A stretch of DNA of 64,000 nucleotides from assembly GCA_963675755.2 (NCBI GenBank), contig CAXXMD010000003.1, forward strand, positions 96,001 to 160,000. Direction: 5' to 3'. This document shows, piece by piece, positions 1 through 64,000 of this stretch. The DNA is from a bacterium (GTDB lineage Bacteria > Zhuqueibacterota > Zhuqueibacteria > Residuimicrobiales > Krinioviventaceae). The notes under the pieces are model-generated. The model was given only the letters and a program-made list of their open reading frames with translations, was not told where the DNA came from and ran no database searches. Made by a program: the position numbers and the translations under genes. How positions within the stretch are numbered: position 1 is the stretch's first letter; each line of letters begins with the position of its first letter.

Positions 1-106
1 ATCAAATTCATTTTTACATAAAAATTTAGAGTTGTAAAAATTTATTTTGTATATTATTTGTTCATAACAAAAATTTTAATAATCACTTTTTTCCCATGGG
101 GGTCCA

Positions 107-2530
107 ATGAAGTACCAAATTTCATTTCTGGTTTTCGTTATAGTGGTGTGTTCTACAACTATATTTTCCGAACCAATCAGACAAGGTTTTATTGATAAAG
201 AAACCGCAATAGTATACTCAGGACCAACAACAGATTCTACTGCAATCGACACTTTAAAATTCGGCGAGTTTACACTGGTGTATGGCATTAAAACAGATGA
301 ACAAGACATTTTTAACCAAGAAGGCTGGTCAAAGGTCCGAACGCCAGATGGAAAGTTAGGATGGATTGATTATTCTATACTCTTGATCTCAAATGATGTA
401 ACCTATGTTGCAAAACCAGGAGATATCATTTATGAACAGCCGGACGCCTTATCAACAGTTGTTGATTCGATAAAAACTATAAATCCGCTCTCTGCATTTG
501 AGTTAGAAGAGATAGATGAACAATATTGGCTAAAACTATATTCATACAGTGGAACAAAATGGCTACAAATCGACAGTTTATCATTCCAAATTGAATTTAA
601 ATACTATGAACTGGTAAATAATTTCTTAGGTTATGGTTACCAATTTTTCAATTTTTCCCCTTACAAAGATTATAATAAAGCATTAAAGATTGCACAAGTA
701 TTTTCAGAAACAATAGATCCGGAAACCAGCTTTATCAGTGATGGAATTTATGAAGATATGGGAAAAGTAAAACTTGGTTCAGGAGCATTTGCTTATTATT
801 TAAAATTTATAATATATCAAAGATTTGATGAATGGGAAAACGCAATAACAGCACTAGAAAACATAGCTAATATATATCCGAATCAAAGTTTGATTAAAGG
901 CAATGCAGGTGCCTGGGCCGATCTTGAGATAGGAAAAATATACCACTACAAACTTGAAGAATACAACAAAGCCATCTTTCAATACCATCGGACAATACAA
1001 AAGCATCCTTTTCAGGAATTACATGGCTACGAATCAACGGATTATGTAGATATTCGGGCTGCTTTCAACATCTTTAACATGATAAAAAGCAGCACACATG
1101 ATACATTGGAATCAAATGGTTCTATAATTGTCAATACAGCCGAAAATCCCGCTGCTAAATTGCTTGGTTTTTGTTGCCAGGCTGCAAGTTTAGGAAAACA
1201 AAAAAAATACACAGAACTTTTAGATTTGGTGGAATCTGCAATTACTGAATATCCCGAATGCCGTAGGCTTTATTATTTATCCAGCAGAGATTATTCTACT
1301 ACGCTTGTATCACTTGCATTTGAAATATTAAAAAACAATCAACAATATGACAAATATTATCAATTCAGCAATCGTATGTCTGAAAAATTTAAAAACTATC
1401 CCGTTGGAGAATTAAGTGCATTTAAAAAAGCATATTTGGCAGATATATCAAATGAAGATATTCCAACAATCATATCATACTATAAAACTGTTGATAAAAT
1501 TTCAAGAGACAATGGTAATTATGAATATTTTAATTCAATAACAAACGAAGTCTATTATAGCAATTTATCCAGCAATCGACTTGCAACACTTTCAGAAACT
1601 AAACCTGTTAAAGCAACGACAATACAAGACAGCGTTCAACTTAAATTGGGTATTGACGGAGAATATACAATTTTAGCATTACTACCCCAAAATGTATCAT
1701 TAACCAAACTCTATACAGATCAATTTTTAATTCATACAGATTTTGAAGGGCTTTATACCAAAGTTTTACTCGAGGATTCAACAATTGGTTGGGTATTGTC
1801 AGAACAAATTGAATCTATTATTGAAAACACAATGCCGTCAATAAATGATTCGTTAATTCACAGCATGAATAGAGCACTATCAGAAAACAATCCTGTATTT
1901 GATGGTGATGAAATTCGTAATCCACAAATTGAAAATATTCTTGAGAACTTTAGTGCTAGATTTTTACGATTTTGCGATTTCAATAATGACAATATAACAG
2001 ATTTCATAACTTTTAAAAAAGGTAATTATTTAACTCTAAATGCAATAAACGGCAAGTCATTCGTAATAGAATGGACCTTCTATGTTAATAGCTCGATTAC
2101 ATCACAAAATATTTTGAATGAAAAGTTATTCATCAAAACACGTTATAATGTATTACAATGTATAGACATTTCTAATGGTGAATTGAAATGGGAAAAAGGT
2201 GAAAATCAATATCAGAGACAATTGATTGCACCTTTAATAATAAATAACAAATTATATAATATTTCACAGGACAGTTTCCTGGTATGTTTGGATCCTCAAA
2301 ACGGGCAAGAGTTATGGAAAGGTGATTGTAAACAGAAAAATGTTGATTCTTTCCACGGTAATGATTCTGCTTTGGTAATTTCATACAAAGACAGTCTAAA
2401 GGTATTCAATATTCACAATGGTGAATTTGAATGGGGTATATCTGGAAGAATTTACAACAAACCCACTATTAATAAAAACAAGCTTTACTATTTCAATTGG
2501 GGAAAACGGCGTAGAATTGATCAAATGTGA
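107..2530 (+). CDS. Secreted SH3b/TPR/PQQ-like beta-propeller protein, N-terminal part of a probably frameshifted gene
   Basis: Signal peptide; SH3b-like segments (WSKVRTPDGKLGWI, YTKVLLEDSTIGWV); TPR-like helical repeats; propeller repeats (CIDISNGELKW, CLDPQNGQELW); ends abruptly in GKRRRIDQM while the propeller continues in another frame. Confidence 0.7.
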   Translation: MKYQISFLVFVIVVCSTTIFSEPIRQGFIDKETAIVYSGPTTDSTAIDTLKFGEFTLVYGIKTDEQDIFNQEGWSKVRTPDGKLGWIDYSILLISNDVTYVAKPGDIIYEQPDALSTVVDSIKTINPLSAFELEEIDEQYWLKLYSYSGTKWLQIDSLSFQIEFKYYELVNNFLGYGYQFFNFSPYKDYNKALKIAQVFSETIDPETSFISDGIYEDMGKVKLGSGAFAYYLKFIIYQRFDEWENAITALENIANIYPNQSLIKGNAGAWADLEIGKIYHYKLEEYNKAIFQYHRTIQKHPFQELHGYESTDYVDIRAAFNIFNMIKSSTHDTLESNGSIIVNTAENPAAKLLGFCCQAASLGKQKKYTELLDLVESAITEYPECRRLYYLSSRDYSTTLVSLAFEILKNNQQYDKYYQFSNRMSEKFKNYPVGELSAFKKAYLADISNEDIPTIISYYKTVDKISRDNGNYEYFNSITNEVYYSNLSSNRLATLSETKPVKATTIQDSVQLKLGIDGEYTILALLPQNVSLTKLYTDQFLIHTDFEGLYTKVLLEDSTIGWVLSEQIESIIENTMPSINDSLIHSMNRALSENNPVFDGDEIRNPQIENILENFSARFLRFCDFNNDNITDFITFKKGNYLTLNAINGKSFVIEWTFYVNSSITSQNILNEKLFIKTRYNVLQCIDISNGELKWEKGENQYQRQLIAPLIINNKLYNISQDSFLVCLDPQNGQELWKGDCKQKNVDSFHGNDSALVISYKDSLKVFNIHNGEFEWGISGRIYNKPTINKNKLYYFNWGKRRRIDQM

Positions 2531-3209
2531 TTTAGTTACTGGTAATATTGAATGGAAATTTGATGCAATCCGTTCATTTTCATCATCTGAAGAAATGCTT
2601 GTCACCTCAAATAATGTAATTTTTAATACAGGGAATTCAATCTATGCGGTAAGTAAAAATGATGGTGAACTTGAATGGCAAAAAAATATTAATGTTAGCT
2701 CTGTTGAAAAGTGTGCTGCAGGAAATACATTGTACGTATTATCTAACAGATTTAGTGATTATTCCGGTTTGGCTGCCTATGATCTTGCGTCTGGTATACA
2801 ACAATGGCAAATGGATCATACTTTGGAATCCATCTATTTTCATTCAAACAGAATATTTGTTGAAGGTTTGACCGGGTTATTAATTATCAACAACGCCAAT
2901 TCAACTCTAACAGAAGAACCCTCACACATTACTGAATTTGCCCTGGACCAAAACTATCCCAATCCATTCAACATGAATACAACGATACAATATCGTGTTC
3001 ATAAAAATGCCAATGTTAATATAACAATTTATAATATGCTGGGACAAAAAATAATAACGTTGATTTCCAAAGCACATTCTCCGGGTATGTACCAGACTAC
3101 TTGGGATGGCTTGAACAATAAAAATCAAATGGTGAGTAGCGGACTTTATTTTTATCAAATCAATATAGATGGAGAAATTAAAACCAAATCCATGATTTTG
3201 GTAAAATAA
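2503..3209 (+). CDS. C-terminal continuation: PQQ-like propeller repeats plus T9SS-type/FlgD-Ig C-terminal sorting domain
   Basis: ORF 2418-3209 in the +1 frame. After the GGGG run at 2499-2502 it reads ENGVELIKCDLVTGNIEWKF, then YDLASGIQQW, then LDQNYPNPFN...SSGLYFYQI...KSMILVK. Confidence 0.7.
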
Positions 3210-3245
3210 GCCAACTATTAAAAGAACATAAAAGGAATTTAATCC

Positions 3246-4247
3246 ATGAAACGTCGAGAATTTATCAAATCTGTATCGTTGGGTTCAGCCGCTGCCGCAA
3301 CACCCTTTGCAATAATCGGTTGTGGTAAAAAATCTGCCCCCGCCATCCAAATGACGCACAGTTCCAACGATTACAATGCTACTATCCGTTTTGCCGCATT
3401 GGAAAAGCCGCTTACGGTTATGCATATTGCGGACTCGCATATTACCAAACTCGATGATTCGGAAAAAGAGTTCCATGCCTACGGTAAACGAATGGATAAC
3501 GCCTTTCATAATGTTGAGCATTACCAAACGGGCAAGACAGCCAGTTCGACCGATCATTTTCTGGAGCTGTTATCAACAATCGACAAGGATATCATTGACC
3601 TTTTGGTTCTCACCGGAGATATAGTCAATAATCCTTCCAAATCCAGTGTCAACTATGTGTGCAGCCTGCTTAAGGATACCGGTGTGCCGTATCTTTATAT
3701 TGCGGGTAATCACGACTGGCATTATGAGGGCATGCAAGGTTCCGCGAACGAATTGCGTAAAACCTGGACGCAGAATAGTCTGCTGCCTTTTTTTGATGGA
3801 TTGGATCCCATGAATTACGCCAAACAAATCAATGGCATCAATTTTATCGGCATTGACAATTCTACCTACCAGGTTAATGCGGAGCAGTTGGTTTTTTTCA
3901 AAAACGAACTTGACCGGGGTCTGCCGGCAGTGCTGATGGTGCACATCCCCATTTATACCCAAGACCACCGGGGTGCCTCCTGCGGCAATCCCCATTGGGG
4001 CTGGGAAACGGACAGAGGCTACGAGATTGAACAACGTGAGCGCTGGCCCAAAAGCGGTAACCTGCAATCTACACTGGACTTTGTCAAGCTGGTCGAAAAC
4101 AGTCCATGCCCCTTGACAGTACTCGGCGGACACAATCACAGACCCATCACCGAGGTTTTGTCACCGTCAACCGTCCAGTATACCACCGACGCCGCCAAAG
4201 GCGGCGCCGCAAGAGTGATAAAATTTTTACCCATGAATCAAATATAA
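3246..4247 (+). CDS. Calcineurin-like metallophosphoesterase, Tat-exported lipoprotein
   Basis: MKRREF Tat motif and IIGC lipobox; DSH, GDIVN, GNHD and GHNH metal motifs. Confidence 0.85.
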   Translation: MKRREFIKSVSLGSAAAATPFAIIGCGKKSAPAIQMTHSSNDYNATIRFAALEKPLTVMHIADSHITKLDDSEKEFHAYGKRMDNAFHNVEHYQTGKTASSTDHFLELLSTIDKDIIDLLVLTGDIVNNPSKSSVNYVCSLLKDTGVPYLYIAGNHDWHYEGMQGSANELRKTWTQNSLLPFFDGLDPMNYAKQINGINFIGIDNSTYQVNAEQLVFFKNELDRGLPAVLMVHIPIYTQDHRGASCGNPHWGWETDRGYEIEQRERWPKSGNLQSTLDFVKLVENSPCPLTVLGGHNHRPITEVLSPSTVQYTTDAAKGGAARVIKFLPMNQI

Positions 4248-4257
4248 CAACGACTCC

Positions 4258-4284
4258 CCCCCGATATAACAGTATCGGGGGTTT
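4258..4284. terminator. Hairpin between convergent genes, probable intrinsic terminator
   Basis: CCCCCGATA-taacag-TATCGGGGG followed by TTT, lying between the stops at 4247 and 4296. Confidence 0.6.
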
Positions 4285-4295
4285 AAGATATCCCC

Positions 4296-5567
4296 TTATT
4301 TTGTCAGCACCATCTTGATCGTTTGTTCCTCAATGCCGCTTTTCAATGTACAGAAATAAACACCAGACGGCAGTTCTTTTGCTGAAAACTGAATCTGATA
4401 TTGCCCGGGTTCCTGGTAACCATGAACCAATTGCTCAACCTCTTTACCCAGGGCGTTGTAAATTTTCACATCCACCAATCTGCGTTTTTCCAGAGTATAG
4501 GTTATGGATGTGGTCGGATTAAAAGGATTGGGATAATTCTGCATTAACCGCATTTCAGTAGGGACTGTCACCCCACCCTCAATGATTGTTTCGTTTTGCA
4601 TGCGTTCGATTTGAAGCTGCTGCAAATCCGCCCAGCCAATGAGATGTATGCCCTCACTCTCAATCAGATTCCGCATTTCTGCCGAGTCAAACACACGGTA
4701 ATCATAATCCCGATTGCCCCATCTGCTGGTAATGGCCTTGATCTCGTCCGATTCCACTGCGGCATGAATATACAGTTCGGTCACACCCGGCTCTAAATTT
4801 TTAATCATATTACTGTATGCACTCAAGGCATCCTCATAAGAATCGCCATGATCAGAGATCACTTTTAAATAATCAGGCAGTACAAAGCCTTCATTTACCA
4901 GCGAATCCGCCAGGGCTACCAGTTCAGCTTGTCGTGCTTCTGGAATCGCTTCGGTCCAGGGCGAAGACAATTTCCTTGGCAAACGAAACGGTAGATTGTA
5001 TTCCCGGCTGATGCTGAAAATAGCGTCAAAGAAATCCTGACCAAATGCCAACCCGTAAACACTGCCCATATGATTGTCAATATGAGTGGGCGTAATACCA
5101 AATTCAATGGCCTTTTCCACTTGTGCGGTGAGTTCGGTTTTCACCTCGTCTGGGTCGCCATGCAATTCCACATACATCTCGCTTTCCGGGAAAAACCCTT
5201 CCCAGGTCAACAAAGATGGAATAGAGTTCGATGAAGCAACGCCGCCCCATTTGTAATCCCCCCATTCTGCGGTAAGCGTCAAATGTACACCCACGTCCAG
5301 TGTGGGATTCTCGACACAAAATTTGGCAGCTTCCCTGAACCACCCACACGGCACCATGATTGTTGAAGAGGATATCCCGCCGCTTTGCAGCAGATCCATG
5401 GTTGCCTCGTTCTCGGCATGGCACATACCAAAGTCATCTGCGTTGACGATCAAAACCCTGGCATCACTGTCATACCCCAGCATCTCGGCGGTTGACAATC
5501 CAAAGCTCATTTGAGGAATTAAAGCACATATCATTACAAAAAAAATCAAACTCATATCTTTTCGCAT
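4296..5567 (-). CDS. YdjC/ChbG-family carbohydrate deacetylase with C-terminal sorting domain
   Basis: IVNADDFG, GVHLTL, THIDNHM and ELYIH motifs; signal peptide; MQNYPNPFNP...SGVYFC C-terminal domain. Confidence 0.85.
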   Translation of the reverse strand: MRKDMSLIFFVMICALIPQMSFGLSTAEMLGYDSDARVLIVNADDFGMCHAENEATMDLLQSGGISSSTIMVPCGWFREAAKFCVENPTLDVGVHLTLTAEWGDYKWGGVASSNSIPSLLTWEGFFPESEMYVELHGDPDEVKTELTAQVEKAIEFGITPTHIDNHMGSVYGLAFGQDFFDAIFSISREYNLPFRLPRKLSSPWTEAIPEARQAELVALADSLVNEGFVLPDYLKVISDHGDSYEDALSAYSNMIKNLEPGVTELYIHAAVESDEIKAITSRWGNRDYDYRVFDSAEMRNLIESEGIHLIGWADLQQLQIERMQNETIIEGGVTVPTEMRLMQNYPNPFNPTTSITYTLEKRRLVDVKIYNALGKEVEQLVHGYQEPGQYQIQFSAKELPSGVYFCTLKSGIEEQTIKMVLTK

Positions 5568-5757
5568 CTTGCATCCGATCCTGTTTTACTAAAGCTCGTT
5601 AGTGAATTAATTCAATTAAAATAAGCGAAAACCCTCAAAAGCACAATCCCTTTTTCTATAATCTCGGGATTATTCTTTTACATGCTGAACAGAATTTTAT
5701 TTTCCCTCTCGGTTACCCAAAACAAATTGAAATAATGATTATTAATTAAAAGGCTCG

Positions 5758-5852
5758 CTTTGCGGCCTCTGCGTATCCTTTGCGTTCCCTGCGTTTTGTT
5801 TTAAGATTAAAACACATAACGCAGAGGTGCAGAGAAAGCAAAGGCCGCAAAG
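5758..5852. repeat. Inverted pair of periodic short repeats forming a long imperfect hairpin
   Basis: CTTTGCGGCCT-CTGCGT..CTTTGCGT..CTGCGTT on the left and AACGCAGAG..GCAGAG..GCAAAGGCCGCAAAG on the right; the ends are exact reverse complements. Confidence 0.75.
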
Positions 5853-6019
5853 TATTGAAACGAGTTAATAGCTTGCTTAATAAATTGAATTAATAATATC
5901 TAAACAAATTGAAATTATGAATTTTGGCAGTGAATACAAAAGTTACAAGCTTTGAAATGTAAAGGTACAATCCAGTCTGCTAATTTTAAAATATTTACAG
6001 CAGACCGGATTCTTGAACT

Positions 6020-7657
6020 CTATTCGTAAATTTTCAAAATCGGTATCAATGCGGGATCCACATTGAACAACTGACGCGAATCGCCTTTTTCCGCCACAAA
6101 GACGCGGATCTTGTGTCCCTTGTTGGTGGTAAATGTACGGATACCGTCCTTTAGCTCGTATTTGATCTTGGGCGCTTTGACTTTTTTGCCTTTTTCCGCC
6201 AGCACTACATGCATACCGAACCACATCGGTCCATCAGGGAAAACGTATTCGTCATACTCACGGGGACGAGGATGGTACCGTCCGCTCGAACAGGTATTGT
6301 CGCGGTGCTTCAATTCCAGTTTACAGGGTTCTATCTTTTCATTACTGACTTTAAACGGAAAAAGATGCAGATCATAGCCGTATGCTTCTAGCACAATGTG
6401 TCCCGCTGTATTCTCTTTTTCCTGCCAGTCCCCGGAGATACCCATCCCAAAATCATCAATGGTTTCCAGATAGGTGGACATGTCCCCACGCCATTGCGTA
6501 AACTGCCAGTAGGTGGGTAAACGATTATAAACACAAAAGGTTGAAGTTTCAATCTGATCGGTAAATCCGTTTACCGGTGTAAAAGATCCTTGCAAAAACG
6601 CCTCGGCACGTTCTTTTTCATTTTCACCAACCGCTACCATACAATGGATCTGCTGTTCATAACAGTTACCACCGGTCATACTACCCATGCCTGCATTCGG
6701 TAATTGATAAGTTTGATAGATAAAGGGATTGATAGCCGCCTTGCCCACTGCTTTAAAGGGGTATTTACGATGCTCGTTGATCTCTACTGCTTTTGCCGGC
6801 GGTGTATACCCGTCAATCGGATCTGTGACAACACCGGAACGGACATCATCATTGATGGTAAAGTTGCGGTAATCCCGGCTTATACCGGTAATAGGAATTT
6901 TTAACACCGGATGATTGAGCGCGGATTGCAGCAGGTAGAGATGGTCCATAACCTCATGCACTTCACCTTTTATCCGCTCATCATGGATAAATTCGGCAAT
7001 ATTGGGTAAATGACGAAAGATCAAATGGTTGTAATTGGGTGACGCAAACTCGTCCACACCAAAAAACTGGATGTGATTGTACCAACGCGTCCATTGACTT
7101 TTTGCCATTTTCTGCAAGCGATAATCGTCAAAACGCTCACCTGCCAGTGCAAAGGTCTCTACATAAAGGGCAAAAATATTGCTGTACGCGGTAAAATCTC
7201 TGCCAATATCAAACACCTCGGTTTCCCATCGCCGTACCGCTGCTTCTGTGAGCCGGTTACATGCAATCAGGAACTGCTTGCGCGTGTCTGACGACATCCG
7301 GCTCTGCTGGTCCCACAGCAGATTAAAGAACCTGTCTGCATGAAACAATGCATTGTTAAAATCCACAACTTTTTCACCGTTTTCCCATCTCCAGCCCCAT
7401 TGCCCATAGGTAATAGATTCCGGATCGGGATCCTGTTTGGTGATATATTTTTCAAGAACCGCATCGGCCGTAACATGATCAGTTACATCATCAGAACGAT
7501 ACAAATACCAGGCAAGCTCCCATGATACAGCATTGGGATCAGCTTTATAGTTTTGTATTTGATCATCAAACCGTGATTGCTCAGCCGGGGATAATGTTTG
7601 TGCAGAAACAATAGTAGAGGACAACAGTAAACAAATCAACAACAGCAATTTCTTCAT
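6020..7657 (-). CDS. Secreted hypothetical protein (helical N-terminal half, beta-rich C-terminal half; possibly carbohydrate-active)
   Basis: 545-aa ORF, Sec signal MKKLLLLICLLLSSTIVSA, GGAGAG upstream; no family motif recognised. Confidence 0.7.
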   Translation of the reverse strand: MKKLLLLICLLLSSTIVSAQTLSPAEQSRFDDQIQNYKADPNAVSWELAWYLYRSDDVTDHVTADAVLEKYITKQDPDPESITYGQWGWRWENGEKVVDFNNALFHADRFFNLLWDQQSRMSSDTRKQFLIACNRLTEAAVRRWETEVFDIGRDFTAYSNIFALYVETFALAGERFDDYRLQKMAKSQWTRWYNHIQFFGVDEFASPNYNHLIFRHLPNIAEFIHDERIKGEVHEVMDHLYLLQSALNHPVLKIPITGISRDYRNFTINDDVRSGVVTDPIDGYTPPAKAVEINEHRKYPFKAVGKAAINPFIYQTYQLPNAGMGSMTGGNCYEQQIHCMVAVGENEKERAEAFLQGSFTPVNGFTDQIETSTFCVYNRLPTYWQFTQWRGDMSTYLETIDDFGMGISGDWQEKENTAGHIVLEAYGYDLHLFPFKVSNEKIEPCKLELKHRDNTCSSGRYHPRPREYDEYVFPDGPMWFGMHVVLAEKGKKVKAPKIKYELKDGIRTFTTNKGHKIRVFVAEKGDSRQLFNVDPALIPILKIYE

Positions 7658-7893
7658 ACCTACTCTCCCGATTTAACGTAAACAAGGTCCATTTTTGAGT
7701 ATAATGTAATTACAAAATCACATTTCGAATTTTACTGCGTATAATATATAAATGCCTGTCCCCCAAAAATCATATTGTATCGTAATGATAAAGCAGATAA
7801 ATAGCAAGAAAATTATATCGGCTATAATCAATGCATAACCATCCAATACCTAAACAAAAATCTTTAATTAAATCTGACAGCACTGACATTTTT

Positions 7894-8127
7894 CATCTGT
7901 GTTCATCTGCGTGCATCTGCGGTTAATTGTTCCACTGTAGAACGAAATTCATTTCGTTTATCCGCTGTAAGCGGAAAGCTTAATTACGAAGCATATTCCT
8001 GAATTACGAATATTAAGACATAATAGTTAAAAGTCCAACCAAGTAGAATCCGTGCAGTTCTGTGTTAATCCGTGGGTAAAAAAATATTTTTTATTGAGCC
8101 ACGGATCGACACAGATCCTCACAGATT
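7894..8127. repeat. Cluster of 10-nt-period ATCTGTG/ATCCGTG repeats and a GTAG-type REP palindrome
   Basis: catctgtgtt-catctgcgtg-catctgcggtt (7894); GTAG-AACGAAAT-tc-ATTTCGTT (7937-7958); inverted triple pair at about 8048-8127. Confidence 0.75.
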
Positions 8128-8170
8128 AAAACCAAAATATGATCTTTTTATATTATTGACCTCAAACCTG

Positions 8171-9169
8171 TCAACCGCACATTTCCCAGCCATTACTTTC
8201 CGCACTGGCAAAGATCGCATCAATCACTTTCATATTGTTGATGGCATCGTCAAAGGATACCGGTACCGGTGTATCATTCAAAATGGAATCTGCAAACTGT
8301 TCAGCCTGAATCTGGTATTGATCCGCAGCATCGATTTCCAACTCCCGGATTTCATCTTGCGTTACCAGCAAAACCTTTGCCGCCTGATCGGGAGGCACGT
8401 TAACCGGGATTTCTATCTCGATCCTTCCCGTTGTACCCACAATTTGCGCGCGTTGAAACGGCATCATTTGCGTCGAGCAGGTAAACACCGATGTTATACC
8501 TTTGGAAAAATCGAGTATCCCGGAGGTTATTCGATCAGTTTTCATTTCCGGGTCCCGGTCGATTATACCCATAACCCGCTCGGGTTCCTGACCAAAAATA
8601 AACCGCGGAAACGAAATACAGTAACAGCCAATATCCATCAGGGCGCCACCACCAATATCCGCCATATTGCGAATATTTTCCGGGTCGTCATTAAAGTATG
8701 AAAAATGGGACTGCACCGTCTTGACCTCACCAATGGCCCCAGAGTCGGTCAGGGATTTAACCCTTTGCCATTGCGGATGAAAACGGTACATGAATGCTTC
8801 CATCACCTTGAGCTCGGGATGTTTTTTGATCTCTGCAGCTAGCAGTTCAGCGTCCTGTACATTCAATCCTATGGGTTTCTCGCATAATACATGTTTGCCC
8901 GCCTGCATGGCCTTGATCGTCCAGGATACATGCAGATGATTGGGCAACGGATTATAAATAGCATCGATTTCCGGGTCCTGAAGCAAAGTTTCATAGGAGC
9001 CATATGCTCTATCAATACCCAACGTATTGGCCGCAGCTTGCGCTGTTTCAGTATTGCGGGAAGCAATTACCGTCACCTCGCAATTGGATGCCTTTTGAAT
9101 GGCAGGTATCACCTTTTGGGTCCCGATATTTGCCGTGCTTAGAATTCCCCAACGTATTTTTTTTGACAT
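8171..9169 (-). CDS. Gfo/Idh/MocA family oxidoreductase
   Basis: IRWGILSTANIG Rossmann start; HVLCEKP; GGGALMDIGCY. Confidence 0.92.
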   Translation of the reverse strand: MSKKIRWGILSTANIGTQKVIPAIQKASNCEVTVIASRNTETAQAAANTLGIDRAYGSYETLLQDPEIDAIYNPLPNHLHVSWTIKAMQAGKHVLCEKPIGLNVQDAELLAAEIKKHPELKVMEAFMYRFHPQWQRVKSLTDSGAIGEVKTVQSHFSYFNDDPENIRNMADIGGGALMDIGCYCISFPRFIFGQEPERVMGIIDRDPEMKTDRITSGILDFSKGITSVFTCSTQMMPFQRAQIVGTTGRIEIEIPVNVPPDQAAKVLLVTQDEIRELEIDAADQYQIQAEQFADSILNDTPVPVSFDDAINNMKVIDAIFASAESNGWEMCG

Positions 9170-9267
9170 ATATCCTTCTCTCTTTATGTATATTTTGTTT
9201 AAAAATTGAAACAGCCATATTGTAATAAAAATTCATCTAATATTGAAACAATATTCAGTTCCTAAAT

Positions 9268-9720
9268 TAACCACAGATAAACACAGATGAGCACAGATAA
9301 TCATTAATCATTTTTAATTTGAATCATTTAAACGTATCCAATTTCATTAGATAGAATCCGTGATCAAGTTTTTCCTCGTGACCTCTGTGTGCTTTGTGTT
9401 TAAAAAAAATAAACCACGAAGGAAAGAAGAGCACAAAGAATATCTACTCATAATCAGCTCTTATAAACCATCAATTATCTTTTAAACTTTTCGTGGATAT
9501 TTTTTGAGCCACAGATCATCACGGATACACACGGATCGAATGTATATATTTTCTTATTAAAATTTATTTGCAGGTGTCAATTATTATTACAAAGAATGAA
9601 AAAATTGACAACCCAACGTTTTCATAATATTGAATATTGTGTACAATTTCAAGTAACATTTTTTTCGGTCTTCTTTTGAAATCGGTGTTCATTCGTTTTA
9701 TCCGTATCATTCGTGTTCTT
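9268..9720. repeat. Four periodic short-repeat clusters in a long divergent intergenic region
   Basis: aaccacagat-aaacacagat-gagcacagat; ctcgtgacctctgtgtgctttgtg / ccacgaaggaaagaagagcacaaag; gccacagatcatcacggatacacacggat; atcggtgttcattcgttttatccgtatcattcgtgttc. Confidence 0.7.
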
Positions 9721-9870
9721 GGCTTGAATAGTCAAGAATCTAAAAAAACAATGCTACATTAAATTGTTGAATATCTCCTTGAGTATTGACCAATTTTTAT
9801 GTATCATTCAATACCCCCTTTGGGGAAAAACAGCATGTTCTCTTTTGCAATAATCATATAGGATGGTATT

Positions 9871-11481
9871 ATGAAACGCAGAGAGTTTTTCAAAACAACC
9901 GGAGTTGTCGCCCTGGGCAGCCAACTGGCTTGCACTAAACCCGGCCAATCTCCGTCCCCCAATCAAAAATTCAAGATCAAATCTTTCCCCCTGCTTGAAG
10001 CAACAATCACCGATCTACAGCAATGGATGCAATCCGGTGAATATACCGCCCATTCCATTACGCAGCTCTATCTTGAGCGTATTGACGAAATCGACAAAAC
10101 CGGTCCTTCGCTCAATGCAATCATTGAACTGAATCCCGATGCTTTGGAAATCGCAGAAAAACTCGACCAGGAGCGTAAACAGGGCAATGTTCGCAGTCCC
10201 ATGCACGGTATTCCGGTGCTGATCAAAGACAATATCGACACTGCCGATAAAATGATGACCACCGCCGGCTCTCTGGCGCTTGAAGGATCTATCGCAAAAC
10301 AAGACGCCCACACTATTGCCCAATTACGTAAAGCCGGGGCAATCATTCTTGGCAAAACCAATCTCAGCGAGTGGGCCAATTTCAGATCCATGCGCTCGAC
10401 CAGCGGCTGGAGCGGACGCGGCGGCCAGACCCGTAATCCTTACGCACTGGACCGCAATCCCTGCGGCTCAAGCTCGGGTTCGGGAGCAGCGGTAAGCGCC
10501 AATCTCTGTGCGGTTGCCATTGGCACGGAAACCAACGGATCTGTTGTCTGTCCCAGTAACTCCAATGGTGTTGTGGGTATCAAACCCACATTGGGACTCG
10601 TCAGCCGTTCCGGCATCATCCCCATAGCGCATTCACAGGATACCGCCGGCCCCATGGCGCGCTCCGTTGCCGATGCAGCCCTGCTGCTCAGCTACATGGC
10701 AGGAGCAGATGCACAAGATCCCGTCACGCAAAACAACAATACATTTATTGATTATATGAAATTTCTCGATCCAAACGGATTGCGGGGCAAGCGCATAGGC
10801 ATTGCCCGTAATTTTTTTGATTTTCACGATCGGGTAGATGCCCTGATGCAAGAGGTGATCGATGTTCTCAAATCCCAGGGAGCCGAGGTGATTGATCCCG
10901 CCAACATTGATACCAGCGGGGACTATGGCGACAGCTCGTTCGAAGTTCTGCTTTATGAATTCAAAACCGATCTTAACAAATATCTGGCAAATCTGGGTCC
11001 CAATGTACCGGTCCATTCTTTAAAGGAACTGATCGAGTTTAACGAGAACCATCGTGATCGTGAAATGCCCTATTTTGAACAGGAAATCCTGGTTATGGCA
11101 CAGGAGCGAGGGGACCTTACAACCCCGGCATATCTGGATGCCCTGAAAAAAGTAAAGCACCTTTCACAACAGGATGGCATTGACGCCACCTTAAAAAAAC
11201 ACAATCTGGATGCCATCATGGCACCAACCGGAGGACCGGCCTGGCTGACGGATTGGGTCAATGGCGATCATTATTCCGGCGGCAGTTCATCTCCCGCGGC
11301 ACGGGCAGGGTACCCCAACATTACTGTCCCCTGTGGTGACATTTTCGGATTACCCATTGGCGTTTCCTTTTTCTCAACCGCATTTTCGGAACCCAAACTC
11401 TTACAGATCGCCTATAGTTATGAACAGGCGACCCAACTCAGAAAAGCTCCGCAATTTTTAAATACATGTAATTTTTCATAA
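9871..11481 (+). CDS. Amidase-signature family enzyme, Tat lipoprotein
   Basis: MKRREFF and QLAC; KDNID, CGSSSGSG and GTETNGS (Lys-cisSer-Ser triad region). Confidence 0.93.
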   Translation: MKRREFFKTTGVVALGSQLACTKPGQSPSPNQKFKIKSFPLLEATITDLQQWMQSGEYTAHSITQLYLERIDEIDKTGPSLNAIIELNPDALEIAEKLDQERKQGNVRSPMHGIPVLIKDNIDTADKMMTTAGSLALEGSIAKQDAHTIAQLRKAGAIILGKTNLSEWANFRSMRSTSGWSGRGGQTRNPYALDRNPCGSSSGSGAAVSANLCAVAIGTETNGSVVCPSNSNGVVGIKPTLGLVSRSGIIPIAHSQDTAGPMARSVADAALLLSYMAGADAQDPVTQNNNTFIDYMKFLDPNGLRGKRIGIARNFFDFHDRVDALMQEVIDVLKSQGAEVIDPANIDTSGDYGDSSFEVLLYEFKTDLNKYLANLGPNVPVHSLKELIEFNENHRDREMPYFEQEILVMAQERGDLTTPAYLDALKKVKHLSQQDGIDATLKKHNLDAIMAPTGGPAWLTDWVNGDHYSGGSSSPAARAGYPNITVPCGDIFGLPIGVSFFSTAFSEPKLLQIAYSYEQATQLRKAPQFLNTCNFS

Positions 11482-11498
11482 TCCGTAAAGGCAGTATA

Positions 11499-12899
11499 AT
11501 GAAACGAAGAACATTTTTAAAAGGACTCTCACTTTCGGCTGCTACGCCCCTGTTTTTACAATGCACCCAAAAGGAAAGCATTGAAAAGCCCAATATTATT
11601 TTCATAATGGCTGATGACCTGGGATACGCGGATCTGGGTTGTTATGGTCAAAAAAAGATCAAAACCCCCAACATCGACAAACTCGCTGCCAATGGCATGC
11701 GTTTTACCCAGTGCTATGCCGGTGCAACGGTTTGTGCACCTTCTCGCAGTGTGCTGATGACAGGACAGCATACCGGTCATACCCGCATTCGCGGCAACAT
11801 GTGCAAAAACGGCGGAACCGTTGGGCACAAAGGCAATCGTGAGGTGCGGAGAATGAATCTGCTAAAAGAAGATGTCACGGTAGCCAATGTGATGCAAACA
11901 GCGGGATATCGCACCTGCCTGGCCGGGAAATGGCATATTGGCGGTTTTAATCCCGATGCCGGACCGCTTGATCGCGGATTCGACGAATTTTACGGCGCTC
12001 TCACCTATTCCGGACGGGAGCACGGTCCCGCATACTGGCCGCGTAAATGGTTCCACAATCGTGAAATGGTAGCGGTCACAGGCAACCAGAATGGCGAAAA
12101 AGGCTATTACCGCACCGATCTAAATACAGACCGGTCCATCTCGTTTATCAAGAAAAACTTGAACCGGCCTTTTTTCCTCTATCTTGCCTACTCCAATCCC
12201 CACAGTCCCTTTGACGCACCAAACACAAAAGCCTATGACCATGAAGACTGGCCCGAGGAGGAAAAACTATACGCGTCCATGGTGGAGAATCTGGACCGCA
12301 ACGTCGGCAGGCTTGTGCAGGCACTCAAGGAATCCGGTCTAGAGAAAAAAACGCTGGTATTGTTCTGTTCTGACAATGGCCCCCGATCAGAACCGTCAGA
12401 GGTACAAACACGGGTCTCAGAGTTCTTTGATTCCAACGGTCCCCTGCGGGGATATAAACGGGATTTGTACGAAGGCGGCATCCGTGTGCCCATGATCGCT
12501 TACTGGCCGGGTCAAGTACCCAAAGGTACCGTCAGTGATGTCATCTGGTATTTTGCCGATGTGCTGCCAACCGCAGCGGACCTGGCAGGCGCGACTGCAC
12601 CGGACAATATTGACGGCGTCAGCATGGTTCCCTCTCTGATGGACCCGAAAACATTGCCTGAGGAACGCTACTTGTATTGGGAATTCTTTGAAGGTGGATT
12701 CCAACAGGCGGCTCGCTGGCACCAGTGGAAAGCCATTCGTCCCGCATTGGGCAAGCCCTTGATGCTATTCAATCTGGACGACGACCTTGGCGAAGCAAAC
12801 AACATTGCGGACCAGCATCCTGAGATTATTGAACAATTTGAAACTTATCTAAAAACCGCCCGTTCCGAATCCGAAAACTGGCCGCTGGAGGATGCTTAA
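11499..12899 (+). CDS. Formylglycine-dependent sulfatase (S1), Tat-exported
   Basis: PNIIFIMADDLG, CAPSR, GKWH, SDNG, LYEGGIRVP. Confidence 0.95.
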   Translation: MKRRTFLKGLSLSAATPLFLQCTQKESIEKPNIIFIMADDLGYADLGCYGQKKIKTPNIDKLAANGMRFTQCYAGATVCAPSRSVLMTGQHTGHTRIRGNMCKNGGTVGHKGNREVRRMNLLKEDVTVANVMQTAGYRTCLAGKWHIGGFNPDAGPLDRGFDEFYGALTYSGREHGPAYWPRKWFHNREMVAVTGNQNGEKGYYRTDLNTDRSISFIKKNLNRPFFLYLAYSNPHSPFDAPNTKAYDHEDWPEEEKLYASMVENLDRNVGRLVQALKESGLEKKTLVLFCSDNGPRSEPSEVQTRVSEFFDSNGPLRGYKRDLYEGGIRVPMIAYWPGQVPKGTVSDVIWYFADVLPTAADLAGATAPDNIDGVSMVPSLMDPKTLPEERYLYWEFFEGGFQQAARWHQWKAIRPALGKPLMLFNLDDDLGEANNIADQHPEIIEQFETYLKTARSESENWPLEDA

Positions 12900-12912
12900 A
12901 TATACATTCAAC

Positions 12913-12940
12913 CTCCCGAGGGCTCGGAGCCCTCGGGAGG
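12913..12940. repeat. REP-like palindrome (CCTCCCGAGGG family), may also terminate the sulfatase transcript
   Basis: CCTCCCGAGGGCTC-g-GAGCCCTCGGGAGG; degenerate relatives near 13145, 16810, 19314, 19667 and 20044. Confidence 0.7.
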
Positions 12941-12962
12941 ATATTGACACCCGATTATTATA

Positions 12963-13109
12963 CTCCGTCCCAAATTGAATTTGGGACGGAACTTTGGTGC
13001 GAAGCTCTGCTTCGCAAATAATTGTAAATTAAAAATCTGCGCATTGTAAAATTTTCTCCAAGCACAGCTTGGAGCCAACTTTCCTTACCAAATAAAATTT
13101 GGTAAGGAG
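12963..13109. repeat. 147-bp four-hairpin REPIN/MITE-like element, diverged copy
   Basis: TCCGTCCCAAAT/ATTTGGGACGGA, GCGAAGC/GCTTCGC, CTCCAAGC/GCTTGGAG, TCCTTACCAAAT/ATTTGGTAAGGA. Confidence 0.85.
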
Positions 13110-13166
13110 ATTATATGGGTTTTCAACAGTCAAAGGATCTAATACCCTCGGGAGGATATCGAAAAC

Positions 13167-13362
13167 TTGATCGCAATGCAGATTAAAATCCGCTAGATTT
13201 CGGATTTGATAAAAAGATTTGAGTTTTACTAACCAGGATTTCCCGATGGACACATATAAATGCCGACCATGTTTATGTGTTTTATCTGCGTGCATCTGCG
13301 TTTATCTGTGGTTAAAATTTGGAAACAATACATTTGATCGCAATGCAGATTCCTGCATTGCG
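13167..13362. repeat. Direct repeat TTGATCGCAATGCAGATT (x2, second copy palindromic) enclosing a 10-nt-period triple repeat
   Basis: Copies at 13167 and 13334; CGCAATGCAG-attc-CTGCATTGCG at 13339-13362; atctgcgtgc-atctgcgttt-atctgtggtt near 13283-13312. Confidence 0.65.
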
Positions 13363-13432
13363 GGATATTGCGCTGGGACATTCGTCCCTAAAATAACCAT
13401 CACTATTGGAAATTATACCACAAGGAGTTCAC

Positions 13433-14797
13433 ATGCAATCAACAACATACAATCGCAGAGACATGCTGAAACTTGGCGGTGCGCTCGTTCTGGGCTCCGC
13501 ACTGAGCGCCAAAGCCGCTCAAAACAACACATCCGCGCCCAAACCGGACCGCCCCATCACCGCGGTAGTACTGGGGGCCGGATCCCGGGGCAACCGATAT
13601 GCATCCTATAGTGAAAAATATCCGGACGAGTTGAAAATCGTCGGAGTGGCCGAGCCCATTGACCTGCGTCGTGAACGATTTTCCAAACGCTACAATATCC
13701 CCGAAAAATACCAGTGGGTCACCTGGGAGCACGCGCTCGAGATCCCCAAATTTGCAGACGCGCTCATTATCACCACTCCCGACGCCCTGCATTATGGTCC
13801 CGCCATGGGTGGCCTGGCACTGGATTATGATATGATCCTTGAAAAAGTGGTGGCCCAGACCTGGCAGGAATGTAACGATATATTAAAACTCGCAAAAAAA
13901 CAGGACCGCATTGTAGCGGTCTGTCACGTTCTGCGCTATTCTCCCTATTTCCGCAAGCTCAAAGAGATCATGGATTCCGGTATTCTGGGCGATGTTACCA
14001 GCATTCAGCACAAGGAAAAAGTAGAGCATGTGCACATGTCGCACTCGTTTGTTCGCGGCAACTGGCGCAACAAGGCAGAATCCAATCCCATGATACTGTC
14101 AAAGTCCTGTCACGATCTTGACATCCTGCGCTGGCTTATTGGCAAGTCCTGTCTGCATCTCTCGTCATTCGGATCGCTCAAACATTTCCGCGCCGAAAAC
14201 GCACCCAAAGGCAGCACGCCCCGCTGTACCGATGGCTGCGCTGTTGAAGCCGAATGCCCCTACTCGGCCCTGCGCATCTATTACCGCAACCGCACCTGGC
14301 TGCACCACATGGACCTGCCGCAATCCGGAGACCAGGGTCCCGCTATTCTTGAGCACCTCAAGAATGGACAATACGGACGCTGTGTGTATCATTGCGATAA
14401 TGATGTGGTAGACCACCAGATTGTTGCCATGCAGTTTGAAGACCAGATCACAGCGACCTTTAACATGGAAGCGTTCACCTCTAAACCGGGACGCGAAACG
14501 CATGTGATGGGAACCATGGGAGATGTAGTGGGAGACGAACATGTCCTCACAACCACAGATTTCCGCACCGGCCAGGAAACGGTCTGGGATGTTCGGGACC
14601 ATGTGGATTCGCTCTCCGGGCATGGCGGTGGTGACTACGGACTGGTACACGATTTCGTCCGCGCCGTGGACCAGCACGACGAGTCCCTGTTGACATCAAA
14701 TATTGAAGCGTCAATGGAAAGCCATTTGATGGGATTCATGGCAGAAAAAAGCCGCCTCAATAACGGCACCAGCATAAAAATCGAACTGGATATTTAA
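13433..14797 (+). CDS. Gfo/Idh/MocA family oxidoreductase with Tat-like signal
   Basis: AAGGAG RBS before ATG at 13433; NRRDML; VLGAGSRG; LEKVV; KSCHDLD; GHGGGD. Confidence 0.9.
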   Translation: MQSTTYNRRDMLKLGGALVLGSALSAKAAQNNTSAPKPDRPITAVVLGAGSRGNRYASYSEKYPDELKIVGVAEPIDLRRERFSKRYNIPEKYQWVTWEHALEIPKFADALIITTPDALHYGPAMGGLALDYDMILEKVVAQTWQECNDILKLAKKQDRIVAVCHVLRYSPYFRKLKEIMDSGILGDVTSIQHKEKVEHVHMSHSFVRGNWRNKAESNPMILSKSCHDLDILRWLIGKSCLHLSSFGSLKHFRAENAPKGSTPRCTDGCAVEAECPYSALRIYYRNRTWLHHMDLPQSGDQGPAILEHLKNGQYGRCVYHCDNDVVDHQIVAMQFEDQITATFNMEAFTSKPGRETHVMGTMGDVVGDEHVLTTTDFRTGQETVWDVRDHVDSLSGHGGGDYGLVHDFVRAVDQHDESLLTSNIEASMESHLMGFMAEKSRLNNGTSIKIELDI

Positions 14798-14856
14798 GTC
14801 ACAAACTATCCACTCGATTATTATTGAAAAGGCATAATCTTGAAAAAACAACAACT

Positions 14857-14909
14857 CTCCGTCCCAAATCAAATTTGGGACGGAACTACTGTGCAAAGCT
14901 CTGCTTTGC
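14857..14909. repeat. Left half of the 147-bp element
   Basis: CTCCGTCCCAAATCAAATTTGGGACGGAACTACTGTGCAAAGCTCTGCTTTGC; right-hand hairpins absent. Confidence 0.8.
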
Positions 14910-15075
14910 AAATATAAATAAAAGAGGTAGAGTGCATCCCCTATTTCTTTTTGTGAGAGTTAACTGGTTTCAGAATGAGATCCGCGACGAGCGGAGAGCA
15001 TATAAAAGCGCCGGTTTAGAATATACTACATCCCCAATTCCCAGACTGTGTAAAAATCAGTAAACAATTTTGTTT

Positions 15076-15120
15076 TTGGAGTGCATCGCCTTTATGCGAT
15101 GCGGGCCGTCAAAGACGGCC
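15076..15120. repeat. TGGAGTGC-led REP-like palindromes
   Basis: tttggagt-GCATCGC-ctttat-GCGATGC and GGCCGTC-aaa-GACGGCC. Confidence 0.55.
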
Positions 15121-15132
15121 TTAATCCATAGT

Positions 15133-15198
15133 CTAGGCGCATCGTCCAGGATGCATACTGAAACGGATAAAAAATCATGGGCCACAGGCCCAGGCTAC
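15133..15198 (-). repeat. About 66-bp GTAG-led repeat, copy 1
   Basis: Minus strand GTAGCCTGGGCCTGTGGCCCA...GTTTCAGTATGC...GCGCCTAG; second copy at 15521-15587. Confidence 0.75.
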
Positions 15199-15229
15199 TA
15201 ACTACTAACCTTAAACTAACTAGTAAAAT

Positions 15230-15439
15230 TCAAAAAAACAAAACCCATATTCCAATTAAAGCATGAGTAATAATTGCTATCCATATTCTGGTTTCATGAA
15301 TCCAACTATTCTCAGGGGCAAAAAGCTTACTGCCTGGCTTTATATTTTTAGCTAAAAGTTTTTTTCTAGTAAAGAAATAAATTAAACTTAAAATAATAAA
15401 TAAAAACCCAACAATTAAATGTAAAGGAGCTGTGTTCAC
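15230..15439 (-). CDS. Small two-helix membrane protein, orphan
   Basis: 69 aa, GTG start after GAGG; two hydrophobic segments separated by a basic loop; very AT-rich. Confidence 0.55.
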   Translation of the reverse strand: MNTAPLHLIVGFLFIILSLIYFFTRKKLLAKNIKPGSKLFAPENSWIHETRIWIAIITHALIGIWVLFF

Positions 15440-15520
15440 TTGATTGTACCTCTGTTAATTTATCCATAAACTTTAAATTATGGTTGATTTCTAATCAATA
15501 CATTCAATTCAGCTCGAAAA

Positions 15521-15587
15521 CTAAGCGCACCGCCCAGAACGCATACTGAAACCAGATAATAAACCCCGGGCCACAGGCACAGGCTAC
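15521..15587 (-). repeat. About 67-bp GTAG-led repeat, copy 2
   Basis: Minus strand GTAGCCTGTGCCTGTGGCCCG...GTTTCAGTATGC...GCGCTTAG. Confidence 0.75.
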
Positions 15588-15612
15588 GAAATACAAGCGG
15601 TAAATATTCAAA

Positions 15613-16182
15613 TTATAAGATTACTTTACACCATGAAGTTTTAATACTCTCACATATAATCTTAATCTCTGGATTCTTTTTTAAAATTGTTTTCTCATAA
15701 TCATCCAAAAAATAATTATATCCACAACTATCGGGTAGTTCAATTATGGCTCTAACAAGACAGTTTGAGCTCTTTAAACTAAAATCATCTTTCAAATTAC
15801 CATGATAAACTATTGGTATTACAATGGAAGAATCAGGAGATAATATATGCATTTGATGCTTAGCATAAGTTAACACAGCCCAGTTACCATTTATCATATC
15901 GCTTCTAATAATCTCATCTTTGACCTTAATTTCTAAAATTGTATTATAAATGAGCTCATATAATAAACTTGAATCAACACTATTTTCTCTGATAAATCCA
16001 GAACAAAAGAATGCTACAGTATCTTTAGATGTGTTAAATACATTTAATGATAAATAATGTTGATTTTGATGTTTTGAAATATTTAAAGTTAAAAATTCTT
16101 TCTTTTTGTCATTTTGTTTATTAAAACAATTTAACAAAAAGTAGGCTATAAAAATTATTAATAACAATTTTTTATTAATCAT
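15613..16182 (-). CDS. AT-rich orphan putative lipoprotein
   Basis: 189 aa; MINKKLLLIIFIAYFLLNC lipobox-like signal. Confidence 0.6.
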   Translation of the reverse strand: MINKKLLLIIFIAYFLLNCFNKQNDKKKEFLTLNISKHQNQHYLSLNVFNTSKDTVAFFCSGFIRENSVDSSLLYELIYNTILEIKVKDEIIRSDMINGNWAVLTYAKHQMHILSPDSSIVIPIVYHGNLKDDFSLKSSNCLVRAIIELPDSCGYNYFLDDYEKTILKKNPEIKIICESIKTSWCKVIL

Positions 16183-16329
16183 ATTAAACTCTTAAATAAA
16201 TTCCATTTGAATTGATATAATTAAATAAAATCCATTTTCTCCTTAAATAACTCAAATAAAACATTTACTATATATAATTCCTTACCAGTTCGCAACCTGG
16301 GGTGTGTCACCCACTCGATGAACAATAAA

Positions 16330-16770
16330 CTATACTCTACGATTTAAAAAAACATTCATACTTGAGGATACCAACCCGATAATCATTGCTATAAAAACCA
16401 TTTTAATTTGCACAACTGAAAAATAGGAGATATAGTTAATATTTAAACCAATTAGCAATACCAAAACTACTAACCATTTTTTATTAATAAAAATAAATAT
16501 AGGTTTTAATTCATTTTCATGTTTACGATAATAAAAATACCTATTTACATTTATTGGCAATAACAGACCTAACGATAAAAAACTTGTAGTTGAAAAAAGA
16601 AAAAATAACTTTTTAATATAATAAATAAAACCATCATCTATAATTATTCTAAAATGCCAATATATCATTGAAATCAGAAAAAATAACAACAAACCAAATA
16701 TTACTAAACCTAAAGGTGTAAAGAGAGGCATATCATCAATTTCATCTTTATTTTCTTTTGATTCTTTCAT
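16330..16770 (-). CDS. AT-rich orphan membrane protein (about 4 TM helices)
   Basis: ATG at 16770 after AGGAAG; four hydrophobic stretches. Confidence 0.6.
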   Translation of the reverse strand: MKESKENKDEIDDMPLFTPLGLVIFGLLLFFLISMIYWHFRIIIDDGFIYYIKKLFFLFSTTSFLSLGLLLPINVNRYFYYRKHENELKPIFIFINKKWLVVLVLLIGLNINYISYFSVVQIKMVFIAMIIGLVSSSMNVFLNRRV

Positions 16771-16807
16771 ACAGCTTCCTTTAAATTCAAAAAGAATTGT
16801 ACAAACC

Positions 16808-17134
16808 ATCCTCCCGAGTGAATCAAAACCCACGGAAAGATTCTCCGTATCTCAAGGGGTTCAATTTTCTATTTTATCCGTGTAAATCCGTGTAAATCCG
16901 TGGCTAAATATGGAAACTTTTATTGATCCACAGATCTGCACAGATCCTCAAGGATTGTTTGGATTAGTCCCACCCGATCCCCTCATTCTCCGTCCCAAAT
17001 TCGACTTGGGACGGAACCAGGGTGCAAAGCTCTGCTTTGCTAATATTTATAAATTAGTGTCTTTTGCACCGCGCAATCCTCTACAGGCACAGCCTGGAGC
17101 CAACTTTCCTGCCCAAATACAATTTGGGCAGGAG
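16808..17134. repeat. Composite repeat unit: REP palindrome, inverted 10-nt-period pair, then 147-bp element (16988-17134)
   Basis: Same module order and largely the same sequence as the units at 19308-20007. Confidence 0.85.
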
Positions 17135-17187
17135 CTTTACCAATAAACACCATTACTATCAGAAAACCCTCCAAAAGCATTCATCAC

Positions 17188-19125
17188 CTATTCCGAATAC
17201 AATGTAAGTATCTGCCCGCCTTTGATGCAGACAGTATTATCATCTACAAGTAATTCCTGAATTTCAAAAGCATCATTCTCATGAAACGGGTCCGTGATTT
17301 CCGCACGGGTAAACAAGGTCTGCATCCCCTCTACACGTACCTTGACAGCTTTACTATCTTTGTTGAGAATAACCAGAACAGTGTTGTTATTCTGATCTGT
17401 ATACGCGGTTGTTAACAGATTTTTATTCGGGCAGTCCACATCAACCCGTTGTATGCCTTTTAACAGTTTACGGCTAAACGCACCAAAAACCCGCAACTGA
17501 TTTGACGAAGGCGCAGGGACACTGTCATGCAGCCGATCTACACGAAACAAACTGCGTGTGGCGTCAAATGTAGGTTGAGGACCGTTTAACAACGTCCAGC
17601 AGTATATAATAGCCTCTGCATTCATCATTTGCAGATTTTTATGATACAACTGTCCCATTGTCAAAGCAAGTCGGTAGGAACCATGTTGATATGGAGGCTT
17701 GTTAATACAGAGTTCTGTTGACAAAAAGGGCTTGTCCCCAATAATATCATTCCATTCATGGATGTATTCATCATACCCATCCGGATTGGTAAAAAATGAC
17801 TGGTAATCATACATGTTGGTTGCCGCGTAATCAATGGTGTTCCATACTTGCTCATTTTCAGAAAAAGTCCTGGCGGCTTTAATACCTGCATTCAATCGCG
17901 ATCCATTGTGCATATGGATCTTGACATTCTGAAAGCCATGATCATCCAGTTTTTTTCGCAAAGCCAATGTCATAGCATGCCAAATATCGGCAGGCTGGTT
18001 TCTTTCATTCTGAATACCAACAATGGCAGGAGGCATCCCGGTTTTGCGTTTAGCGGTTTGGCAGTAATTCAGCATGGCCTCGGTATATTTCTCAATTACA
18101 GGGATTTTATTACTTTTGGATTTCCGGGTCCTTTCCGGATCCAGCATCCACTGCGGAAAAGCCCAGAATTCAAAGATGACCATTCCCCCGGCATCCTGGA
18201 TTTTTTTATTATACGAAAAATCAGAGATCTCGCCATTGGGGAAATTGTCGCCATAATAATGTACCGATGCATCCTCAAAATTATCCCAGTTGCTGAAATC
18301 TGCTTTGAGCTGCGTACCATTGGGATATTCCCGTTGAATCAGCAGATTATATTCTTTTAAAAACTCCCACCATCTTTCCTTACCCGCCTTGCTCAACTCG
18401 TTATAGGATACAACAGAAGTGATGCCCCCGAACCCCAAAATCTTTTGATGTTTTATATCTTTATGGATGATAAGGGTTTCATGCCCCTCAAGCGGCTCAA
18501 CCAGTTTACCCTGGATTGTACCATTCTTGCCGGTATATTTTAACTGGTGACGGGTGACATCCATGATTATCATTTGGGTCAGGATTTGTTTATTGTTTAA
18601 AAACACCGTGAGCTTTAAATCATGGGACACGGTTACCGCTACCGACTGTAGCTTTCCTTTAATCTGAATGCCGGCTTTTAACAGGGATTTATCGGGGAAA
18701 CGGGGCAATTCATTCCGGGCAACAGCAGATTCGTCATGTAACCCAAATGAATCGTAATAGCGCTGCACAACCACAAGCGAGTCCTGATCCAATTTCAGTG
18801 TAAATCCTGCTTTGGGCCCCGTAAAGATCCACAACAAATCGCCATCTTTAAAATTCACTTTATCAAACAAGAGTTTTCGGCTAAACAATGCCGGCAAAAG
18901 CTCATCCGGATATACGCCCTTTGATTCAACGCCGCGGCCCCATACATGAGACACCACACCACCCTTGCCCAGTAAAAAATCTATTCCATCAGCTTTGTAT
19001 TGCACAGGATTAGCAGTGAATGCATCATTATCAAGATCAACCCGGGATTGATAATCATTTAACCACTGAGCAGATGAAAAATCCGTTAACATTAACAGTA
19101 CTGCAATCCAAAATAGCCTTTTCAT
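17188..19125 (-). CDS. Secreted clan GH-A glycoside hydrolase (GH30-like)
   Basis: Signal peptide; HQKILGFGG; GIQNER (acid/base) and STELC (nucleophile) positions; C-terminal beta domain (TAY...VLVILN). Confidence 0.65.
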   Translation of the reverse strand: MKRLFWIAVLLMLTDFSSAQWLNDYQSRVDLDNDAFTANPVQYKADGIDFLLGKGGVVSHVWGRGVESKGVYPDELLPALFSRKLLFDKVNFKDGDLLWIFTGPKAGFTLKLDQDSLVVVQRYYDSFGLHDESAVARNELPRFPDKSLLKAGIQIKGKLQSVAVTVSHDLKLTVFLNNKQILTQMIIMDVTRHQLKYTGKNGTIQGKLVEPLEGHETLIIHKDIKHQKILGFGGITSVVSYNELSKAGKERWWEFLKEYNLLIQREYPNGTQLKADFSNWDNFEDASVHYYGDNFPNGEISDFSYNKKIQDAGGMVIFEFWAFPQWMLDPERTRKSKSNKIPVIEKYTEAMLNYCQTAKRKTGMPPAIVGIQNERNQPADIWHAMTLALRKKLDDHGFQNVKIHMHNGSRLNAGIKAARTFSENEQVWNTIDYAATNMYDYQSFFTNPDGYDEYIHEWNDIIGDKPFLSTELCINKPPYQHGSYRLALTMGQLYHKNLQMMNAEAIIYCWTLLNGPQPTFDATRSLFRVDRLHDSVPAPSSNQLRVFGAFSRKLLKGIQRVDVDCPNKNLLTTAYTDQNNNTVLVILNKDSKAVKVRVEGMQTLFTRAEITDPFHENDAFEIQELLVDDNTVCIKGGQILTLYSE

Positions 19126-19307
19126 AATACGCTCCTGTTAATAATTGAATCCATTTCCCACAATACAAAAACGCATTCATACAGAGAAATAGATTCTTGT
19201 CAAAACCACAATATTTTCGCTCTTTTGGGAATATAACAAATTTTATTTTACTTTTCAGCCAAAATTTATAAAGGGGTATCCCCGGAAAAGTGAGGAAAAA
19301 GGCCAAA

Positions 19308-20007
19308 TTAGCCATCTTTCCGAGGGATTAAAACTGCTGGAATGATCTGCTATTCCACACTATATTTTGAACCAAATTTGAGATATAAATAAACAGAGGA
19401 TATAATTTCTATTTTTATCTGTGTCAATCCGTGTAAATCCGTGGCTAATTTTCTATTCTTTTTTTATTGAGCCACAGATCTGCACGGATCCTCACGGATT
19501 GTTAATTCTCCGTCCCAAATTCGATTTGGGACGGAACTACTGTGCAAAGCTCTGCTTTGCAAATAACTATAAATTAACGTCTTGTGCACCGCGCAATCCT
19601 CTCCAGGCACAGCCTGGAGCCAACTTTCCTGCCCAAATACAATTTGGGCAGGAGATTGATTTAGCCATCTTTCCGAGGAATTGAAACTGCTGGAATGATC
19701 TGCTATTCCACACTACATTTTGAACTAAATTTGAGATATAAATATCCAGTAGATATAATTTCTATTTTTTATCTGTGTCAATCCGTGTAAATCCGTGGCT
19801 AATTTCCCATTCTTTTTTATTGAGCCACAGATCTGCACAGATCCTCACGGATTGTTAATTCTCCGTCCCAAATTCGATTTGGGACGGAACTACTGTGCAA
19901 AGCTCTGCTTTGCAAATAACTATAAATTAGTGTCTTTTGCACCGCGCAATCCTCTCCAGGCACAGCCTGGAGCCAACTTTCCTGCCCAAATACAATTTGG
20001 GCAGGAG
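19308..20007. repeat. Tandem duplication of a 353-bp composite repeat unit
   Basis: TTAGCCATCTTTCCGAGG starts at 19308 and 19661; units end in GGCAGGAG at 19654 and 20007; 147-bp elements at 19508 and 19861; scattered substitutions between copies. Confidence 0.92.
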
Positions 20008-20071
20008 CGTTAAGGGATCGTTACTTATATACAAGGATTGAGAACCCTCGGGAGGATTTGCTGTTATACCA

Positions 20072-21070
20072 TCAAACCATCGGTCGTTTAAAGTATTCAA
20101 CTTTACCATCCGCCAGATCTGCAACCTGAGCAATCAAATCATTGCGTTGAGTTTCGCTCAAACTGACAAAAGACTTGGCCAGTCCGATTTTCTCCTTTAC
20201 CAGCTCTGCATTTTCAGCGCCGGTTATCAATACACTCACCGGTAACGACCATACAAAATTCAACGCCGACTGGATACTCATCCTGTCCGGCACAACCGGA
20301 GTCTCTGTTTCCCACTGAGTGTCTCCAAGCTTTTCTTTTTTCGCAAAGAACCTGCCATCCGCCAGGGTCTTCATAGCCAACAGGGATATATTCTGTTTTT
20401 GTAATTCGGGTACGACTTGACGAATAAAACTGTGGTAACTGGGATCAATTACATTAACGGGCATCTGCGCGGTGGTGAACACGTTCATTCCTTTGGTACG
20501 TTCCAGCATACGCAGGTGAGCTTCAGGATTACTGTGTCCTGTAAATCCTATATGGCGCACTTTGCCTTGTTCTTTGGCTTTGATAAATACATCCAGCACA
20601 CCATTCTCAATACGTGTATCCACATCCTCCGGATCGCGCAGCGAATGGATCTGCCACAAGTCCAGATAATCCGTGTTTAACCGTTTTAACGAAGCATCCA
20701 GATGCGCCTGCACGGTTTCCGCATCTTTGCCGGTGGTTTTGGTCATGATAAATGATATATCGCGATATTGGGGAGTAAGATACTTGCCGTATCGTTCTTC
20801 ACTGGTATGCGGTCCGTAGGATTCCGCCGAATCAAAAAACCGGATGCCGCCTTCAAGCGCGGCTTCAATTGTTTCCTGCGCGTCCCGTTCGGTTGTCCAC
20901 CCCACATGGTAACCGCCAAGCCCCAGCATGGTCACCTTTTCATTGGTGCCCAGTAATCGCTGGGGCAACAGAGCTCCCAACCTGTCTTTTGTCTGCAATT
21001 CTGTTGCACATCCTACCAGAATGGCAGAGGTTGCCAGCGACATATTTTTGATAAATTCTCTTCTTTTCAT
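20072..21070 (-). CDS. Aldo/keto reductase with Tat/lipoprotein-like signal
   Basis: GGAGG RBS; MKRREF..LVGC; LGLGG, FFDSAESY, TK, DYLDLWQIH, IGFTGH. Confidence 0.9.
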   Translation of the reverse strand: MKRREFIKNMSLATSAILVGCATELQTKDRLGALLPQRLLGTNEKVTMLGLGGYHVGWTTERDAQETIEAALEGGIRFFDSAESYGPHTSEERYGKYLTPQYRDISFIMTKTTGKDAETVQAHLDASLKRLNTDYLDLWQIHSLRDPEDVDTRIENGVLDVFIKAKEQGKVRHIGFTGHSNPEAHLRMLERTKGMNVFTTAQMPVNVIDPSYHSFIRQVVPELQKQNISLLAMKTLADGRFFAKKEKLGDTQWETETPVVPDRMSIQSALNFVWSLPVSVLITGAENAELVKEKIGLAKSFVSLSETQRNDLIAQVADLADGKVEYFKRPMV

Positions 21071-21221
21071 GGTTACCTCCTTGTTGACAAATCTATTACT
21101 TCTGAATCGCCAAATCTCAATATATTCAACCACGAATGTATGAAAATTATTCTAACGGAATCTTTTTAACGGGAAATACACCAAATGCATGGCAAAAGAC
21201 AATACGTGTCTAAACTATTTT

Positions 21222-21281
21222 CTCCGTGTATTATGTGTTCAAAAACTATTAAACCACGAAGGAAAGAAGAACTCGAAGAAA
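21222..21281. repeat. Periodic-repeat inverted pair related to the one at about 9375-9440
   Basis: AAACCACGAAGGAAAGAAGA is identical in both places and preceded by a tgtgtt-type left arm. Confidence 0.6.
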
Positions 21282-21342
21282 ATTTAACTATCCATTCCGA
21301 AATTAATACTATTAATCACAAGCCTGACAAGTGAATTCATCT

Positions 21343-22017
21343 TTAAAACCGGTAACTCAACAAATCCATTTTAACACCCGGTTTGCCGCAGGAATCCTGG
21401 AAATAGCCCACTTGCCCTATAGATACATTTTTATCCGACTTGACGGGGCCTAAATTATAGGATAATATCGAAAAAGCAGGTGGTAAGACATATGTTAAAA
21501 CAACTCCCAAATTAGAATCAGAGGTTTCCAATGCTACCATCGCAATACCCGTCCCCAAAACAGAACCGCCCAATGCCCACAGAAAAGACCGGTCTTTTTT
21601 TGCTATCACTCCTGTAACATGTACGCCACCCGCTATTCCCAACGCGTAACCTGCAAAAACCGTAAGAAACAATCCTCCCACATCTGTATCCCGATTATTG
21701 ACAAACTGATTGCCATCAATTGCCAATCCCGCTGCCACACCCAGGGCTCCCCCCAATTCTGCCAGAATTAACTGCACCACGTAATAATCGGTCTCATATA
21801 CAGGATGCTTCATATCAGATAATCGCAAAGCATTCATTGAAATACCCGGTTCTGAATTATACCGAAAGGTATTCATACAAAAGTCATTCTGAGAAGCATT
21901 GGATCGGGGGAAAAGTTGATGTCCAGATGAATTGTGCTGTACTTGTGCAGAAACTAACGAGCTGAACATAAACAGCAACGCCAATATTACTTTAACAAAA
22001 ACAATTTCTTTTCTCAT
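21343..22017 (-). CDS. Unknown envelope protein, paralog 7 of tandem array
   Basis: Signal peptide, Gly/Ala-rich hydrophobic helices, C-terminus SIGQVGYFQDSCGKPGVKMDLLSYRF. Confidence 0.85.
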   Translation of the reverse strand: MRKEIVFVKVILALLFMFSSLVSAQVQHNSSGHQLFPRSNASQNDFCMNTFRYNSEPGISMNALRLSDMKHPVYETDYYVVQLILAELGGALGVAAGLAIDGNQFVNNRDTDVGGLFLTVFAGYALGIAGGVHVTGVIAKKDRSFLWALGGSVLGTGIAMVALETSDSNLGVVLTYVLPPAFSILSYNLGPVKSDKNVSIGQVGYFQDSCGKPGVKMDLLSYRF

Positions 22018-22040
22018 AACTTTTTCCCTCACAAATCACA

Positions 22041-22736
22041 TTAAAACCGATAGCTCAACAAATCCATTTTAACACCAAGGCCGCCGCAGGCATCCTGATA
22101 ATAGCCTAGCTGTCCTACAGAGATTTCAGGAGAATAATCAGTCCCGTTCAACTCTTTGTGATCTTGGGGTTTTGCTTTTTTATTATACATCGCCATTGAA
22201 CAAATCGGTGGCAACAAAAAACCAGCTGTGATACTCAAAGTTGAATTACCGGGATTTGAATCAGTTTCCAATGCTAAAACACCAATTGCTATTGCTGTTC
22301 CTAATAGAGACCCCAACAATGCACGCTTGTAAGATCCGTTTTGCCCAAATGCTTCACCTATACCATATGATCCCAATGAAACTCCCATAGCAAACCCTGC
22401 ATAAGTAGACAGCACTCCTCCGGCCATCGAACCGTCAAGAATATTAAAACCTATTAATGCTCCTGCAAATAAACCCAAACAACCCGAAACTTCAGCTATA
22501 ATAAATTGTCCAGCCAAATAATAACCATCATAAATATCTGTATTTGTTGCTACAGCAGATTCACGATCATTTAATCGCGGAGATTGATATTGACACAGAT
22601 TTACCGACCTCTCGCCCTGGTAATTGTATGGCACCAACCGGGGAGTGTTATCGGATTTGCTTTCGGGTTCCTGTGCGAAAACCGTAGAAGAGAATACCAT
22701 GCAGATAGTGACAAGAAACAAAAAGCTGTTTTTCAA
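22041..22736 (-). CDS. Unknown envelope protein, paralog 6
   Basis: TTG start after AAGGAGA; AQEPESKSDNTPRLVPYNYQG; C-terminus ISVGQLGYYQDACGGLGVKMDLLSYRF. Confidence 0.85.
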   Translation of the reverse strand: MKNSFLFLVTICMVFSSTVFAQEPESKSDNTPRLVPYNYQGERSVNLCQYQSPRLNDRESAVATNTDIYDGYYLAGQFIIAEVSGCLGLFAGALIGFNILDGSMAGGVLSTYAGFAMGVSLGSYGIGEAFGQNGSYKRALLGSLLGTAIAIGVLALETDSNPGNSTLSITAGFLLPPICSMAMYNKKAKPQDHKELNGTDYSPEISVGQLGYYQDACGGLGVKMDLLSYRF

Positions 22737-22821
22737 AATATGTCTCCTTGATAAAATTATAGCCCAAACAGGATTTTCCCCATGCGTTTTAAATTAAATT
22801 TTTTAGAGGTAATGTATGTAT

Positions 22822-22847
22822 GTACGAATGGATATACTCAATGTTCC
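22822..22847 (-). promoter_or_regulatory. Putative ECF sigma promoter GGAAC-N17-GTAC
   Basis: Conserved boxes and spacing in three upstream regions, with a divergent spacer in one. Confidence 0.6.
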
Positions 22848-22973
22848 ATTTTGAAACCGCGCAAATCCTGCTAAAGACCGGGAGCGTTTGTAAGAGTTCA
22901 GCACTAAAAAAATCAAACATTCAATCCTATCATCCTTAAATCCGATAAATCATAATTCAGACAGATAACCCGA

Positions 22974-23681
22974 TCAAAACCGGTAACTTAACAAATCCAA
23001 TTTAATGCCAGGGCCGCCGCATGCATCCTGATAATATCCGAGCTGCCCGACAGAGATTTCAGGTGAAAAACCAGTCTCTTTGAATCTATTGGGATATTTG
23101 GATTTAAATTTTCTGTTATAATTTATCATGGAACAGATTGTGGGCATAAGAAGCAATGCTGGACCTGTAAATACCGGAGTCTTGCTGTCTTTTTCTATTG
23201 CTGCTATGGTCATTCCTATACATGCCCCAAATAAAGAACCTTCAAGTGCTCGCCAATATGTACCATTTTGTACCTGTTTATAACCTGTTCCGTGTACTCC
23301 AAAAGCAACCCCTAATGTATACGACGTATACCCTATAACGATTGCAGCAGCAAGTCCATCCCATCCTTCTCTCCTGAACAAAGCTGGCCCCACGAGTACA
23401 CCGGTTGTCATCCCAAGCCCACCTATAAACTCTGCCATTAAAAATTGTTTAACAAAATATCCGAACGTAGCGCCTTGACCGGTTTCTGATAAAGGTTCGA
23501 CAGAACCCTGTAAATTCAATGGATCGGGATAACACCAATACAAGTTGACAGTACTTTTACCCTGAAAATTATAGGGAACAAGCCGGGGAGCATAATCAGA
23601 TTTGCTTTCGGGTTCCTGTGCAAAAACAGTAGAAGAGAATACCGTGCAGATAGTGACAAGAATCAAAAAGCTTTTTTTCAA
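22974..23681 (-). CDS. Unknown envelope protein, paralog 5
   Basis: TTG start at 23681 after AAGGAGA; same N- and C-terminal modules as paralogs 4 and 6. Confidence 0.85.
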   Translation of the reverse strand: MKKSFLILVTICTVFSSTVFAQEPESKSDYAPRLVPYNFQGKSTVNLYWCYPDPLNLQGSVEPLSETGQGATFGYFVKQFLMAEFIGGLGMTTGVLVGPALFRREGWDGLAAAIVIGYTSYTLGVAFGVHGTGYKQVQNGTYWRALEGSLFGACIGMTIAAIEKDSKTPVFTGPALLLMPTICSMINYNRKFKSKYPNRFKETGFSPEISVGQLGYYQDACGGPGIKLDLLSYRF

Positions 23682-23767
23682 AATATGTCTCCTTGATAAA
23701 ATTATAGCCCAAACAGGATTTTTCCCCATGCGTTTTAAATTAAATTTTTTAGCGGTAATGTATGTAT

Positions 23768-23793
23768 GTACGAATGGATATACTCAATGTTCC
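23768..23793 (-). promoter_or_regulatory. Putative ECF sigma promoter GGAAC-N17-GTAC
   Basis: Identical to the 22822-22847 copy. Confidence 0.6.
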
Positions 23794-23835
23794 ATTTTGA
23801 AACCGCGCAAATCCTACCGAGGGCTGGGAGACAGA

Positions 23836-24564
23836 TTAGAACCTGCAACTCAACAAATACATTTTAACACCGAGGCCGCCGCAGGCATCCTGATAATAGC
23901 CAAGCTGCCCCACAGAGATTTCAGGAGAATAATCAGTTTCTTTGAATCTATTGGGATATTTGGGCTCAAGTTTCATGTTATACGCTGCCATAGAACAAAT
24001 CGTCGGTAGAAAAACTATAGATGCAAATATAATATTGGTTTCCTTTCGATTATAATTGTCAAATGGCCTAAATGATTCAGAATGTGCAGCAATGATCCCC
24101 AAACCCATTCCTGCTGTCGCCCCAATCAACGACCATTCGTACGAGCCCTTCTTTTTTGCTTTTCTGCCCATTCTGAAAACACCGTTGGCAACCCCAAAGG
24201 AATAACTTGCATATATAATATACAATCCTGTATCAATAGCGTGCTCCTCATCGGCTGCTCCAATCAAAGCTACACCCAAAGTACCCGCCAGAATCCACAT
24301 GAATCCGCTTGTTTCAGCCACAACAAACTGCAATATATAATAATCAAGAGGAGAAATTGTTTCCCAGGATACGGAATTCTGTTCAATTCTGTAAAAATCC
24401 GGCAAATCCGTAATATCTTTGTATAAATTAAAGGTGTTTTTTCCCTGGTAATTGTACGGAACCAGCCGGGGAGTATTATCTGATTTGCTTTCGGGTTCCT
24501 GTGTGTAAACCGTTGAAAAGAATGCCATAAAGATACTGACAAGAAACAAAAAGCTATTTTTCAA
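23836..24564 (-). CDS. Unknown envelope protein, paralog 4
   Basis: TTG start after AAGGAGA; QEPESKSDNTPRLVPYNYQG; C-terminus GYYQDACGGLGVKMYLLSCRF. Confidence 0.85.
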   Translation of the reverse strand: MKNSFLFLVSIFMAFFSTVYTQEPESKSDNTPRLVPYNYQGKNTFNLYKDITDLPDFYRIEQNSVSWETISPLDYYILQFVVAETSGFMWILAGTLGVALIGAADEEHAIDTGLYIIYASYSFGVANGVFRMGRKAKKKGSYEWSLIGATAGMGLGIIAAHSESFRPFDNYNRKETNIIFASIVFLPTICSMAAYNMKLEPKYPNRFKETDYSPEISVGQLGYYQDACGGLGVKMYLLSCRF

Positions 24565-24647
24565 AATATGTCTCCTTGATAGAATTATCCTGGCAGGAAC
24601 AAGCCCCTTTGCGATTTAAATTCATTTTTTAGCAATATTGTATGTAT

Positions 24648-24673
24648 GTACTATTGTACCAGCCCGATGTTCC
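24648..24673 (-). promoter_or_regulatory. Putative ECF sigma promoter GGAAC-N17-GTAC
   Basis: Boxes and flanks conserved; 9 of 17 spacer bases differ from the other two copies. Confidence 0.6.
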
Positions 24674-24798
24674 ATTTTGAAACCGTGCAAGTCCTGCTAA
24701 AGGCCGGGAGCGTTTGTAAGAGTTCAGCACTAAAAAAAACAGCATTCAAACCTTTCATTCTTAAATCCTATGAATCATAATTCAGACAGGAAACCCGA

Positions 24799-25494
24799 TC
24801 AAAACCTGCAACTCAACAAATCCATTTTAATACCGAGGCCGCCGCAGGCATCCTGATAATAGCCAAGCTGTCCTGTAGATATTTCTGGTCCATGGGATTT
24901 AGAGTTGCCTTTATTATACAATATCATTGAAAGCGGAATCGGCAGTAGAAACGTCAATGCCGCCCCCACATTAGCGACTTCTGAACCTTGTCCCGCAATA
25001 ATGGCGCCCAGCCCAATACTGGTTCCAATTGCAGATCCCATCAAAGCCTGTAAAAACGGCAAGTCCTTATTATTGATGATACCAACCACATGCACACCTG
25101 TTGCAACTCCCAGAGCATATCCCGCATAAGCAAATCCAACCAGTTTTACAAAATCACTGCCCTCTTCATCATCACTGAATTCAACCCCGCTAAAGTTCAC
25201 TCCTGCTGCTGTCCCCAACGCTCCTCCCAATCCTGCCATTAAAAACTGTGATATTAAATACCCGCCTTCTGGTTTATTTTTTTTATTTAGGGATGTATTA
25301 TCAGCATTTCTGAACAAACTCGAATTCGCATGATAGCGGTTCAAATCCACTCCCATATCCTTTTGCTGAATATAGGGAATAATTCGGGCTGCATTTTCAA
25401 ATGTAATGCCTAAACCCGGGTCGGTCGCATACACTGCCTGCGTAAATAAAAGACAAACCATTAACACACTGCCAAAGCCAAATATCTTTTTCAT
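24799..25494 (-). CDS. Unknown envelope protein, paralog 3
   Basis: Signal peptide; QFLMAG..G; C-terminus EISTGQLGYYQDACGGLGIKMDLLSCRF. Confidence 0.85.
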   Translation of the reverse strand: MKKIFGFGSVLMVCLLFTQAVYATDPGLGITFENAARIIPYIQQKDMGVDLNRYHANSSLFRNADNTSLNKKNKPEGGYLISQFLMAGLGGALGTAAGVNFSGVEFSDDEEGSDFVKLVGFAYAGYALGVATGVHVVGIINNKDLPFLQALMGSAIGTSIGLGAIIAGQGSEVANVGAALTFLLPIPLSMILYNKGNSKSHGPEISTGQLGYYQDACGGLGIKMDLLSCRF

Positions 25495-25581
25495 TCAAGC
25501 ACCCCATTTCTGTTTATAAACCCGGATTTATCCCCGGGAACCTAAAAAAAATCTATACCGATTACAAAGCAATTCCGACTA

Positions 25582-26295
25582 TTAAAATCTACAGCTCAAT
25601 AAATCCATTTTAACGCCTGGGCCGCCGCATGCATCCAGATAGCATCCAAACTGACCGGCAGATATTTCCACAGAGCGGGTATTATTCGCACTTGCAGAAT
25701 CCCGTTTATTATAAAGTATTATGGAACATACCGGCGGCAGTAAAACAAGAGACGAAAGACTAATTACAGCCTGGGGCTTGTTATTATCCAATTGAGAGGT
25801 AATGGCTATTGCCAATCCTACTCCAATAAAAGATCCTTTTAGCGCCTTACCAAAAGAACCGGAGACATTTGCATAACTCCCAACCTTGTGAACACCAAAA
25901 GCCGAACCCAATGCATACCCGGCATAAGCACCGATCACGACAAATTCAATTCCATCCATATCTTCACTTTGACTATCCACAAAAGGTATGCCGCAAATCC
26001 CCCCAACAAAGGACAGGATTATACCATTAATCTCTGCAGATACAAATTGCTTGATATGCAATTTGGAATTTATATTTTTTTGTTCATTTTGATTTATGTC
26101 AGATAACGCAATTCCGGAATACTGTCCTGTGCTCATACGAAAAGCCGATAGGTTATCCCCGCTGTAATGTAAAGACACAGGGAACGATTTTACATGGGTC
26201 TGGTTAGAATTGTGCTGACCGGCAAGGATTTTTGTGGCAGACAACAGCGCCAAAATTAATAGTAACTCTAAATGTATTAATCGAAATTTCAACAT
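25582..26295 (-). CDS. Unknown envelope protein, paralog 2
   Basis: Signal peptide; QFVSAEING; C-terminus EISAGQFGCYLDACGGPGVKMDLLSCRF. Confidence 0.85.
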   Translation of the reverse strand: MLKFRLIHLELLLILALLSATKILAGQHNSNQTHVKSFPVSLHYSGDNLSAFRMSTGQYSGIALSDINQNEQKNINSKLHIKQFVSAEINGIILSFVGGICGIPFVDSQSEDMDGIEFVVIGAYAGYALGSAFGVHKVGSYANVSGSFGKALKGSFIGVGLAIAITSQLDNNKPQAVISLSSLVLLPPVCSIILYNKRDSASANNTRSVEISAGQFGCYLDACGGPGVKMDLLSCRF

Positions 26296-26336
26296 CTCCC
26301 CTCTCAAATATTAATAATCGCAATAGATAATCCGCT

Positions 26337-27092
26337 TTAAAATCGCCAGCTAAAAACATTCACAATAACAGTATTCCCCCTCTTTTCATCATGAGAATAG
26401 TTGAACGCATTCATGGACAATCCTACATTTCCGCCATCAATGCTCACAACAGAATTCAGATCATTCATATGACTGGTAATATTATAACTTGCGATAGCGC
26501 CAATGGTTGGCAAAAAAAGAGTCAAAACCGAAATACTTTTATCATCATTAAATTCTTCATCACTTTCATCATAAGCATTTTCAACCATTAATCCCACCCC
26601 TGTTCCAATTAGCGCACTGGTCAACGTCCACCAAAAAGAGCCGTATCTATTCGCTTTTTCACCAACCCGATACACACCATCCACAACGCCATATGTATAA
26701 CTAGCAGATACAACATAATATCCGGTTTCAGACATATCCCAGTCATTCCCCACGTGAACAGCATATACAACCAGGGCACTTGTAAGCAGGCATATAAGCC
26801 CTTCGGTTTCTGCCATTAGAAACTGTAAACCATAATATTGTATAGAATTAAATACACTTAGATCATGAGCTCTATATCCATCTGTTACTGAATTATAAAC
26901 CAGAAAATCCAGATCCAATGCCTCTTTCCCCTGGTAATTAAAAGGAACCAAAACCGGACTATCGTCTAGTGTATTAAATTGACTGGTCATTTCTGTTGTT
27001 TTTTTATTCCTCTGTAAAAGGTTTTGCGGAAAAACGGTTGAACAAAAAATCAGTGCTAATAAAATCCCGGCCCGTAGTGATCTGAGATACAT
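26337..27092 (-). CDS. Unknown envelope protein, paralog 1 (most diverged)
   Basis: LVPFNYQG, QFLMAETEG, GSFWW, LPTIG..SYN; C-terminus VIVNVFSWRF. Confidence 0.8.
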   Translation of the reverse strand: MYLRSLRAGILLALIFCSTVFPQNLLQRNKKTTEMTSQFNTLDDSPVLVPFNYQGKEALDLDFLVYNSVTDGYRAHDLSVFNSIQYYGLQFLMAETEGLICLLTSALVVYAVHVGNDWDMSETGYYVVSASYTYGVVDGVYRVGEKANRYGSFWWTLTSALIGTGVGLMVENAYDESDEEFNDDKSISVLTLFLPTIGAIASYNITSHMNDLNSVVSIDGGNVGLSMNAFNYSHDEKRGNTVIVNVFSWRF

Positions 27093-27213
27093 TCATATCC
27101 CCCAATTTATGACAGCCGGTCCGGATTAATAAATCTGCAGATAAAAATCGCGGTACATTATAGGGAACCAACTATCAGGATAAAAAGCTGTCTATTGATT
27201 ATTATCGTTTAAC

Positions 27214-27248
27214 TACCCGCTTTAAGGCCAAGTTCCTTCAAGCGGGTA
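27214..27248. terminator. Hairpin downstream of the glycoside hydrolase gene
   Basis: TACCCGCTT-t-AAGG-ccaagtt-CCTT-c-AAGCGGGTA; the U tract is poor on the minus strand. Confidence 0.45.
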
Positions 27249-27276
27249 ATTTTTCAAATCGAACAGCCAGCGATGT

Positions 27277-29310
27277 TTATCCCAATACTCCGGAACTGTC
27301 TACTGCCACAACGACCATCTTGTGTGCCGGCAGATCAAGCGGAGCATTTGCATCCATAGCCACAGGTTTGGAAGATTTAATATCCAGCAAATACAGTTTA
27401 CCGGAAAGGCTGAATTCGGGCTTCACTTTAAGGTCTGATTCGCCTTCATTAAAAATCATATAGCAGTTCAAGCCTTCTTTAACAACATGCCGTACCCGAA
27501 TATCTTTGGCGTCTGCACCAAATTTAACATCCCGGTCTGTTAGCTTGTCTATGGCAGAAACAAGTACTGCACTATCCATACCGGGGTTCCAGCGGATGAC
27601 TCGTCCCGCTTTTTCTAAAATGTCTAAGGCGGATTTGGCCTCTTCCGGTATTATCACCTCCGGTTCAACAACAAGGGTCTTGTAATGCATACCGGCAATA
27701 TGAATACCGTCTTTATCCACTTTAGCGTCTTCCCATAAATGCCGTGCTTCCAGATAATTAAAGTCGATCTGGTTTTGAAAACAAACCTTGGCAGATGGCC
27801 AGGGCAAATAATCGTTCAATCCCAGAATTGCAACATCACACACCTGTTTGCTGTCAGTATTCAACCAGCATAAACGACTGGTAGCATCGGCAAAGGGCTT
27901 GAATTCGCCCCACCAGGTATTGTTGGGACCAACATCCGGCGGACGTTCATCAACACGCGGGCCCCGCACAGAGTAATAAAACGCATGCGGATATAAAAGA
28001 TTGCAGCCACGAACAATCAGCCAGTTTGCCAGCCATTTCATTTCACGAAAGGTAAAATCGTGCCCATACGCGCCGCAATACTCGTTGGAATTGCGTCGGC
28101 GTCCCAGGTGAACCATAGCAGACGATGCACACTTGCCCATGGTAGATTGGGGTCCTTCCAGCGCGTTGGGTTTACCCGGTTCAACATAGCGCCATACAAT
28201 ATCCTGTCCCGGAAAATGAAAATAACGCAGATGCCCAATATCATCGGGATCCGCCGGGTGTCCGGCCAAAGCGACATTGTGTTCGCTGCACCACTCGGAT
28301 ATAGGTTTGTAATAGGTTTCTTCCAGACGTGCTTCCAATGCACGGTCATAATCCAGCCTGTACTTTTCCGCGTCCGGTTCATCATCAAACCATAATGCAG
28401 CCAAATGCGGAGTAAAATCATAACCCAGCCACTCGTTTACAAATTTCAACACATCCGCGTTGCCGGGTTTGGCGCCGCGTTCGCCCCGCTTGCCAAAAAA
28501 TGAAGGTTCATCCGTAAACACAGCTTTGATGGTTTTGCCGAAATGTTTTGAAAATTCATCATAATATCGTTGATAGACCAAACGGATAAAGCATTGCATG
28601 GCCTCAGGATTCAAAATATCGCCCAGTTCCGGCATATTTTCAGGGACTTCTTTTTTTTCAGGACGGCGTTTTGCGTCAGGATCGACAAAATGCAATCCGC
28701 GTATCAAAGAATACCCATCACTGATAAACCGGTCAACAACTGCAATTTGGTGTCCGTCCTGTTTACGTTTCACAATGGTAATCAGGTTTTGATCTTTTCC
28801 CATAACCGGTTTGCCATCCGCACCGATCTTGAATCCCTGTACTTCATCACCAGGTTTAACACTGTCCAGATCGATATAAAACAACCCGCGGGGACGATAA
28901 GCGCGGTTCTCTGCAACGACCTGTCCGCTTGCAGAACCACTGGGGTACATGCCTTCATCATACAGTACCACCCACATGTCCTTTTTTTCTGCCAAATCAA
29001 TTGCATAACGCATATAGTGGATCATTTTATCACTCATCCAGCCAATATCACGCGGTAATCCGGCACGGGGATGAATCACAAATCCATAAACACCATGATC
29101 GCAAAAGTCCTGCATTTGACGTGCAATTTCTTTTTCAGTCAAACCATCATTCCAGAACCAGAACGGTGCCTGAGAAAACTCGTGTGGCGGTACAGACCAG
29201 CTTTCAAGAAAAGCGTGTTGTGGAGCTTGGGAACTATTGAAACAATTCAATGCCGCGGCAGATCCGGCCACAGCAACTGAACCTATAAAATGACGCCGGG
29301 ATATTTTCAT
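27277..29310 (-). CDS. Tat-exported glycoside hydrolase, GH106/alpha-L-rhamnosidase-like
   Basis: SRRHF Tat motif; PFWFWND, IHPRAGL, LYDEGMYPSGSASG, FTDEPS, HAFYYS. Confidence 0.7.
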   Translation of the reverse strand: MKISRRHFIGSVAVAGSAAALNCFNSSQAPQHAFLESWSVPPHEFSQAPFWFWNDGLTEKEIARQMQDFCDHGVYGFVIHPRAGLPRDIGWMSDKMIHYMRYAIDLAEKKDMWVVLYDEGMYPSGSASGQVVAENRAYRPRGLFYIDLDSVKPGDEVQGFKIGADGKPVMGKDQNLITIVKRKQDGHQIAVVDRFISDGYSLIRGLHFVDPDAKRRPEKKEVPENMPELGDILNPEAMQCFIRLVYQRYYDEFSKHFGKTIKAVFTDEPSFFGKRGERGAKPGNADVLKFVNEWLGYDFTPHLAALWFDDEPDAEKYRLDYDRALEARLEETYYKPISEWCSEHNVALAGHPADPDDIGHLRYFHFPGQDIVWRYVEPGKPNALEGPQSTMGKCASSAMVHLGRRRNSNEYCGAYGHDFTFREMKWLANWLIVRGCNLLYPHAFYYSVRGPRVDERPPDVGPNNTWWGEFKPFADATSRLCWLNTDSKQVCDVAILGLNDYLPWPSAKVCFQNQIDFNYLEARHLWEDAKVDKDGIHIAGMHYKTLVVEPEVIIPEEAKSALDILEKAGRVIRWNPGMDSAVLVSAIDKLTDRDVKFGADAKDIRVRHVVKEGLNCYMIFNEGESDLKVKPEFSLSGKLYLLDIKSSKPVAMDANAPLDLPAHKMVVVAVDSSGVLG

Positions 29311-29331
29311 AATCATCCTTCTTGTATATTA

Positions 29332-30957
29332 TTATAATTTTCTATACCAGGGTAAACGTGTCAATGGTGCATCAACCTCAATCTTTGTCGGACCTTTGAC
29401 GATAGAACCATCATCACCTTTCCACTTGCCCTCCGGCAGGTATACAATTCGGCTGCGTGCCCCTTTATCCAAAACAGGCGCAACCAGAATAAAACTGCCC
29501 AGCATAAATTGATCTGTTATTCTATCATAGCCCCTGTTGGGGAAAACATAATCCATAGATCGAACTATGGGCTCACCACTTTTTGCAGATTCTTTCGCCA
29601 AGGCCAGAATCTCTGCACCCATATCCGTGTGCAGATTGGCCATATCTACACATATTTGCAAATTCTCTTTACTTAAAATCCGCCAGGGTGCAACCGAAAA
29701 CTGCATCATGGGCATCAGTGCATGACATTGCGCGGCACGCACAACAAGCTCCTGATCAATTTGTTCCAGGTCCATGAATGACAAATATTCTCCCCCGCCT
29801 ATCATATCGGGACATGTAAAGGGATACCCCATCAATCCCTGGTTGATAATTCCGGGAATGAGTTTATGCAAATCCTGCCAGTTATGGGACTTGTCCCGCA
29901 AGCGCATGGCAATTGGCTGCCCGCCCATTTTCCAGGCGGCCCGATATTCATTATACGGATAATCCAAACCCACCTTGACAAACAATTCCGAATGTTGGTT
30001 GGGTGTTATATCTTTTTGAAAAGAAAGCGTGGGGCTCAGGAACCGTTCCGCGGTATAATGCTTTGCGTCCCCGCCATCAAATTTAAATCCATCAATACCA
30101 TAGGTTTCTACCAGATAGTCAAGTTTTCCGGTAAACCAGGCTCTCCCATCCGGATGTGACAGATCCACAACATGGCTGTATCCGTTCCACCATTGCATCA
30201 CTGCCGGGTAATCTGGGTTTTCGGCATTGACTATCCAGATTGTATCTTTTTTAGCTTTATAATCTAACCATAATGTTTTCCAATATTGCCCATCTGAAGT
30301 GATGTACGGACAAATCCATAATATCACCTTGAATCCCAACTGATGCAGCTCAGTCATCATGGATTTCGGATCAGGGAAACGGGTCGGCTCAAACTCCCAA
30401 TCGCCATAGGTCTTGAACCAGCCTTCATCAATCATCAAAACACCGGGTTCAAATCCGCTTTCAACAATCTTGTGTGCGTATTCTAATATTCCCTGTTGAT
30501 GTTGATCATAAGTAAACTCTATCCAGGTATTAAATTGTGGTTTTAAAAACAACTCTGGCGCAGGTATTTTCCCTGAAGCGGGGAAATAACGGCTGCTGAC
30601 ATATTTATATACGTCTTCAAGGGATCGTCCATGAGTACCGCTTTGCAAGGACCCGAATTGCGACTCTACTTTTAATACTTTATTACTGAATTGGAATTTA
30701 AACGGATCCTCAGACCAAATATATCTACCTTTATTGGATAATAACAAAGGCTGTCCCTGGTTTCCGGCAATATTACCTAAAAAATCAAATTGAAAATCCT
30801 CATCATGAACAGGCATCAAATGCGATTCAGCAACAACACCCATCCACCATTGTTCATCCTCTAAAATTTGAAATTCCAGAACATTATTTTGTGAAAATAG
30901 CGTTATCGGCAAAAAATAAATAACACAAACGATTGAGAGGAATATATTTTTTTTCAC
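29332..30957 (-). CDS. Glycoside hydrolase family 31
   Basis: GTG start at 30957 with signal peptide; MIDEGW, DGFKFDGGD (nucleophile), PDMIGG, QFSVAPW, QFMLG..LVAPV. Confidence 0.85.
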   Translation of the reverse strand: MKKNIFLSIVCVIYFLPITLFSQNNVLEFQILEDEQWWMGVVAESHLMPVHDEDFQFDFLGNIAGNQGQPLLLSNKGRYIWSEDPFKFQFSNKVLKVESQFGSLQSGTHGRSLEDVYKYVSSRYFPASGKIPAPELFLKPQFNTWIEFTYDQHQQGILEYAHKIVESGFEPGVLMIDEGWFKTYGDWEFEPTRFPDPKSMMTELHQLGFKVILWICPYITSDGQYWKTLWLDYKAKKDTIWIVNAENPDYPAVMQWWNGYSHVVDLSHPDGRAWFTGKLDYLVETYGIDGFKFDGGDAKHYTAERFLSPTLSFQKDITPNQHSELFVKVGLDYPYNEYRAAWKMGGQPIAMRLRDKSHNWQDLHKLIPGIINQGLMGYPFTCPDMIGGGEYLSFMDLEQIDQELVVRAAQCHALMPMMQFSVAPWRILSKENLQICVDMANLHTDMGAEILALAKESAKSGEPIVRSMDYVFPNRGYDRITDQFMLGSFILVAPVLDKGARSRIVYLPEGKWKGDDGSIVKGPTKIEVDAPLTRLPWYRKL

Positions 30958-31051
30958 AATCCGGTCCCTACAATTTATAAGCATTCTTTTATTGTAAAGA
31001 TTTTTTGATTGATTTTCAAGTTCTTTTAAAACAAGGATCAAAGAAAAAATC

Positions 31052-31087
31052 AAAAAAAAAGCACTGACAAACAATCATGTCAGTGCT
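31052..31087 (-). terminator. Intrinsic terminator of the VOC gene
   Basis: Minus strand AGCACTGACA-tgattgtt-TGTCAGTGCT followed by a long T run. Confidence 0.8.
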
Positions 31088-31115
31088 CAAATATTGTTGT
31101 ATTTAAAACCCTTTT

Positions 31116-31535
31116 CTAGGCTTCCGCTTCATAGTTAACCATCCAGATAATTCCATATTTATCTACCAGTTGACCAAACATTGCGCCCCAAAATGTCTTA
31201 CCCCAGGGCATTACCACATTCGCACCTTCGGACAGGTTATTAAACCAGGCTTCTCCTTTTTTCTCATCATCTATCTGAATTATTATTTGCACATTATTGC
31301 CGTTTTCCAGTTTGCTTCCCGGCATTATGTCTGCTCCCATTAAAAGGGCTTTACCATCAATTTTCAATGAAGCGTGCATAATTTTATCAAGATACTCGGG
31401 CGGCATTTCTGCTTCCACAGGTGTTCCTTTAGCCGTCATGGTTTCCAGCTCAGCACCCAATGCGTTTTTATAAAAAGTCATAGCATCCAAACAGTTTCCA
31501 TCAAATGACAAGTATGGATTTATAGAGATAAACAT
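31116..31535 (-). CDS. VOC/PhnB-like (glyoxalase superfamily) protein
   Basis: INPYLSFDGNC..AMTFY, IMHASL, TFWGAMFGQLVDKYGIIWMVN. Confidence 0.9.
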   Translation of the reverse strand: MFISINPYLSFDGNCLDAMTFYKNALGAELETMTAKGTPVEAEMPPEYLDKIMHASLKIDGKALLMGADIMPGSKLENGNNVQIIIQIDDEKKGEAWFNNLSEGANVVMPWGKTFWGAMFGQLVDKYGIIWMVNYEAEA

Positions 31536-31720
31536 ATTTTCCTCCTACAATTTTGGGATTATAAACGCATAAAACAAATCAAAGGGCTTGATTATTCTTG
31601 ATACAAGAAAAAAACAAACATTTTACGCATATCTGATAAATGAATCGATATGTAAAAATTTAATTGTTTTTTTATAATAAAATTGGTTATATTTACCACA
31701 ATAATAATAATCAGAGAATT

Positions 31721-31927
31721 ATGAACACACAAAATCCCACATATTCAATGTCTTTACCGTCAGCATTAGCTAACGGCCGGGAATCTGTGTGCCTGTGGAA
31801 AAATCTGAATATTATATCCTCATTAGTAAACATACCGGGTGTGATTGTACAACGCCTGGTGGTCGTCGTCCCTGTTATTCTTCTTAACCTCTTGTCTGTG
31901 GGTGTGGTGGTTCGCGTCAGCGAATAA
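31721..31927 (+). CDS. Branched-chain amino acid attenuator leader peptide 1 (68 aa, Val-biased)
   Basis: Last 41 codons contain 13 Val, 7 Leu, 5 Ile; homologous to 33969-34178; directly upstream of ilvB. Confidence 0.8.
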   Translation: MNTQNPTYSMSLPSALANGRESVCLWKNLNIISSLVNIPGVIVQRLVVVVPVILLNLLSVGVVVRVSE

Positions 31928-32026
31928 CAACCCGGTGCAAGAGGAAATCTCGTAATACATCCAAACATTTAACACAACGCTCTCAACCCATCCTCTGCAC
32001 CGTAAGCACAGGTATGTTTAGTTTTG
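31888..32026 (+). promoter_or_regulatory. Attenuator RNA 1 (1:2 and 2:3 pairings, weak 3:4 terminator)
   Basis: CCTCTTG (31888) / CAAGAGG; CGGTGCAAGAGGA (31933) / TCCTCTGCACCG (31991); ACC..GGT hairpin with an interrupted U tract. Confidence 0.7.
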
Positions 32027-32081
32027 AATTATTCCAGGCATGTTCGAATTGGCTGAATAACTCGTAAACGAAAGGATAGTT

Positions 32082-33803
32082 ATGACTGGTGCAGAAATGA
32101 TTTTACACGCTTTAAAACAGGAAGGCGTAAACGCGGTTTTCGGTTACCCGGGTGCCTCGGTAATCGATATTTTCGATTTATTGTATGATGGAGATATCCC
32201 GTTTTATCTGGTAAGACATGAACAGGGTGCGGTACACGCAGCAGACGGCTTTGCCCGTGCATCCGGCAAAGTGGGAGTTTGTCTGGCCACTTCCGGACCC
32301 GGTGCTACCAATCTGGTAACCGGTCTGGCTACAGCTCACATGGATTCAATCCCCATGGTTGCCATTACCGGCCAGGTAGCCACCCACCTGATCGGGAATG
32401 ATGCGTTTCAGGAAGTCGATATGGTGGGTATCAGCAGACCCATTACCAAGCACAATTATCTGGTAAATTCAGTTGAGGAATTGCCCATAATTTTAAAACA
32501 GGCCTTTCATATTGCACGCAGCGGCAGGCCCGGTCCGGTATTAATTGACATTCCCAAAGATCTTCAACGAATGGAATGTACCGTTCCCTATCCGGACCAT
32601 ATAGAAATCTCCAGCTACAAGCCAACCTTAAAAGGCCATACGCAGCAGCTCAAAAAGGCGATAAATTTAATCGAGCGCAGTAAAAAACCGGTTATTTACG
32701 CAGGGGGTGGTGTTATTGCCAGCGAAGCAAGCAGCGAACTTCGAACCTTTGCAGAAAAGATCAATGCTCCCGTCACAACGACATTGATGGGATTAGGGAT
32801 TTACGATGAAACCGCACCCAATGCATTAAAAATGCTGGGGATGCACGGTACCGAATATGCCAACTACTCTATTCAGGCATGCGATTTATTGATTGCAGTT
32901 GGTGCCCGTTTTGATGACAGGGTTACCGGCAAAGTTGATAAATTTGCACCCAACGCCAAAATCATTCATATTGATATCGATCCCACAACCATCCGTAAAA
33001 ACGTTCAGGTCAATATACCCATCGTTGGAGATGTTAAACATGTTCTGGCAGATCTGATAGAAATGATTGAGCAACAAGATAAAGCAGAATGGATTTCACA
33101 GGTGCGGGAATGGAAAGAAAAGCACCCCCTGACATTTAAAAACGATGGTTTTATTCAACCACAATTTGTGATCGAAAAAATCGCAGAAATGACAAACCAT
33201 AAAGCAATTATTACCACAGAAGTCGGCCAGAACCAGATGTGGACAGCACAGTTTTTCAATTTTAAACATCCGCGTACCTTTTTATCATCCGGCGGCCTGG
33301 GAACGATGGGCTATGGATTCCCCGCAGCTATTGGCGCTCAAATTGCCCACCCGGATAAAGTGGTGATTGATATAGCTGGCGACGGTAGCATCCAGATGAA
33401 TATACAGGAACTGGCAACCGCAGTTTTGTATCAAATACCAGTCAAAATCGTTATACTTAATAATCGTTCCCTGGGCATGGTAAGACAATGGCAGGCTATA
33501 TTCTATGACAGGCGTTTTGCATCAACCTGTCTGCGCCGCAATGCCCAATGTCCACCGCAATGTGAACAGACAGAAGAATTTTGTCCTACAGAGTATGTAC
33601 CCAATTTCGTCAAACTGGCCGAAGCTTATGGTGCAACCGGTCTTTATGCGGACAAAGTTGAGGATGTTGTGCCCACTTTGGAAAAAATGTTGAATACACC
33701 GGGTCCGGTTGTTGTTGAATTCAAGATAGAAGCGGAAGAAAATGTTTATCCCATGGTGCCGGCAGGCGCCCCGATTCATGAAATGATAAGAGGCATGGCA
33801 TAA
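32082..33803 (+). CDS. ilvB: Acetohydroxyacid synthase large subunit, copy 1
   Basis: FGYPG, RHEQGA, TSGPGATN, GDGS..MNIQEL..NN ThDP motif. Confidence 0.97.
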   Translation: MTGAEMILHALKQEGVNAVFGYPGASVIDIFDLLYDGDIPFYLVRHEQGAVHAADGFARASGKVGVCLATSGPGATNLVTGLATAHMDSIPMVAITGQVATHLIGNDAFQEVDMVGISRPITKHNYLVNSVEELPIILKQAFHIARSGRPGPVLIDIPKDLQRMECTVPYPDHIEISSYKPTLKGHTQQLKKAINLIERSKKPVIYAGGGVIASEASSELRTFAEKINAPVTTTLMGLGIYDETAPNALKMLGMHGTEYANYSIQACDLLIAVGARFDDRVTGKVDKFAPNAKIIHIDIDPTTIRKNVQVNIPIVGDVKHVLADLIEMIEQQDKAEWISQVREWKEKHPLTFKNDGFIQPQFVIEKIAEMTNHKAIITTEVGQNQMWTAQFFNFKHPRTFLSSGGLGTMGYGFPAAIGAQIAHPDKVVIDIAGDGSIQMNIQELATAVLYQIPVKIVILNNRSLGMVRQWQAIFYDRRFASTCLRRNAQCPPQCEQTEEFCPTEYVPNFVKLAEAYGATGLYADKVEDVVPTLEKMLNTPGPVVVEFKIEAEENVYPMVPAGAPIHEMIRGMA

Positions 33804-33906
33804 AAAGCCAGAGAATTAAAAAATAATTGATAAAACTTAAATATTCTACAATCTTGAAATTATTGACGTTATTTATTTAAAAAACAAGACATAAAATATT
33901 TTTTTA

Positions 33907-33934
33907 TTGACTTTATCAAATAATTAGTTATATT
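33907..33934 (+). promoter_or_regulatory. Candidate sigma70-type promoter for leader 2
   Basis: TTGACT-N16-TATATT; the -10 context AATT(A/G)GTTATATTTA recurs upstream of leader 1 (near 31681-31695). Confidence 0.45.
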
Positions 33935-33968
33935 TATTAATTCAATAGTATAATATTTAGAAAAATTC

Positions 33969-34178
33969 ATGAGCACACATACGGCCACAAAATCATATCC
34001 TTTTTCAAACCCGTTAGCAATCGCTTACGGTAGGGGAGCTGTGTGCATACGTAATACGAATCTGAATATTCTACCATCCTTGTTAGTAAACTTACCGGGT
34101 GTGATTGTGCGACGCCTGGTGGTCGTGCCCATCATTATTCTAAACCTCTTGCTAGTGCTAATTCGCCTAAGCGAATAA
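33969..34178 (+). CDS. Branched-chain amino acid attenuator leader peptide 2 (69 aa, Leu-biased)
   Basis: Last 39 codons contain 12 Leu (5 CTA), 7 Val, 6 Ile. Confidence 0.82.
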   Translation: MSTHTATKSYPFSNPLAIAYGRGAVCIRNTNLNILPSLLVNLPGVIVRRLVVVPIIILNLLLVLIRLSE

Positions 34179-34284
34179 GATACATGGTGCAAGAGGAAGC
34201 CAAAAAAATTTAATACACTACACAAAGCCTAAACGACCCGGAAAACGGGAAAACCCTCTGCACCATGAGACAAGGTGTTTTTTT
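34145..34284 (+). promoter_or_regulatory. Attenuator RNA 2 with 1:2, 2:3 and 3:4 structures
   Basis: CCTCTTGC (34145) / GCAAGAGG; CATGGTGCAAGAGG (34183) / CCTCTGCACCATG (34255); terminator GCACC-atgagacaa-GGTGT followed by a T run. Confidence 0.8.
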
Positions 34285-34347
34285 AAATTTGATGAGGTAT
34301 TTTTTTTTGAGCAAAAAACAATACATACAACAAAAAAAAGGATAGTT

Positions 34348-36069
34348 ATGACTGGTGCAGAAATGATCGTTCACGCTTTAAAACAAGAAGGTGTACGTGC
34401 GTTATTCGGTTACCCGGGTGGTTCGGTGATCGATATCTTTGATGTATTGTACAAATCAGATCTTCCATTTTATCTTGTGCGGCATGAACAGGGTGCAGTC
34501 CACGCTGCAGACGGTTTTGCACGTGCATCCGGTGAAGTGGGTGTCTGTCTTGCAACATCAGGGCCGGGGGCTACAAACCTGGTAACAGGTTTAGCTACTG
34601 CTCATATGGACTCTATTCCGATGGTAGCAATAACAGGACAAGTTCATACTCATTTGATTGGTAACGATGCATTTCAAGAAGTCGACATTGTTGGCATCAG
34701 CAGACCCATTACAAAACACAATTATCTGGTTAGCTCGGTAGATGAATTGCCTAAAATTTTAAAACAAGCATTTTATCTGGCCCGCACGGGCAGACCTGGT
34801 CCGGTTTTGGTGGATATCCCCAAAGATATTCAACAAACCGAGTGCAAGGTCCCCTATCCGGATAAAGTTGAAATTCCAAGCTATAAACCCACAATGAAGG
34901 GCCATTTGCAGCAGCTCAAAAAAGTTGCCAAAGCCATTGAACAAAGTAAACAACCCGTTATTTACGCCGGTGGTGGTGTTATTGCAAGCGAAGCAAGCAA
35001 TGAACTGCGTACCTTTGCTAAAAAGATCAATGCTCCCGTTACTACAACGCTGATGGGACTCGGAATTTATGACGAGACTGATGATGATGCGTTAAAAATG
35101 CTGGGTATGCACGGTACGGAATATGCCAATTACTCTATTCAGGCATGCGATTTGTTGATTGCTGTTGGTGCTCGCTTTGATGACAGAGTTACCGGCAAAG
35201 TCGATAAATTCGCAGCCAATGCTACAATTATTCATATCGATATCGACCCTACAACCATTCGTAAAAACGTTCAGGTCAACATTCCTATCGTTGGTGATAT
35301 TAAACATGTGCTTACTGATCTGAACGAGCTCATTGAACAGCAGGATAAAAAAGAATGGATTTCTCAGGTTCATGAATGGAAAGAAAAACATCCGCTGGTT
35401 TACAAAAACGATGGTCACATTCAACCACAATATATCATTGAAAAACTGGCTGAAATGACTGATCACAATGCGGTTATCTCTACCGAAGTGGGTCAAAACC
35501 AGATGTGGGCGGCACAGTTTTACAATTATAAAAATCCGCGTACCTTTTTATCATCTGGCGGTTTGGGAACCATGGGTTACGGATTCCCCGCAGCCATTGG
35601 CGCCCAGGTTGCACAGCCGGACAAGGTCGTTATTGATATTGCGGGTGACGGCAGCATCCAGATGAACATTCAGGAACTGGCCACCGCGGTATTGTATCAA
35701 ATACCCGTCAAGATTGTAATCCTCAACAATCGCTCACTTGGCATGGTGAGACAATGGCAGGGTATATTCTATGACAGACGCTTTTCATCTACGTGTTTGC
35801 GGCGTAATGCCATGTGTCCACCGCAATGTGAACAAACAGAGGAGTTCTGCCCGGAAGAATACGTTCCCAATTTCGTCAAACTGGCAGAAGCCTATGGAGC
35901 AACCGGTCTTTATGCGGATAAAGTTGAGGATGTAGTACCAACTTTGGAAAAAATGCTGAATACTCCGGGCCCGGTTGTTGTTGAATTCAAGATAGAAGCT
36001 GAAGAAAATGTTTACCCCATGGTGCCGGCTGGTGCCCCAATCCATGAAATGATAAGAGGAATGGCATAA
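34348..36069 (+). CDS. ilvB: Acetohydroxyacid synthase large subunit, copy 2
   Basis: Same motifs and same length (573 aa) as copy 1; stop overlaps the ilvN start. Confidence 0.97.
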   Translation: MTGAEMIVHALKQEGVRALFGYPGGSVIDIFDVLYKSDLPFYLVRHEQGAVHAADGFARASGEVGVCLATSGPGATNLVTGLATAHMDSIPMVAITGQVHTHLIGNDAFQEVDIVGISRPITKHNYLVSSVDELPKILKQAFYLARTGRPGPVLVDIPKDIQQTECKVPYPDKVEIPSYKPTMKGHLQQLKKVAKAIEQSKQPVIYAGGGVIASEASNELRTFAKKINAPVTTTLMGLGIYDETDDDALKMLGMHGTEYANYSIQACDLLIAVGARFDDRVTGKVDKFAANATIIHIDIDPTTIRKNVQVNIPIVGDIKHVLTDLNELIEQQDKKEWISQVHEWKEKHPLVYKNDGHIQPQYIIEKLAEMTDHNAVISTEVGQNQMWAAQFYNYKNPRTFLSSGGLGTMGYGFPAAIGAQVAQPDKVVIDIAGDGSIQMNIQELATAVLYQIPVKIVILNNRSLGMVRQWQGIFYDRRFSSTCLRRNAMCPPQCEQTEEFCPEEYVPNFVKLAEAYGATGLYADKVEDVVPTLEKMLNTPGPVVVEFKIEAEENVYPMVPAGAPIHEMIRGMA

Positions 36070-36557
36070 TGAGACATATAATTAATTTAGAAGTCGAAAA
36101 CAATCCGGGTGTACTGGCAAGGATATCAGGACTTTTCAGCGCGCGCGGATTCAACATCGAGGCCATTTCGGTTGGAAAACCCGAAACCAACATGACCTCG
36201 CGTATGACCCTCGTAGTTAGAGGAAATGATGAAGTAATTGAACAAGTCAGCAAACAACTCAACAAACTTATTGATGTAATACGTGTAACCGATGTTACCA
36301 GCAATTATTACGTCAGTCGTGATCTGGTATTGGTCAAAGTTACGTGTCCACCGGCCAAACGTACCGAAATCTCTCAACTGATCGGTATTTTTGACGCCAA
36401 GGTTGTTGACATTAGCAACAAAACCATGACACTGGAACTGGCAGGCAGTGAAGCCAAAGTAAACGCATTTATTGAAACTATTCGTCCTTATGGAGTAAAA
36501 GAACTGGCCCGCTCCGGAACCATTGCCATGTTGCGGGATTCAAACGGAAAAATCTAA
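36069..36557 (+). CDS. ilvN: Acetohydroxyacid synthase small (regulatory, ACT) subunit
   Basis: VENNPGVLARISGLFSARGFNI, QLNKLIDVIRV, ELARSG. Confidence 0.96.
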   Translation: MRHIINLEVENNPGVLARISGLFSARGFNIEAISVGKPETNMTSRMTLVVRGNDEVIEQVSKQLNKLIDVIRVTDVTSNYYVSRDLVLVKVTCPPAKRTEISQLIGIFDAKVVDISNKTMTLELAGSEAKVNAFIETIRPYGVKELARSGTIAMLRDSNGKI

Positions 36558-36575
36558 CAAAAACTATAAACTTAA

Positions 36576-37580
<1,005 letters not shown>

Positions 37581-37591
37581 TAGAGGTTATT

Positions 37592-39133
37592 ATGGATAAA
37601 AATCGCGTAGTGGTATTCGACACAACCTTGCGCGATGGTGAACAATCACCGGGTGCAAGTTTGGATGTACCCGACAAGGTAGCCATTGCACATCAATTAG
37701 CACGTTTAAAAGTAGATGTAATCGAGGCGGGTTTCCCTGTATCATCGGAAGCCCAGTTTAATGCGGTGAAATTGATTGCTCATGAAGTAAAAGGACCGGT
37801 AATTGCGGCTCTTGCCCGATGTGTCGATCTGGATCTGGATAAAGCGGGCGAAGCCTTGAAAGGAGCAGAAAAACCGCGTATTCATACGTTTGTTGCAACT
37901 TCAAAAATACATTTGGAAAAGAAATTCCGTAAATCCGAAGACGAAATTCTGGAAATGGCTGTTGCCGGAGTAAAACGGGCAAGAAAATACTGCGATGACG
38001 TAGAGTTCTCTCCCGAAGATTCTGCACGTACCGGTAAAGAATTCCTGTTTCGCATTGTTGAAGCAGCTATCAATGCCGGTGCTACAACCATCAACATTCC
38101 GGATACGGTGGGATATTCGAATCCCGAAGAATTCGGTAATTTGATCAATCAGATCATGAACACGGTACCCAATGTAGACAAGGCTATTATCAGCGTTCAC
38201 TGCCACAACGACTTGGGTTTGGCAGTTGCCAATACCCTGGCAGGTGTTCGTAATGGCGCACGTCAAATTGAAGTAACAGTAAACGGTATTGGTGAACGCG
38301 CGGGCAATGCTTCTCTCGAAGAAGTAGTTATGGCATTAAAAACCCGTCATAACTATTATAATATCAATACCAACATAAACAGTCAAGAGATCATTAACAC
38401 CAGTCGTATGGTTAGTAACCTGACAGGTATTATGGTACAGCCCAACAAGGCAATTGTAGGTGCAAACGCGTTTGCTCACGAATCCGGCATTCATCAGGAT
38501 GCCATGATCAAAGATGCCAGCACCTACGAGATCATGACTCCCCACGAAATCGGTCTTGATGCAAGTAAAATTGTATTGGGTCGTCATTCCGGTCGTCATG
38601 GTTTGAAACAGCGTTTGATAGAACTGGGTTATCATCTGAACCCGGAAGAACTGAACCATGTTTATGAAAGATTTCTTGAAATTGCTGATAAAAAGAAGGA
38701 AGTCTTTGACGAAGATCTCATTGCACTGGTTGGTGATGAATCTCAGGATTATGAAGATGCTTATCATCTCGACTATTTTCATATACTGAGTGGCAACAAG
38801 GCTATTCCCACAGCTACTGTTGGATTGAAACACAAAGATGAAATAATTCAGGATGCTTCCGTTGGTGATGGCCCCATTGACGCAGCTTATAAAGCTATAG
38901 ACAAGATAGTAAACGTTCCCCTGAAACTGGCAGAATATTCTTTACGCGGTGTAACCGGTGGTAAAGAAGCAATGGGTGAAGTGGTTGTACGTGTAATCCA
39001 GGACGGGAAAAAATTTCTGGGTCGCGGTGCCAGCACGGATGTCATTGAAGCAAGTATCAGGGCCTATCTTAATGCTGTGAACAAAAGCATGCATATGCAT
39101 TCAAAAACCACGGAAGAAAAAGCAGAATTATAG
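37592..39133 (+). CDS. leuA: 2-isopropylmalate synthase
   Basis: [33 protein letters not shown]; C-terminal regulatory domain. Confidence 0.96.
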
Positions 39134-39141
39134 GACATACA

Positions 39142-40230
39142 ATGAAAAAAGACAACTATACAATAGCAGTCCTGCCGGGAGATGGTATTGGCCCCGAAGT
39201 AGTGGCAGAGGCTGTCAAAGTTCTGGAAACCATCGCAACAACCAGTAATTTTACCATTACTGCAAATTATGCCGATGTAGGTGGTGTTGCCATCGATAAA
39301 TATGACAATCCCCTGCCAGAAGAAACACTGAACACATGTAAACAAGCAGATGCTGTTTTGCTGGGCGCTATTGGTGCGCCCCAATACGACAATCTGCCCT
39401 CAGATAAACGTCCCGAACGCGGCCTGTTGGGTCTGCGCGCAGGTCTGGGCCTTTATGCAAATCTACGTCCGGCCAAGGTTTATCCCAGTCTTGTAGATGC
39501 ATCAAGCCTGAAACCCGAGCTGGTTTCAGGTATTGACATTCTCATTGTAAGGGAATTAACCGGTGGTATTTATTTCGGCCAACCACGCGGATTCGACGAT
39601 AAAGACAATGGCCGTGGATTCAATACCATGGTTTACACAAAACACGAAGTTGAGCGTATTGCCAAAATCGCTTTTGACGCGGCACAAAAACGTGGTAAAA
39701 AAGTAATGTCTGTTGACAAGGCAAACGTGCTTGAAGTATCACAGTTCTGGCGGGAACAGGTTATCAACACAGCCAAATCGTATCCCGATGTTGAACTTGA
39801 TCACATGTATGTTGACAATTGCGCAATGCAGCTTGTGCGCTGGCCCAAACAATTTGATGTTATTGTTACAGGAAATCTGTTTGGAGATATTCTCAGCGAC
39901 GAAGCATCCATGCTAACAGGGTCACTGGGCATGCTTCCTTCTGCCAGTATGGGTGATGGAACAGCAATGTATGAACCTGTGCACGGTTCAGCACCTGATA
40001 TTGCAGGAAAAAGCATCGCGAATCCCATTGCAACCATAGCATCAGTAGCCATGATGTTACGCCATTCAATGGATCGCGCTGCAGAAGCAGATGCGCTGGA
40101 AAAGGCCATCGATGAAATTCTTAAAGATGGCTACCGCACCAAAGATATTGCCCTTGAAGGTGAAGACACGATCTCTACCACAGAAATGGGAAATCTGGTT
40201 GCGGAAAAGGTAAAATCTTTGCTAAATTAA
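39142..40230 (+). CDS. leuB: 3-isopropylmalate dehydrogenase
   Basis: [44 protein letters not shown]. Confidence 0.97.
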
Positions 40231-40255
40231 CAAATATGAATAATGGAGGCATCAT

Positions 40256-41854
40256 ATGCCGGAACAACTGATTATATATGATACAACACTACGTGATGGT
40301 TCACAAAGTGAAGGAATCTCGTTCTCGGCACTGGACAAGATCATGATCGCCCAACGTCTTGATGACTTTGGCGTAAATTATATTGAAGGGGGTTGGCCAG
40401 GCTCTAACCCCAAAGATATGGAATTCTTTACCCGTGCCGTTGATGTTGAATGGAAAAATGCTAAAATTGCGGCATTCGGCAGTACCCGACGTGTGAAATC
40501 CAAAGTGTGGGAAGACGCCAATATAAAATTACTGCTGGAAGCCAAAACACCGGTAGTAACCATTTTTGGCAAAACCTGGGACCTGCATGTAACCGAAGGG
40601 TTACGTACTACTTTGGATATTAACCTTGAATTAATTCGGGATTCTATTGCCTATTTAAAAGATCAGGGTAAAGAGGTGGTATATGATGCTGAACATTTTT
40701 TCGACGGATACAAAGACAATCCCGAATACGCGCTAAAAACGCTCGAGGTTGCCAAAGATGCTGGTGCGGACTGCCTGGTGTTGTGTGACACCAATGGCGG
40801 TACCCTGCCCAGCGAAGTAAAATCCATTATCGACGCGGTTTATGCAACCAATCTAAACATTCCTCTCGGAATGCATGCGCATAACGACGGTGATGTTGCT
40901 GTTGCAAACAGCATTGTTGCGCTGGAAAACAAGATAATGCACATTCAGGGCACAATGAATGGCTATGGTGAACGCTGCGGAAACGCCAATTTGTGCACCA
41001 TCATTGCAAATGCCGCGTTAAAAATGAACATAGGAACATCAGAAAAACTCAAACTCAATGAACTGACACAATTATCACGCTATGTCAGCGAAATGGCCAA
41101 TCTCCCCCATCGTGAAGAGATGGCTTTTGTAGGTAACAGTGCTTTTGCTCACAAAGGCGGCATCCATGTTAGCGCGATACGACGTAATCGTCGTACGTAC
41201 GAACATATCGATCCGGCAACCATTGGAAACCGTCAGCGAGTGCTCATTTCTGACCAATCCGGTCAAAGTAATATTCTGCAAAAAGCGGAAGAAATGGGCC
41301 TTGACCTGACAAGCAATAAAGAAGCAGTACATGACATTGTCAATCGCCTCAAAGATATGGAGCATCTCGGCTATCAGTATGAAGGTGCAGACGGCTCTTT
41401 TGAGATTTTGATTAACAAATCAACCGGCGAGCACAAGGAATTCTTTGACCTTGAAAGTGCACGTGTGATTATTGACAAGCACGAAAAACTCGGCAAACTT
41501 TACTCAGAAGCCATGGTAAAAATGAGAGTTGGCGGTAAAGTTGAACATACCGCAGCCGAAGGCAATGGTCCGATTGATGCATTAGACAATGCCATGCGTA
41601 AAGCATTGGAACCTTTTTATCCATCACTGAAAAAGATAAAATTAATAGATTACAAGGTGCGTGTATTAAACAGCACCCAGGGAACAGCAGCCAAAGTCCG
41701 TGTATATATTGAATCGCAGGCTGATGATATGATCTGGGGAACCGTAGGTGTTTCTGAAAATATCATCGAGGCAAGCTGGCAGGCGCTGGTTGACCGCATC
41801 AACTATATGCTGTTAAAGCTGGAAAAGAACAATCTAAATGGTGCAGCAGACTGA
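40256..41854 (+). CDS. cimA: Citramalate synthase
   Basis: YDTTLRDGSQSEG, IEGGWPGSNPKD, YDAEHFFDGY, GERCGNAN, AHKGGIH. Confidence 0.9.
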   Translation: MPEQLIIYDTTLRDGSQSEGISFSALDKIMIAQRLDDFGVNYIEGGWPGSNPKDMEFFTRAVDVEWKNAKIAAFGSTRRVKSKVWEDANIKLLLEAKTPVVTIFGKTWDLHVTEGLRTTLDINLELIRDSIAYLKDQGKEVVYDAEHFFDGYKDNPEYALKTLEVAKDAGADCLVLCDTNGGTLPSEVKSIIDAVYATNLNIPLGMHAHNDGDVAVANSIVALENKIMHIQGTMNGYGERCGNANLCTIIANAALKMNIGTSEKLKLNELTQLSRYVSEMANLPHREEMAFVGNSAFAHKGGIHVSAIRRNRRTYEHIDPATIGNRQRVLISDQSGQSNILQKAEEMGLDLTSNKEAVHDIVNRLKDMEHLGYQYEGADGSFEILINKSTGEHKEFFDLESARVIIDKHEKLGKLYSEAMVKMRVGGKVEHTAAEGNGPIDALDNAMRKALEPFYPSLKKIKLIDYKVRVLNSTQGTAAKVRVYIESQADDMIWGTVGVSENIIEASWQALVDRINYMLLKLEKNNLNGAAD

Positions 41855-43071
41855 TGCAAACAAAAAAAATAAAAATTGAAAAAGGATCCATTACCACACC
41901 CAAAGGCTTTCGAGCTGCAGGTGTTCATGCGCGTATTAAACAAAAAGGCCCGGATCTGGCACTTATCATGAGCGATACCCCCGCAACACTTGGGGCCATG
42001 TTTACAACCAATAAAGTTCCGGCACATTGTATCAATATCGATCGTGCCAAAGCTGTCTCGGGTCAGGGACAGGTTTTAGTCATTAACAGCGGCAATGCCA
42101 ACGCCTGTACCGGTGAGCAGGGCCGGCTTGATGCGGAAGAAATGATAGATCGTACCGCCAAAGGTACCAGTACTGATCCCGATCTGGTTTACGTTGCCAA
42201 TACGGGTATCATTGGCGAAAAGCTTCCCATGGATTTGCTGCGCAAAGGAATTGACAAAGCATGCTGTAGTCTTACTGACGACACAGGCGGAGTAGACGCG
42301 GCATGGGCCATTATGACAACAGATACCTATCCCAAACATTTATCTGTCACGTTTAAATTGGATGAAAAGCCCGTTACCATTGGCGTCATTGCCAAAGGCA
42401 GCGGAATGATTAATCCCAATATGGCAACCATGATCTGTGTATTCACAACAGACGCTGCAATCACCCCTGAAATGCTGCAACAGGCATTAAAAGAAACGGT
42501 TGATGTTTCACTAAACATGCTGACCGTAGATGGTGAAATGAGCACCAATGACAGTGTCTTTATATTGGCCAACGGTGCGGCCGAAAACCCCGTCATATCC
42601 GAAAAAGATAAAAATTACCAAATATTTCAAAAAGCACTCGAAGCCCTGGGCATAGAGATCACCAAACTAATCGCACTGGATGGTGAAGGTGCAACCAAAC
42701 TTGTTATTGTAACCGTTGATGGTGCAAGAACGTATGAAGATGCGGTCAAGGCATCCAACTCTATTGCCAACTCGAACCTTGTTAAAACTGCAATCTTTGG
42801 CAGAGATCCCAACTGGGGCCGTGTAGTACAGGCCATTGGAGCCAGCGGTGCAGAAGTGGATCTTGATTCGTTCAGCATCCAGTTTGCGGGTATTTCAGTA
42901 GCTGAAAACGGGGGCTCGATTGATTACGATTCCCTTGAAATGCACGTTGCCCTGCAGAAAAAAGAGGTGCACATTCACGCTGATCTGGGAGTAGGTAAAG
43001 AAAGCGCTACCGTTTATACCTGCGACCTCACTCATGACTATATCAGTATTAACGCGGAATATCACACATAG
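41854..43071 (+). CDS. argJ: Ornithine acetyltransferase / N-acetylglutamate synthase
   Basis: NSGNANACTG, AKGSGMINPNMATM (autocleavage), STND, DGEGATK, DPNWGR, CDLT. Confidence 0.95.
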   Translation: MQTKKIKIEKGSITTPKGFRAAGVHARIKQKGPDLALIMSDTPATLGAMFTTNKVPAHCINIDRAKAVSGQGQVLVINSGNANACTGEQGRLDAEEMIDRTAKGTSTDPDLVYVANTGIIGEKLPMDLLRKGIDKACCSLTDDTGGVDAAWAIMTTDTYPKHLSVTFKLDEKPVTIGVIAKGSGMINPNMATMICVFTTDAAITPEMLQQALKETVDVSLNMLTVDGEMSTNDSVFILANGAAENPVISEKDKNYQIFQKALEALGIEITKLIALDGEGATKLVIVTVDGARTYEDAVKASNSIANSNLVKTAIFGRDPNWGRVVQAIGASGAEVDLDSFSIQFAGISVAENGGSIDYDSLEMHVALQKKEVHIHADLGVGKESATVYTCDLTHDYISINAEYHT

Positions 43072-43081
43072 GAGAATCATT

Positions 43082-43927
43082 GTGCTGTTTAGCAGAAAGA
43101 TAGCATTTATTGGCGCCGGTAATATGGGCGAAGCGCTCCTGGGTGGATTGTTAAAATCCAACCTGACCAACCCGGAAAACATTATTGCAACCGATGTATT
43201 GCAGGAACGACTGGACATTATTTCAGAAAAATGGCAGGTTGAAACAACCACAGACAACCTTAAAGCAATCGACTTTGCGGATGTTATTGTATTGTGTGTC
43301 AAGCCACAAACCATTGCGGATGTTTTAACAAATATCAAAGCAAACGTACGCTCAGAACAACTTATTATCTCTATTGTTGCCGGTATTACCACCAAAACTA
43401 TAGACTATTTTATCAACAAAAACAATCCGGTTGTACGCGCCATGCCCAACATCCCCGCTGTTGTGGATGAAGGTGCGGCAGGTATCTGCATGGGTGAACA
43501 TACCCAGGCTATTCATAAGGAAATAGCTCTGGCTATACTGGGTTCCGTGGGTACGGTTGAAATTGTTACCGAAGCACAAATGGATGTTGTTACCGGTTTG
43601 AGCGGCAGCGGTCCCGCTTATATCTATATGGTTATAGAAGCATTGACTGACGGCGGTGTAATGATGGGGCTGCCCCGCAACGTGGCCACCAAACTTGCCA
43701 CACAAACCGTTCTGGGCTCGGCCAAACTGGTTAAAGAAACCAACATTCACCCGGCAATTCTCAGAGACCAGGTTACTACTCCGGGTGGCACAACCATCAA
43801 AGCCATTCAGGGGCTGGAAGAAAACGGACTTCGCCCTATGCTGATCAAAGCGGTAGAGATTGCTTCTCTACGTTCTCAAGAATTATCGCATTTCCTGGAA
43901 ATGCAAAACACAAACAAGAAAAAATAA
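43082..43927 (+). CDS. proC: Pyrroline-5-carboxylate reductase
   Basis: GTG start after AGGAG; FIGAGNMG, RAMPN, GLSGSGPAY, VTTPGGTT. Confidence 0.95.
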   Translation: MLFSRKIAFIGAGNMGEALLGGLLKSNLTNPENIIATDVLQERLDIISEKWQVETTTDNLKAIDFADVIVLCVKPQTIADVLTNIKANVRSEQLIISIVAGITTKTIDYFINKNNPVVRAMPNIPAVVDEGAAGICMGEHTQAIHKEIALAILGSVGTVEIVTEAQMDVVTGLSGSGPAYIYMVIEALTDGGVMMGLPRNVATKLATQTVLGSAKLVKETNIHPAILRDQVTTPGGTTIKAIQGLEENGLRPMLIKAVEIASLRSQELSHFLEMQNTNKKK

Positions 43928-43928
43928 C

Positions 43929-44951
43929 ATGAAAAAGACTATTGGAATTGTGGGTGCCACCGGTTATACCGGTGAAGAACTGCTCAAAAATTTAACAAAC
44001 CATCCTGATGTAACAGTGGACTTTGTGACCTCTGAAAAGGAATCCGGTCACCCCCTGTCAGATATCTTTCCTCATTTGCCTTTTTACAAAGATCTGACAT
44101 TTATTTCGGCTGAAGCTGCAACAAAAAAGCAGGTAGACTTGGTATTCCTTTGTCTTCCTGCCGGAGAATCTGTTAAACTAGCCCCGGATTTTTTAACACA
44201 AAACACAAAGGTGATTGATCTGGGTGCTGATTTTAGATTCAACAATGCTCAAGATTATGAAACCTGGTACCATATACAGCACAGCGCGCCGGTGTTACTG
44301 AACAAAGCGGCATACGGACTGCCAGAATGGTTCCGCGATCAAATTGCAGATGCTAAAATCGTTGGTAATCCCGGCTGCTATCCAACCACAGTATTAACAG
44401 CGGTACTCCCCTTGTTAAAAGAACATATACTGGCAGAAGGACCCATTATTGTAGATTCAAAAAGCGGAGTTTCAGGAGCCGGAAAATCTCCAAACAAAAC
44501 CACGCATTATGTACAGGTTAATGAAAATTTTACTGCCTACAAAGTCGGTCGAGTGCACAGGCATGTGGGTGAAATGGAGCACATTCTCAGTAGAACAGCC
44601 AAACATCCGGTGCAGGTGATCTTTACGCCGCACCTCACACCGCTTACACGTGGCATGTTTTCTACTATTTATGTAAATACATATTCAAAGCGTGAAACCC
44701 AGGATATTCTGGATATTTACGAACAATACTACAGTAACGAACCCTTTGTTCATGTACTACCGGGTATCCCGGATATTAAAATGGCCGCCAATACCAATTA
44801 TTGTTTTCTAGGTGCCCAATCTGTGCCCGAAACCCACACAGTCATTTTGTATTCTGCAATTGACAATCTTGGCAAAGGCGCAAGCACGCAGGCAATACAA
44901 AACATGAACCTGATGCTGGACATCCCCGAAACCACAGGACTGATACGATGA
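43929..44951 (+). CDS. argC: N-acetyl-gamma-glutamyl-phosphate reductase
   Basis: GATGYTG, GNPGCYPT, KSGVSGAG, IDNLGKGA. Confidence 0.96.
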   Translation: MKKTIGIVGATGYTGEELLKNLTNHPDVTVDFVTSEKESGHPLSDIFPHLPFYKDLTFISAEAATKKQVDLVFLCLPAGESVKLAPDFLTQNTKVIDLGADFRFNNAQDYETWYHIQHSAPVLLNKAAYGLPEWFRDQIADAKIVGNPGCYPTTVLTAVLPLLKEHILAEGPIIVDSKSGVSGAGKSPNKTTHYVQVNENFTAYKVGRVHRHVGEMEHILSRTAKHPVQVIFTPHLTPLTRGMFSTIYVNTYSKRETQDILDIYEQYYSNEPFVHVLPGIPDIKMAANTNYCFLGAQSVPETHTVILYSAIDNLGKGASTQAIQNMNLMLDIPETTGLIR

Positions 44952-45721
44952 AGCGCATATTATTAAAACTGGGCGGTCGTTCTTTTGAATCGCAGGAGGC
45001 ATTTACAGAACTGGCACAGGCAATACAAGCTGTTGATGCGCAGGTAATCATTGTACATGGCGGTGGTTCCGAAATCTCTCAGGCGCTCAAAGATGCGAAT
45101 CGGGAAACCCGTTTCATAGATGGTATTCGCGTAACCGAAAAAAAAGATATTGAAATTGTAGACAATGTGCTGTCAAATGTTATCAACTCCCGGATCTCTG
45201 ACTATCTTGAACAAGCCGGGGTAAAATGTACAGGCATGGCAGGCAAAACCAACGGTACATTGATTGCTGAACCCATACGTCGTCAGGATTATGATTACGG
45301 TTTTGTGGGCCAGATCAAAGAAGTGAATCCCGGTTATGTCTGGCAGCAATTACAAAACAACATGGTGCCGGTAGTCTCCCCCATTTCTGCGGATGAAGCG
45401 GGAAATAGCTATAATGTAAACGCAGATAGTGCCGCGGCAGCCCTTGCTGTAGGCTCGCAATGCACGGATTTGATCTATTTTTCAGATGTACCCGGAGTCA
45501 AGGCAAATGATGAAATTCTTCCATCACTTACCGCAGAACAGACGCAGGAGCTCATTGCTGAAGGGATCATCAAAGACGGCATGGTTGCTAAAATGGAGTC
45601 TGCTTTTTACGCGCTCAACGGAAATGTAGAGCGTGTGCACATTACCTGCTGGCAGGGCCCCAATACCTTGGCACAAATACTTGACCAATCCCATGCGTTT
45701 GGTACAACCATACATATTTAG
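44948..45721 (+). CDS. argB: Acetylglutamate kinase
   Basis: LKLGG, VHGGG, GIRVT, NVNADSAA, SDVPGV, GMVAK. Confidence 0.93.
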   Translation: MKRILLKLGGRSFESQEAFTELAQAIQAVDAQVIIVHGGGSEISQALKDANRETRFIDGIRVTEKKDIEIVDNVLSNVINSRISDYLEQAGVKCTGMAGKTNGTLIAEPIRRQDYDYGFVGQIKEVNPGYVWQQLQNNMVPVVSPISADEAGNSYNVNADSAAAALAVGSQCTDLIYFSDVPGVKANDEILPSLTAEQTQELIAEGIIKDGMVAKMESAFYALNGNVERVHITCWQGPNTLAQILDQSHAFGTTIHI

Positions 45722-45728
45722 GATAAAG

Positions 45729-46925
45729 ATGAACACTAGAGAACTCATAGCAGCAGAAAAACAAACCATTCTGGGTACGTATACCCGTCCCGAATTTGTG
45801 ATCACTCACGGTAAAGATGTCTATCTTTACGATGCAGAAGGTCGTGAATATCTCGATTTTGTATCCGGAATAGCTGTTAACGCTTTCGGATATAGTGATA
45901 CAGACGCTAAAAACGCACTAACTGAACAGTCAGAAAAACTCTGGCACTGTTCTAATCTTTACTATACCGAACCCCAGGTAAAACTGGCACAATTTCTTGT
46001 AAAACATACATTTGCAGACAAATTATTCTTTTGCAACAGCGGTACCGAAGCCATGGAAGCTGCAATTAAATTTGCTAGAAAATGGGCTTCTTTGACAAAA
46101 GGATCGGACAACTATCAAATTCTTGCATTTAACCGTTCGTTTCATGGACGGACCTATGGCGGTCTCTCTGCAACCGGGCAACCCAAATTCTGGGAACACT
46201 TTGGGCCCATGCTTGAAGGATTCGACTTTGCAGAATTTAATGATATTGAATCTGTAAAAATTAAAATAACCGATAAAACCTGTGCTGTCATTGTAGAACC
46301 TGTACAAGGCGAAGGTGGTATTTATCCCGCTGATGTTGAATTTTTAAAGCAACTGAGAACCTTGTGCGATGAGCACAATACCCTCCTCATTCTGGATGAG
46401 ATCCAATGCGGTTTCGGTAGAACCGGCCACTTTTGCGCCTATGAAGGTTATGGAATACTACCGGATATTTTAACAGCCGCAAAACCCATAGCCGGCGGAC
46501 TTCCTCTTGGTGCGGTATTGTTGACAGATAAAATTGCCGAACACATAAAACCGGGAGACCACGGTACAACTTTTGGCGGCGGCCCCATTGTTACCAGTGT
46601 AGCCTTGAACATTCTTGAACGTATTGCAGAACCCGCGTTTCTGGAATCAGTTAGAGATAAAGGCAGCTATTTGCAGGAACAGTTATCCGCACTGCAAACA
46701 GAGTATCCTGAACTGATAGCAGTTCGCTCCAAAGGACTCATGTTCGGTCTTGAGATTCAAGGCAGCCCCCAGGATCTGATCAAAGCATGCACAGAACAAG
46801 GATTACTTATTTGCAAAACCGGCGGTAATGCCGTACGTTTTTTACCTCCATTGATCATAACAAAAGAGCAGATCGATGAAGGCCTGAACAAATTCAAACT
46901 GGCTCTCGACAGTTTAAGAGGATAA
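45729..46925 (+). CDS. argD: Acetylornithine aminotransferase
   Basis: FFCNSGTEA, SFHGRT, EPVQGEGG, DEIQCGFGRTG, AAKPIAGG. Confidence 0.93.
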   Translation: MNTRELIAAEKQTILGTYTRPEFVITHGKDVYLYDAEGREYLDFVSGIAVNAFGYSDTDAKNALTEQSEKLWHCSNLYYTEPQVKLAQFLVKHTFADKLFFCNSGTEAMEAAIKFARKWASLTKGSDNYQILAFNRSFHGRTYGGLSATGQPKFWEHFGPMLEGFDFAEFNDIESVKIKITDKTCAVIVEPVQGEGGIYPADVEFLKQLRTLCDEHNTLLILDEIQCGFGRTGHFCAYEGYGILPDILTAAKPIAGGLPLGAVLLTDKIAEHIKPGDHGTTFGGGPIVTSVALNILERIAEPAFLESVRDKGSYLQEQLSALQTEYPELIAVRSKGLMFGLEIQGSPQDLIKACTEQGLLICKTGGNAVRFLPPLIITKEQIDEGLNKFKLALDSLRG

Positions 46926-46926
46926 A

Positions 46927-47388
46927 ATGGTAAGACAGGCAAAAATACATGATGTACCCGAGATTGTTACACTGATCAATAGTTACGCACAGCATGGCGT
47001 TATGCTGGGACGTTCACAAATACAAATTTATAACGCATTGCGGGATTTTGTTGTCATAGAAAACGATGGGCATATTCTGGGTGTTGGTTCATTATCCATT
47101 ATCTGGAAAGACCTTGCCGAAGTACGATCCCTTGCAATTGCTCAAGAGATGCATGGAAAAGGATTAGGCAAACAAATTGTAGAATATCTGGTTCAACAGG
47201 CACGAGAATTAGAACTTCCGCAGGTTTTTACACTTACCTATCAACCGGAATTCTTTAAAAAAGTGGGTTTCAGCTTGATTGATAAAAAAGAGTTGCCCCA
47301 TAAAGTGTGGAAAGACTGTATAAATTGCCCCAAATTCCCGGATTGTGATGAAATTGCACTTATCCGCTATCTCGATCAAGAGAATTAA
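46927..47388 (+). CDS. Short GNAT N-acetyltransferase, probable stand-alone N-acetylglutamate synthase (ArgA-like)
   Basis: AEVRSLA, GKGLG, FTLTYQPEFF, LPHKVWKDCINCPKFPDCDEIA; last gene of the arg cluster. Confidence 0.85.
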   Translation: MVRQAKIHDVPEIVTLINSYAQHGVMLGRSQIQIYNALRDFVVIENDGHILGVGSLSIIWKDLAEVRSLAIAQEMHGKGLGKQIVEYLVQQARELELPQVFTLTYQPEFFKKVGFSLIDKKELPHKVWKDCINCPKFPDCDEIALIRYLDQEN

Positions 47389-48271
47389 GCTTATCAATCA
47401 ACCAGGGATCATAATCAGAAAAAGATTCGGTCCCTGCGTTCACTATCCCCTCTTCAGTAATCAACCCCGTTAATAAATCCAAAGGTATTGTTTCAAAATA
47501 TCGATTTATAACATTGACAGGTTTGGGTTTTTCTCTCCAAACTTCTTTTTCCGGCTTTTTACTTTCCTCAGGAAGCAAATTCAAATCAGGCACCCTTTTC
47601 AAGCTGGACGCAAGTGCATACACCGGCTTGTCAAAATGTCTGCATAATAAACACAATGCCAATGTACCGGTCTTGTTGATAAAATACGAATGATCAAATG
47701 CATCCGCTCCAATAACAACACAATCCGCCTCTTGTACTGCTTCACCCATTGCCGCATCCGTATACAAAGACACGGGTATGGACAGCTGCGTCAATTGTTC
47801 AGCGGCAGTTCTGCCCTCATAAACCGGGCGGGATTCAGTTACAAGAACCTTTATAGATTTATCCATAGCGGCATGTTCAATGGCGTTCATCACGACACTA
47901 CTGCGGCTGTATGTTAATAGCGTATTATGAGGTTTTACCAGTTGTGTGAATCGTTCGGCAATAACTTGTTTTGCCTGAACAGATTGTTCAACAACATGGC
48001 CAATTTCCTGTACAATGATTGATTTTAAATGGGGTATATCAGATTTCAGCGAGGTTTTTATCAGCACCCGGTTGACCAGGTTTAAAAGAGGCGCCATACG
48101 CGGCTGGGCTTGAATCAAATCAAGCCCGGCCTTTTGTATAGCGTTAATAAATGTATCAAGAGGACATTCTATATTAAACTGATCGATCGTTTCGGTTAAA
48201 TACTGTGCTGATTTATTCAGCAATTCATCTGCACCTGAAACGTGATCATTTTGAATATCCGTCAAATTCAA
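47360..48271 (-). CDS. eIF-2B alpha/beta/delta-family protein
   Basis: HVSGA, QPRMA, VTESRPVYEG, IGADA, INKTGT, YFETIPLDL..LITEEG. Confidence 0.85.
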   Translation of the reverse strand: MNLTDIQNDHVSGADELLNKSAQYLTETIDQFNIECPLDTFINAIQKAGLDLIQAQPRMAPLLNLVNRVLIKTSLKSDIPHLKSIIVQEIGHVVEQSVQAKQVIAERFTQLVKPHNTLLTYSRSSVVMNAIEHAAMDKSIKVLVTESRPVYEGRTAAEQLTQLSIPVSLYTDAAMGEAVQEADCVVIGADAFDHSYFINKTGTLALCLLCRHFDKPVYALASSLKRVPDLNLLPEESKKPEKEVWREKPKPVNVINRYFETIPLDLLTGLITEEGIVNAGTESFSDYDPWLIDKLNSLDRDSG

Positions 48272-49794
48272 ATAAAGAATACCAATGTTGCCAAAATAAA
48301 TACAGGAATCAGAATTCCAAATGACCAGGCCATGTATCCAAAAAAGCTCGGCATTTTCAATCCAGTTTCTTCAGCAATAGAACGTACCATAAAGTTGGGG
48401 GCATTACCAATATAGGTGTTAGCACCCATAAATACAGCACCGGCAGAGATAGCTTTAAGATAAATTGCATTCTCTGCAATCAAGCTTGCAACGGCCTGTG
48501 GTTCAGGCATACCTGAATAGAAATTACCCAAAGCAGTATTCAGGAATGTCAGGTATGTAGGTGCATTATCAAGAAAACTAGAGAGAGCACCAGTTACCCA
48601 GAAATAATGCCAGGGTTCTTTAACGGCTTCAATGATAAATGCCATAGCACCATTATGACCCGCTTTTAAAATTGCCAAAGCAGGGATAATACACATAAAA
48701 ATACCGGCAAACAAGTAAGCAACTTCCTGAATGGGGAACCATGTAAATTCATTTCCTTCGCGAATTTCTTTTTTGGTGGTTTTAAGAGACAATACAACCA
48801 TCAATACCAGAATTACATCACGTAAAATATTCTGCCATTGCATATGTACACCCAAAACGGTTACAGCACCCAATTTTACCAAACCACTCATCAATACAGC
48901 GGCAATAATACCACCAAGGAAAATAAAATTATGAGTACCACGCAAACGTACAGGTACGGTTGCAGAAGTATCTTCTACAATTGTACCGGCTTTCTTTTCT
49001 TTGTTATAAAGAATTGAATCAACTGCAAAGAAAATTCCCAACAGTATTACAACAACAAAAATCATATGCGGTAAAATATTCATAGTCCAGAAAAATGGCA
49101 CATGGTGCAAAAATCCCAGGAACAATGGTGGATCACCCAATGGGGTCAATGCGCCACCAATATTGCTCACCAAAAAGATAAAGAAAATCACAATATGCAT
49201 ACGATTTTTACGGTTAGAATTGGCTCTCAATATAGGACGAATCAATACCATTGAAGCACCGGTAGTTCCAATCCATGAGGCAACCAAAGTACCAATAAGT
49301 AAGATCACCAGGTTGGTGGTTGGTTTACCCTTTATAGAACCTTCTACAAGTATACCACCAGCAGCAGTATACAATGCCCATAAAAGCACAATAAAAGGAA
49401 TATAATCAATTAAATAAATATGAAAAATCTCATACAATGCATCACCGCCATATGTAATCACAAAAGGGATAGCAAATAGCAAAGCCCAAAATGCAGATAC
49501 TTTGGGAAAATGATGGTGCCAGAATTTTTCAGCAAGCAATGGAAATAATGCAATAGATAATAATATACCTACAAATGGTATTACACTCCATATTGGCAAA
49601 ACTTCACCTAAATTCGTTCCATGATGTCCACCGCCGTGTGCTTCTTGCCCGGCATCAGACATATGGGCTTCATGTGCAGCTGTTTCGCTGCCATGAGATG
49701 CATCTGCGTTTCCGTGGTCTGTATCGGCGGCAAAAACAACAGCGGCTATCATCATAATGGCGAAAACTGCCAAATAAAACAATCTCTTGTTCAT
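48268..49794 (-). CDS. Putative Na+/H+ antiporter (ion transporter superfamily) with His-rich N-terminus
   Basis: Many TM helices; SNIGGALTPLGDPPLFLGF, SSFLDNAPTY, GANTYIGNAPNFMV. Confidence 0.85.
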   Translation of the reverse strand: MNKRLFYLAVFAIMMIAAVVFAADTDHGNADASHGSETAAHEAHMSDAGQEAHGGGHHGTNLGEVLPIWSVIPFVGILLSIALFPLLAEKFWHHHFPKVSAFWALLFAIPFVITYGGDALYEIFHIYLIDYIPFIVLLWALYTAAGGILVEGSIKGKPTTNLVILLIGTLVASWIGTTGASMVLIRPILRANSNRKNRMHIVIFFIFLVSNIGGALTPLGDPPLFLGFLHHVPFFWTMNILPHMIFVVVILLGIFFAVDSILYNKEKKAGTIVEDTSATVPVRLRGTHNFIFLGGIIAAVLMSGLVKLGAVTVLGVHMQWQNILRDVILVLMVVLSLKTTKKEIREGNEFTWFPIQEVAYLFAGIFMCIIPALAILKAGHNGAMAFIIEAVKEPWHYFWVTGALSSFLDNAPTYLTFLNTALGNFYSGMPEPQAVASLIAENAIYLKAISAGAVFMGANTYIGNAPNFMVRSIAEETGLKMPSFFGYMAWSFGILIPVFILATLVFFI

Positions 49795-50046
49795 TTTATT
49801 ATCCGGTCCTTTCCTGTAATGATTTATTTATGTATAAACTAAACGATAGTTAGCATAAAATGTAATAAATAGTCATCTTTTTTCAAAGTAATTAATTGTA
49901 CGCTTGTATGGTGCAATTTTTACCTTATGGATGGCTAAATTAGCTATATCAATAAAAAATCATATTCACAACACACTAATTTCATTGATGTTACACAGCA
50001 ACAGCGCAACAATGAGATTAAAATGACAAAAATTATACCATGAAAA

Positions 50047-51291
50047 TCATAGGGCTTGAATTATAGAATGGACTTTATCATCAGTTAGGTAGGGTTGAAC
50101 AATATTGTACCAAATTCCGTCTCTGGTATATTGCCCGGAATTCAAACCTTCAGGATCAATACTCTTAAAGAATTCAAGCAATTCTAGGCTCCAGGGCAGG
50201 CCACGGTTCTGTAATAATCGTTTAAAATCCCAGTGTTTTGCAAATTTTTGAATCAAATCGAAACTCCAGGGCAGTGTTTCACGAGCGCTCAGCTTTTCCC
50301 AATCCCAAAAATCCCGATATGCAGAGATAAATGCTTCTGTCCAGGGAAAATCGTCACGGCAACTAAACATTTCCCAATCCCAGCGTTCCAGGTACGTTTC
50401 AATCAATTCCCGGTCCCATTGAATACCTGCGTTTCCGCTCAGGTATTTCCAGTCCCATTTGTTTTCATAACGCTGAATAAACTCCGGGGTCCATGGTAAG
50501 GCACGATTATAACTCAGCCACGTCCACTCCCATTTATCTGCATGCTCCAACACAAATGCCTCGGTCCATGGCAAACCTTCGTTTGCGCTCAAACAATCCC
50601 AGAATAAATGCTCACGATATTGAGATAATATAGTTTCATTCCAGGGCAATGCTGGATTGTAACTTAGCGATGCCCAATCCCAATGGTCTCGATATTCCCG
50701 AATCAGCGTATCGCTCCAGGGCAGAAACTCGTTCAGACTCAGGTTTTCCCAGTTCCAGCGATCATCAAAACGGTCAATCAAGCTATCGCTCCAGGGCAAT
50801 GACCTGCGACTGCTTAACAATCGCCAGTCCCATAATCCTGCAAAGTGTGCAATACTGGTTTCATTCAGGGGTATACGTTCGTTTTTACTCAATGCCGACC
50901 AGTTGAACCTGTCACTGTAACGCTCCAACAGAGAATCACTCCAGGGCAGTTCAGGGTTTGCAGAAAGCCCGGCCCAACCCCATTCCCAGCGTCCCCAGTC
51001 CCAACGATTTTCATAACGTTCAAGCAAACTTGACGTCCAGTTGATTCGAGGATTATCACTAAGCAATTGCCAGTTCAACACGGTTTTATACCGCTTTATT
51101 AAATCATGAGTGAGTGGATATTCACGTGATAAAATATCAATAAACACACGCGGATTTTGGATGAGAAACTGCTCCAGCTCGCTGGTATCATGTTGTATCA
51201 GATGCTGAGCTATTGCTATAGAAGTGTCTGATCGCTTTAATTCCTGGCGATCCACGGGAACCAATGATTTAAACGATTCTGAATTATGCAT
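50047..51291 (-). CDS. Tryptophan-rich 25-residue repeat protein
   Basis: About 12 repeats of consensus WDWxxLSxNxxLPWxxxLIxxYxDx. Confidence 0.85.
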   Translation of the reverse strand: MHNSESFKSLVPVDRQELKRSDTSIAIAQHLIQHDTSELEQFLIQNPRVFIDILSREYPLTHDLIKRYKTVLNWQLLSDNPRINWTSSLLERYENRWDWGRWEWGWAGLSANPELPWSDSLLERYSDRFNWSALSKNERIPLNETSIAHFAGLWDWRLLSSRRSLPWSDSLIDRFDDRWNWENLSLNEFLPWSDTLIREYRDHWDWASLSYNPALPWNETILSQYREHLFWDCLSANEGLPWTEAFVLEHADKWEWTWLSYNRALPWTPEFIQRYENKWDWKYLSGNAGIQWDRELIETYLERWDWEMFSCRDDFPWTEAFISAYRDFWDWEKLSARETLPWSFDLIQKFAKHWDFKRLLQNRGLPWSLELLEFFKSIDPEGLNSGQYTRDGIWYNIVQPYLTDDKVHSIIQAL

Positions 51292-52198
51292 GCGCGCGGG
51301 TTCTTAGAATGTGTATTTCTTTCATCAAAGACTGGCGAATAGTTTTAAAATAGTGGTCCCAGTCTTGTATTCCGTTCATGGTACGGTAGGTATCTGATTC
51401 TTTAAGTTTAATAATTTCTTTATTGAGGGCTTCGATACGTGTTTGCAGCGTAACAATAATGGCTTTCAACTTGTCCATATCAGTAATCTGATCAGATTTG
51501 ACTGTCATGCCTCCTTTTTCCAGCATGGCCAGAATATCTAAAATCCGTTCCAGATCATTTTCTTCATAAGCCTGTTTTAAATCAATAAACGTCTGCTGTG
51601 CCTGTTCTTTAAATTCTTCAGCAACAACATCAGGGTGACAGAGTTTGCTAGCACGTAAAAATGCCAACCGCAAGTCTTTATGACGTTCAGGGGTTAATAT
51701 GGGTATTTCCTGGGGATCAACGCTGTCAAGAATGGTCTTGTACTGTTCAAATTCCTGATCTGCCTTTTCTGACCAGTCCTGTGGAGTATTTACCTGCACC
51801 GGTTTTACTTTTCTTCGTAAATCCAGTACTTCAAGAATATATTCACCCAACTCTGTCTGATAATTGGTATAAAAGTGGTGGATCATCCGTTCAAGATCCA
51901 CTTTGACACTCTGTTTTTCCGCAAGCTTGATTTCCAGAGCTTTTACCTGCAGTCTCAATGCAGGCAGTTCGGCAAAGGGAGCATTATTTAGACGAAAAGG
52001 ATAATTAATAAATTCATCAATCAGCCGGGTTGCCTGAACAAATTCGTAACGATCAAGACATTTAATAATAGGCAAAAGGCTGTTATCTGAACTGGCTTTT
52101 TTTATTTTCTCAACCTGTACGCGTACCAAGTCAAGCTCACCCAATACTATGAGATTTTTCAATACTTCGAGACGTTTTTGCAGTTGAGAATCTATCAT
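51284..52198 (-). CDS. Coiled-coil protein with internal J-domain
   Basis: LRLAFLRASKLCHPD...FIDLKQAYE (HPD motif) flanked by heptad-like segments. Confidence 0.8.
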   Translation of the reverse strand: MIDSQLQKRLEVLKNLIVLGELDLVRVQVEKIKKASSDNSLLPIIKCLDRYEFVQATRLIDEFINYPFRLNNAPFAELPALRLQVKALEIKLAEKQSVKVDLERMIHHFYTNYQTELGEYILEVLDLRRKVKPVQVNTPQDWSEKADQEFEQYKTILDSVDPQEIPILTPERHKDLRLAFLRASKLCHPDVVAEEFKEQAQQTFIDLKQAYEENDLERILDILAMLEKGGMTVKSDQITDMDKLKAIIVTLQTRIEALNKEIIKLKESDTYRTMNGIQDWDHYFKTIRQSLMKEIHILRTRAHA

Positions 52199-52260
52199 TT
52201 TACCATTTCAGTTAATAATCTATATACTAGACATTTTAAAAATAAAATTCAAGCAGAATC

Positions 52261-53031
52261 TCAGTAGGTCAAAACCAACCCGGTAGACAACCGGGTATCC
52301 ATATCTTTAATATGGTCAGGGGGTTTCTTGTCATATCTCATTTTAAACGTGGTTACCAAAGACAACGGACCTGCAATGACGACTTTAAAATTGGCTTCAC
52401 TCAAAATACGGATATCATTCATATCCGTAAACATGGGTTGAAAATAAGTGGTCCAATGCCCCTGTAACCGGCTGTTGAAATTGATATTCATGGCAAAATA
52501 ATTATTCCAGCGAGCAACTGTGGTTTCATCCGGGTGCAAACTGCCTTCGGGCAGATCGAGCTTTTCATATTCATACATGTAGGACGTTCCGCACACAATG
52601 GAATTCTTTTCATTACGGAAAATAGCCGCGCGCACACCTGCACCTGCCAGGCGTCTGTCATCCAGTGAACGTGATTTGTTATAGTCCATTTGGAAAAACG
52701 TTTCGGGCTGCCACCAGGCTTTAATTTCAAATATCTGCCGTAAATGCACCAGACCTTCATTAGAATATTGCAAGTCTCCCTGCCAACGCTGGTCACCTTC
52801 TATGATAATAAACGAGTCCATGCGTTTCCACTTGAAATCACTGCTGCTTGAAATATCCACCTCTTGCGCGTCAACATTCCCGGTCCTTGCGGAATAAGAT
52901 ACTTTCAAGTAACCATCCAATCCTTCATGCTGTCCCGCTTTGCGGTATTTTTCCACATTAACCTGTGCAAAAACCCATCCTGTCGCAAACAATAACATTC
53001 CAAAAACCAGTAAATGAAAATGCTTTTTCAT
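52261..53031 (-). CDS. Outer-membrane beta-barrel protein (DUF481-like)
   Basis: Signal peptide; alternating beta-strand pattern; RTGNVD; terminal GLVLTY. Confidence 0.75.
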   Translation of the reverse strand: MKKHFHLLVFGMLLFATGWVFAQVNVEKYRKAGQHEGLDGYLKVSYSARTGNVDAQEVDISSSSDFKWKRMDSFIIIEGDQRWQGDLQYSNEGLVHLRQIFEIKAWWQPETFFQMDYNKSRSLDDRRLAGAGVRAAIFRNEKNSIVCGTSYMYEYEKLDLPEGSLHPDETTVARWNNYFAMNINFNSRLQGHWTTYFQPMFTDMNDIRILSEANFKVVIAGPLSLVTTFKMRYDKKPPDHIKDMDTRLSTGLVLTY

Positions 53032-53041
53032 ATTTTTCTCC

Positions 53042-53986
53042 TCAACTTGCATCCCATATTTCTAAAATATTTTCAAGGGCGCTATTTACATCCAACTGCT
53101 CCAGATCCAGCCAGTGTATCCGCTGATCTTTGCGGAACCAGGTCAATTGTCTTTTTGCATATCTTCGTGAATTTCGTTTAATCAACCTGATCATTTCATC
53201 AAATTCCAGTTTACCATCAAAATGATCATATACTTCCTGGTACCCCACCGTTTTCAAGGCATTTAATTCAGGTCCCCATCCTTTTTTTTCAAGATCCCGG
53301 ACTTCATCAAGCAGCCCCTCCTGAATCATCAAATCCACCCGCAAGTTAATCCGGTCATACAATAGTTTGCGGTCTCTTTGTAAACCAATAAAAACAGGTT
53401 CAAACTCGCAAGGTTTTTCATCCCCTTTTCGATATTCGGAAATGGGTTTTCCTGTTAAATCATAAATTTCCAAAGCCCGCACTACCCGTTGCATATCATT
53501 GGGATGCAAGCGTTCCGCACTTTTCGGATCAACCTTACGTAAAGCTTCCAATACAGCTTCCTGTCCTTGCTCGCGTATACGCTGCCGCCATTTTTCTTTA
53601 ACATCAGGATCAGACATTTGGGGGGCAAACAGTCCATCAACCAGTGCCTGAATATAAAATCCTGACCCACCGGTTACAATGGGGACGGTATTTCGCTCAA
53701 AAAGCTCCCTGACACATGCTCTGGCCTCACGCCCGTATTCCCCTGCGCTGTAGAATTGATTAGGATCGCGGATATCAATAAAATGATGCGGAACACGTAA
53801 AAGTTCATCCCGGGTGGGTTTTGCAGTACCAATAGACATGTAGCGGTAAACTTGTCTGGAGTCAGACGAAACCACTTCTCCACCCAATTGCTCGGCAAGT
53901 TGAAGCGAGAGTTCTGTTTTGCCCACGGCAGTGGGGCCTACCAGTATAATTGCCTTATGTGCGCTCAAACCGTTTGTCCAGTTCAT
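53042..53986 (-). CDS. miaA: tRNA dimethylallyltransferase
   Basis: GPTAVGKT, DSRQVY..MSIGTAKP, GGSGFY, YAKRQLTWF; follows mutL (exact start uncertain). Confidence 0.96.
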   Translation of the reverse strand: MNWTNGLSAHKAIILVGPTAVGKTELSLQLAEQLGGEVVSSDSRQVYRYMSIGTAKPTRDELLRVPHHFIDIRDPNQFYSAGEYGREARACVRELFERNTVPIVTGGSGFYIQALVDGLFAPQMSDPDVKEKWRQRIREQGQEAVLEALRKVDPKSAERLHPNDMQRVVRALEIYDLTGKPISEYRKGDEKPCEFEPVFIGLQRDRKLLYDRINLRVDLMIQEGLLDEVRDLEKKGWGPELNALKTVGYQEVYDHFDGKLEFDEMIRLIKRNSRRYAKRQLTWFRKDQRIHWLDLEQLDVNSALENILEIWDAS

Positions 53987-55766
53987 CCAATGACAACGTA
54001 ATCATGGTGGGTCTGCCATGCGGACAAAAATACGGGGTTTCGCAGGCAAACAACTGGTCCACCAACGCATTCATAGATTCATCATTCAGGGTGTCTCCGG
54101 TCATAATTGCAGACCGGCAGGCAACGCTTTTGGCAACACGTTCCTGTATATCTACCTCTGTCCCCAGTTTCAACTTGTACTCGTCCAGAATACCCAACAG
54201 CAGTTTGTTTTCCTGGCCTATACGCATGCCTGACGGTACGCCTTCAAGCACAATGGTGCGACTACCAAATCCTTTGATGATAAATCCTATTTTTTCTAAA
54301 AACGGCAAAATCTCCATCAAATACTCAAAGTCTTCAATAGATAAATCAATAGTCTGCGGAAACAACAACTGCTGAGACGGAGATTCATGATTCTGAAAAT
54401 TATCTTTGACCCGCTCGTAAATAATTCGCTCATGCGCGGCATGCTGGTCAATAATCACAAGTCCGCTTTTGATTTGAGAAACAAGATATTTGTTGTGCAA
54501 TTGCCACAACATCTTGTTCTCTTCCTTGTACTTGTTTGGAGATGGACTCTGCTGCGGTGTCAGGTTGTACCGGGCTACCGGTTCACTTTCTACAGGCTCG
54601 GTATGATCATAGTGGCTGTGCGTTTCCCGTGGCGGTGGATTCTCAAAATCAATCCGCGTTTGGGGTGTAGGAGTTTGACGGATCTCATCTACCAATGGAG
54701 ATGCAAACCGTTTTGAAAAAGATGGCCTGCCGGGTGCTCTAAAATTCTGCATCATCTCTGGCACAATATCATCGGTTTTCATAGACCGTTTGATAGCCCC
54801 ACGGATCAACGTAAACAGCATCTGCTGGTCGGCAAACTTTATTTCACTTTTTGTGGGGTGAACATTTACATCAATCCGCTCGGGATCAATATCCAGAAAC
54901 AACACATACAAAGGGAAACTGCCTTTGGGCAGCATTTCCCCTAGTCCTGCAATAATTGCAGCATTTATAGTACGATCATTAATGAATCGCTTGTTCACAA
55001 ACAGGAACTGATCATTTCGGGTTTTGCGTAATATATCAAAATTGCCAATAAATCCTTTAATATCCATGATAGGATTTTTATCCGTGATCTCTATCAAATT
55101 CTCACGAATTCTTCCACCCATAACATCACCAATACGGTCCGCAAGATCAGACGGTTTGTAACTAAAGACCTCGTTATCATCATGAAAAAAGTCAAAAGCA
55201 ATATGAGGATATGACAATACAAAGCGGTTAGCCATGGAGATAATATGCCGGTATTCGGTAGAGGTTGCGCGGAGGAATTTCCGTCGCGCGGGTGTATTGA
55301 AAAACAAATTTTTGACAGCTATAGAAGTACCGGGATTTCCACCGGTACGGTCCATTTTCACCACAGTACCACCGTCAATATTGATCTGGGTACCCTCAAT
55401 CTGACCTTCGGGCACGGTTTTCATTTCAAGCTGCGATACCGCCGCAATGCTGGCAAGCGCTTCACCTCTGAAACCCAGGGTTAAAATGCGCTCCATATCC
55501 TCATAATCATGAATTTTAGAGGTAGCATGACGCTGGAAAGACATGATGGCATCTTTTTCTTCCATGCCGCAGCCATTGTCCACTATCTGGATCAATCCCT
55601 TGCCGCCCTCTTTGATGATAACGCTGATCTTGTCTGCACCGGCATCAATAGAATTCTCTACCAGTTCCTTTACAACTGAAGAGGGCCGGTCAATCACCTC
55701 ACCGGCCGCAATTTTATTTACAAGATTTTCAGATAATACGCGTATTTTTATGTCACTCTCGCCCAC
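53955..55766 (-). CDS. mutL: DNA mismatch repair endonuclease MutL
   Basis: IAAGEVI, KELVENSIDAGA, GFRGEAL, DQHAAHERIIYE, ACR, CPHGRP. Confidence 0.98.
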   Translation of the reverse strand: MGESDIKIRVLSENLVNKIAAGEVIDRPSSVVKELVENSIDAGADKISVIIKEGGKGLIQIVDNGCGMEEKDAIMSFQRHATSKIHDYEDMERILTLGFRGEALASIAAVSQLEMKTVPEGQIEGTQINIDGGTVVKMDRTGGNPGTSIAVKNLFFNTPARRKFLRATSTEYRHIISMANRFVLSYPHIAFDFFHDDNEVFSYKPSDLADRIGDVMGGRIRENLIEITDKNPIMDIKGFIGNFDILRKTRNDQFLFVNKRFINDRTINAAIIAGLGEMLPKGSFPLYVLFLDIDPERIDVNVHPTKSEIKFADQQMLFTLIRGAIKRSMKTDDIVPEMMQNFRAPGRPSFSKRFASPLVDEIRQTPTPQTRIDFENPPPRETHSHYDHTEPVESEPVARYNLTPQQSPSPNKYKEENKMLWQLHNKYLVSQIKSGLVIIDQHAAHERIIYERVKDNFQNHESPSQQLLFPQTIDLSIEDFEYLMEILPFLEKIGFIIKGFGSRTIVLEGVPSGMRIGQENKLLLGILDEYKLKLGTEVDIQERVAKSVACRSAIMTGDTLNDESMNALVDQLFACETPYFCPHGRPTMITLSLDELDKRFERT

Positions 55767-55893
55767 GGTACTCCTTGTATATTAAACTCGAATCAATAGT
55801 ATACCGAATTTGAGAATGAATTTCAAGCAGATTATTTAAAAGGTGAGAATTCATTGGTAATATTATAAACCAGATTACCTTGTATTTGCACAA

Positions 55894-56181
55894 CTAGTCA
55901 TTCACTGATCTTTTCAAATCCCGATAAAAATTCTCATGCAATCCCAATGCAATAAAGGTCCTCGAGGCCTCATCCCACATATAAGCTAAAAGATACTGCT
56001 GTCTGATAAGGTTGAATTTATAGACCCAAATATTTGCCAAATCCCCGCTTTTTTGCTGACCAAGTTCAGGATTTTCAATCAACATTTTAATTGCTTGATC
56101 TAATTCCTTGATTTGGTTCTTTTTTAATTTCTTTTTCTGATTTTTAAATTGTCGGGTTTGATAAACTTTAATATCACCCAA
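55894..56181 (-). CDS. RelE/ParE-family type II toxin
   Basis: 95 aa, basic; NPELGQQKSGDL..WVYKF..LLAY..LGLHENFYRDLK. Confidence 0.85.
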   Translation of the reverse strand: MGDIKVYQTRQFKNQKKKLKKNQIKELDQAIKMLIENPELGQQKSGDLANIWVYKFNLIRQQYLLAYMWDEASRTFIALGLHENFYRDLKRSVND

Positions 56182-56183
56182 AA

Positions 56184-56411
56184 TTATTCCCCCTCCCCAA
56201 ATACATAGGGAGTTATATCACCTTCATTTACTTGTTCAATTCCAATCAATATATCTTTAATGAATGTAAAAGGCAGGTCAGGATTATCTTCTGCAATCTC
56301 TCCAATTGTGGCCCAGAATTCAATCTGACCGGCAACAGACCGTTTCATTGCTTTTGACCGGGTCCTTGCTTTATTCACCAATTCATCCGATATTCTTACT
56401 GCTGTAGGCAT
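56184..56411 (-). CDS. ParD-like (RHH) antitoxin
   Basis: AVRISDEL..AR..RSVAGQIEFWA.IG.IAEDNPDLP; ends 2 nt upstream of the toxin. Confidence 0.85.
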   Translation of the reverse strand: MPTAVRISDELVNKARTRSKAMKRSVAGQIEFWATIGEIAEDNPDLPFTFIKDILIGIEQVNEGDITPYVFGEGE

Positions 56412-56519
56412 AATATCATTCCTTATACAAAACTTACAACTATACATAACATATTACAATTTAAAATTGCAAAATGCAATAAATAACATCATTCTTTTTC
56501 TAATCAATAAATTTTGAAA

Positions 56520-57275
56520 TTACTTGAGCAGTAACAATTTCCGTGTAAAGTTGTATTCTGTGGATTGAAAACGGTAAAAATAAATCCCCGATGGCAAACC
56601 ATGCATATCCAAATTAATATGATAGCTCCCTGAATTATAATACCGGTTAATGAGTGAAAGCACCAATTCCCCATTAATATTATAAAGCGCTAAAGATACC
56701 CGCCCCGCCTGCGGTAAATCAAATTTTATAACCGTTTCATCATTAAAGGGATTGGGATAATTCTGGTATAACCTGAACTCAGAAGGCGCTTGTACAAACG
56801 GATCATGAATTCCGGTTTCAGGATCAAAAACCAATACTCCTGTTTCCACCTGCACTGAGTCAATACCTTGAGCCAGGGTATCGGCAAGAACTACCTCGGT
56901 AGTAAAACGCAATGTATCAGAGCCGGTGATTTGCCGGTCTACGGTTAAAAGCAAATCCGCCAGTTTTTGATTACCAGCAAGAATAGAACGCCCCTGTTTA
57001 TGATAAATCAACACCCGCTCACCATTGGTTAATGCAGTAAAGTCCCCAATCTCATCTGCCAAAACCACGCTGTCAATCCTGACAATAGCGGAATCATCCT
57101 CCAACTCGAATTGAATACCGGCCACTGACGGGTCAGTTTCCAGAAAAACAGGAATGCTCAAAGAATCCGGACCCAGCTCACCCGAGGTACCAAAATATAA
57201 CCGAGTTGAGGGCAATGCAGTCAAACTGTTAAACAGTAAAATTCCTGTCAATATATATCGTTTCAAACATTTCAT
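56520..57275 (-). CDS. Secreted cohesin-like/Ig domain protein with C-terminal sorting domain
   Basis: Signal peptide; IPVFLE...VAGIQFEL cohesin-like strand pattern; LYQNYPNPFN..PSGIYFYR. Confidence 0.7.
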   Translation of the reverse strand: MKCLKRYILTGILLFNSLTALPSTRLYFGTSGELGPDSLSIPVFLETDPSVAGIQFELEDDSAIVRIDSVVLADEIGDFTALTNGERVLIYHKQGRSILAGNQKLADLLLTVDRQITGSDTLRFTTEVVLADTLAQGIDSVQVETGVLVFDPETGIHDPFVQAPSEFRLYQNYPNPFNDETVIKFDLPQAGRVSLALYNINGELVLSLINRYYNSGSYHINLDMHGLPSGIYFYRFQSTEYNFTRKLLLLK

Positions 57276-57276
57276 A

Positions 57277-59172
57277 CTATTGAATATAAACCATTTTTTT
57301 CAATTTATGAAAGCCATTTCCTGTCAGTTCGTAGAAATACACACCTGATGGCACCCGACTGCCAAAACGGTCACGGCCATCCCAGACTTTACGATACGCA
57401 CCTGCCGCGTATTTCCCACCAGCAAGACGAATTACCTCCTGCCCCAGCGTATTGTATATTGTCAAATTTACCTCTCCCGCATCTGCAAGCGAAAAGGAGA
57501 TAACCGTATTCGAGTTAAAAGGATTGGGATAATTGTCATACAGTTCCCAACTATTGACATCTTTCCCTGTATTGTCAATCGCGAGCGGAAAATCAATCTC
57601 TAAAGAATCAACTGCCATAGGAGCACCTCTAGGCCATGTCCCTTTTCTTCCCATACTGTCTGTAGCAGAAATATAATACTGGATAACTCCCGAATACTCG
57701 TTTCCAGGTATCTTTGCCTGGTATCTGTCAATGGGTACAATATATTCCACATCCAGTGAATCAAACGCACCGGATTTCCCATAACGATAATGTACCTTAA
57801 AAGAGGCTGTATCCAATGCAACCGGATCCGTTAATAAAACAGGCGGATTAATGGAAGCAAGGATTGTATAGTCATCAGCAGGATGCTTGAATGTGCTATA
57901 ACTGTAATCCATTATTTCCGGTTCCTCTCCTGCAGCCCAGGCCATAAATAAATTGGCGCCCAGGTTCTCATAACACATAAAATCGATTTCGGTGGTATCC
58001 GGCCAGAATCCTCCCTGCACCGAAAGTCCCACTTCGGGAGTAATGGCAAAAATCCCTTGTTCTCCATATAGCCAGTCATCCGAACTGCCATTTGCCAGAT
58101 AGCCAAGCTTGTTTGTAACTCCATTGTCTGGGGTGTAACCGTTATATGCAACACAACTGTCATTCAATGCCAGAAAAGCAGAGTAATCCGGTTCTTCCGG
58201 ATTCTCGGGTTTGAACCCCCACGGATAGAGCCACAAGTTCCCATAGCTGTGATAAAACAGGCTGATTACAAAATCATGCGCTTCCACAAATTCTTTAATG
58301 GCCCAGGTCTCGGGTTCTGAAAAAGGCGCTAATCCCCGGTAACTTTCACTATTCATATTCGGGCTCGAACCAACATCATTAAATGCCCAGGAAAAACCAA
58401 AATTCCGGTTCAGGTCTACCCCGTCTTTATCCGGATTAAAAATTCCGTTGCCATCGTTATCGTGCATATTTTTACGCCACAAAATAGGATTTGAGGTGCT
58501 GTAAATGCCGCCATAATCTCCGGTAAAGACATAATCCCTACCATCAGGATTCACACACAAGATAAACCACAACTCGCGGTTATTGATCAAATGAGTAGCA
58601 AATGCATTGGTGCCATAGCCATTCAACAAATAATCGATGAAAACAATCAATACTTCAGGAGTAACAATTTCTCTGGCATGAATAGCTGCTGTATACAAGA
58701 CATCCGCTTCGGTTGAATCCTCAACCGAGACATCATCAGATATTTTCATTGCAAGAATATCAAATCCTTTATTATAGGCGACTTTATTATAGCTGTCTCC
58801 AATATCAAAAATCCGCACTAAATCAGGATAGGCGTTTTCCAGAGAATCCATTAACGCTTCTATCTGTTGGATACTGTGAAAATGCTTGAAATAATTGCTG
58901 TTGCGCAATTCATCATAAAATCCATTCAAATCATCAATAACCGTATCAAACGAGAATCCCAAATTCTGCAATTCTTTTTGCTGTTCATAGGTCAAAATTG
59001 CTTCCACAATCCCGGATTCAGACGAGATATGGGTAACATCCAAATCCATCTCGTAAAATTGTTTAATATCATCCGGATTTTCGGTCTCTATTCTTAAAAG
59101 TGAAGGTGCCGAATTATTCGCAGCATAAATTGTCATGGTTAAAAATACCATACAAGCAATAATGTGTTTCAT
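57277..59172 (-). CDS. M14 zinc carboxypeptidase (carboxypeptidase T-like) with C-terminal sorting domain
   Basis: IHARE, NPDG, WRKN, GVDLNRNF, FSEPET, YHSY, TPEVG; DNYPNPFN..WDGRD..SGVYFY. Confidence 0.92.
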   Translation of the reverse strand: MKHIIACMVFLTMTIYAANNSAPSLLRIETENPDDIKQFYEMDLDVTHISSESGIVEAILTYEQQKELQNLGFSFDTVIDDLNGFYDELRNSNYFKHFHSIQQIEALMDSLENAYPDLVRIFDIGDSYNKVAYNKGFDILAMKISDDVSVEDSTEADVLYTAAIHAREIVTPEVLIVFIDYLLNGYGTNAFATHLINNRELWFILCVNPDGRDYVFTGDYGGIYSTSNPILWRKNMHDNDGNGIFNPDKDGVDLNRNFGFSWAFNDVGSSPNMNSESYRGLAPFSEPETWAIKEFVEAHDFVISLFYHSYGNLWLYPWGFKPENPEEPDYSAFLALNDSCVAYNGYTPDNGVTNKLGYLANGSSDDWLYGEQGIFAITPEVGLSVQGGFWPDTTEIDFMCYENLGANLFMAWAAGEEPEIMDYSYSTFKHPADDYTILASINPPVLLTDPVALDTASFKVHYRYGKSGAFDSLDVEYIVPIDRYQAKIPGNEYSGVIQYYISATDSMGRKGTWPRGAPMAVDSLEIDFPLAIDNTGKDVNSWELYDNYPNPFNSNTVISFSLADAGEVNLTIYNTLGQEVIRLAGGKYAAGAYRKVWDGRDRFGSRVPSGVYFYELTGNGFHKLKKMVYIQ

Positions 59173-59855
59173 TTTTCTCCTTTAAATTGCTCCATCGCAT
59201 AAACAGACAGCAAGCGAACCTTGTTATAGTCATACACAAATTCAATGTGAATGAGCTGGCTAATGCGCTCAATACGGGCGTATACTACAACCTCTTCCTT
59301 CTTTTCATCGTAAGCAATCTGCCAGTTAAAATCAGACGGCAGGTTTAAATCCGTGCCCTTTTGCCTGTAATGGTTCTCTATCTGTTTTATATAATCTTTC
59401 GCCTGGGTTTTCACCAACTCTGTAAAAGCACTCAGATCCTTATAATCGAGAATTGAATCTACTTTGACGGATTTGAACGGTAACGCTAACGCTATATCGG
59501 GTTTAAACCGCAGTGTATCCGTAATAATTGAACCTTTTAATTTTATATATACCGATTTATCATATAGCAAAGAATCTGCCAATAATGCATAGCCCATAGT
59601 CCCGGGTGCCATCCAGTTTGTGAGCATGGGGTGCCAGGTACGGTTAGAATAGCGGTAGCCGTATACACCTGAAATTTGTACTGGGTTACCAGCTTTTACC
59701 AAGTCAATAACCGAAACATATTTCAAAAATAAATTACCAAACCGGGACTGGTCATAGTTTACCTTTGGGTTATTGTTACAACCGGTAATCATAAATAACA
59801 TCAGAATTGCTATTATGAAAATATGGCGCTTATTTACTGTATTCGGGTTTTCCAT
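59169..59855 (-). CDS. Hypothetical lipoprotein
   Basis: KRHIFIIAILMLFMITGC lipobox; stop overlaps the M14 start (start codon uncertain). Confidence 0.65.
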   Translation of the reverse strand: MENPNTVNKRHIFIIAILMLFMITGCNNNPKVNYDQSRFGNLFLKYVSVIDLVKAGNPVQISGVYGYRYSNRTWHPMLTNWMAPGTMGYALLADSLLYDKSVYIKLKGSIITDTLRFKPDIALALPFKSVKVDSILDYKDLSAFTELVKTQAKDYIKQIENHYRQKGTDLNLPSDFNWQIAYDEKKEEVVVYARIERISQLIHIEFVYDYNKVRLLSVYAMEQFKGEK

Positions 59856-60724
59856 ATGTTTTTCAATTGATTGGTCCATACATCAAAAGTTTCAGAGTAC
59901 AATGTTTTCCCGGCTGCATGCGCAAGAGATTCCAATCTCGCTTTCTCCTGATCAATACTTTTTATCATATTTTCTATAGCAGAAACCGGGCCTGCATTTG
60001 GATTTTGCAGCAAAAACTGTTTCAATTCATACAAATCATGATCGATCCCCAAATACCCGGAAAGTATATGAAATTCTTCCGCCAGATCAGTCAAATCGTC
60101 AGGCTTTTCAGAGGTCAATATCAATAACTGATACCATAAATATTTTACATCTTTACGCCATTCATGCATCAGTACATCATTTGTCTCATCAAAGGCTGTG
60201 AGCATTTCATATTGACCACTATTATAGATTTTTTCCATTCCCTGCCAGAACAGATCATCAGAATCCTCAAGCTGCCAATCTTTAGCACGTGCAGCAATTA
60301 TTTGCAGCTCTTTAATAATATGTTCTTTGACATTATTTTCCTGGAACAGGCGGGCATGCTCTAGATAATGTTCATTCAAAGTTTGACGTACGGGTTCCCA
60401 ACCCGTTTTTTCCGATCTATTCAGCGATTCAGACAAAATATCCAGTGTCTCCACAAGAATAAAGCTGTCCCTGTTGTCAGAAAGCAGCCTGCCTATATCT
60501 CGAAGTGCCAAATTCTCAAATTTATAAACATCATTGCCGAGCTGAACCTGTAACAGCCTCAACATGGCTCTGCATTTTTTTACATTCGTACGTGTATTAT
60601 GGATGCGTTCATCCAGGTTTTCAGATTCATCAGACAGCTCTTCTATCATGGATAACAACAGTTCTGTTAGAATTCGTACAACACCCCAGGACAAAGATTC
60701 AAAAGGTTGCAGCGAAAATGCCAT
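59834..60724 (-). CDS. CHAD domain protein (polyphosphate-binding family)
   Basis: IHNTRTNVKKCRAMLRL, RD, MHEWRKDVKYLWYQ, LGIDHD. Confidence 0.85.
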   Translation of the reverse strand: MAFSLQPFESLSWGVVRILTELLLSMIEELSDESENLDERIHNTRTNVKKCRAMLRLLQVQLGNDVYKFENLALRDIGRLLSDNRDSFILVETLDILSESLNRSEKTGWEPVRQTLNEHYLEHARLFQENNVKEHIIKELQIIAARAKDWQLEDSDDLFWQGMEKIYNSGQYEMLTAFDETNDVLMHEWRKDVKYLWYQLLILTSEKPDDLTDLAEEFHILSGYLGIDHDLYELKQFLLQNPNAGPVSAIENMIKSIDQEKARLESLAHAAGKTLYSETFDVWTNQLKNIWKTRIQ

Positions 60725-60763
60725 AGCTCACAGCTCGCGTATAGTATGAATACGGTCCATTAG

Positions 60764-60797
60764 AAAAAAACAGAGGTCCCCCCCAGTGGACGGCTCT
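60764..60797 (-). terminator. Probable terminator of the microcompartment operon
   Basis: Minus strand AGAG-cc-GTCC...GGAC-CTCT followed by GTTTTTTT immediately after the aldolase stop. Confidence 0.5.
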
Positions 60798-61572
60798 ATT
60801 TTAATTTATTCACAACCTGTCTGGTGATCTGCTCAACCAGTTCAGGAGAAACATCAGTTACAGCATCATTAGCTTTTGCAGCAGTTGGTACCTGACAGCC
60901 ATCAATCTCACAGGTTGGCGCATCCGGACGGATACCAAAACGTTTACGGAGATCCATCAGTTCCGACATTTTCTCACCTTTGATGGATTGAACGTTACCC
61001 AATTGATGAGCTACAAACATAATTTTTGCAAAGTGTTCCATGGTTTCCATTTTAAAATGGGCGTCTGTAATGGTTTTACCAACAGTAATAGCACCATGAT
61101 TTTCCAGCAGTACCGCGTCATATTGTTTCAAATACTTACTTACAACATCGGCCAGTTCCTGGGTACCGGGAGTAGCATATTCCGCGATTGGAATAGAACC
61201 CACACTCACAATTACTTCCGGTAAAACACACTGGGTCAATGGAATACCTGCAACCGCATAGCCTGTAGCTGTTGGTGGATGAGCGTGCGCCACAGAATTA
61301 ATATCAGGACGAGCTTTATAGATGGTTACGTGCATCTTGGCTTCGGAAGATGCCTTGCGTGTCCCGGATACCTGATTACCATTTTCATCTACAATTACCA
61401 GATCACTGGGAACCAGAAAGCCTTTGCTCATTCCGGTGGGTGTCATTAAAAAATGTCCGTTATCCAATCTGCAGCTAACATTGCCATCGTTTGCGGCAAC
61501 ATAACCGCGATCATATATTCTGCGGCAGATATCAACCATTTCTTTTTTTAAACTGAATAATGAAGTAGCCAT
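60796..61572 (-). CDS. Class II aldolase (fuculose/rhamnulose-1-phosphate type) with C-terminal encapsulation peptide
   Basis: DGNVS, TPTG..KG, SSEAKMH, HAHPP, LENHG; tail VSPELVEQITRQVVNKLK. Confidence 0.88.
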   Translation of the reverse strand: MATSLFSLKKEMVDICRRIYDRGYVAANDGNVSCRLDNGHFLMTPTGMSKGFLVPSDLVIVDENGNQVSGTRKASSEAKMHVTIYKARPDINSVAHAHPPTATGYAVAGIPLTQCVLPEVIVSVGSIPIAEYATPGTQELADVVSKYLKQYDAVLLENHGAITVGKTITDAHFKMETMEHFAKIMFVAHQLGNVQSIKGEKMSELMDLRKRFGIRPDAPTCEIDGCQVPTAAKANDAVTDVSPELVEQITRQVVNKLK

Positions 61573-61588
61573 AACATCCTTCTCTTCT

Positions 61589-61867
61589 TTATAATTCAAC
61601 ATTCATATTTACAGTATCCACAACACCTACAATAATACTTCTTACAGGTGCCTGATTGATTCCCAGTATATCAGAGGCTGTCTTGCCTTCCCGGGAAACC
61701 ATCACAATATCGCCAATACCGGCATCTACAGAATCAACTGCTACCGTGGTATTTGTCTCTTCTTCGCACAGCGGAGAAATATTCCGCAACAGCAACAATT
61801 TACATCCTTTATAAGCAGGATGATGAATTGTACTGGTCACATTACCTATAACTACAGCCAGTTCCAT
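61589..61867 (-). CDS. BMC vertex pentamer protein (EutN/CcmL family)
   Basis: MELAVVIGNVTST..GCKLLL..AVDSVDAGIGD..IVGVVD. Confidence 0.92.
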   Translation of the reverse strand: MELAVVIGNVTSTIHHPAYKGCKLLLLRNISPLCEEETNTTVAVDSVDAGIGDIVMVSREGKTASDILGINQAPVRSIIVGVVDTVNMNVEL

Positions 61868-61870
61868 GCT

Positions 61871-62203
61871 CTATCCCCGCACCTGTTTCAAATTCTGTTC
61901 TTTCCACTTTTTCAACCGGCTGTTTGTATACCGTTTATCTTTAGCAAAAGTATTATCCACAATACCAACAATAGAAGCATCAGAAGGGATCTTTTTTCCC
62001 TCCATAGCAAATGAAGCTTCGCGGGAACTAACCCAGTATACCAGATCATCTTCTCTTGAACCAACCGTATCTGCCGCCAGAATGGGTTTACCCATTGCTT
62101 CTTTTTTTTCATTCACAGGCTGTAAAATATACAATTTTACGCCTGTGAGTTGCGGGTCTTTGTGTGTGGCCCATACTCTGCCCACAATTATTCCAAGCTT
62201 CAT
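61871..62203 (-). CDS. BMC vertex pentamer protein (EutN/CcmL family) with basic C-terminal extension
   Basis: MKLGIIVGRVWATHK..AADTVG..DASIVGIVD plus about 25 extra residues. Confidence 0.92.
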   Translation of the reverse strand: MKLGIIVGRVWATHKDPQLTGVKLYILQPVNEKKEAMGKPILAADTVGSREDDLVYWVSSREASFAMEGKKIPSDASIVGIVDNTFAKDKRYTNSRLKKWKEQNLKQVRG

Positions 62204-62205
62204 AA

Positions 62206-63624
62206 TTATACAACCCGCAAATAATCAACCATGGAGCATCTGCGCATACGAGTAAATGTGCGCGCGGAGGTAATACCTTCTCCGGTTGGGCTGGCAATAC
62301 TGTGACTCAAATAACCTTCACCACCAATACCAAGGCCTGCAAAGGATGGCCCGTTTTTCACAAACAAGGTACAATTCATCAACTTGGCCATCTTGGTCAT
62401 ATTTTCAACATTTTTAGAGTGCATAAGCGCAGTATGTCTGAAATTGTGTTCTACTTTTTGGGCTAAAAGTATAGCTGCGTCAACATTGGGTGAACGTAAA
62501 AATGGCAAACAATTCATCATTTGTTCGGCAACTACAAAGGGATGATCATTCGGAGTTTCGGCAAACAACATTTCAGTATCCGCAGGGATGCTAATACCCA
62601 ATGCATCCGCCAGATAGTGTGCATCTTTACCAACAAACTCGCGGTTTAGAACAGGCTCACCAGGACCTTTACCACCGTCTTTAAAAACAATCTCTGCCAG
62701 ACGATTAATCTGCTCAAGAGTCAGTTCAAATGATTTATGTGCAACAAGCTGACGTTTCAGTTCGTCGGCAATACTTTCAACAGCGATAATTATTTTTTCA
62801 CCAATACATAACAAATTGTTATCAAATGTAGCACCTTCAATAATGCTCTTGGCAGCATTGGCAAGGTCTGCGGTCTCGTCTACAACAACGGGGGGATTAC
62901 CAGGGCCCGCACAGATGGCACGTTTGCCCGCTTTCATAGCAGCTTTAACAACACCGGGGCCACCAGTTATACATAATATATTAACCTTGGGATGAGTGAA
63001 CAAAGTTTGACCGGTTTCCATTGTAGGATTTTTCACACAGGTGATCAAATTTGCCGGTCCGCCTACTTTGACTATTGCTTCATTTATCAATTGAACGGCA
63101 TAATTGGTTACATTCTTTGCACCTGGATGAGCGTTGGCAATAATTGAATTACCGGCAGCAATCATACTGATTGCGTTATTAATCATGGTTGGCACAGGAT
63201 GGGTTGAAGGCAATATCGCTCCAATAGTACCAAAAGGAGCCATTTCTACAACCGTCAAACCATGGTCACCAGACCATGCAATGGTCTCCAGGTCTTCAAC
63301 ACCCGGGGTATGCTTGGAAGCCAGTTTACATTTCTGTATCTTGTGTTCAACACGGCCCATTTTTGTTTCTGCAACAGTCATTTGGCCAAACTCAACGGCG
63401 TTGGCCTGACCTACCTGGCGAATGGCTTCAATGATATCTTTGCGCAATTCAATTGTACTGTCAACCAGCTTGAGCTGTGCTTCATATGCCGCGTCTATTG
63501 CATCTTCAATATTATCATATACACCGGTTGAACAAGTAGTGCAAGTGCTGGGTGCACCTTTTTTTTCAACATTCAACTCGGTCAATACTCGCTGCACTAT
63601 GGCAGATATTTGTTTTTCATCCAC
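62206..63624 (-). CDS. CoA-acylating aldehyde dehydrogenase (EutE/PduP family) with N-terminal encapsulation peptide
   Basis: MDEKQISAIVQRVLTEL; TGGPGVV, AGPGNPP, FDNNLLCIGEK, PTGEGITSARTFTR. Confidence 0.93.
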   Translation of the reverse strand: MDEKQISAIVQRVLTELNVEKKGAPSTCTTCSTGVYDNIEDAIDAAYEAQLKLVDSTIELRKDIIEAIRQVGQANAVEFGQMTVAETKMGRVEHKIQKCKLASKHTPGVEDLETIAWSGDHGLTVVEMAPFGTIGAILPSTHPVPTMINNAISMIAAGNSIIANAHPGAKNVTNYAVQLINEAIVKVGGPANLITCVKNPTMETGQTLFTHPKVNILCITGGPGVVKAAMKAGKRAICAGPGNPPVVVDETADLANAAKSIIEGATFDNNLLCIGEKIIIAVESIADELKRQLVAHKSFELTLEQINRLAEIVFKDGGKGPGEPVLNREFVGKDAHYLADALGISIPADTEMLFAETPNDHPFVVAEQMMNCLPFLRSPNVDAAILLAQKVEHNFRHTALMHSKNVENMTKMAKLMNCTLFVKNGPSFAGLGIGGEGYLSHSIASPTGEGITSARTFTRMRRCSMVDYLRVV

Positions 63625-63650
63625 TGTATTATTTCCTTATCCAATACAAC

Positions 63651-63938
63651 CTATTTTTGATATACCACTTTACCCTTGAATTCCATTGTATCAATAATGC
63701 CAATGATACACGTATCCGTGGGTACACTTTCCATATTGACGGCCTGTCGCGCTGAACTGCCGCGAACCAGAATGACCATTTCATCAATTCCGGCGCCAAC
63801 TGTATCTACAGCAATCACATTGCCAGATGATGCCTTGCCATCCGGTGAAACCAGATTTACGATCATCAACTTGCTGCCGGACAACTTTTTGTCCTTAATG
63901 GTTGACACAACCGTACCAACTACTTTACCTAATTCCAC
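63651..63938 (-). CDS. BMC vertex pentamer protein (EutN/CcmL family)
   Basis: GTG start after AAGGAG; GKVVGTVVSTIK..AVDTVGAG..GSSAR..IIGIID. Confidence 0.93.
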   Translation of the reverse strand: MELGKVVGTVVSTIKDKKLSGSKLMIVNLVSPDGKASSGNVIAVDTVGAGIDEMVILVRGSSARQAVNMESVPTDTCIIGIIDTMEFKGKVVYQK

Positions 63939-64000
63939 AATAACTCCTTTATGCGTTGCCTGATGTTAACAGTCCCTGGTCTGCAAAGCTGTAATAACTG

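Follow-up and report, generated by a model that had tools for sequence, protein, structure and literature searches.

The tandem array and its genes

The window that we analysed, a 64,000-nucleotide stretch of bacterial DNA, contains seven co-oriented paralogs on the minus strand between positions 21343 and 27092, which encode 229–251 amino acids as called open reading frames (ORFs; Table 1). These are real genes. The start of copy 1 is more likely an ATG at 22017, which gives 224 amino acids as in database entry P0003, and the likely start of copy 3 is at 23681, which gives 235 amino acids as in entry P0006. Copies 2–7 are 27–40% identical to copy 1 over full-length alignments. The columns that are invariant in the seven-copy alignment (Q87, A91, G95, G132, G136, G141, L154, G160, P184, Y192, N193, and the terminal R-F) agree with the sparse conserved anchors named in the original prediction. 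A PYNYQG-like motif occurs in copies 2, 3, 4, and 7 and is degenerate in copy 5. The intergenic spacers contain no ORF longer than 57 amino acids; in the short spacer ORFs two frames are open and the differences are not mainly synonymous. The conserved non-coding element listed in Table 1 is repeated at 23735–23861 and 24615–24741 with 79–83% identity.

Table 1. Positions of the seven genes and associated features in the window
Feature	Position	Strand	Description
Copy 1	21343–22032	–	229 aa from GTG; signal peptide, four Gly-rich helices, tail ending in conserved LLSYRF
Copy 2	22041–22736	–	231 aa; copy chosen for modelling
Copy 2 signal peptide	22674–22736	–	Residues 1–21, putative; basic N-terminus, hydrophobic stretch, VFA then QEP
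Copy 2 four-helix glycine-zipper core	22179–22526	–	Residues 71–186, predicted (AlphaFold2)
Copy 2 C-terminal beta tail	22044–22130	–	Residues 203–231, predicted (AlphaFold2); ends in YRF
Conserved non-coding element, repeat family D5	22789–22915	–	Upstream of copy 2
Copy 3	22974–23729	–	251 aa, longest ORF
Copy 4	23836–24564	–	242 aa; two tail Cys (228, 240)
Copy 5	24799–25494	–	231 aa; only mature Cys are 217 and 229, both in tail
Copy 6	25582–26307	–	241 aa
Copy 7	26337–27092	–	251 aa; longer tail, no loop Cys

The array is syntenic in two species, where it lies in a glycoside-hydrolase neighbourhood. Six of the copies pair with an ortholog in the sister species (genome G001), and in these pairs the helical core is 84–100% identical and whole-gene dN/dS is 0.13–0.34. 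The ortholog of copy 1 (s1) is 88% identical and that of copy 2 (s2) is 95% identical with a core identity of 100%, and the cores of the orthologs of copies 3 (s3) and 6 (s6) are 96% and 93% identical. Copy 4 has no ortholog in this genome and is unpaired in the tree; contigs of organism B skip 23922–24792, which overlaps this copy. As judged from these substitution rates, the orthologs are under purifying selection. Because the cores are so similar between species, the differences among the paralogs are fixed and not a form of surface variation. The idea that the helices form variable, displayed domains fails for this reason and because they are apolar and membrane-like.

Signal peptides and the helical core

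In all seven copies a basic N-terminus leads into a hydrophobic stretch, as in a signal peptide, which supports the predicted export. Copies 1, 2, 3, 5, and 6 have Ala at –1 of a small-x-small site, just ahead of a mature Q, T, or G; position –1 of the putative cleavage site is Thr in copy 4 and Pro in copy 7. The best 12-residue window of the copy 2 signal peptide scores –2.15 kcal mol–1 on the Hessa scale (values summed without position weighting). A lipobox, L-(A/S)-(G/A)-C, is absent from all seven N-termini. The N-terminal fusion domains of relatives (CotH, CoaZ repeat, DUF4901, and PEGA) are of secreted or surface kind. None of the seven copies carries the type IX secretion system (T9SS) C-terminal sorting domain (Por_Secre_tail, TIGR04183/PF18962), to which the host genome has at least 150 matches; this genome also has 14 Omp85-family matches.

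The AlphaFold2 model of copy 2 contains four helices (residues 71–99, 104–129, 136–160, and 165–186; block pLDDT 88–98), and the independent model of copy 7 likewise has four, again at high pLDDT. The predicted fold is a confident four-helix bundle with a mini beta tail of low-to-moderate confidence. Glycine zippers were counted with a GxxxG-type motif definition that is reportedly that of Kim et al. in 2005. Every core has between two and seven strict motifs, which bears out the glycine-zipper-like helices first proposed. The number in copy 2, seven, is matched by none of 1000 composition-preserving shuffles; enrichment over shuffles is clear only in this copy and in copy 3 (37/1000).

Foldseek returned no structural match at E ≤ 0.001. 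The best VIA match (Z 8.0) was to an unrelated transmembrane domain, in a range that the tool describes as common for helical bundles. The Tim17/Tim22/Tim23/NDUFA11 proteins also have four Gly-rich helices of similar length, and among PDB sequences NDUFA11 came closest (E 0.2, in the noise range); TIM22, TIM23, and complex-I B14.7 chains were found at Z about 5, within helical-bundle noise according to the tools. However, these are eukaryotic organelle proteins that, unlike the array proteins, have neither a signal peptide nor a beta tail, and PF02466 (Tim17 family) was not among the families matched in 150 family members.

The C-terminal tail

A tail had been predicted that six of the copies share, and copies 1–6 do have (I/V)SxGQxGxxxDxCGxxGxKxxLLSxRF in common. 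The tail of copy 7 is longer and different, and also ends in RF; it aligns column for column along the full family-wide tail, the first strand of which is missing from copies 1–6. As in the family, the tail follows a helix-4 end of FN(L)xRRY type and closes on a hydrophobic residue, which is Phe in all seven copies, as anticipated. Among 86 family tails the last residue is Phe in 63, Leu in 11, and Trp in two. The loop Cys occurs in copies 1–6 of this genus only; neither copy 7 nor typical members of the family have it, so its predicted conservation holds within the array for six copies and not family-wide. The ortholog of copy 5 (s5) retains both tail Cys.

In the copy 2 model the tail strands are residues 204–207, 210–214, 220–224, and 227–230, with block pLDDT of 60–85 for residues 201–230 and a lower value for the final residue; over the models of copies 2 and 7, tail pLDDT is 45–85. 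The tail was thought to be a beta-hairpin. Beta strands are indeed predicted, but as four strands of 4–5 residues and not as a single long hairpin, and strands of this length would be too short to cross a membrane.

In eight pairs among copies 1–6, pN of the tail is 0.03–0.21 versus a pS of 0.35–0.67 (0.03–0.06 and 0.37–0.46 for copy 2 against copies 3, 4, and 5); for copy 7 against copy 2, pN is 0.50 and pS is 0.42. By this measure the tail of copies 1–6 is under strong purifying selection.

The match to the outer-membrane protein (OMP) beta-signal, canonically GxxFxF (PMC13067283), is partial. Phe is at position 0 in 7/7 copies and an aromatic residue at –2 in 4/7 (Tyr in copies 1, 2, and 3, Trp in copy 7; Cys in copies 4–6). 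Gly at –5 is found in 0/7, this position being Leu in copies 1–6 and Phe in copy 7. The N-terminal part is also hydrophobic and not a soluble passenger, in contrast to trimeric autotransporters, and autotransporter or YadA-anchor beta-domain families in Pfam and NCBIfam gave no match to the seven copies at E ≤ 1.

We scored 214 proteins for signal and tail: 108 have both, 36 a signal only, 51 neither, and 19 a tail with no detected signal, of which 11 are visibly mis-scored or truncated and eight are ambiguous. None of 46 signal-less proteins with a KPPLS start has a tail. Because 36 signal-bearing relatives are tailless, the tail cannot be the sole targeting device.

A widespread family

A profile search (A2) recovered 2416 cluster representatives at E ≤ 0.001, of which 639 pass the stricter E ≤ 1e-10; typical members are matched at E about 1e-19. 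In hhalign, the seven paralogs (A1) aligned with eight typical members (A5) at a probability of 99.3% (E 1.5e-20) over 225 columns that include the tail. By these data the seven genes represent a tandem expansion, at the level of the genus, within a large and widespread family of Sec-exported proteins that is uncurated; with this many representatives beyond the window, the notion of an undescribed private system does not hold. In a phylum survey, only G000 and G001 had 10 matches each and the other 20 positive genomes had one or two. The family is mostly single-copy. Small tandem sets are found elsewhere (three genes in L035, two in L036, and two in L028).

No model in Pfam, NCBIfam, PADLOC, or PHROGs fits, in keeping with the original assumption of an uncharacterised family. 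Glycine-zipper models (PF05433 and related Pfam entries) matched 0/7 copies at E ≤ 1. Of 150 family members, six matched PF05433, four PF13488, and three PF13441 at E ≤ 0.01; YiaD_Gzip matched 5/150. In the ESM Atlas, Gly-zipper_YMGG is found on 21% of the proteins in the nearest named cluster. Kinship to glycine-zipper families is weak. PF05433 is absent from G000 and G001 and occurs in 2 of the 21 genomes searched (G000 and 20 relatives).

Some members of about 150–170 amino acids, mostly from Planctomycetota metagenome bins, were recovered by the profile of eight typical members with signal and tail (E down to 1e-32). They share the core and the flanking KPPLS...R and TRRYK motifs, but have no signal peptide, no tail, and more hydrophobic helices. 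One of them (P0224) has an N-terminal TIR domain fusion (TIR_2, E 1.9e-18). Because of the positive-inside rule, these signal-less members are almost certainly inner-membrane proteins with both termini in the cytoplasm, as read from their sequences.

Membrane location

Across 150 aligned rows, the face formed by the N-terminus, the H2–H3 loop, and the C-terminus carries a mean of 6.08 Lys plus Arg versus 1.35 on the hairpin tips, and 147 of the rows have more on the N/C face, which is the exported face. The best 19-residue helix windows of the seven copies are at +1.1 to +2.9 kcal mol–1 (Hessa scale, as above), and predicted insertion energy is above zero for all four helices of every copy. 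The mean number of segments below zero is 0.02 in 93 members with signal and tail versus 1.07 in 46 signal-less members (Mann–Whitney p = 4e-19), a comparison that is not phylogenetically independent because most signal-less members belong to a single clade. With the same dependence, a Cys pair lies in the H1–H2 tip loop of 22/134 signal-bearing versus 2/46 signal-less members; it is absent from the seven window copies. Copy 5 and its ortholog each have exactly two mature Cys, and both lie in the tail, which points the same way. The charge face, the insertion energy, the tip Cys pairs, and the link between tail and signal argue, indirectly, against an inner-membrane span in the exported members.

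The outer membrane is probably the location of the family. This is the destination that was originally predicted, although the barrel built from tails that was to lead there is unsupported. We tentatively favour the explanation that these are helical proteins of the outer membrane with a SlyB-like mode of action, their tail serving in targeting or assembly. SlyB and YfgH are described as outer-membrane transmembrane glycine-zipper ring-formers, and the SlyB type as ring-forming membrane stabilisers (bioRxiv 10.64898/2025.12.22.696046; PMC13067283). Members of the SlyB/Pcp/YfgH group (PF05433) resemble the array proteins in being Sec-exported and in having a marginally hydrophobic, GxxxG-rich hairpin, in the outer membrane for the SlyB type, and after it a small beta part in the periplasm. 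SlyB chain 7ojf_A gave a weak echo of the family (Z 4.8, 25% identity over 60 residues). By contrast, the SlyB type comprises one-hairpin lipoproteins that match PF05433, whereas the array proteins lack a lipobox, carry an SPase-I-type signal, are predicted to form a four-helix bundle from two hairpins, have a different, Phe-ending tail, and match no glycine-zipper model.

In our reading, each protein begins with a signal peptide that is cleaved off and a short segment of variable sequence, followed by four glycine-zipper helices in two hairpins and a beta tail of roughly 30–50 residues with Phe as its last residue. The bundle is only marginally hydrophobic, with a basic collar on the face of the N- and C-termini, and its helices would be too weakly hydrophobic for arrest in the Sec translocon. 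Because of this and of a charge pattern that is wrong for an inner-membrane span, we infer that the whole protein enters the periplasm. From the periplasm, the two hairpins would then insert into the outer membrane, with acidic tips outward and the basic collar at the inner leaflet, which is also how SlyB and YfgH place their glycine-zipper hairpin. The tail would remain at the periplasmic face, where the OMP-like C-terminus might allow targeting via the outer-membrane assembly machinery or strand addition with neighbouring protomers. With no lipobox, the Lol route known for the SlyB type does not apply, and we know of no outer-membrane route for non-lipoprotein helical proteins. The seven paralogs would be old, individually conserved variants, and they may serve as subunits of, or as alternatives within, an oligomeric assembly with a membrane-stabilising or scaffolding role.

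Alternative explanations

Hydrophobic helices that follow a signal peptide integrate into the inner membrane by default, and the helices here are 22–29 residues long in the AlphaFold2 model of copy 2, with Kyte–Doolittle 19-residue means up to 1.4–2.3. The proteins could be imagined as four SecYEG-integrated spans after signal cleavage. Both termini would then be periplasmic, as would the tail, which would act as a small domain or as a C-terminal ligand of a PDZ-type protease or chaperone. The placement of the signal-less homologs, one of them a TIR fusion, fits with this, as does a Peptidase_S41-like gene that adjoins the array in G001 (weak match, E 1e-5, 25.6 bits); however, this neighbour is not present in the window. 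We regard such a location as unlikely given that it would turn the K/R-rich face to the periplasm and the acidic tips to the cytoplasm in nearly all rows, contrary to the positive-inside rule, that insertion energies are unfavourable in all copies, unlike those of the signal-less homologs, and that the paired Cys of the H1–H2 loop would be cytoplasmic. It is less likely still that the array encodes exported toxins that permeabilise membranes, or bacteriocin-like effectors, with the bundle entering a target membrane and the paralogs forming a toxin repertoire. Glycine-zipper helices reportedly occur in pore-forming effectors (PMC12955049), a premise of the original prediction, the fusion of a defence-type TIR to a signal-less core would suit a membrane-disrupting effector module, and small tandem sets recur. 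Yet there are no immunity-like ORFs within the array, as noted originally, or beside it, no conserved neighbour among the 18 loci compared, no PADLOC or PHROGs match to the core, and no secretion-system signal, the T9SS domain included. The low dN/dS of the orthologs, the synteny in glycoside-hydrolase surroundings, and the mostly single-copy family also speak against toxins. The suggestions of a toxin, kin-recognition, or autotransporter role are unsupported.

The original model, in which tails of several, possibly mixed, protomers form a small BAM-assembled outer-membrane barrel that displays the helical domains like a minimal autotransporter, seems highly improbable to us. In its favour are the terminal Phe in the array and in most family tails, the conserved tail Cys of copies 1–6, and the restriction of the tail to signal-bearing members (bar missed, miscalled, or cut N-termini and the eight ambiguous rows). 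The tail is also poorly packed in the monomer models, as if it needed partners. But the predicted strands are very short, their two faces are not cleanly hydrophobic and polar, and no autotransporter or YadA-anchor family was matched. As a passenger, the apolar four-helix bundle would itself require a membrane; its helices are conserved and not varied between species, and the N-terminus shares its face of the protein with the basic collar and the tail.

The array and its history

The seven minus-strand ORFs, of 229-251 aa, aligned end to end (alignment A1) with identities to copy 1 of 27-40%, and the conserved anchors named in the original prediction were recovered as invariant columns, confirming the array as it had been observed. 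Copies 1 and 3 probably start later than their longest ORFs would suggest. The tail said to be common to six copies was indeed near-identical over approximately 29 residues, ending in LLS(Y/C)RF, whereas that of copy 7 is longer, differs from the others and ends in SWRF. The intergenic spacers measure 8, 237, 106, 234, 87, and 29 bp and contained no credible gene, which agrees with the earlier statement that no immunity-like ORFs are interspersed. A non-coding element, about 80% conserved, is common to the 237-bp and 234-bp spacers; a small ORF there is not taken as coding, given two open frames and differences with no synonymous-site bias. An Rfam search of the window gave 0 matches. The base composition of the array resembles that of its flanks, where an aldo/keto reductase gene and GH106-like, GH31, and GH30/59-like genes lie on the same strand.

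Copies 3 and 5 are each followed, shortly after the stop codon, by a stretch of about 40 nt. Metagenome contig depth there was 10-24 compared with about 4, and the contigs carried unrelated sequence on either side. It looks like a short dispersed repeat that is also present in other places or organisms.

The sister species (genome G001) has a syntenic array of seven genes. In a maximum-likelihood tree with 21 other family members, the 14 array genes fell together across one branch (support 97/98) and formed six ortholog pairs, each with 100% bootstrap, leaving one G001 copy and copy 4 of the window unpaired; contigs of a second organism skip the stretch that covers copy 4. The array duplications therefore took place before the two species separated, and each side has since gained or lost one copy. 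Orthologs were 79-95% identical with dN/dS of 0.13-0.34, and their best-conserved part was the helical core (identity 84-100%, pN 0.00-0.07). Between paralogs, core identity was 28-45% and synonymous differences were saturated (pS 0.64-0.76). Thus, the helices do not represent ongoing variation, as had been proposed, but old and fixed differences between paralogs. Among copies 1-6 the tails were 62-93% identical, and in the eight pairs compared pN (0.03-0.21) was below pS (0.35-0.67), so this tail is maintained by selection on the protein. The tail of copy 7 was 28% identical to that of copy 2, with pN of 0.50. Lower pS at both gene ends and in the shared spacers hints at some gene conversion, although few codons are involved.

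G001 also has an extra 569-aa gene, absent from the window, between the aldo/keto reductase gene and the array. It gave a weak Peptidase_S41 match (E 1e-5) and TPR matches; a tail-specific protease adjoining proteins with a conserved C-terminus is curious.

Positions of the features discussed (window coordinates unless a locus is named; Por_Secre_tail ORFs as listed)
Position	Strand	Feature
2418-3209	+	PQQ/beta-propeller ORF, Por_Secre_tail
4296-5567	-	YdjC-like ORF, Por_Secre_tail
21343-27092	-	Seven-gene array
22017	-	Copy 1, probable start
22923-22963		About 40-nt stretch after copy 3
23681	-	Copy 3, probable start
23922-24792		Skipped by contigs of second organism
about 24748-24788		About 40-nt stretch after copy 5
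32082-33803	+	573-aa thiamine-pyrophosphate enzyme
34348-36069	+	573-aa thiamine-pyrophosphate enzyme
56520-57275	-	251-aa protein, Por_Secre_tail
57277-59172	-	M14 carboxypeptidase, Por_Secre_tail
L008, 1360-2028	-	Distant paralog, same genome
L009, 1321-1872	+	Distant paralog, same genome
L010, 872-1968 (G000:C3:2371746-2375045)	-	Distant paralog (184 aa) and overlapping ORF, same genome
L027, 4226-5935	-	Extra 569-aa gene, G001
L035, 4482-5966		Signal-less members, Planctomycetota bin

A large family of usually single-copy genes

A word-indexed search with A1 reached only the two genomes, that of the window and G001 (5 matches). When a profile of 21 sequences (A2) was run in a full HMMER scan, 2416 cluster representatives scored E<=0.001; of these, 639 were at E<=1e-10 and 15 at E<=1e-30. 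The comparisons of family classes in this study drew on the best 150 and about 100 others of these 2416. In hhalign the seven paralogs matched eight typical members with a probability of 99.3% over 225 columns, tail included. A typical member begins with a signal peptide and a variable segment, followed by a KPPLS...GRIAGE motif; next come four Gly-rich helices, the second and third joined by the conserved turn GVYxxGxxGNETGSF, and after them IGFNLTRRYKSPP and a tail of the form ALINFxDGQMxLAVP...PDxFG...VDLV(R/K)VRF. Copy 7 aligns with the family-wide tail over its whole length; copies 1-6 have lost the first strand. By a crude parse that excluded 31 rows with no parseable helix-4 motif, 86 of 143 non-array matches had tails of at least 18 aa, with F as the last residue in 63 of the 86, L in 11, and W in 2.

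We found no curated model for the family. Among 150 members the most-matched Pfam entries were PF05433 (6), PF13488 (4), and PF13441 (3), and the most-matched NCBIfam entry was YiaD_Gzip (5). Pfam, NCBIfam, PADLOC, and PHROGs gave no meaningful match to the seven copies. Members were named 'hypothetical protein' at source in every case seen, and the nearest ESM Atlas clusters, the same two for a window copy and a typical member, are unnamed. A full-text literature search for this architecture gave no description, only work on SlyB/YfgH and T7SS toxins. The family is real, large, and uncharacterized. The array is not a separate system; it is the product of lineage-specific expansion of a widespread and usually single-copy gene.

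The named records bearing members were metagenome bins of Fidelibacterota, Poribacteria, Planctomycetota/Phycisphaerales, and Proteobacteria. Within the phylum of the window, 22 of 167 genomes matched at E<=1e-5, a count that takes in one genome flagged as unpublished (G158). The window's own genome (G000, in which the window is C3:96001-160000) and G001 had 10 matches each and the other 20 positive genomes 1-2. Elsewhere there are small tandem sets, at loci L035 (three), L036 (two), and L028 (two). No conserved gene neighbor was found across 18 loci. A search for cultured relatives with published envelope proteomes, using ten members chosen by eye for Ala/Arg/Pro-rich sequence (A7), yielded 5 matches, of which the sole named one was a 'hypothetical protein'. 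Of these ten query members, 8 have two conserved Cys residues in the H1-H2 tip loop, which is acidic, together with a shortened tail that ends in G(R/S/T)F or W.

Three further distant paralogs lie outside the array in G000. One, whose long tail ends in HF, adjoins a sulfatase-like gene that carries a twin-arginine signal. Next to a GDSL-like gene is the L009 paralog, which has no tail. The L010 paralog, also tail-less, runs into the start of an ORF of 180-204 aa, which has a signal peptide, an alternating pattern, and an aromatic-rich C-terminus but no Pfam match. This ORF looks like a small outer-membrane barrel, and the pair is kept in both genomes (L026 in G001).

Predicted fold

AlphaFold2 modeled copy 2, with 150 aligned sequences, at a mean pLDDT of 78. 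Its four helices (residues 71-99, 104-129, 136-160, and 165-186) had block pLDDT of 88-98. The tail had been described as a two-strand hairpin; beta structure was predicted, but as four strands of 4-5 residues each (residues 201-230, block pLDDT 60-85). For copy 7 the model showed these four helices again, with a tail that was poorly defined (pLDDT 45-69). A four-copy oligomer prediction (copy 2 residues 66-231, alignment A3) scored 0.00 with controls absent and has no bearing either way. Foldseek found no match in the PDB at E<=0.001. With VIA-align the best match was the transmembrane part of dolichyl-phosphate mannose synthase (Z 8.0). Scattered matches to membrane proteins with four helices, among them TIM22, TIM23, and NDUFA11, had Z of about 5, and SlyB (7ojf_A) had Z 4.8 with 25% identity over 60 residues. 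The best PDB hit by sequence profile was NDUFA11 (E 0.2). All these scores are in the range common for helical bundles and the matches are therefore mere resemblances.

Three family forms and the placement of the protein

Members occur without signal or tail (about 150-170 aa), with a signal but no tail, or with both. Scoring of 214 proteins gave 108 with both, 36 with a signal only, 51 with neither, and 19 with a tail but no detected signal; among these 19, the cut-off missed an obvious signal peptide in 5, 2 have one behind an over-long called start, 4 begin inside the protein, and 8 were ambiguous. None of 46 signal-less proteins that start at KPPLS has a tail. N-terminal fusions in relatives comprise CotH, choice-of-anchor Z repeat, DUF4901, and PEGA, which are secreted or surface-type modules. 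One signal-less metagenome protein (P0224, 310 aa) carries at its N-terminus a TIR domain of Thoeris/Pycsar type (TIR_2, E 1.9e-18), and signal-less, tail-less members form tandem triplets at L035. This suggests that the four-helix core may double as an inner-membrane effector or anchor module.

By the positive-inside rule, the basic face of inner-membrane spans is cytoplasmic. The signal-less form retains the same flanking basic motifs, and these, with the TIR fusion, indicate that its N- and C-termini are cytoplasmic, as the rule predicts. Signal-bearing forms have the same charge pattern despite an exported N-terminus. Over 150 rows, Lys plus Arg averaged 6.08 on the face formed by the N-terminus, H2-H3 loop, and C-terminus and 1.35 on the two hairpin tips, with the former higher in 147; because the N/C regions are about twice as long as the tips, the bias per residue is about 2.4-fold. 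An inner-membrane span would leave the basic face periplasmic and the acidic tips cytoplasmic.

On a Hessa-type scale, applied as a plain sum in which all positions count alike, each of the seven copies has its four best 19-residue windows above zero (best per copy +1.1 to +2.9 kcal/mol). Windows below zero averaged 0.02 in 93 members with signal and tail compared with 1.07 in 46 signal-less members (Mann-Whitney p = 4e-19, ignoring relatedness). Two Cys residues in the H1-H2 tip loop were present in 22 of 134 signal-bearing and 2 of 46 signal-less members. This pair suggests a disulfide, in which case the tip would not be cytoplasmic. Window copies lack the pair. In copy 5, as in its ortholog, the mature protein has exactly two Cys residues, both in the tail and 12 residues apart. 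A disulfide between an N-terminal and a tail Cys in copy 1 was dropped because its ortholog lacks the N-terminal Cys. The genome, that of a diderm, gave 14 matches to the Omp85 family, at least 150 to T9SS-type C-terminal domains, and none to PF04453 (LptD).

Helical proteins are rare in bacterial outer membranes, and the known glycine-zipper examples, SlyB and YfgH, are lipoproteins carried by Lol. This family joins an ordinary signal peptide and an OMP-like C-terminus with helices apparently tuned against inner-membrane capture. Every step in placing the protein is read from sequence, and we tentatively favor, as a possibility just short of probable, an outer-membrane four-helix protein whose hairpins would be inserted from the periplasm as in SlyB/YfgH. 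Sec would export the protein, its marginally hydrophobic helices would slip past the translocon, and two hairpins would enter the outer membrane from the periplasmic side, leaving the basic collar, the conserved H2-H3 turn, and the tail on the periplasmic face. The tail end could then serve in BAM targeting or in strand pairing between protomers. It matches only part of GxxFxF, the canonical beta-signal motif (PMC13067283). SlyB and YfgH are described as placing one glycine-zipper hairpin in the outer membrane, where transmembrane rings stabilize the membrane and its proteins (10.64898/2025.12.22.696046; PMC13067283). The likeness to these proteins is in the presumed way of working; the seven copies differ in having no HMM match to them, no lipobox, and two hairpins rather than one. 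PF05433 was found in 2 of 21 genomes searched (G000 and 20 relatives) and in neither G000 nor G001, so one may speculate that the family fills the SlyB role there. It is rather doubtful that these proteins form a new outer-membrane class, that is, non-lipoprotein, alpha-helical, four-helix glycine-zipper proteins with Sec-escaping helices, delivered or assembled by a beta-signal-like Phe tail, with the seven paralogs in mixed rings.

An inner-membrane span is the default fate for helices of such length, yet a four-span inner-membrane protein is at odds with the charge pattern, the helix hydrophobicity, and the paired Cys residues, and we consider it unlikely. The TIR fusion of a signal-less relative and general glycine-zipper precedent would fit a toxin repertoire. 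This seems quite improbable, because immunity genes, conserved neighbors, matches in defense libraries, and signs of mobility are all missing. The barrel built from the tails that was originally proposed, with the helices displayed as passengers, would be a special case of outer-membrane placement. It is the least probable of these readings given that the predicted strands are short and the supposed passenger helices are apolar and conserved.

If the outer-membrane placement is true, it would be a surprise: helical proteins would have a second way into the outer membrane, and the beta-signal would have a new use, in a family whose 2416 cluster representatives are spread over many uncultured diderm phyla. 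If the protein is in the inner membrane, it is unusual in its charge pattern but otherwise an ordinary small membrane protein. The core also exists in a form lacking both signal and tail, apparently an inner-membrane module, and this is a natural experiment on what sets the destination of marginally hydrophobic helical hairpins.

Other genes of the window

A C-terminal T9SS sorting domain (Por_Secre_tail) is present in four ORFs of the window. The two thiamine-pyrophosphate enzymes are in tandem, have the same three-domain layout, and are acetolactate-synthase-like paralogs.

Follow-up and report, generated by a model that had tools for sequence, protein, structure and literature searches.

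The locus described here lies in a window of 64,000 nucleotides (the whole stretch of DNA that was analysed) from a bacterium of the family Krinioviventaceae. It raises the question of what two similar open reading frames (ORFs), each ending in a run of Ile, Leu and Val codons and each preceding one ilvB paralogue, are doing there, and whether the two have come to respond to different amino acids. The ORFs and genes concerned are as follows.

31721..31927, + strand: leader ORF 1, 68 codons (68 aa), with a Val-dominated C-terminal part, ..LVVVVPVILLNLLSVGVVVRVSE
32082..33803, + strand: ilvB1, acetolactate synthase large subunit (TIGR00118, 844 bits), a genus-specific paralogue
33969..34178, + strand: leader ORF 2, 69 codons (69 aa), with a control window of the Leu/Ile type containing four CTA, ..PIIILNLLLVLIRLSE
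34348..41854, + strand: ilvB2-ilvN-ilvC-leuA-leuB-cimA, continuing into argJ and further arg/pro genes

There is no small-subunit gene after ilvB1. The initial annotation had placed the whole pathway downstream of copy 2, which does not hold, since ilvD, a third AHAS paralogue and leuC sit in a second cluster that has an I/L/V leader of its own.

The two leader regions are homologous, with a mean column identity of 80% in an alignment of 571 columns. A recount of their last 40 codons returned the figures first reported, namely V13/L7/I5 in copy 1 and V7/L12/I6, including five CTA, in copy 2, so that Ile, Leu and Val take up 25 of the 40 codons in both, compared with a genome share of 0.219 (p = 4e-8). 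As to codon choice, CTA accounts for 5 of the 13 Leu codons of copy 2, against a share of 4.3% across the 1221 long ORFs surveyed in the same genome (binomial p = 1.4e-4), and GTG or GTC for 10 of the 14 Val codons of copy 1, against 27% genome-wide (p = 7e-4). Both copies keep Leu codons in the stretch called segment 1 below and Val codons upstream of it. Reading of the sequence revealed no evident Shine-Dalgarno sequence at either leader start. Candidate promoters and hairpins around and inside the ORFs are listed here.

31664..31693, + strand: putative promoter of leader 1, TTGTTT, 18 nt, TATATT, with a weak -35 hexamer (read from the sequence)
33907..33934, + strand: promoter-like site before leader 2, TTGACT, 16 nt, TATATT, 10/12 matches (from the scan)
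31830..31863, + strand: predicted hairpin inside ORF 1, 5' of segment 1, ACCGGGUG../..CGCCUGGU, common to copy 2
34092..34122, + strand: predicted hairpin inside ORF 2, 5' of segment 1, homologous to the ORF 1 hairpin

The strict promoter/terminator scan did not flag the site at 31664..31693; in the alignment, GTTATATTTA of this promoter region is common to copy 2. The stretch 31700-31893, which contains the ORF 1 hairpin, folds with z = -2.45, and this internal hairpin may be a pause hairpin.

The end of each ORF and the sequence behind it hold three short segments, of which the second can pair with either of the others.

31888..31894, + strand: segment 1 of copy 1, CCTCTTG, codons N-L-L
31934..31944, + strand: segment 2 of copy 1, GGTGCAAGAGG, starting 6 nt past the leader stop
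31992..32001, + strand: segment 3 of copy 1, CCTCTGCACC
34145..34151, + strand: segment 1 of copy 2
34186..34196, + strand: segment 2 of copy 2, starting 7 nt past the leader stop
34197..34254, + strand: spacer between segments 2 and 3 of copy 2, G-poor and A/C-rich (C 0.24, G 0.14)
34255..34264, + strand: segment 3 of copy 2

The 1:2 and 2:3 complementarities proposed at the outset were found in both copies, the 2:3 duplex having a C-G closure and -18.6 kcal/mol in copy 1, and a CAUG/CAUG extension and -21.8 kcal/mol in copy 2. The predicted 1:2 and 2:3 structures reach -28.2 and -17.2 kcal/mol, respectively, in copy 1, and -21.8 and -25.7 kcal/mol in copy 2; when segment 1 is masked, the predicted fold becomes 2:3 in both. 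The greater 1:2 stability of copy 1 (-28.2 versus -21.8 kcal/mol) is raised by an inner stem of the hairpin, in which the GUG/GGU codons of the ORF tail pair with ACAACCC just before segment 2. Folding both leaders, as had been suggested, bears out the alternative pairings. Taken as a whole, the copy 1 leader does not fold unusually well (z = -0.38). The exact pattern of segment 1 followed by segment 2 has two matches in the 6.48-Mb genome, both at these leaders, and its backwards-read control has none in the same 6.48 Mb.

The arrangement is not private to this genome. A search of relatives for the same leaders, which the initial annotation had called for, was carried out with a covariance model, R1, and located the element in 30 of the 43 genomes of the window's order (a count that includes G000) and in none of 124 outside it. 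Across the class, 30 of 125 genomes matched, all 30 within one order and none among the other 82, and in a phylum sample of 151 genomes there were no matches among the 42 outside the class; by family within the order, the matches came to 16/18 (f1), 7/14 (f2), 1/1 (f3), 4/8 (f4) and 1/1 (f5). All matches with inspected flanks lie upstream of ilvB. A single exact-pattern match outside the order (G048), seen in the class search, lies away from ilvB and is put down to chance, as are the pattern matches in at least 122 metagenome stretches, because none of the 80 loci checked matched R1 at E ⩽ 0.001. A search for relatives with IlvB2 returned IlvB only, at 55-64% identity and from other phyla. Of the marker searches meant to place the lineage, sulfatase yielded 43 matches and SusD none, while PF07596 was silent here and in every control genome alike. 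The claim that the lineage has no described attenuator stands in the form that none of 4227 Rfam families (the Leu, Thr, Trp, His and Phe leaders, ilvB-related motifs and T-box included) matched positions 31000-35000 at E ⩽ 1.

In the 32 copies of the element, the frame that reads segment 1 as x-Leu-Leu is always open, for 46-118 codons, and Ile, Leu and Val fill 11-19 of its last 25 codons, compared with 0-8 in the other two frames (32/32). Its stop ends 5-11 nt before the GGUG of segment 2 in every copy, whereas the stops of the other two frames are scattered from -251 to +30 relative to segment 2. Measured from an ATG, the ORFs run to 32-87 codons across the order; in three of the 32 copies (G003, G008 and G015) the open frame lacks an ATG. 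Segment 1 is conserved at the nucleotide level, synonymous sites included, and the N-terminal parts of the ORFs differ between genera.

Both helices are maintained as well. All 264 cells of helix 1:2 are paired, compared with 39-63% in slid controls, and G022 shows the single double change, CCUUUUGC/GCAAAAGG. For helix 2:3, 80.7% of 398 cells are paired, compared with 45-53% on sliding, and seven pairs have changed on both sides, the pair at columns 71:170, for example, occurring as GC8/UA7/CG3/UG2/GU1. Of 24 sequences, 23 have duplex energies between -10 and -24 kcal/mol, the exception, G020, being ambiguous. The spacer between segments 2 and 3 is G-poor in all 32 copies (37-67 nt; mean C 0.28, G 0.08), and its C content rises to 0.36-0.41 in higher-GC genera, with G at 0.08-0.10. 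On this comparison, the element is a genuine leader of the attenuator type and is conserved. The reading of the pair as leader-peptide elements of this type, duplicated along with ilvB, is supported.

One could also suppose that the ORFs encode small hydrophobic, perhaps membrane, proteins, the complementary segments being incidental or serving mRNA stability. The ORFs are indeed long for leader peptides, their C-termini are hydrophobic, and two species, G000 and G001, share 98.5% DNA identity in the N-part of leader 2. Such proteins would nevertheless have to accommodate N-parts that diverge between genera beside a segment 1 kept even at synonymous sites, a fixed distance from stop to segment 2, and a covarying helix 2:3 that lies outside the ORF. 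With no protein-family match for the leader ORFs, and the element always directly ahead of ilvB, we regard this explanation as very improbable.

Our preferred reading, to which we give a probability of roughly 0.6, is that both copies act as ribosome-mediated (leader-peptide) attenuators of ilvB, that the family is conserved across the order, and that the pair is a tandem duplicate in which copy 1 was recoded to Val. A long leader ORF would end in Ile/Leu/Val codons overlapping segment 1, with its stop codon 5-11 nt ahead of segment 2, and segment 2 would choose between segment 1 and segment 3 as mutually exclusive partners. When charged tRNAs are abundant, the ribosome would reach the stop and cover the 5' half of segment 2; when the leader is untranslated, 1:2 would form. 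Either the stop-bound ribosome or the 1:2 pairing would leave segment 3 free for a weak hairpin with a U-rich tract behind it, lowering expression. A ribosome stalled at Ile, Leu or Val codons in or near segment 1 would instead free segment 2, so that 2:3 forms and transcription enters ilvB. The sequences, reading frame, spacing, alternative pairings, covariation, distribution and polarity of change are observed, and leader translation, termination as the readout, and amino-acid specificity are inferred. It counts against the reading that changing the candidate regulatory codons of a Streptomyces coelicolor ilvB leader left regulation unaffected, according to PMC1262725.

The candidate terminators through which the switch would be read out are given here.

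31989..32026, + strand: imperfect hairpin, then the U-rich tract UUUAGUUUU; weak candidate terminator, copy 1
34260..34284, + strand: GCACC/GGUGU hairpin and U7 (34278-34284); weak candidate intrinsic terminator, copy 2 (read from the sequence)

As first described, copy 2 carries the GCACC/GGUGU hairpin with its U tract, the stem being only 5 bp and the loop 9 nt. Copy 1 forms the corresponding pairing more weakly; it has another, imperfect hairpin of 9 bp (31989-32016) that takes in all of segment 3 and is followed by UUUAGUUUU. The strict terminator scan flagged no 3:4 terminator in either copy, its sole terminator-like site lying inside leader ORF 2 at 34117-34134. Under lenient criteria, a hairpin starting in segment 3 and followed by a U-rich tract occurs in 16 of the 32 copies, both copies of the window among them, compared with 2.3 expected from shuffles; the other 16 lack even this, even though strong canonical terminators are present in the window's genome (252 sense versus 118 antisense at 2931 gene ends), and the region from segment 3 onward folds better than shuffles (z ⩽ -2) in three of 32 copies only. 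The 3:4 terminator is thus weak and only half conserved. An idea formed by eye, that the CCUC of segment 3 hides the ilvB ribosome-binding site, was not adopted, GAGG-type motifs close to ilvB starts having the look of any Shine-Dalgarno sequence.

The half of the family without hairpin and U-rich tract invites the thought that the sensor and the 1:2/2:3 switch are as described, and that Rho or another factor terminates the untranslated leader when 2:3 is absent, with the G-poor, C-rich spacer as its loading site. Every copy has a G-poor spacer, which is C-richer in higher-GC genera, the genome has a rho gene (697 bits, above cut-off), and such a readout has been proposed, in PMC1262725, for terminator-less cys leader peptides of actinobacteria. 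As a Rho loading site, however, the spacer is short, and its composition would equally fit a linker selected to remain unpaired. The excess of hairpins overlapping segment 3 (16/32 versus 2.3) and the clean U7 of copy 2 also speak against it, and we consider it improbable.

Turning to the difference between the copies, two leaders are found in the window's genus only, and ilvB1 groups with ilvB2 in a clade confined to that genus (support 100/100), in which the stem branch of ilvB1 is the longer one (0.12, compared with 0.036 for ilvB2). Judged by the tree and the leader distribution, leader and ilvB were duplicated together within this genus. The control window of copy 1 reads V6/L4/I1, while every other leader of the 32 has V0-2; that of copy 2 reads V1/L6/I4, the ancestral Leu/Ile type of the order, with four CTA compared with 0-2 elsewhere. 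By this comparison, the Val richness of copy 1 is derived, and no other of the 32 homologous leaders shares it. The initial annotation had seen both copies as retuned, to Val and to Leu: the Val part is supported as a fact of sequence, because copy 1 is the sole Val-dominated leader of the 32, and the Leu part is unsupported, because copy 2 keeps the ancestral window. Between the sister species G000 and G001, the C-parts are identical at 72/72 positions in leader 1 (31856-31927) and 75/75 in leader 2 (34104-34178), and the stretches from stop to segment 3 are 95-97% identical, compared with 80-84% at ilvB third positions and 73-85% in intergenic DNA.

It has to be considered whether the two copies are functionally equivalent, the Val tail of copy 1 reflecting selection on the length of the 1:2 hairpin, or drift once duplicated, with the sensed amino acid unchanged and ilvB1 simply adding enzyme dosage. 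Taken by itself, the V/L/I contrast between the two copies does not reach significance (chi-square p = 0.20; Fisher p = 0.063), both retain Leu codons in segment 1 and Val codons upstream, and in G004 ilvB was tandem-duplicated without a second leader. Since the GUG/GGU tail builds the inner stem that strengthens 1:2, the Val codons of copy 1 could serve structure and not sensing. Equivalence would not, however, account for copy 1 alone exceeding two Val codons in the control window, nor for a tail identical in the sister species at a neutral identity of about 80%; moreover, because the stop lies 6 nt before segment 2, stalling at the copy 1 Val codons would on geometry free segment 2. We therefore hold equivalence to be rather unlikely.

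In the preferred attenuator reading, copy 2, before ilvB2-ilvN-ilvC-leuA-leuB-cimA, would have kept the ancestral Leu/Ile window with four rare CUA codons, and copy 1, before the extra ilvB1, would have had its window recoded to Val-dominated and its 1:2 hairpin made stronger. From the Val-dominated window and the stronger 1:2, ilvB1 is probably held off more tightly and released mainly by valine shortage. Rare regulatory codons increase the sensitivity of attenuation, as stated in PMC1183508.

That leader peptides attenuate ilv/leu genes is textbook knowledge. Branched-chain attenuators of this kind control ivbL-ilvBN, ilvL-ilvGMEDA and leuL-leuABCD in enterobacteria, where the leaders of separate AHAS operons differ in composition, that of ivbL being Val/Leu-rich, and where the leu leader uses rare CUA codons. 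The window's leaders share with these the upstream ORF with clustered Ile/Leu/Val codons, the exclusive 1:2 and 2:3 pairings with a candidate 3:4, and a stop that lets the terminating ribosome cover segment 2. They differ in matching no Rfam leader family in sequence or structure, in having far longer ORFs (68-69 codons), and in a terminator that is weak or unrecognisable; and whereas the enterobacterial leaders are unrelated to one another, the present pair are recent homologous duplicates.

Leader peptides before ilvB are also described in actinobacteria (Corynebacterium, Mycobacterium, Streptomyces), with a mechanism that PMC1262725 leaves partly unresolved; PMC11857589, PMC10272879 and PMC13236596 appear to treat the same topic. 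There too, a short ORF carrying runs of Ile/Val/Leu codons stands directly before ilvB together with hairpins, but the codons overlap the terminator hairpin and not segment 1 of a four-segment switch, again according to PMC1262725. The actinobacterial leaders belong to another lineage and another sequence family. The Staphylococcus aureus ilv-leu operon likewise has a cis-acting leader peptide whose codon make-up sets a response to one branched-chain amino acid; PMC5794164 presents a single leucine-rich leader alongside CodY, and no diverged duplicate pair.

What is new here is an uncatalogued leader family spanning an entire order in a phylum that has been little studied and is mostly uncultivated, with unusually long leader ORFs, a tightly fixed distance from stop to segment 2, and a recent tandem duplicate that has diverged only in control codons and hairpin strength. 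Model R1 lets annotators find these leaders. A further, tentative proposal, which we put somewhat below even odds, is that the specificity of a duplicated attenuator was switched from Leu/Ile to Val by about six recoded codons and a tighter 1:2, placing two AHAS isozymes under different single-amino-acid control, with half of the family possibly working without a canonical terminator, for example by Rho on the G-poor spacer. The leader pair is a natural experiment that could show the evolution of an attenuator's amino-acid specificity and set-point. If the Val specificity of copy 1 is true, the pair would independently parallel Escherichia coli, whose operons for AHAS isozymes are attenuated separately.

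The two homologous leader ORFs stand at the head of two modules arranged in tandem, both on the plus strand:

31721-31927, plus strand, leader ORF 1 (68 aa), module 1, followed by ilvB1
32082-33803, plus strand, ilvB1, module 1
33907-33934, promoter-like site of attenuator 2
33969-34178, plus strand, leader ORF 2 (69 aa), module 2, followed by the ilvB2 operon
34348-41854, plus strand, ilvB2-ilvN-ilvC-leuA-leuB-cimA, module 2

The two leader regions (copy 1 and copy 2) share 80% mean column identity over 571 aligned columns, and with copy 2 as a DNA query against the whole 6.48-Mb genome, copy 1 was the sole match (E = 5e-31). The exact seg1...seg2 pattern, built on segments 1 and 2 of the switch, has two occurrences in the genome, one in each of these leaders, and the backwards pattern has none. 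Since the terminator scan flagged no terminator-like site between ilvB1 and leader 2, ilvB1 transcripts may continue into attenuator 2. Downstream, there is no obvious break between the ilv-leu operon and argJ, a pyrroline-5-carboxylate reductase gene, genes like argC, argB and argD, and one for a GNAT acetyltransferase (41854-46925), and these arginine and proline genes may lie behind a branched-chain amino-acid attenuator. Elsewhere, a tandem array of seven paralogous ORFs (229-251 aa) lies on the minus strand (21343-27092); the three scanned had no Pfam match, and one translated paralogue begins much like a signal peptide and is hydrophobic and Gly-rich in its middle part, its Atlas clusters being named 'hypothetical protein' only.

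The sequence observation of the initial annotation was confirmed as a whole, and its interpretation found support in part. The last 40 codons hold V13/L7/I5 in copy 1 and V7/L12/I6 in copy 2, seg1, seg2 and seg3 lie where they had been placed, and duplex 2:3 has a closing C-G in copy 1 and a CAUG/CAUG extension in copy 2. By sequence reading, copy 2 also has the GCACC/GGUGU hairpin with U7 (34260-34284), whose equivalent is indeed weaker in copy 1; there, an alternative imperfect 9-bp hairpin includes all of seg3 and is followed by UUUAGUUUU. The set-point differs between the copies: in copy 1 helix 1:2 (-28.2 kcal/mol) is stronger than 2:3 (-17.2 kcal/mol), and copy 2 reverses this order (-21.8 and -25.7 kcal/mol, respectively). 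With seg1 masked, 2:3 was the predicted fold in both. Also common to both is a predicted 10-11-bp hairpin within the ORF, about 25 nt 5' of seg1, which, given the leader length, could be a pause site coupling ribosome and polymerase. The seg2-seg3 spacer (31945-31991 and 34197-34254, and in the 32 homologues) is A/C-rich with 2-15% G, and stays G-poor even in genera with a more GC-rich element overall.

The strongest single result that the element exceeds chance is the frame test. In all 32 copies, seg1 is read as x-Leu-Leu by a frame that stays open over 46-118 codons, I/L/V account for 11-19 of its last 25 codons (versus 0-8 in the other two frames), and its stop falls 5-11 nt 5' of the seg2 GGUG, the stops of the other frames being scattered from -251 to +30. 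An ATG-initiated ORF of 32-87 codons is present in 29/32 copies, the related genomes G003, G008 and G015 having none. Helix 1:2 is paired in 264/264 cells (slid controls 39-63%), with one double compensatory change, in G022. For helix 2:3, counted on an alignment fitted to 1:2 only, 80.7% of 398 cells are paired (slid 45-53%), the lower half of the helix being undercounted because an extra C in one sequence group shifts the alignment; seven pairs are altered on both sides, one of them occurring as GC8/UA7/CG3/UG2/GU1.

Comparison with the sister species G001 argues for selection on the leaders. Identity is 80-84% at ilvB third codon positions and 73-85% in intergenic regions; the C-terminal parts of the leaders are identical at 72/72 and 75/75 positions, and identity is 95-97% from stop to seg3 and 95-97.5% from seg3 to ilvB. 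The N-terminal part of leader 1 (31721-31855) is 88% identical (119/135), near the neutral level, and that of leader 2 (33969-34103) shares 133/135 nucleotides (98.5%). In copy 2, conservation seems not to be confined to the C-terminal control region. Both copies are predicted to form a CACACA/UGUGUG stem around a CCGU..ACGG hairpin.

In its anatomy the element is a classical attenuator, and it would most likely act as those of the enterobacterial ilv/leu operons do. A ribosome at the leader stop would mask the 5' half of seg2 and leave seg3 free; a leader without translation would form 1:2, likewise leaving seg3 free; and a ribosome stalled at I/L/V codons in or around seg1 would release seg2, so that 2:3 could form. 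The readout is the weak point of this reading. A strict scan found no 3:4 terminator in either copy, and the region 3' of seg3 folds no better than shuffles in 29/32 copies, while canonical terminators are clear elsewhere in the genome (252 sense versus 118 antisense at 2931 gene ends). A factor-dependent readout in place of an intrinsic terminator is a live rival, in keeping with a seg2-seg3 spacer that is G-poor in 32/32 copies (mean C 0.28, G 0.08) and a rho gene in the genome. Under a lenient definition, 16/32 copies (2.3 expected), both copies of the window among them, have a U-rich tract behind a hairpin with a 5' arm beginning in seg3, and premature termination at a weak intrinsic terminator is thus taken as the likeliest readout.

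The same leaders were searched for in relatives. IlvB orthologues are present in 18/19 genomes of the family, and nearly all of these have, about 150-190 nt 5' of the gene, an I/L/V-rich ORF that ends in ..I-I-N-L-L-L. R1, a covariance model built from 23 sequences, matches 30/125 genomes of the class, all in one order (families f1 16/18, f2 7/14, f3 1/1, f4 4/8 and f5 1/1, plus the window's genome). There were no matches in the other 82 genomes of the class, or in 42 genomes outside it in a phylum sample of 151. Two misses fall within the family: in G007 ilvB begins at a contig end, and in G002 the IlvB query used found no ilvB. All R1 matches whose flanks were read lie 5' of ilvB. In one locus (L132, G010:C4:73502-77098), the ilvB behind an intact leader falls into two ORFs in different frames (282 and about 335 aa), through either a frameshift or an assembly error.

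In the R1 surveys of the class and phylum sample, two leader copies were found in the window's genus only. In the IlvB tree, ilvB1 and ilvB2 of the window's genome and G001 form one clade (100/100) in which each paralogue is monophyletic, placing the duplication before the split of these species and after that from the nearest genus; the stem branches are 0.12 for ilvB1 and 0.036 for ilvB2. G004 duplicated ilvB independently and has no second leader, its tandem ilvB-ilvB (G004:C16:328356-333708; L126/L139) having a single leader and a 37-nt gap between the genes.

The initial annotation had both copies retuned, of which only the part on copy 1 stood. In the control window, from five codons 5' of seg1 up to the stop, the 32 leaders have V0-2, L2-6 and I0-4, except copy 1 of the window's genus, which is uniquely Val-dominated (V6/L4/I1). 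Copy 2 (V1/L6/I4) is of the common type, distinct only by four CTA (0-2 elsewhere). This makes the polarity clear, with recoding towards Val in copy 1 and the ancestral state kept in copy 2. The V/L/I contrast between the two copies does not reach significance by itself (p = 0.20 and 0.063), and the GUG/GGU-rich tail of copy 1 also makes the inner stem of 1:2, a caution on the Val reading. As claimed, copy 2 has five CTA (5/13 Leu codons, p = 1.4e-4), the rarest Leu codon of the genome (4.3% of Leu codons in 1221 long ORFs). GTG or GTC make up 10/14 Val codons in copy 1 (p = 7e-4 versus 27% genome-wide) and 7/8 in copy 2, so this bias is common to both. tRNA gene numbers were uninformative, with a single gene for each Leu and Val isoacceptor. 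As a general point, sensitivity increases with rare regulatory codons, according to PMC1183508; for an ilvB leader of Actinobacteria, a test by codon mutation was negative (PMC1262725).

Control of the whole pathway by copy 2 did not hold, since a second cluster of the genome, outside the window, contains ilvD, leuC and a third AHAS paralogue (53% identity over the first 200 residues):

C3:2475385-2475549 (L201:1193-1357), third I/L/V-rich leader ORF, 54 codons, 5' of the ilvD/third-AHAS-paralogue/leuC cluster
C3:2475693-2477318, ilvD

The last 25 codons of this third leader ORF hold V4/L7/I6, and behind it come CUGACCUC...GAGGUCAG and a second GGUCAG repeat. R1 did not detect it. Its region is 98% identical in G001, and in the other genera covered by the search the alignment did not extend past the start region of ilvD.

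The element matched no Rfam family and, as a weaker negative, the literature searches gave no account of it for a comparable lineage. Similar elements are the actinobacterial ilvB leaders (PMC1262725) and, in S. aureus, the leucine-rich attenuator peptide (PMC5794164). What adds interest to this otherwise known kind of system is a recent duplicate with a uniquely Val-dominated leader.
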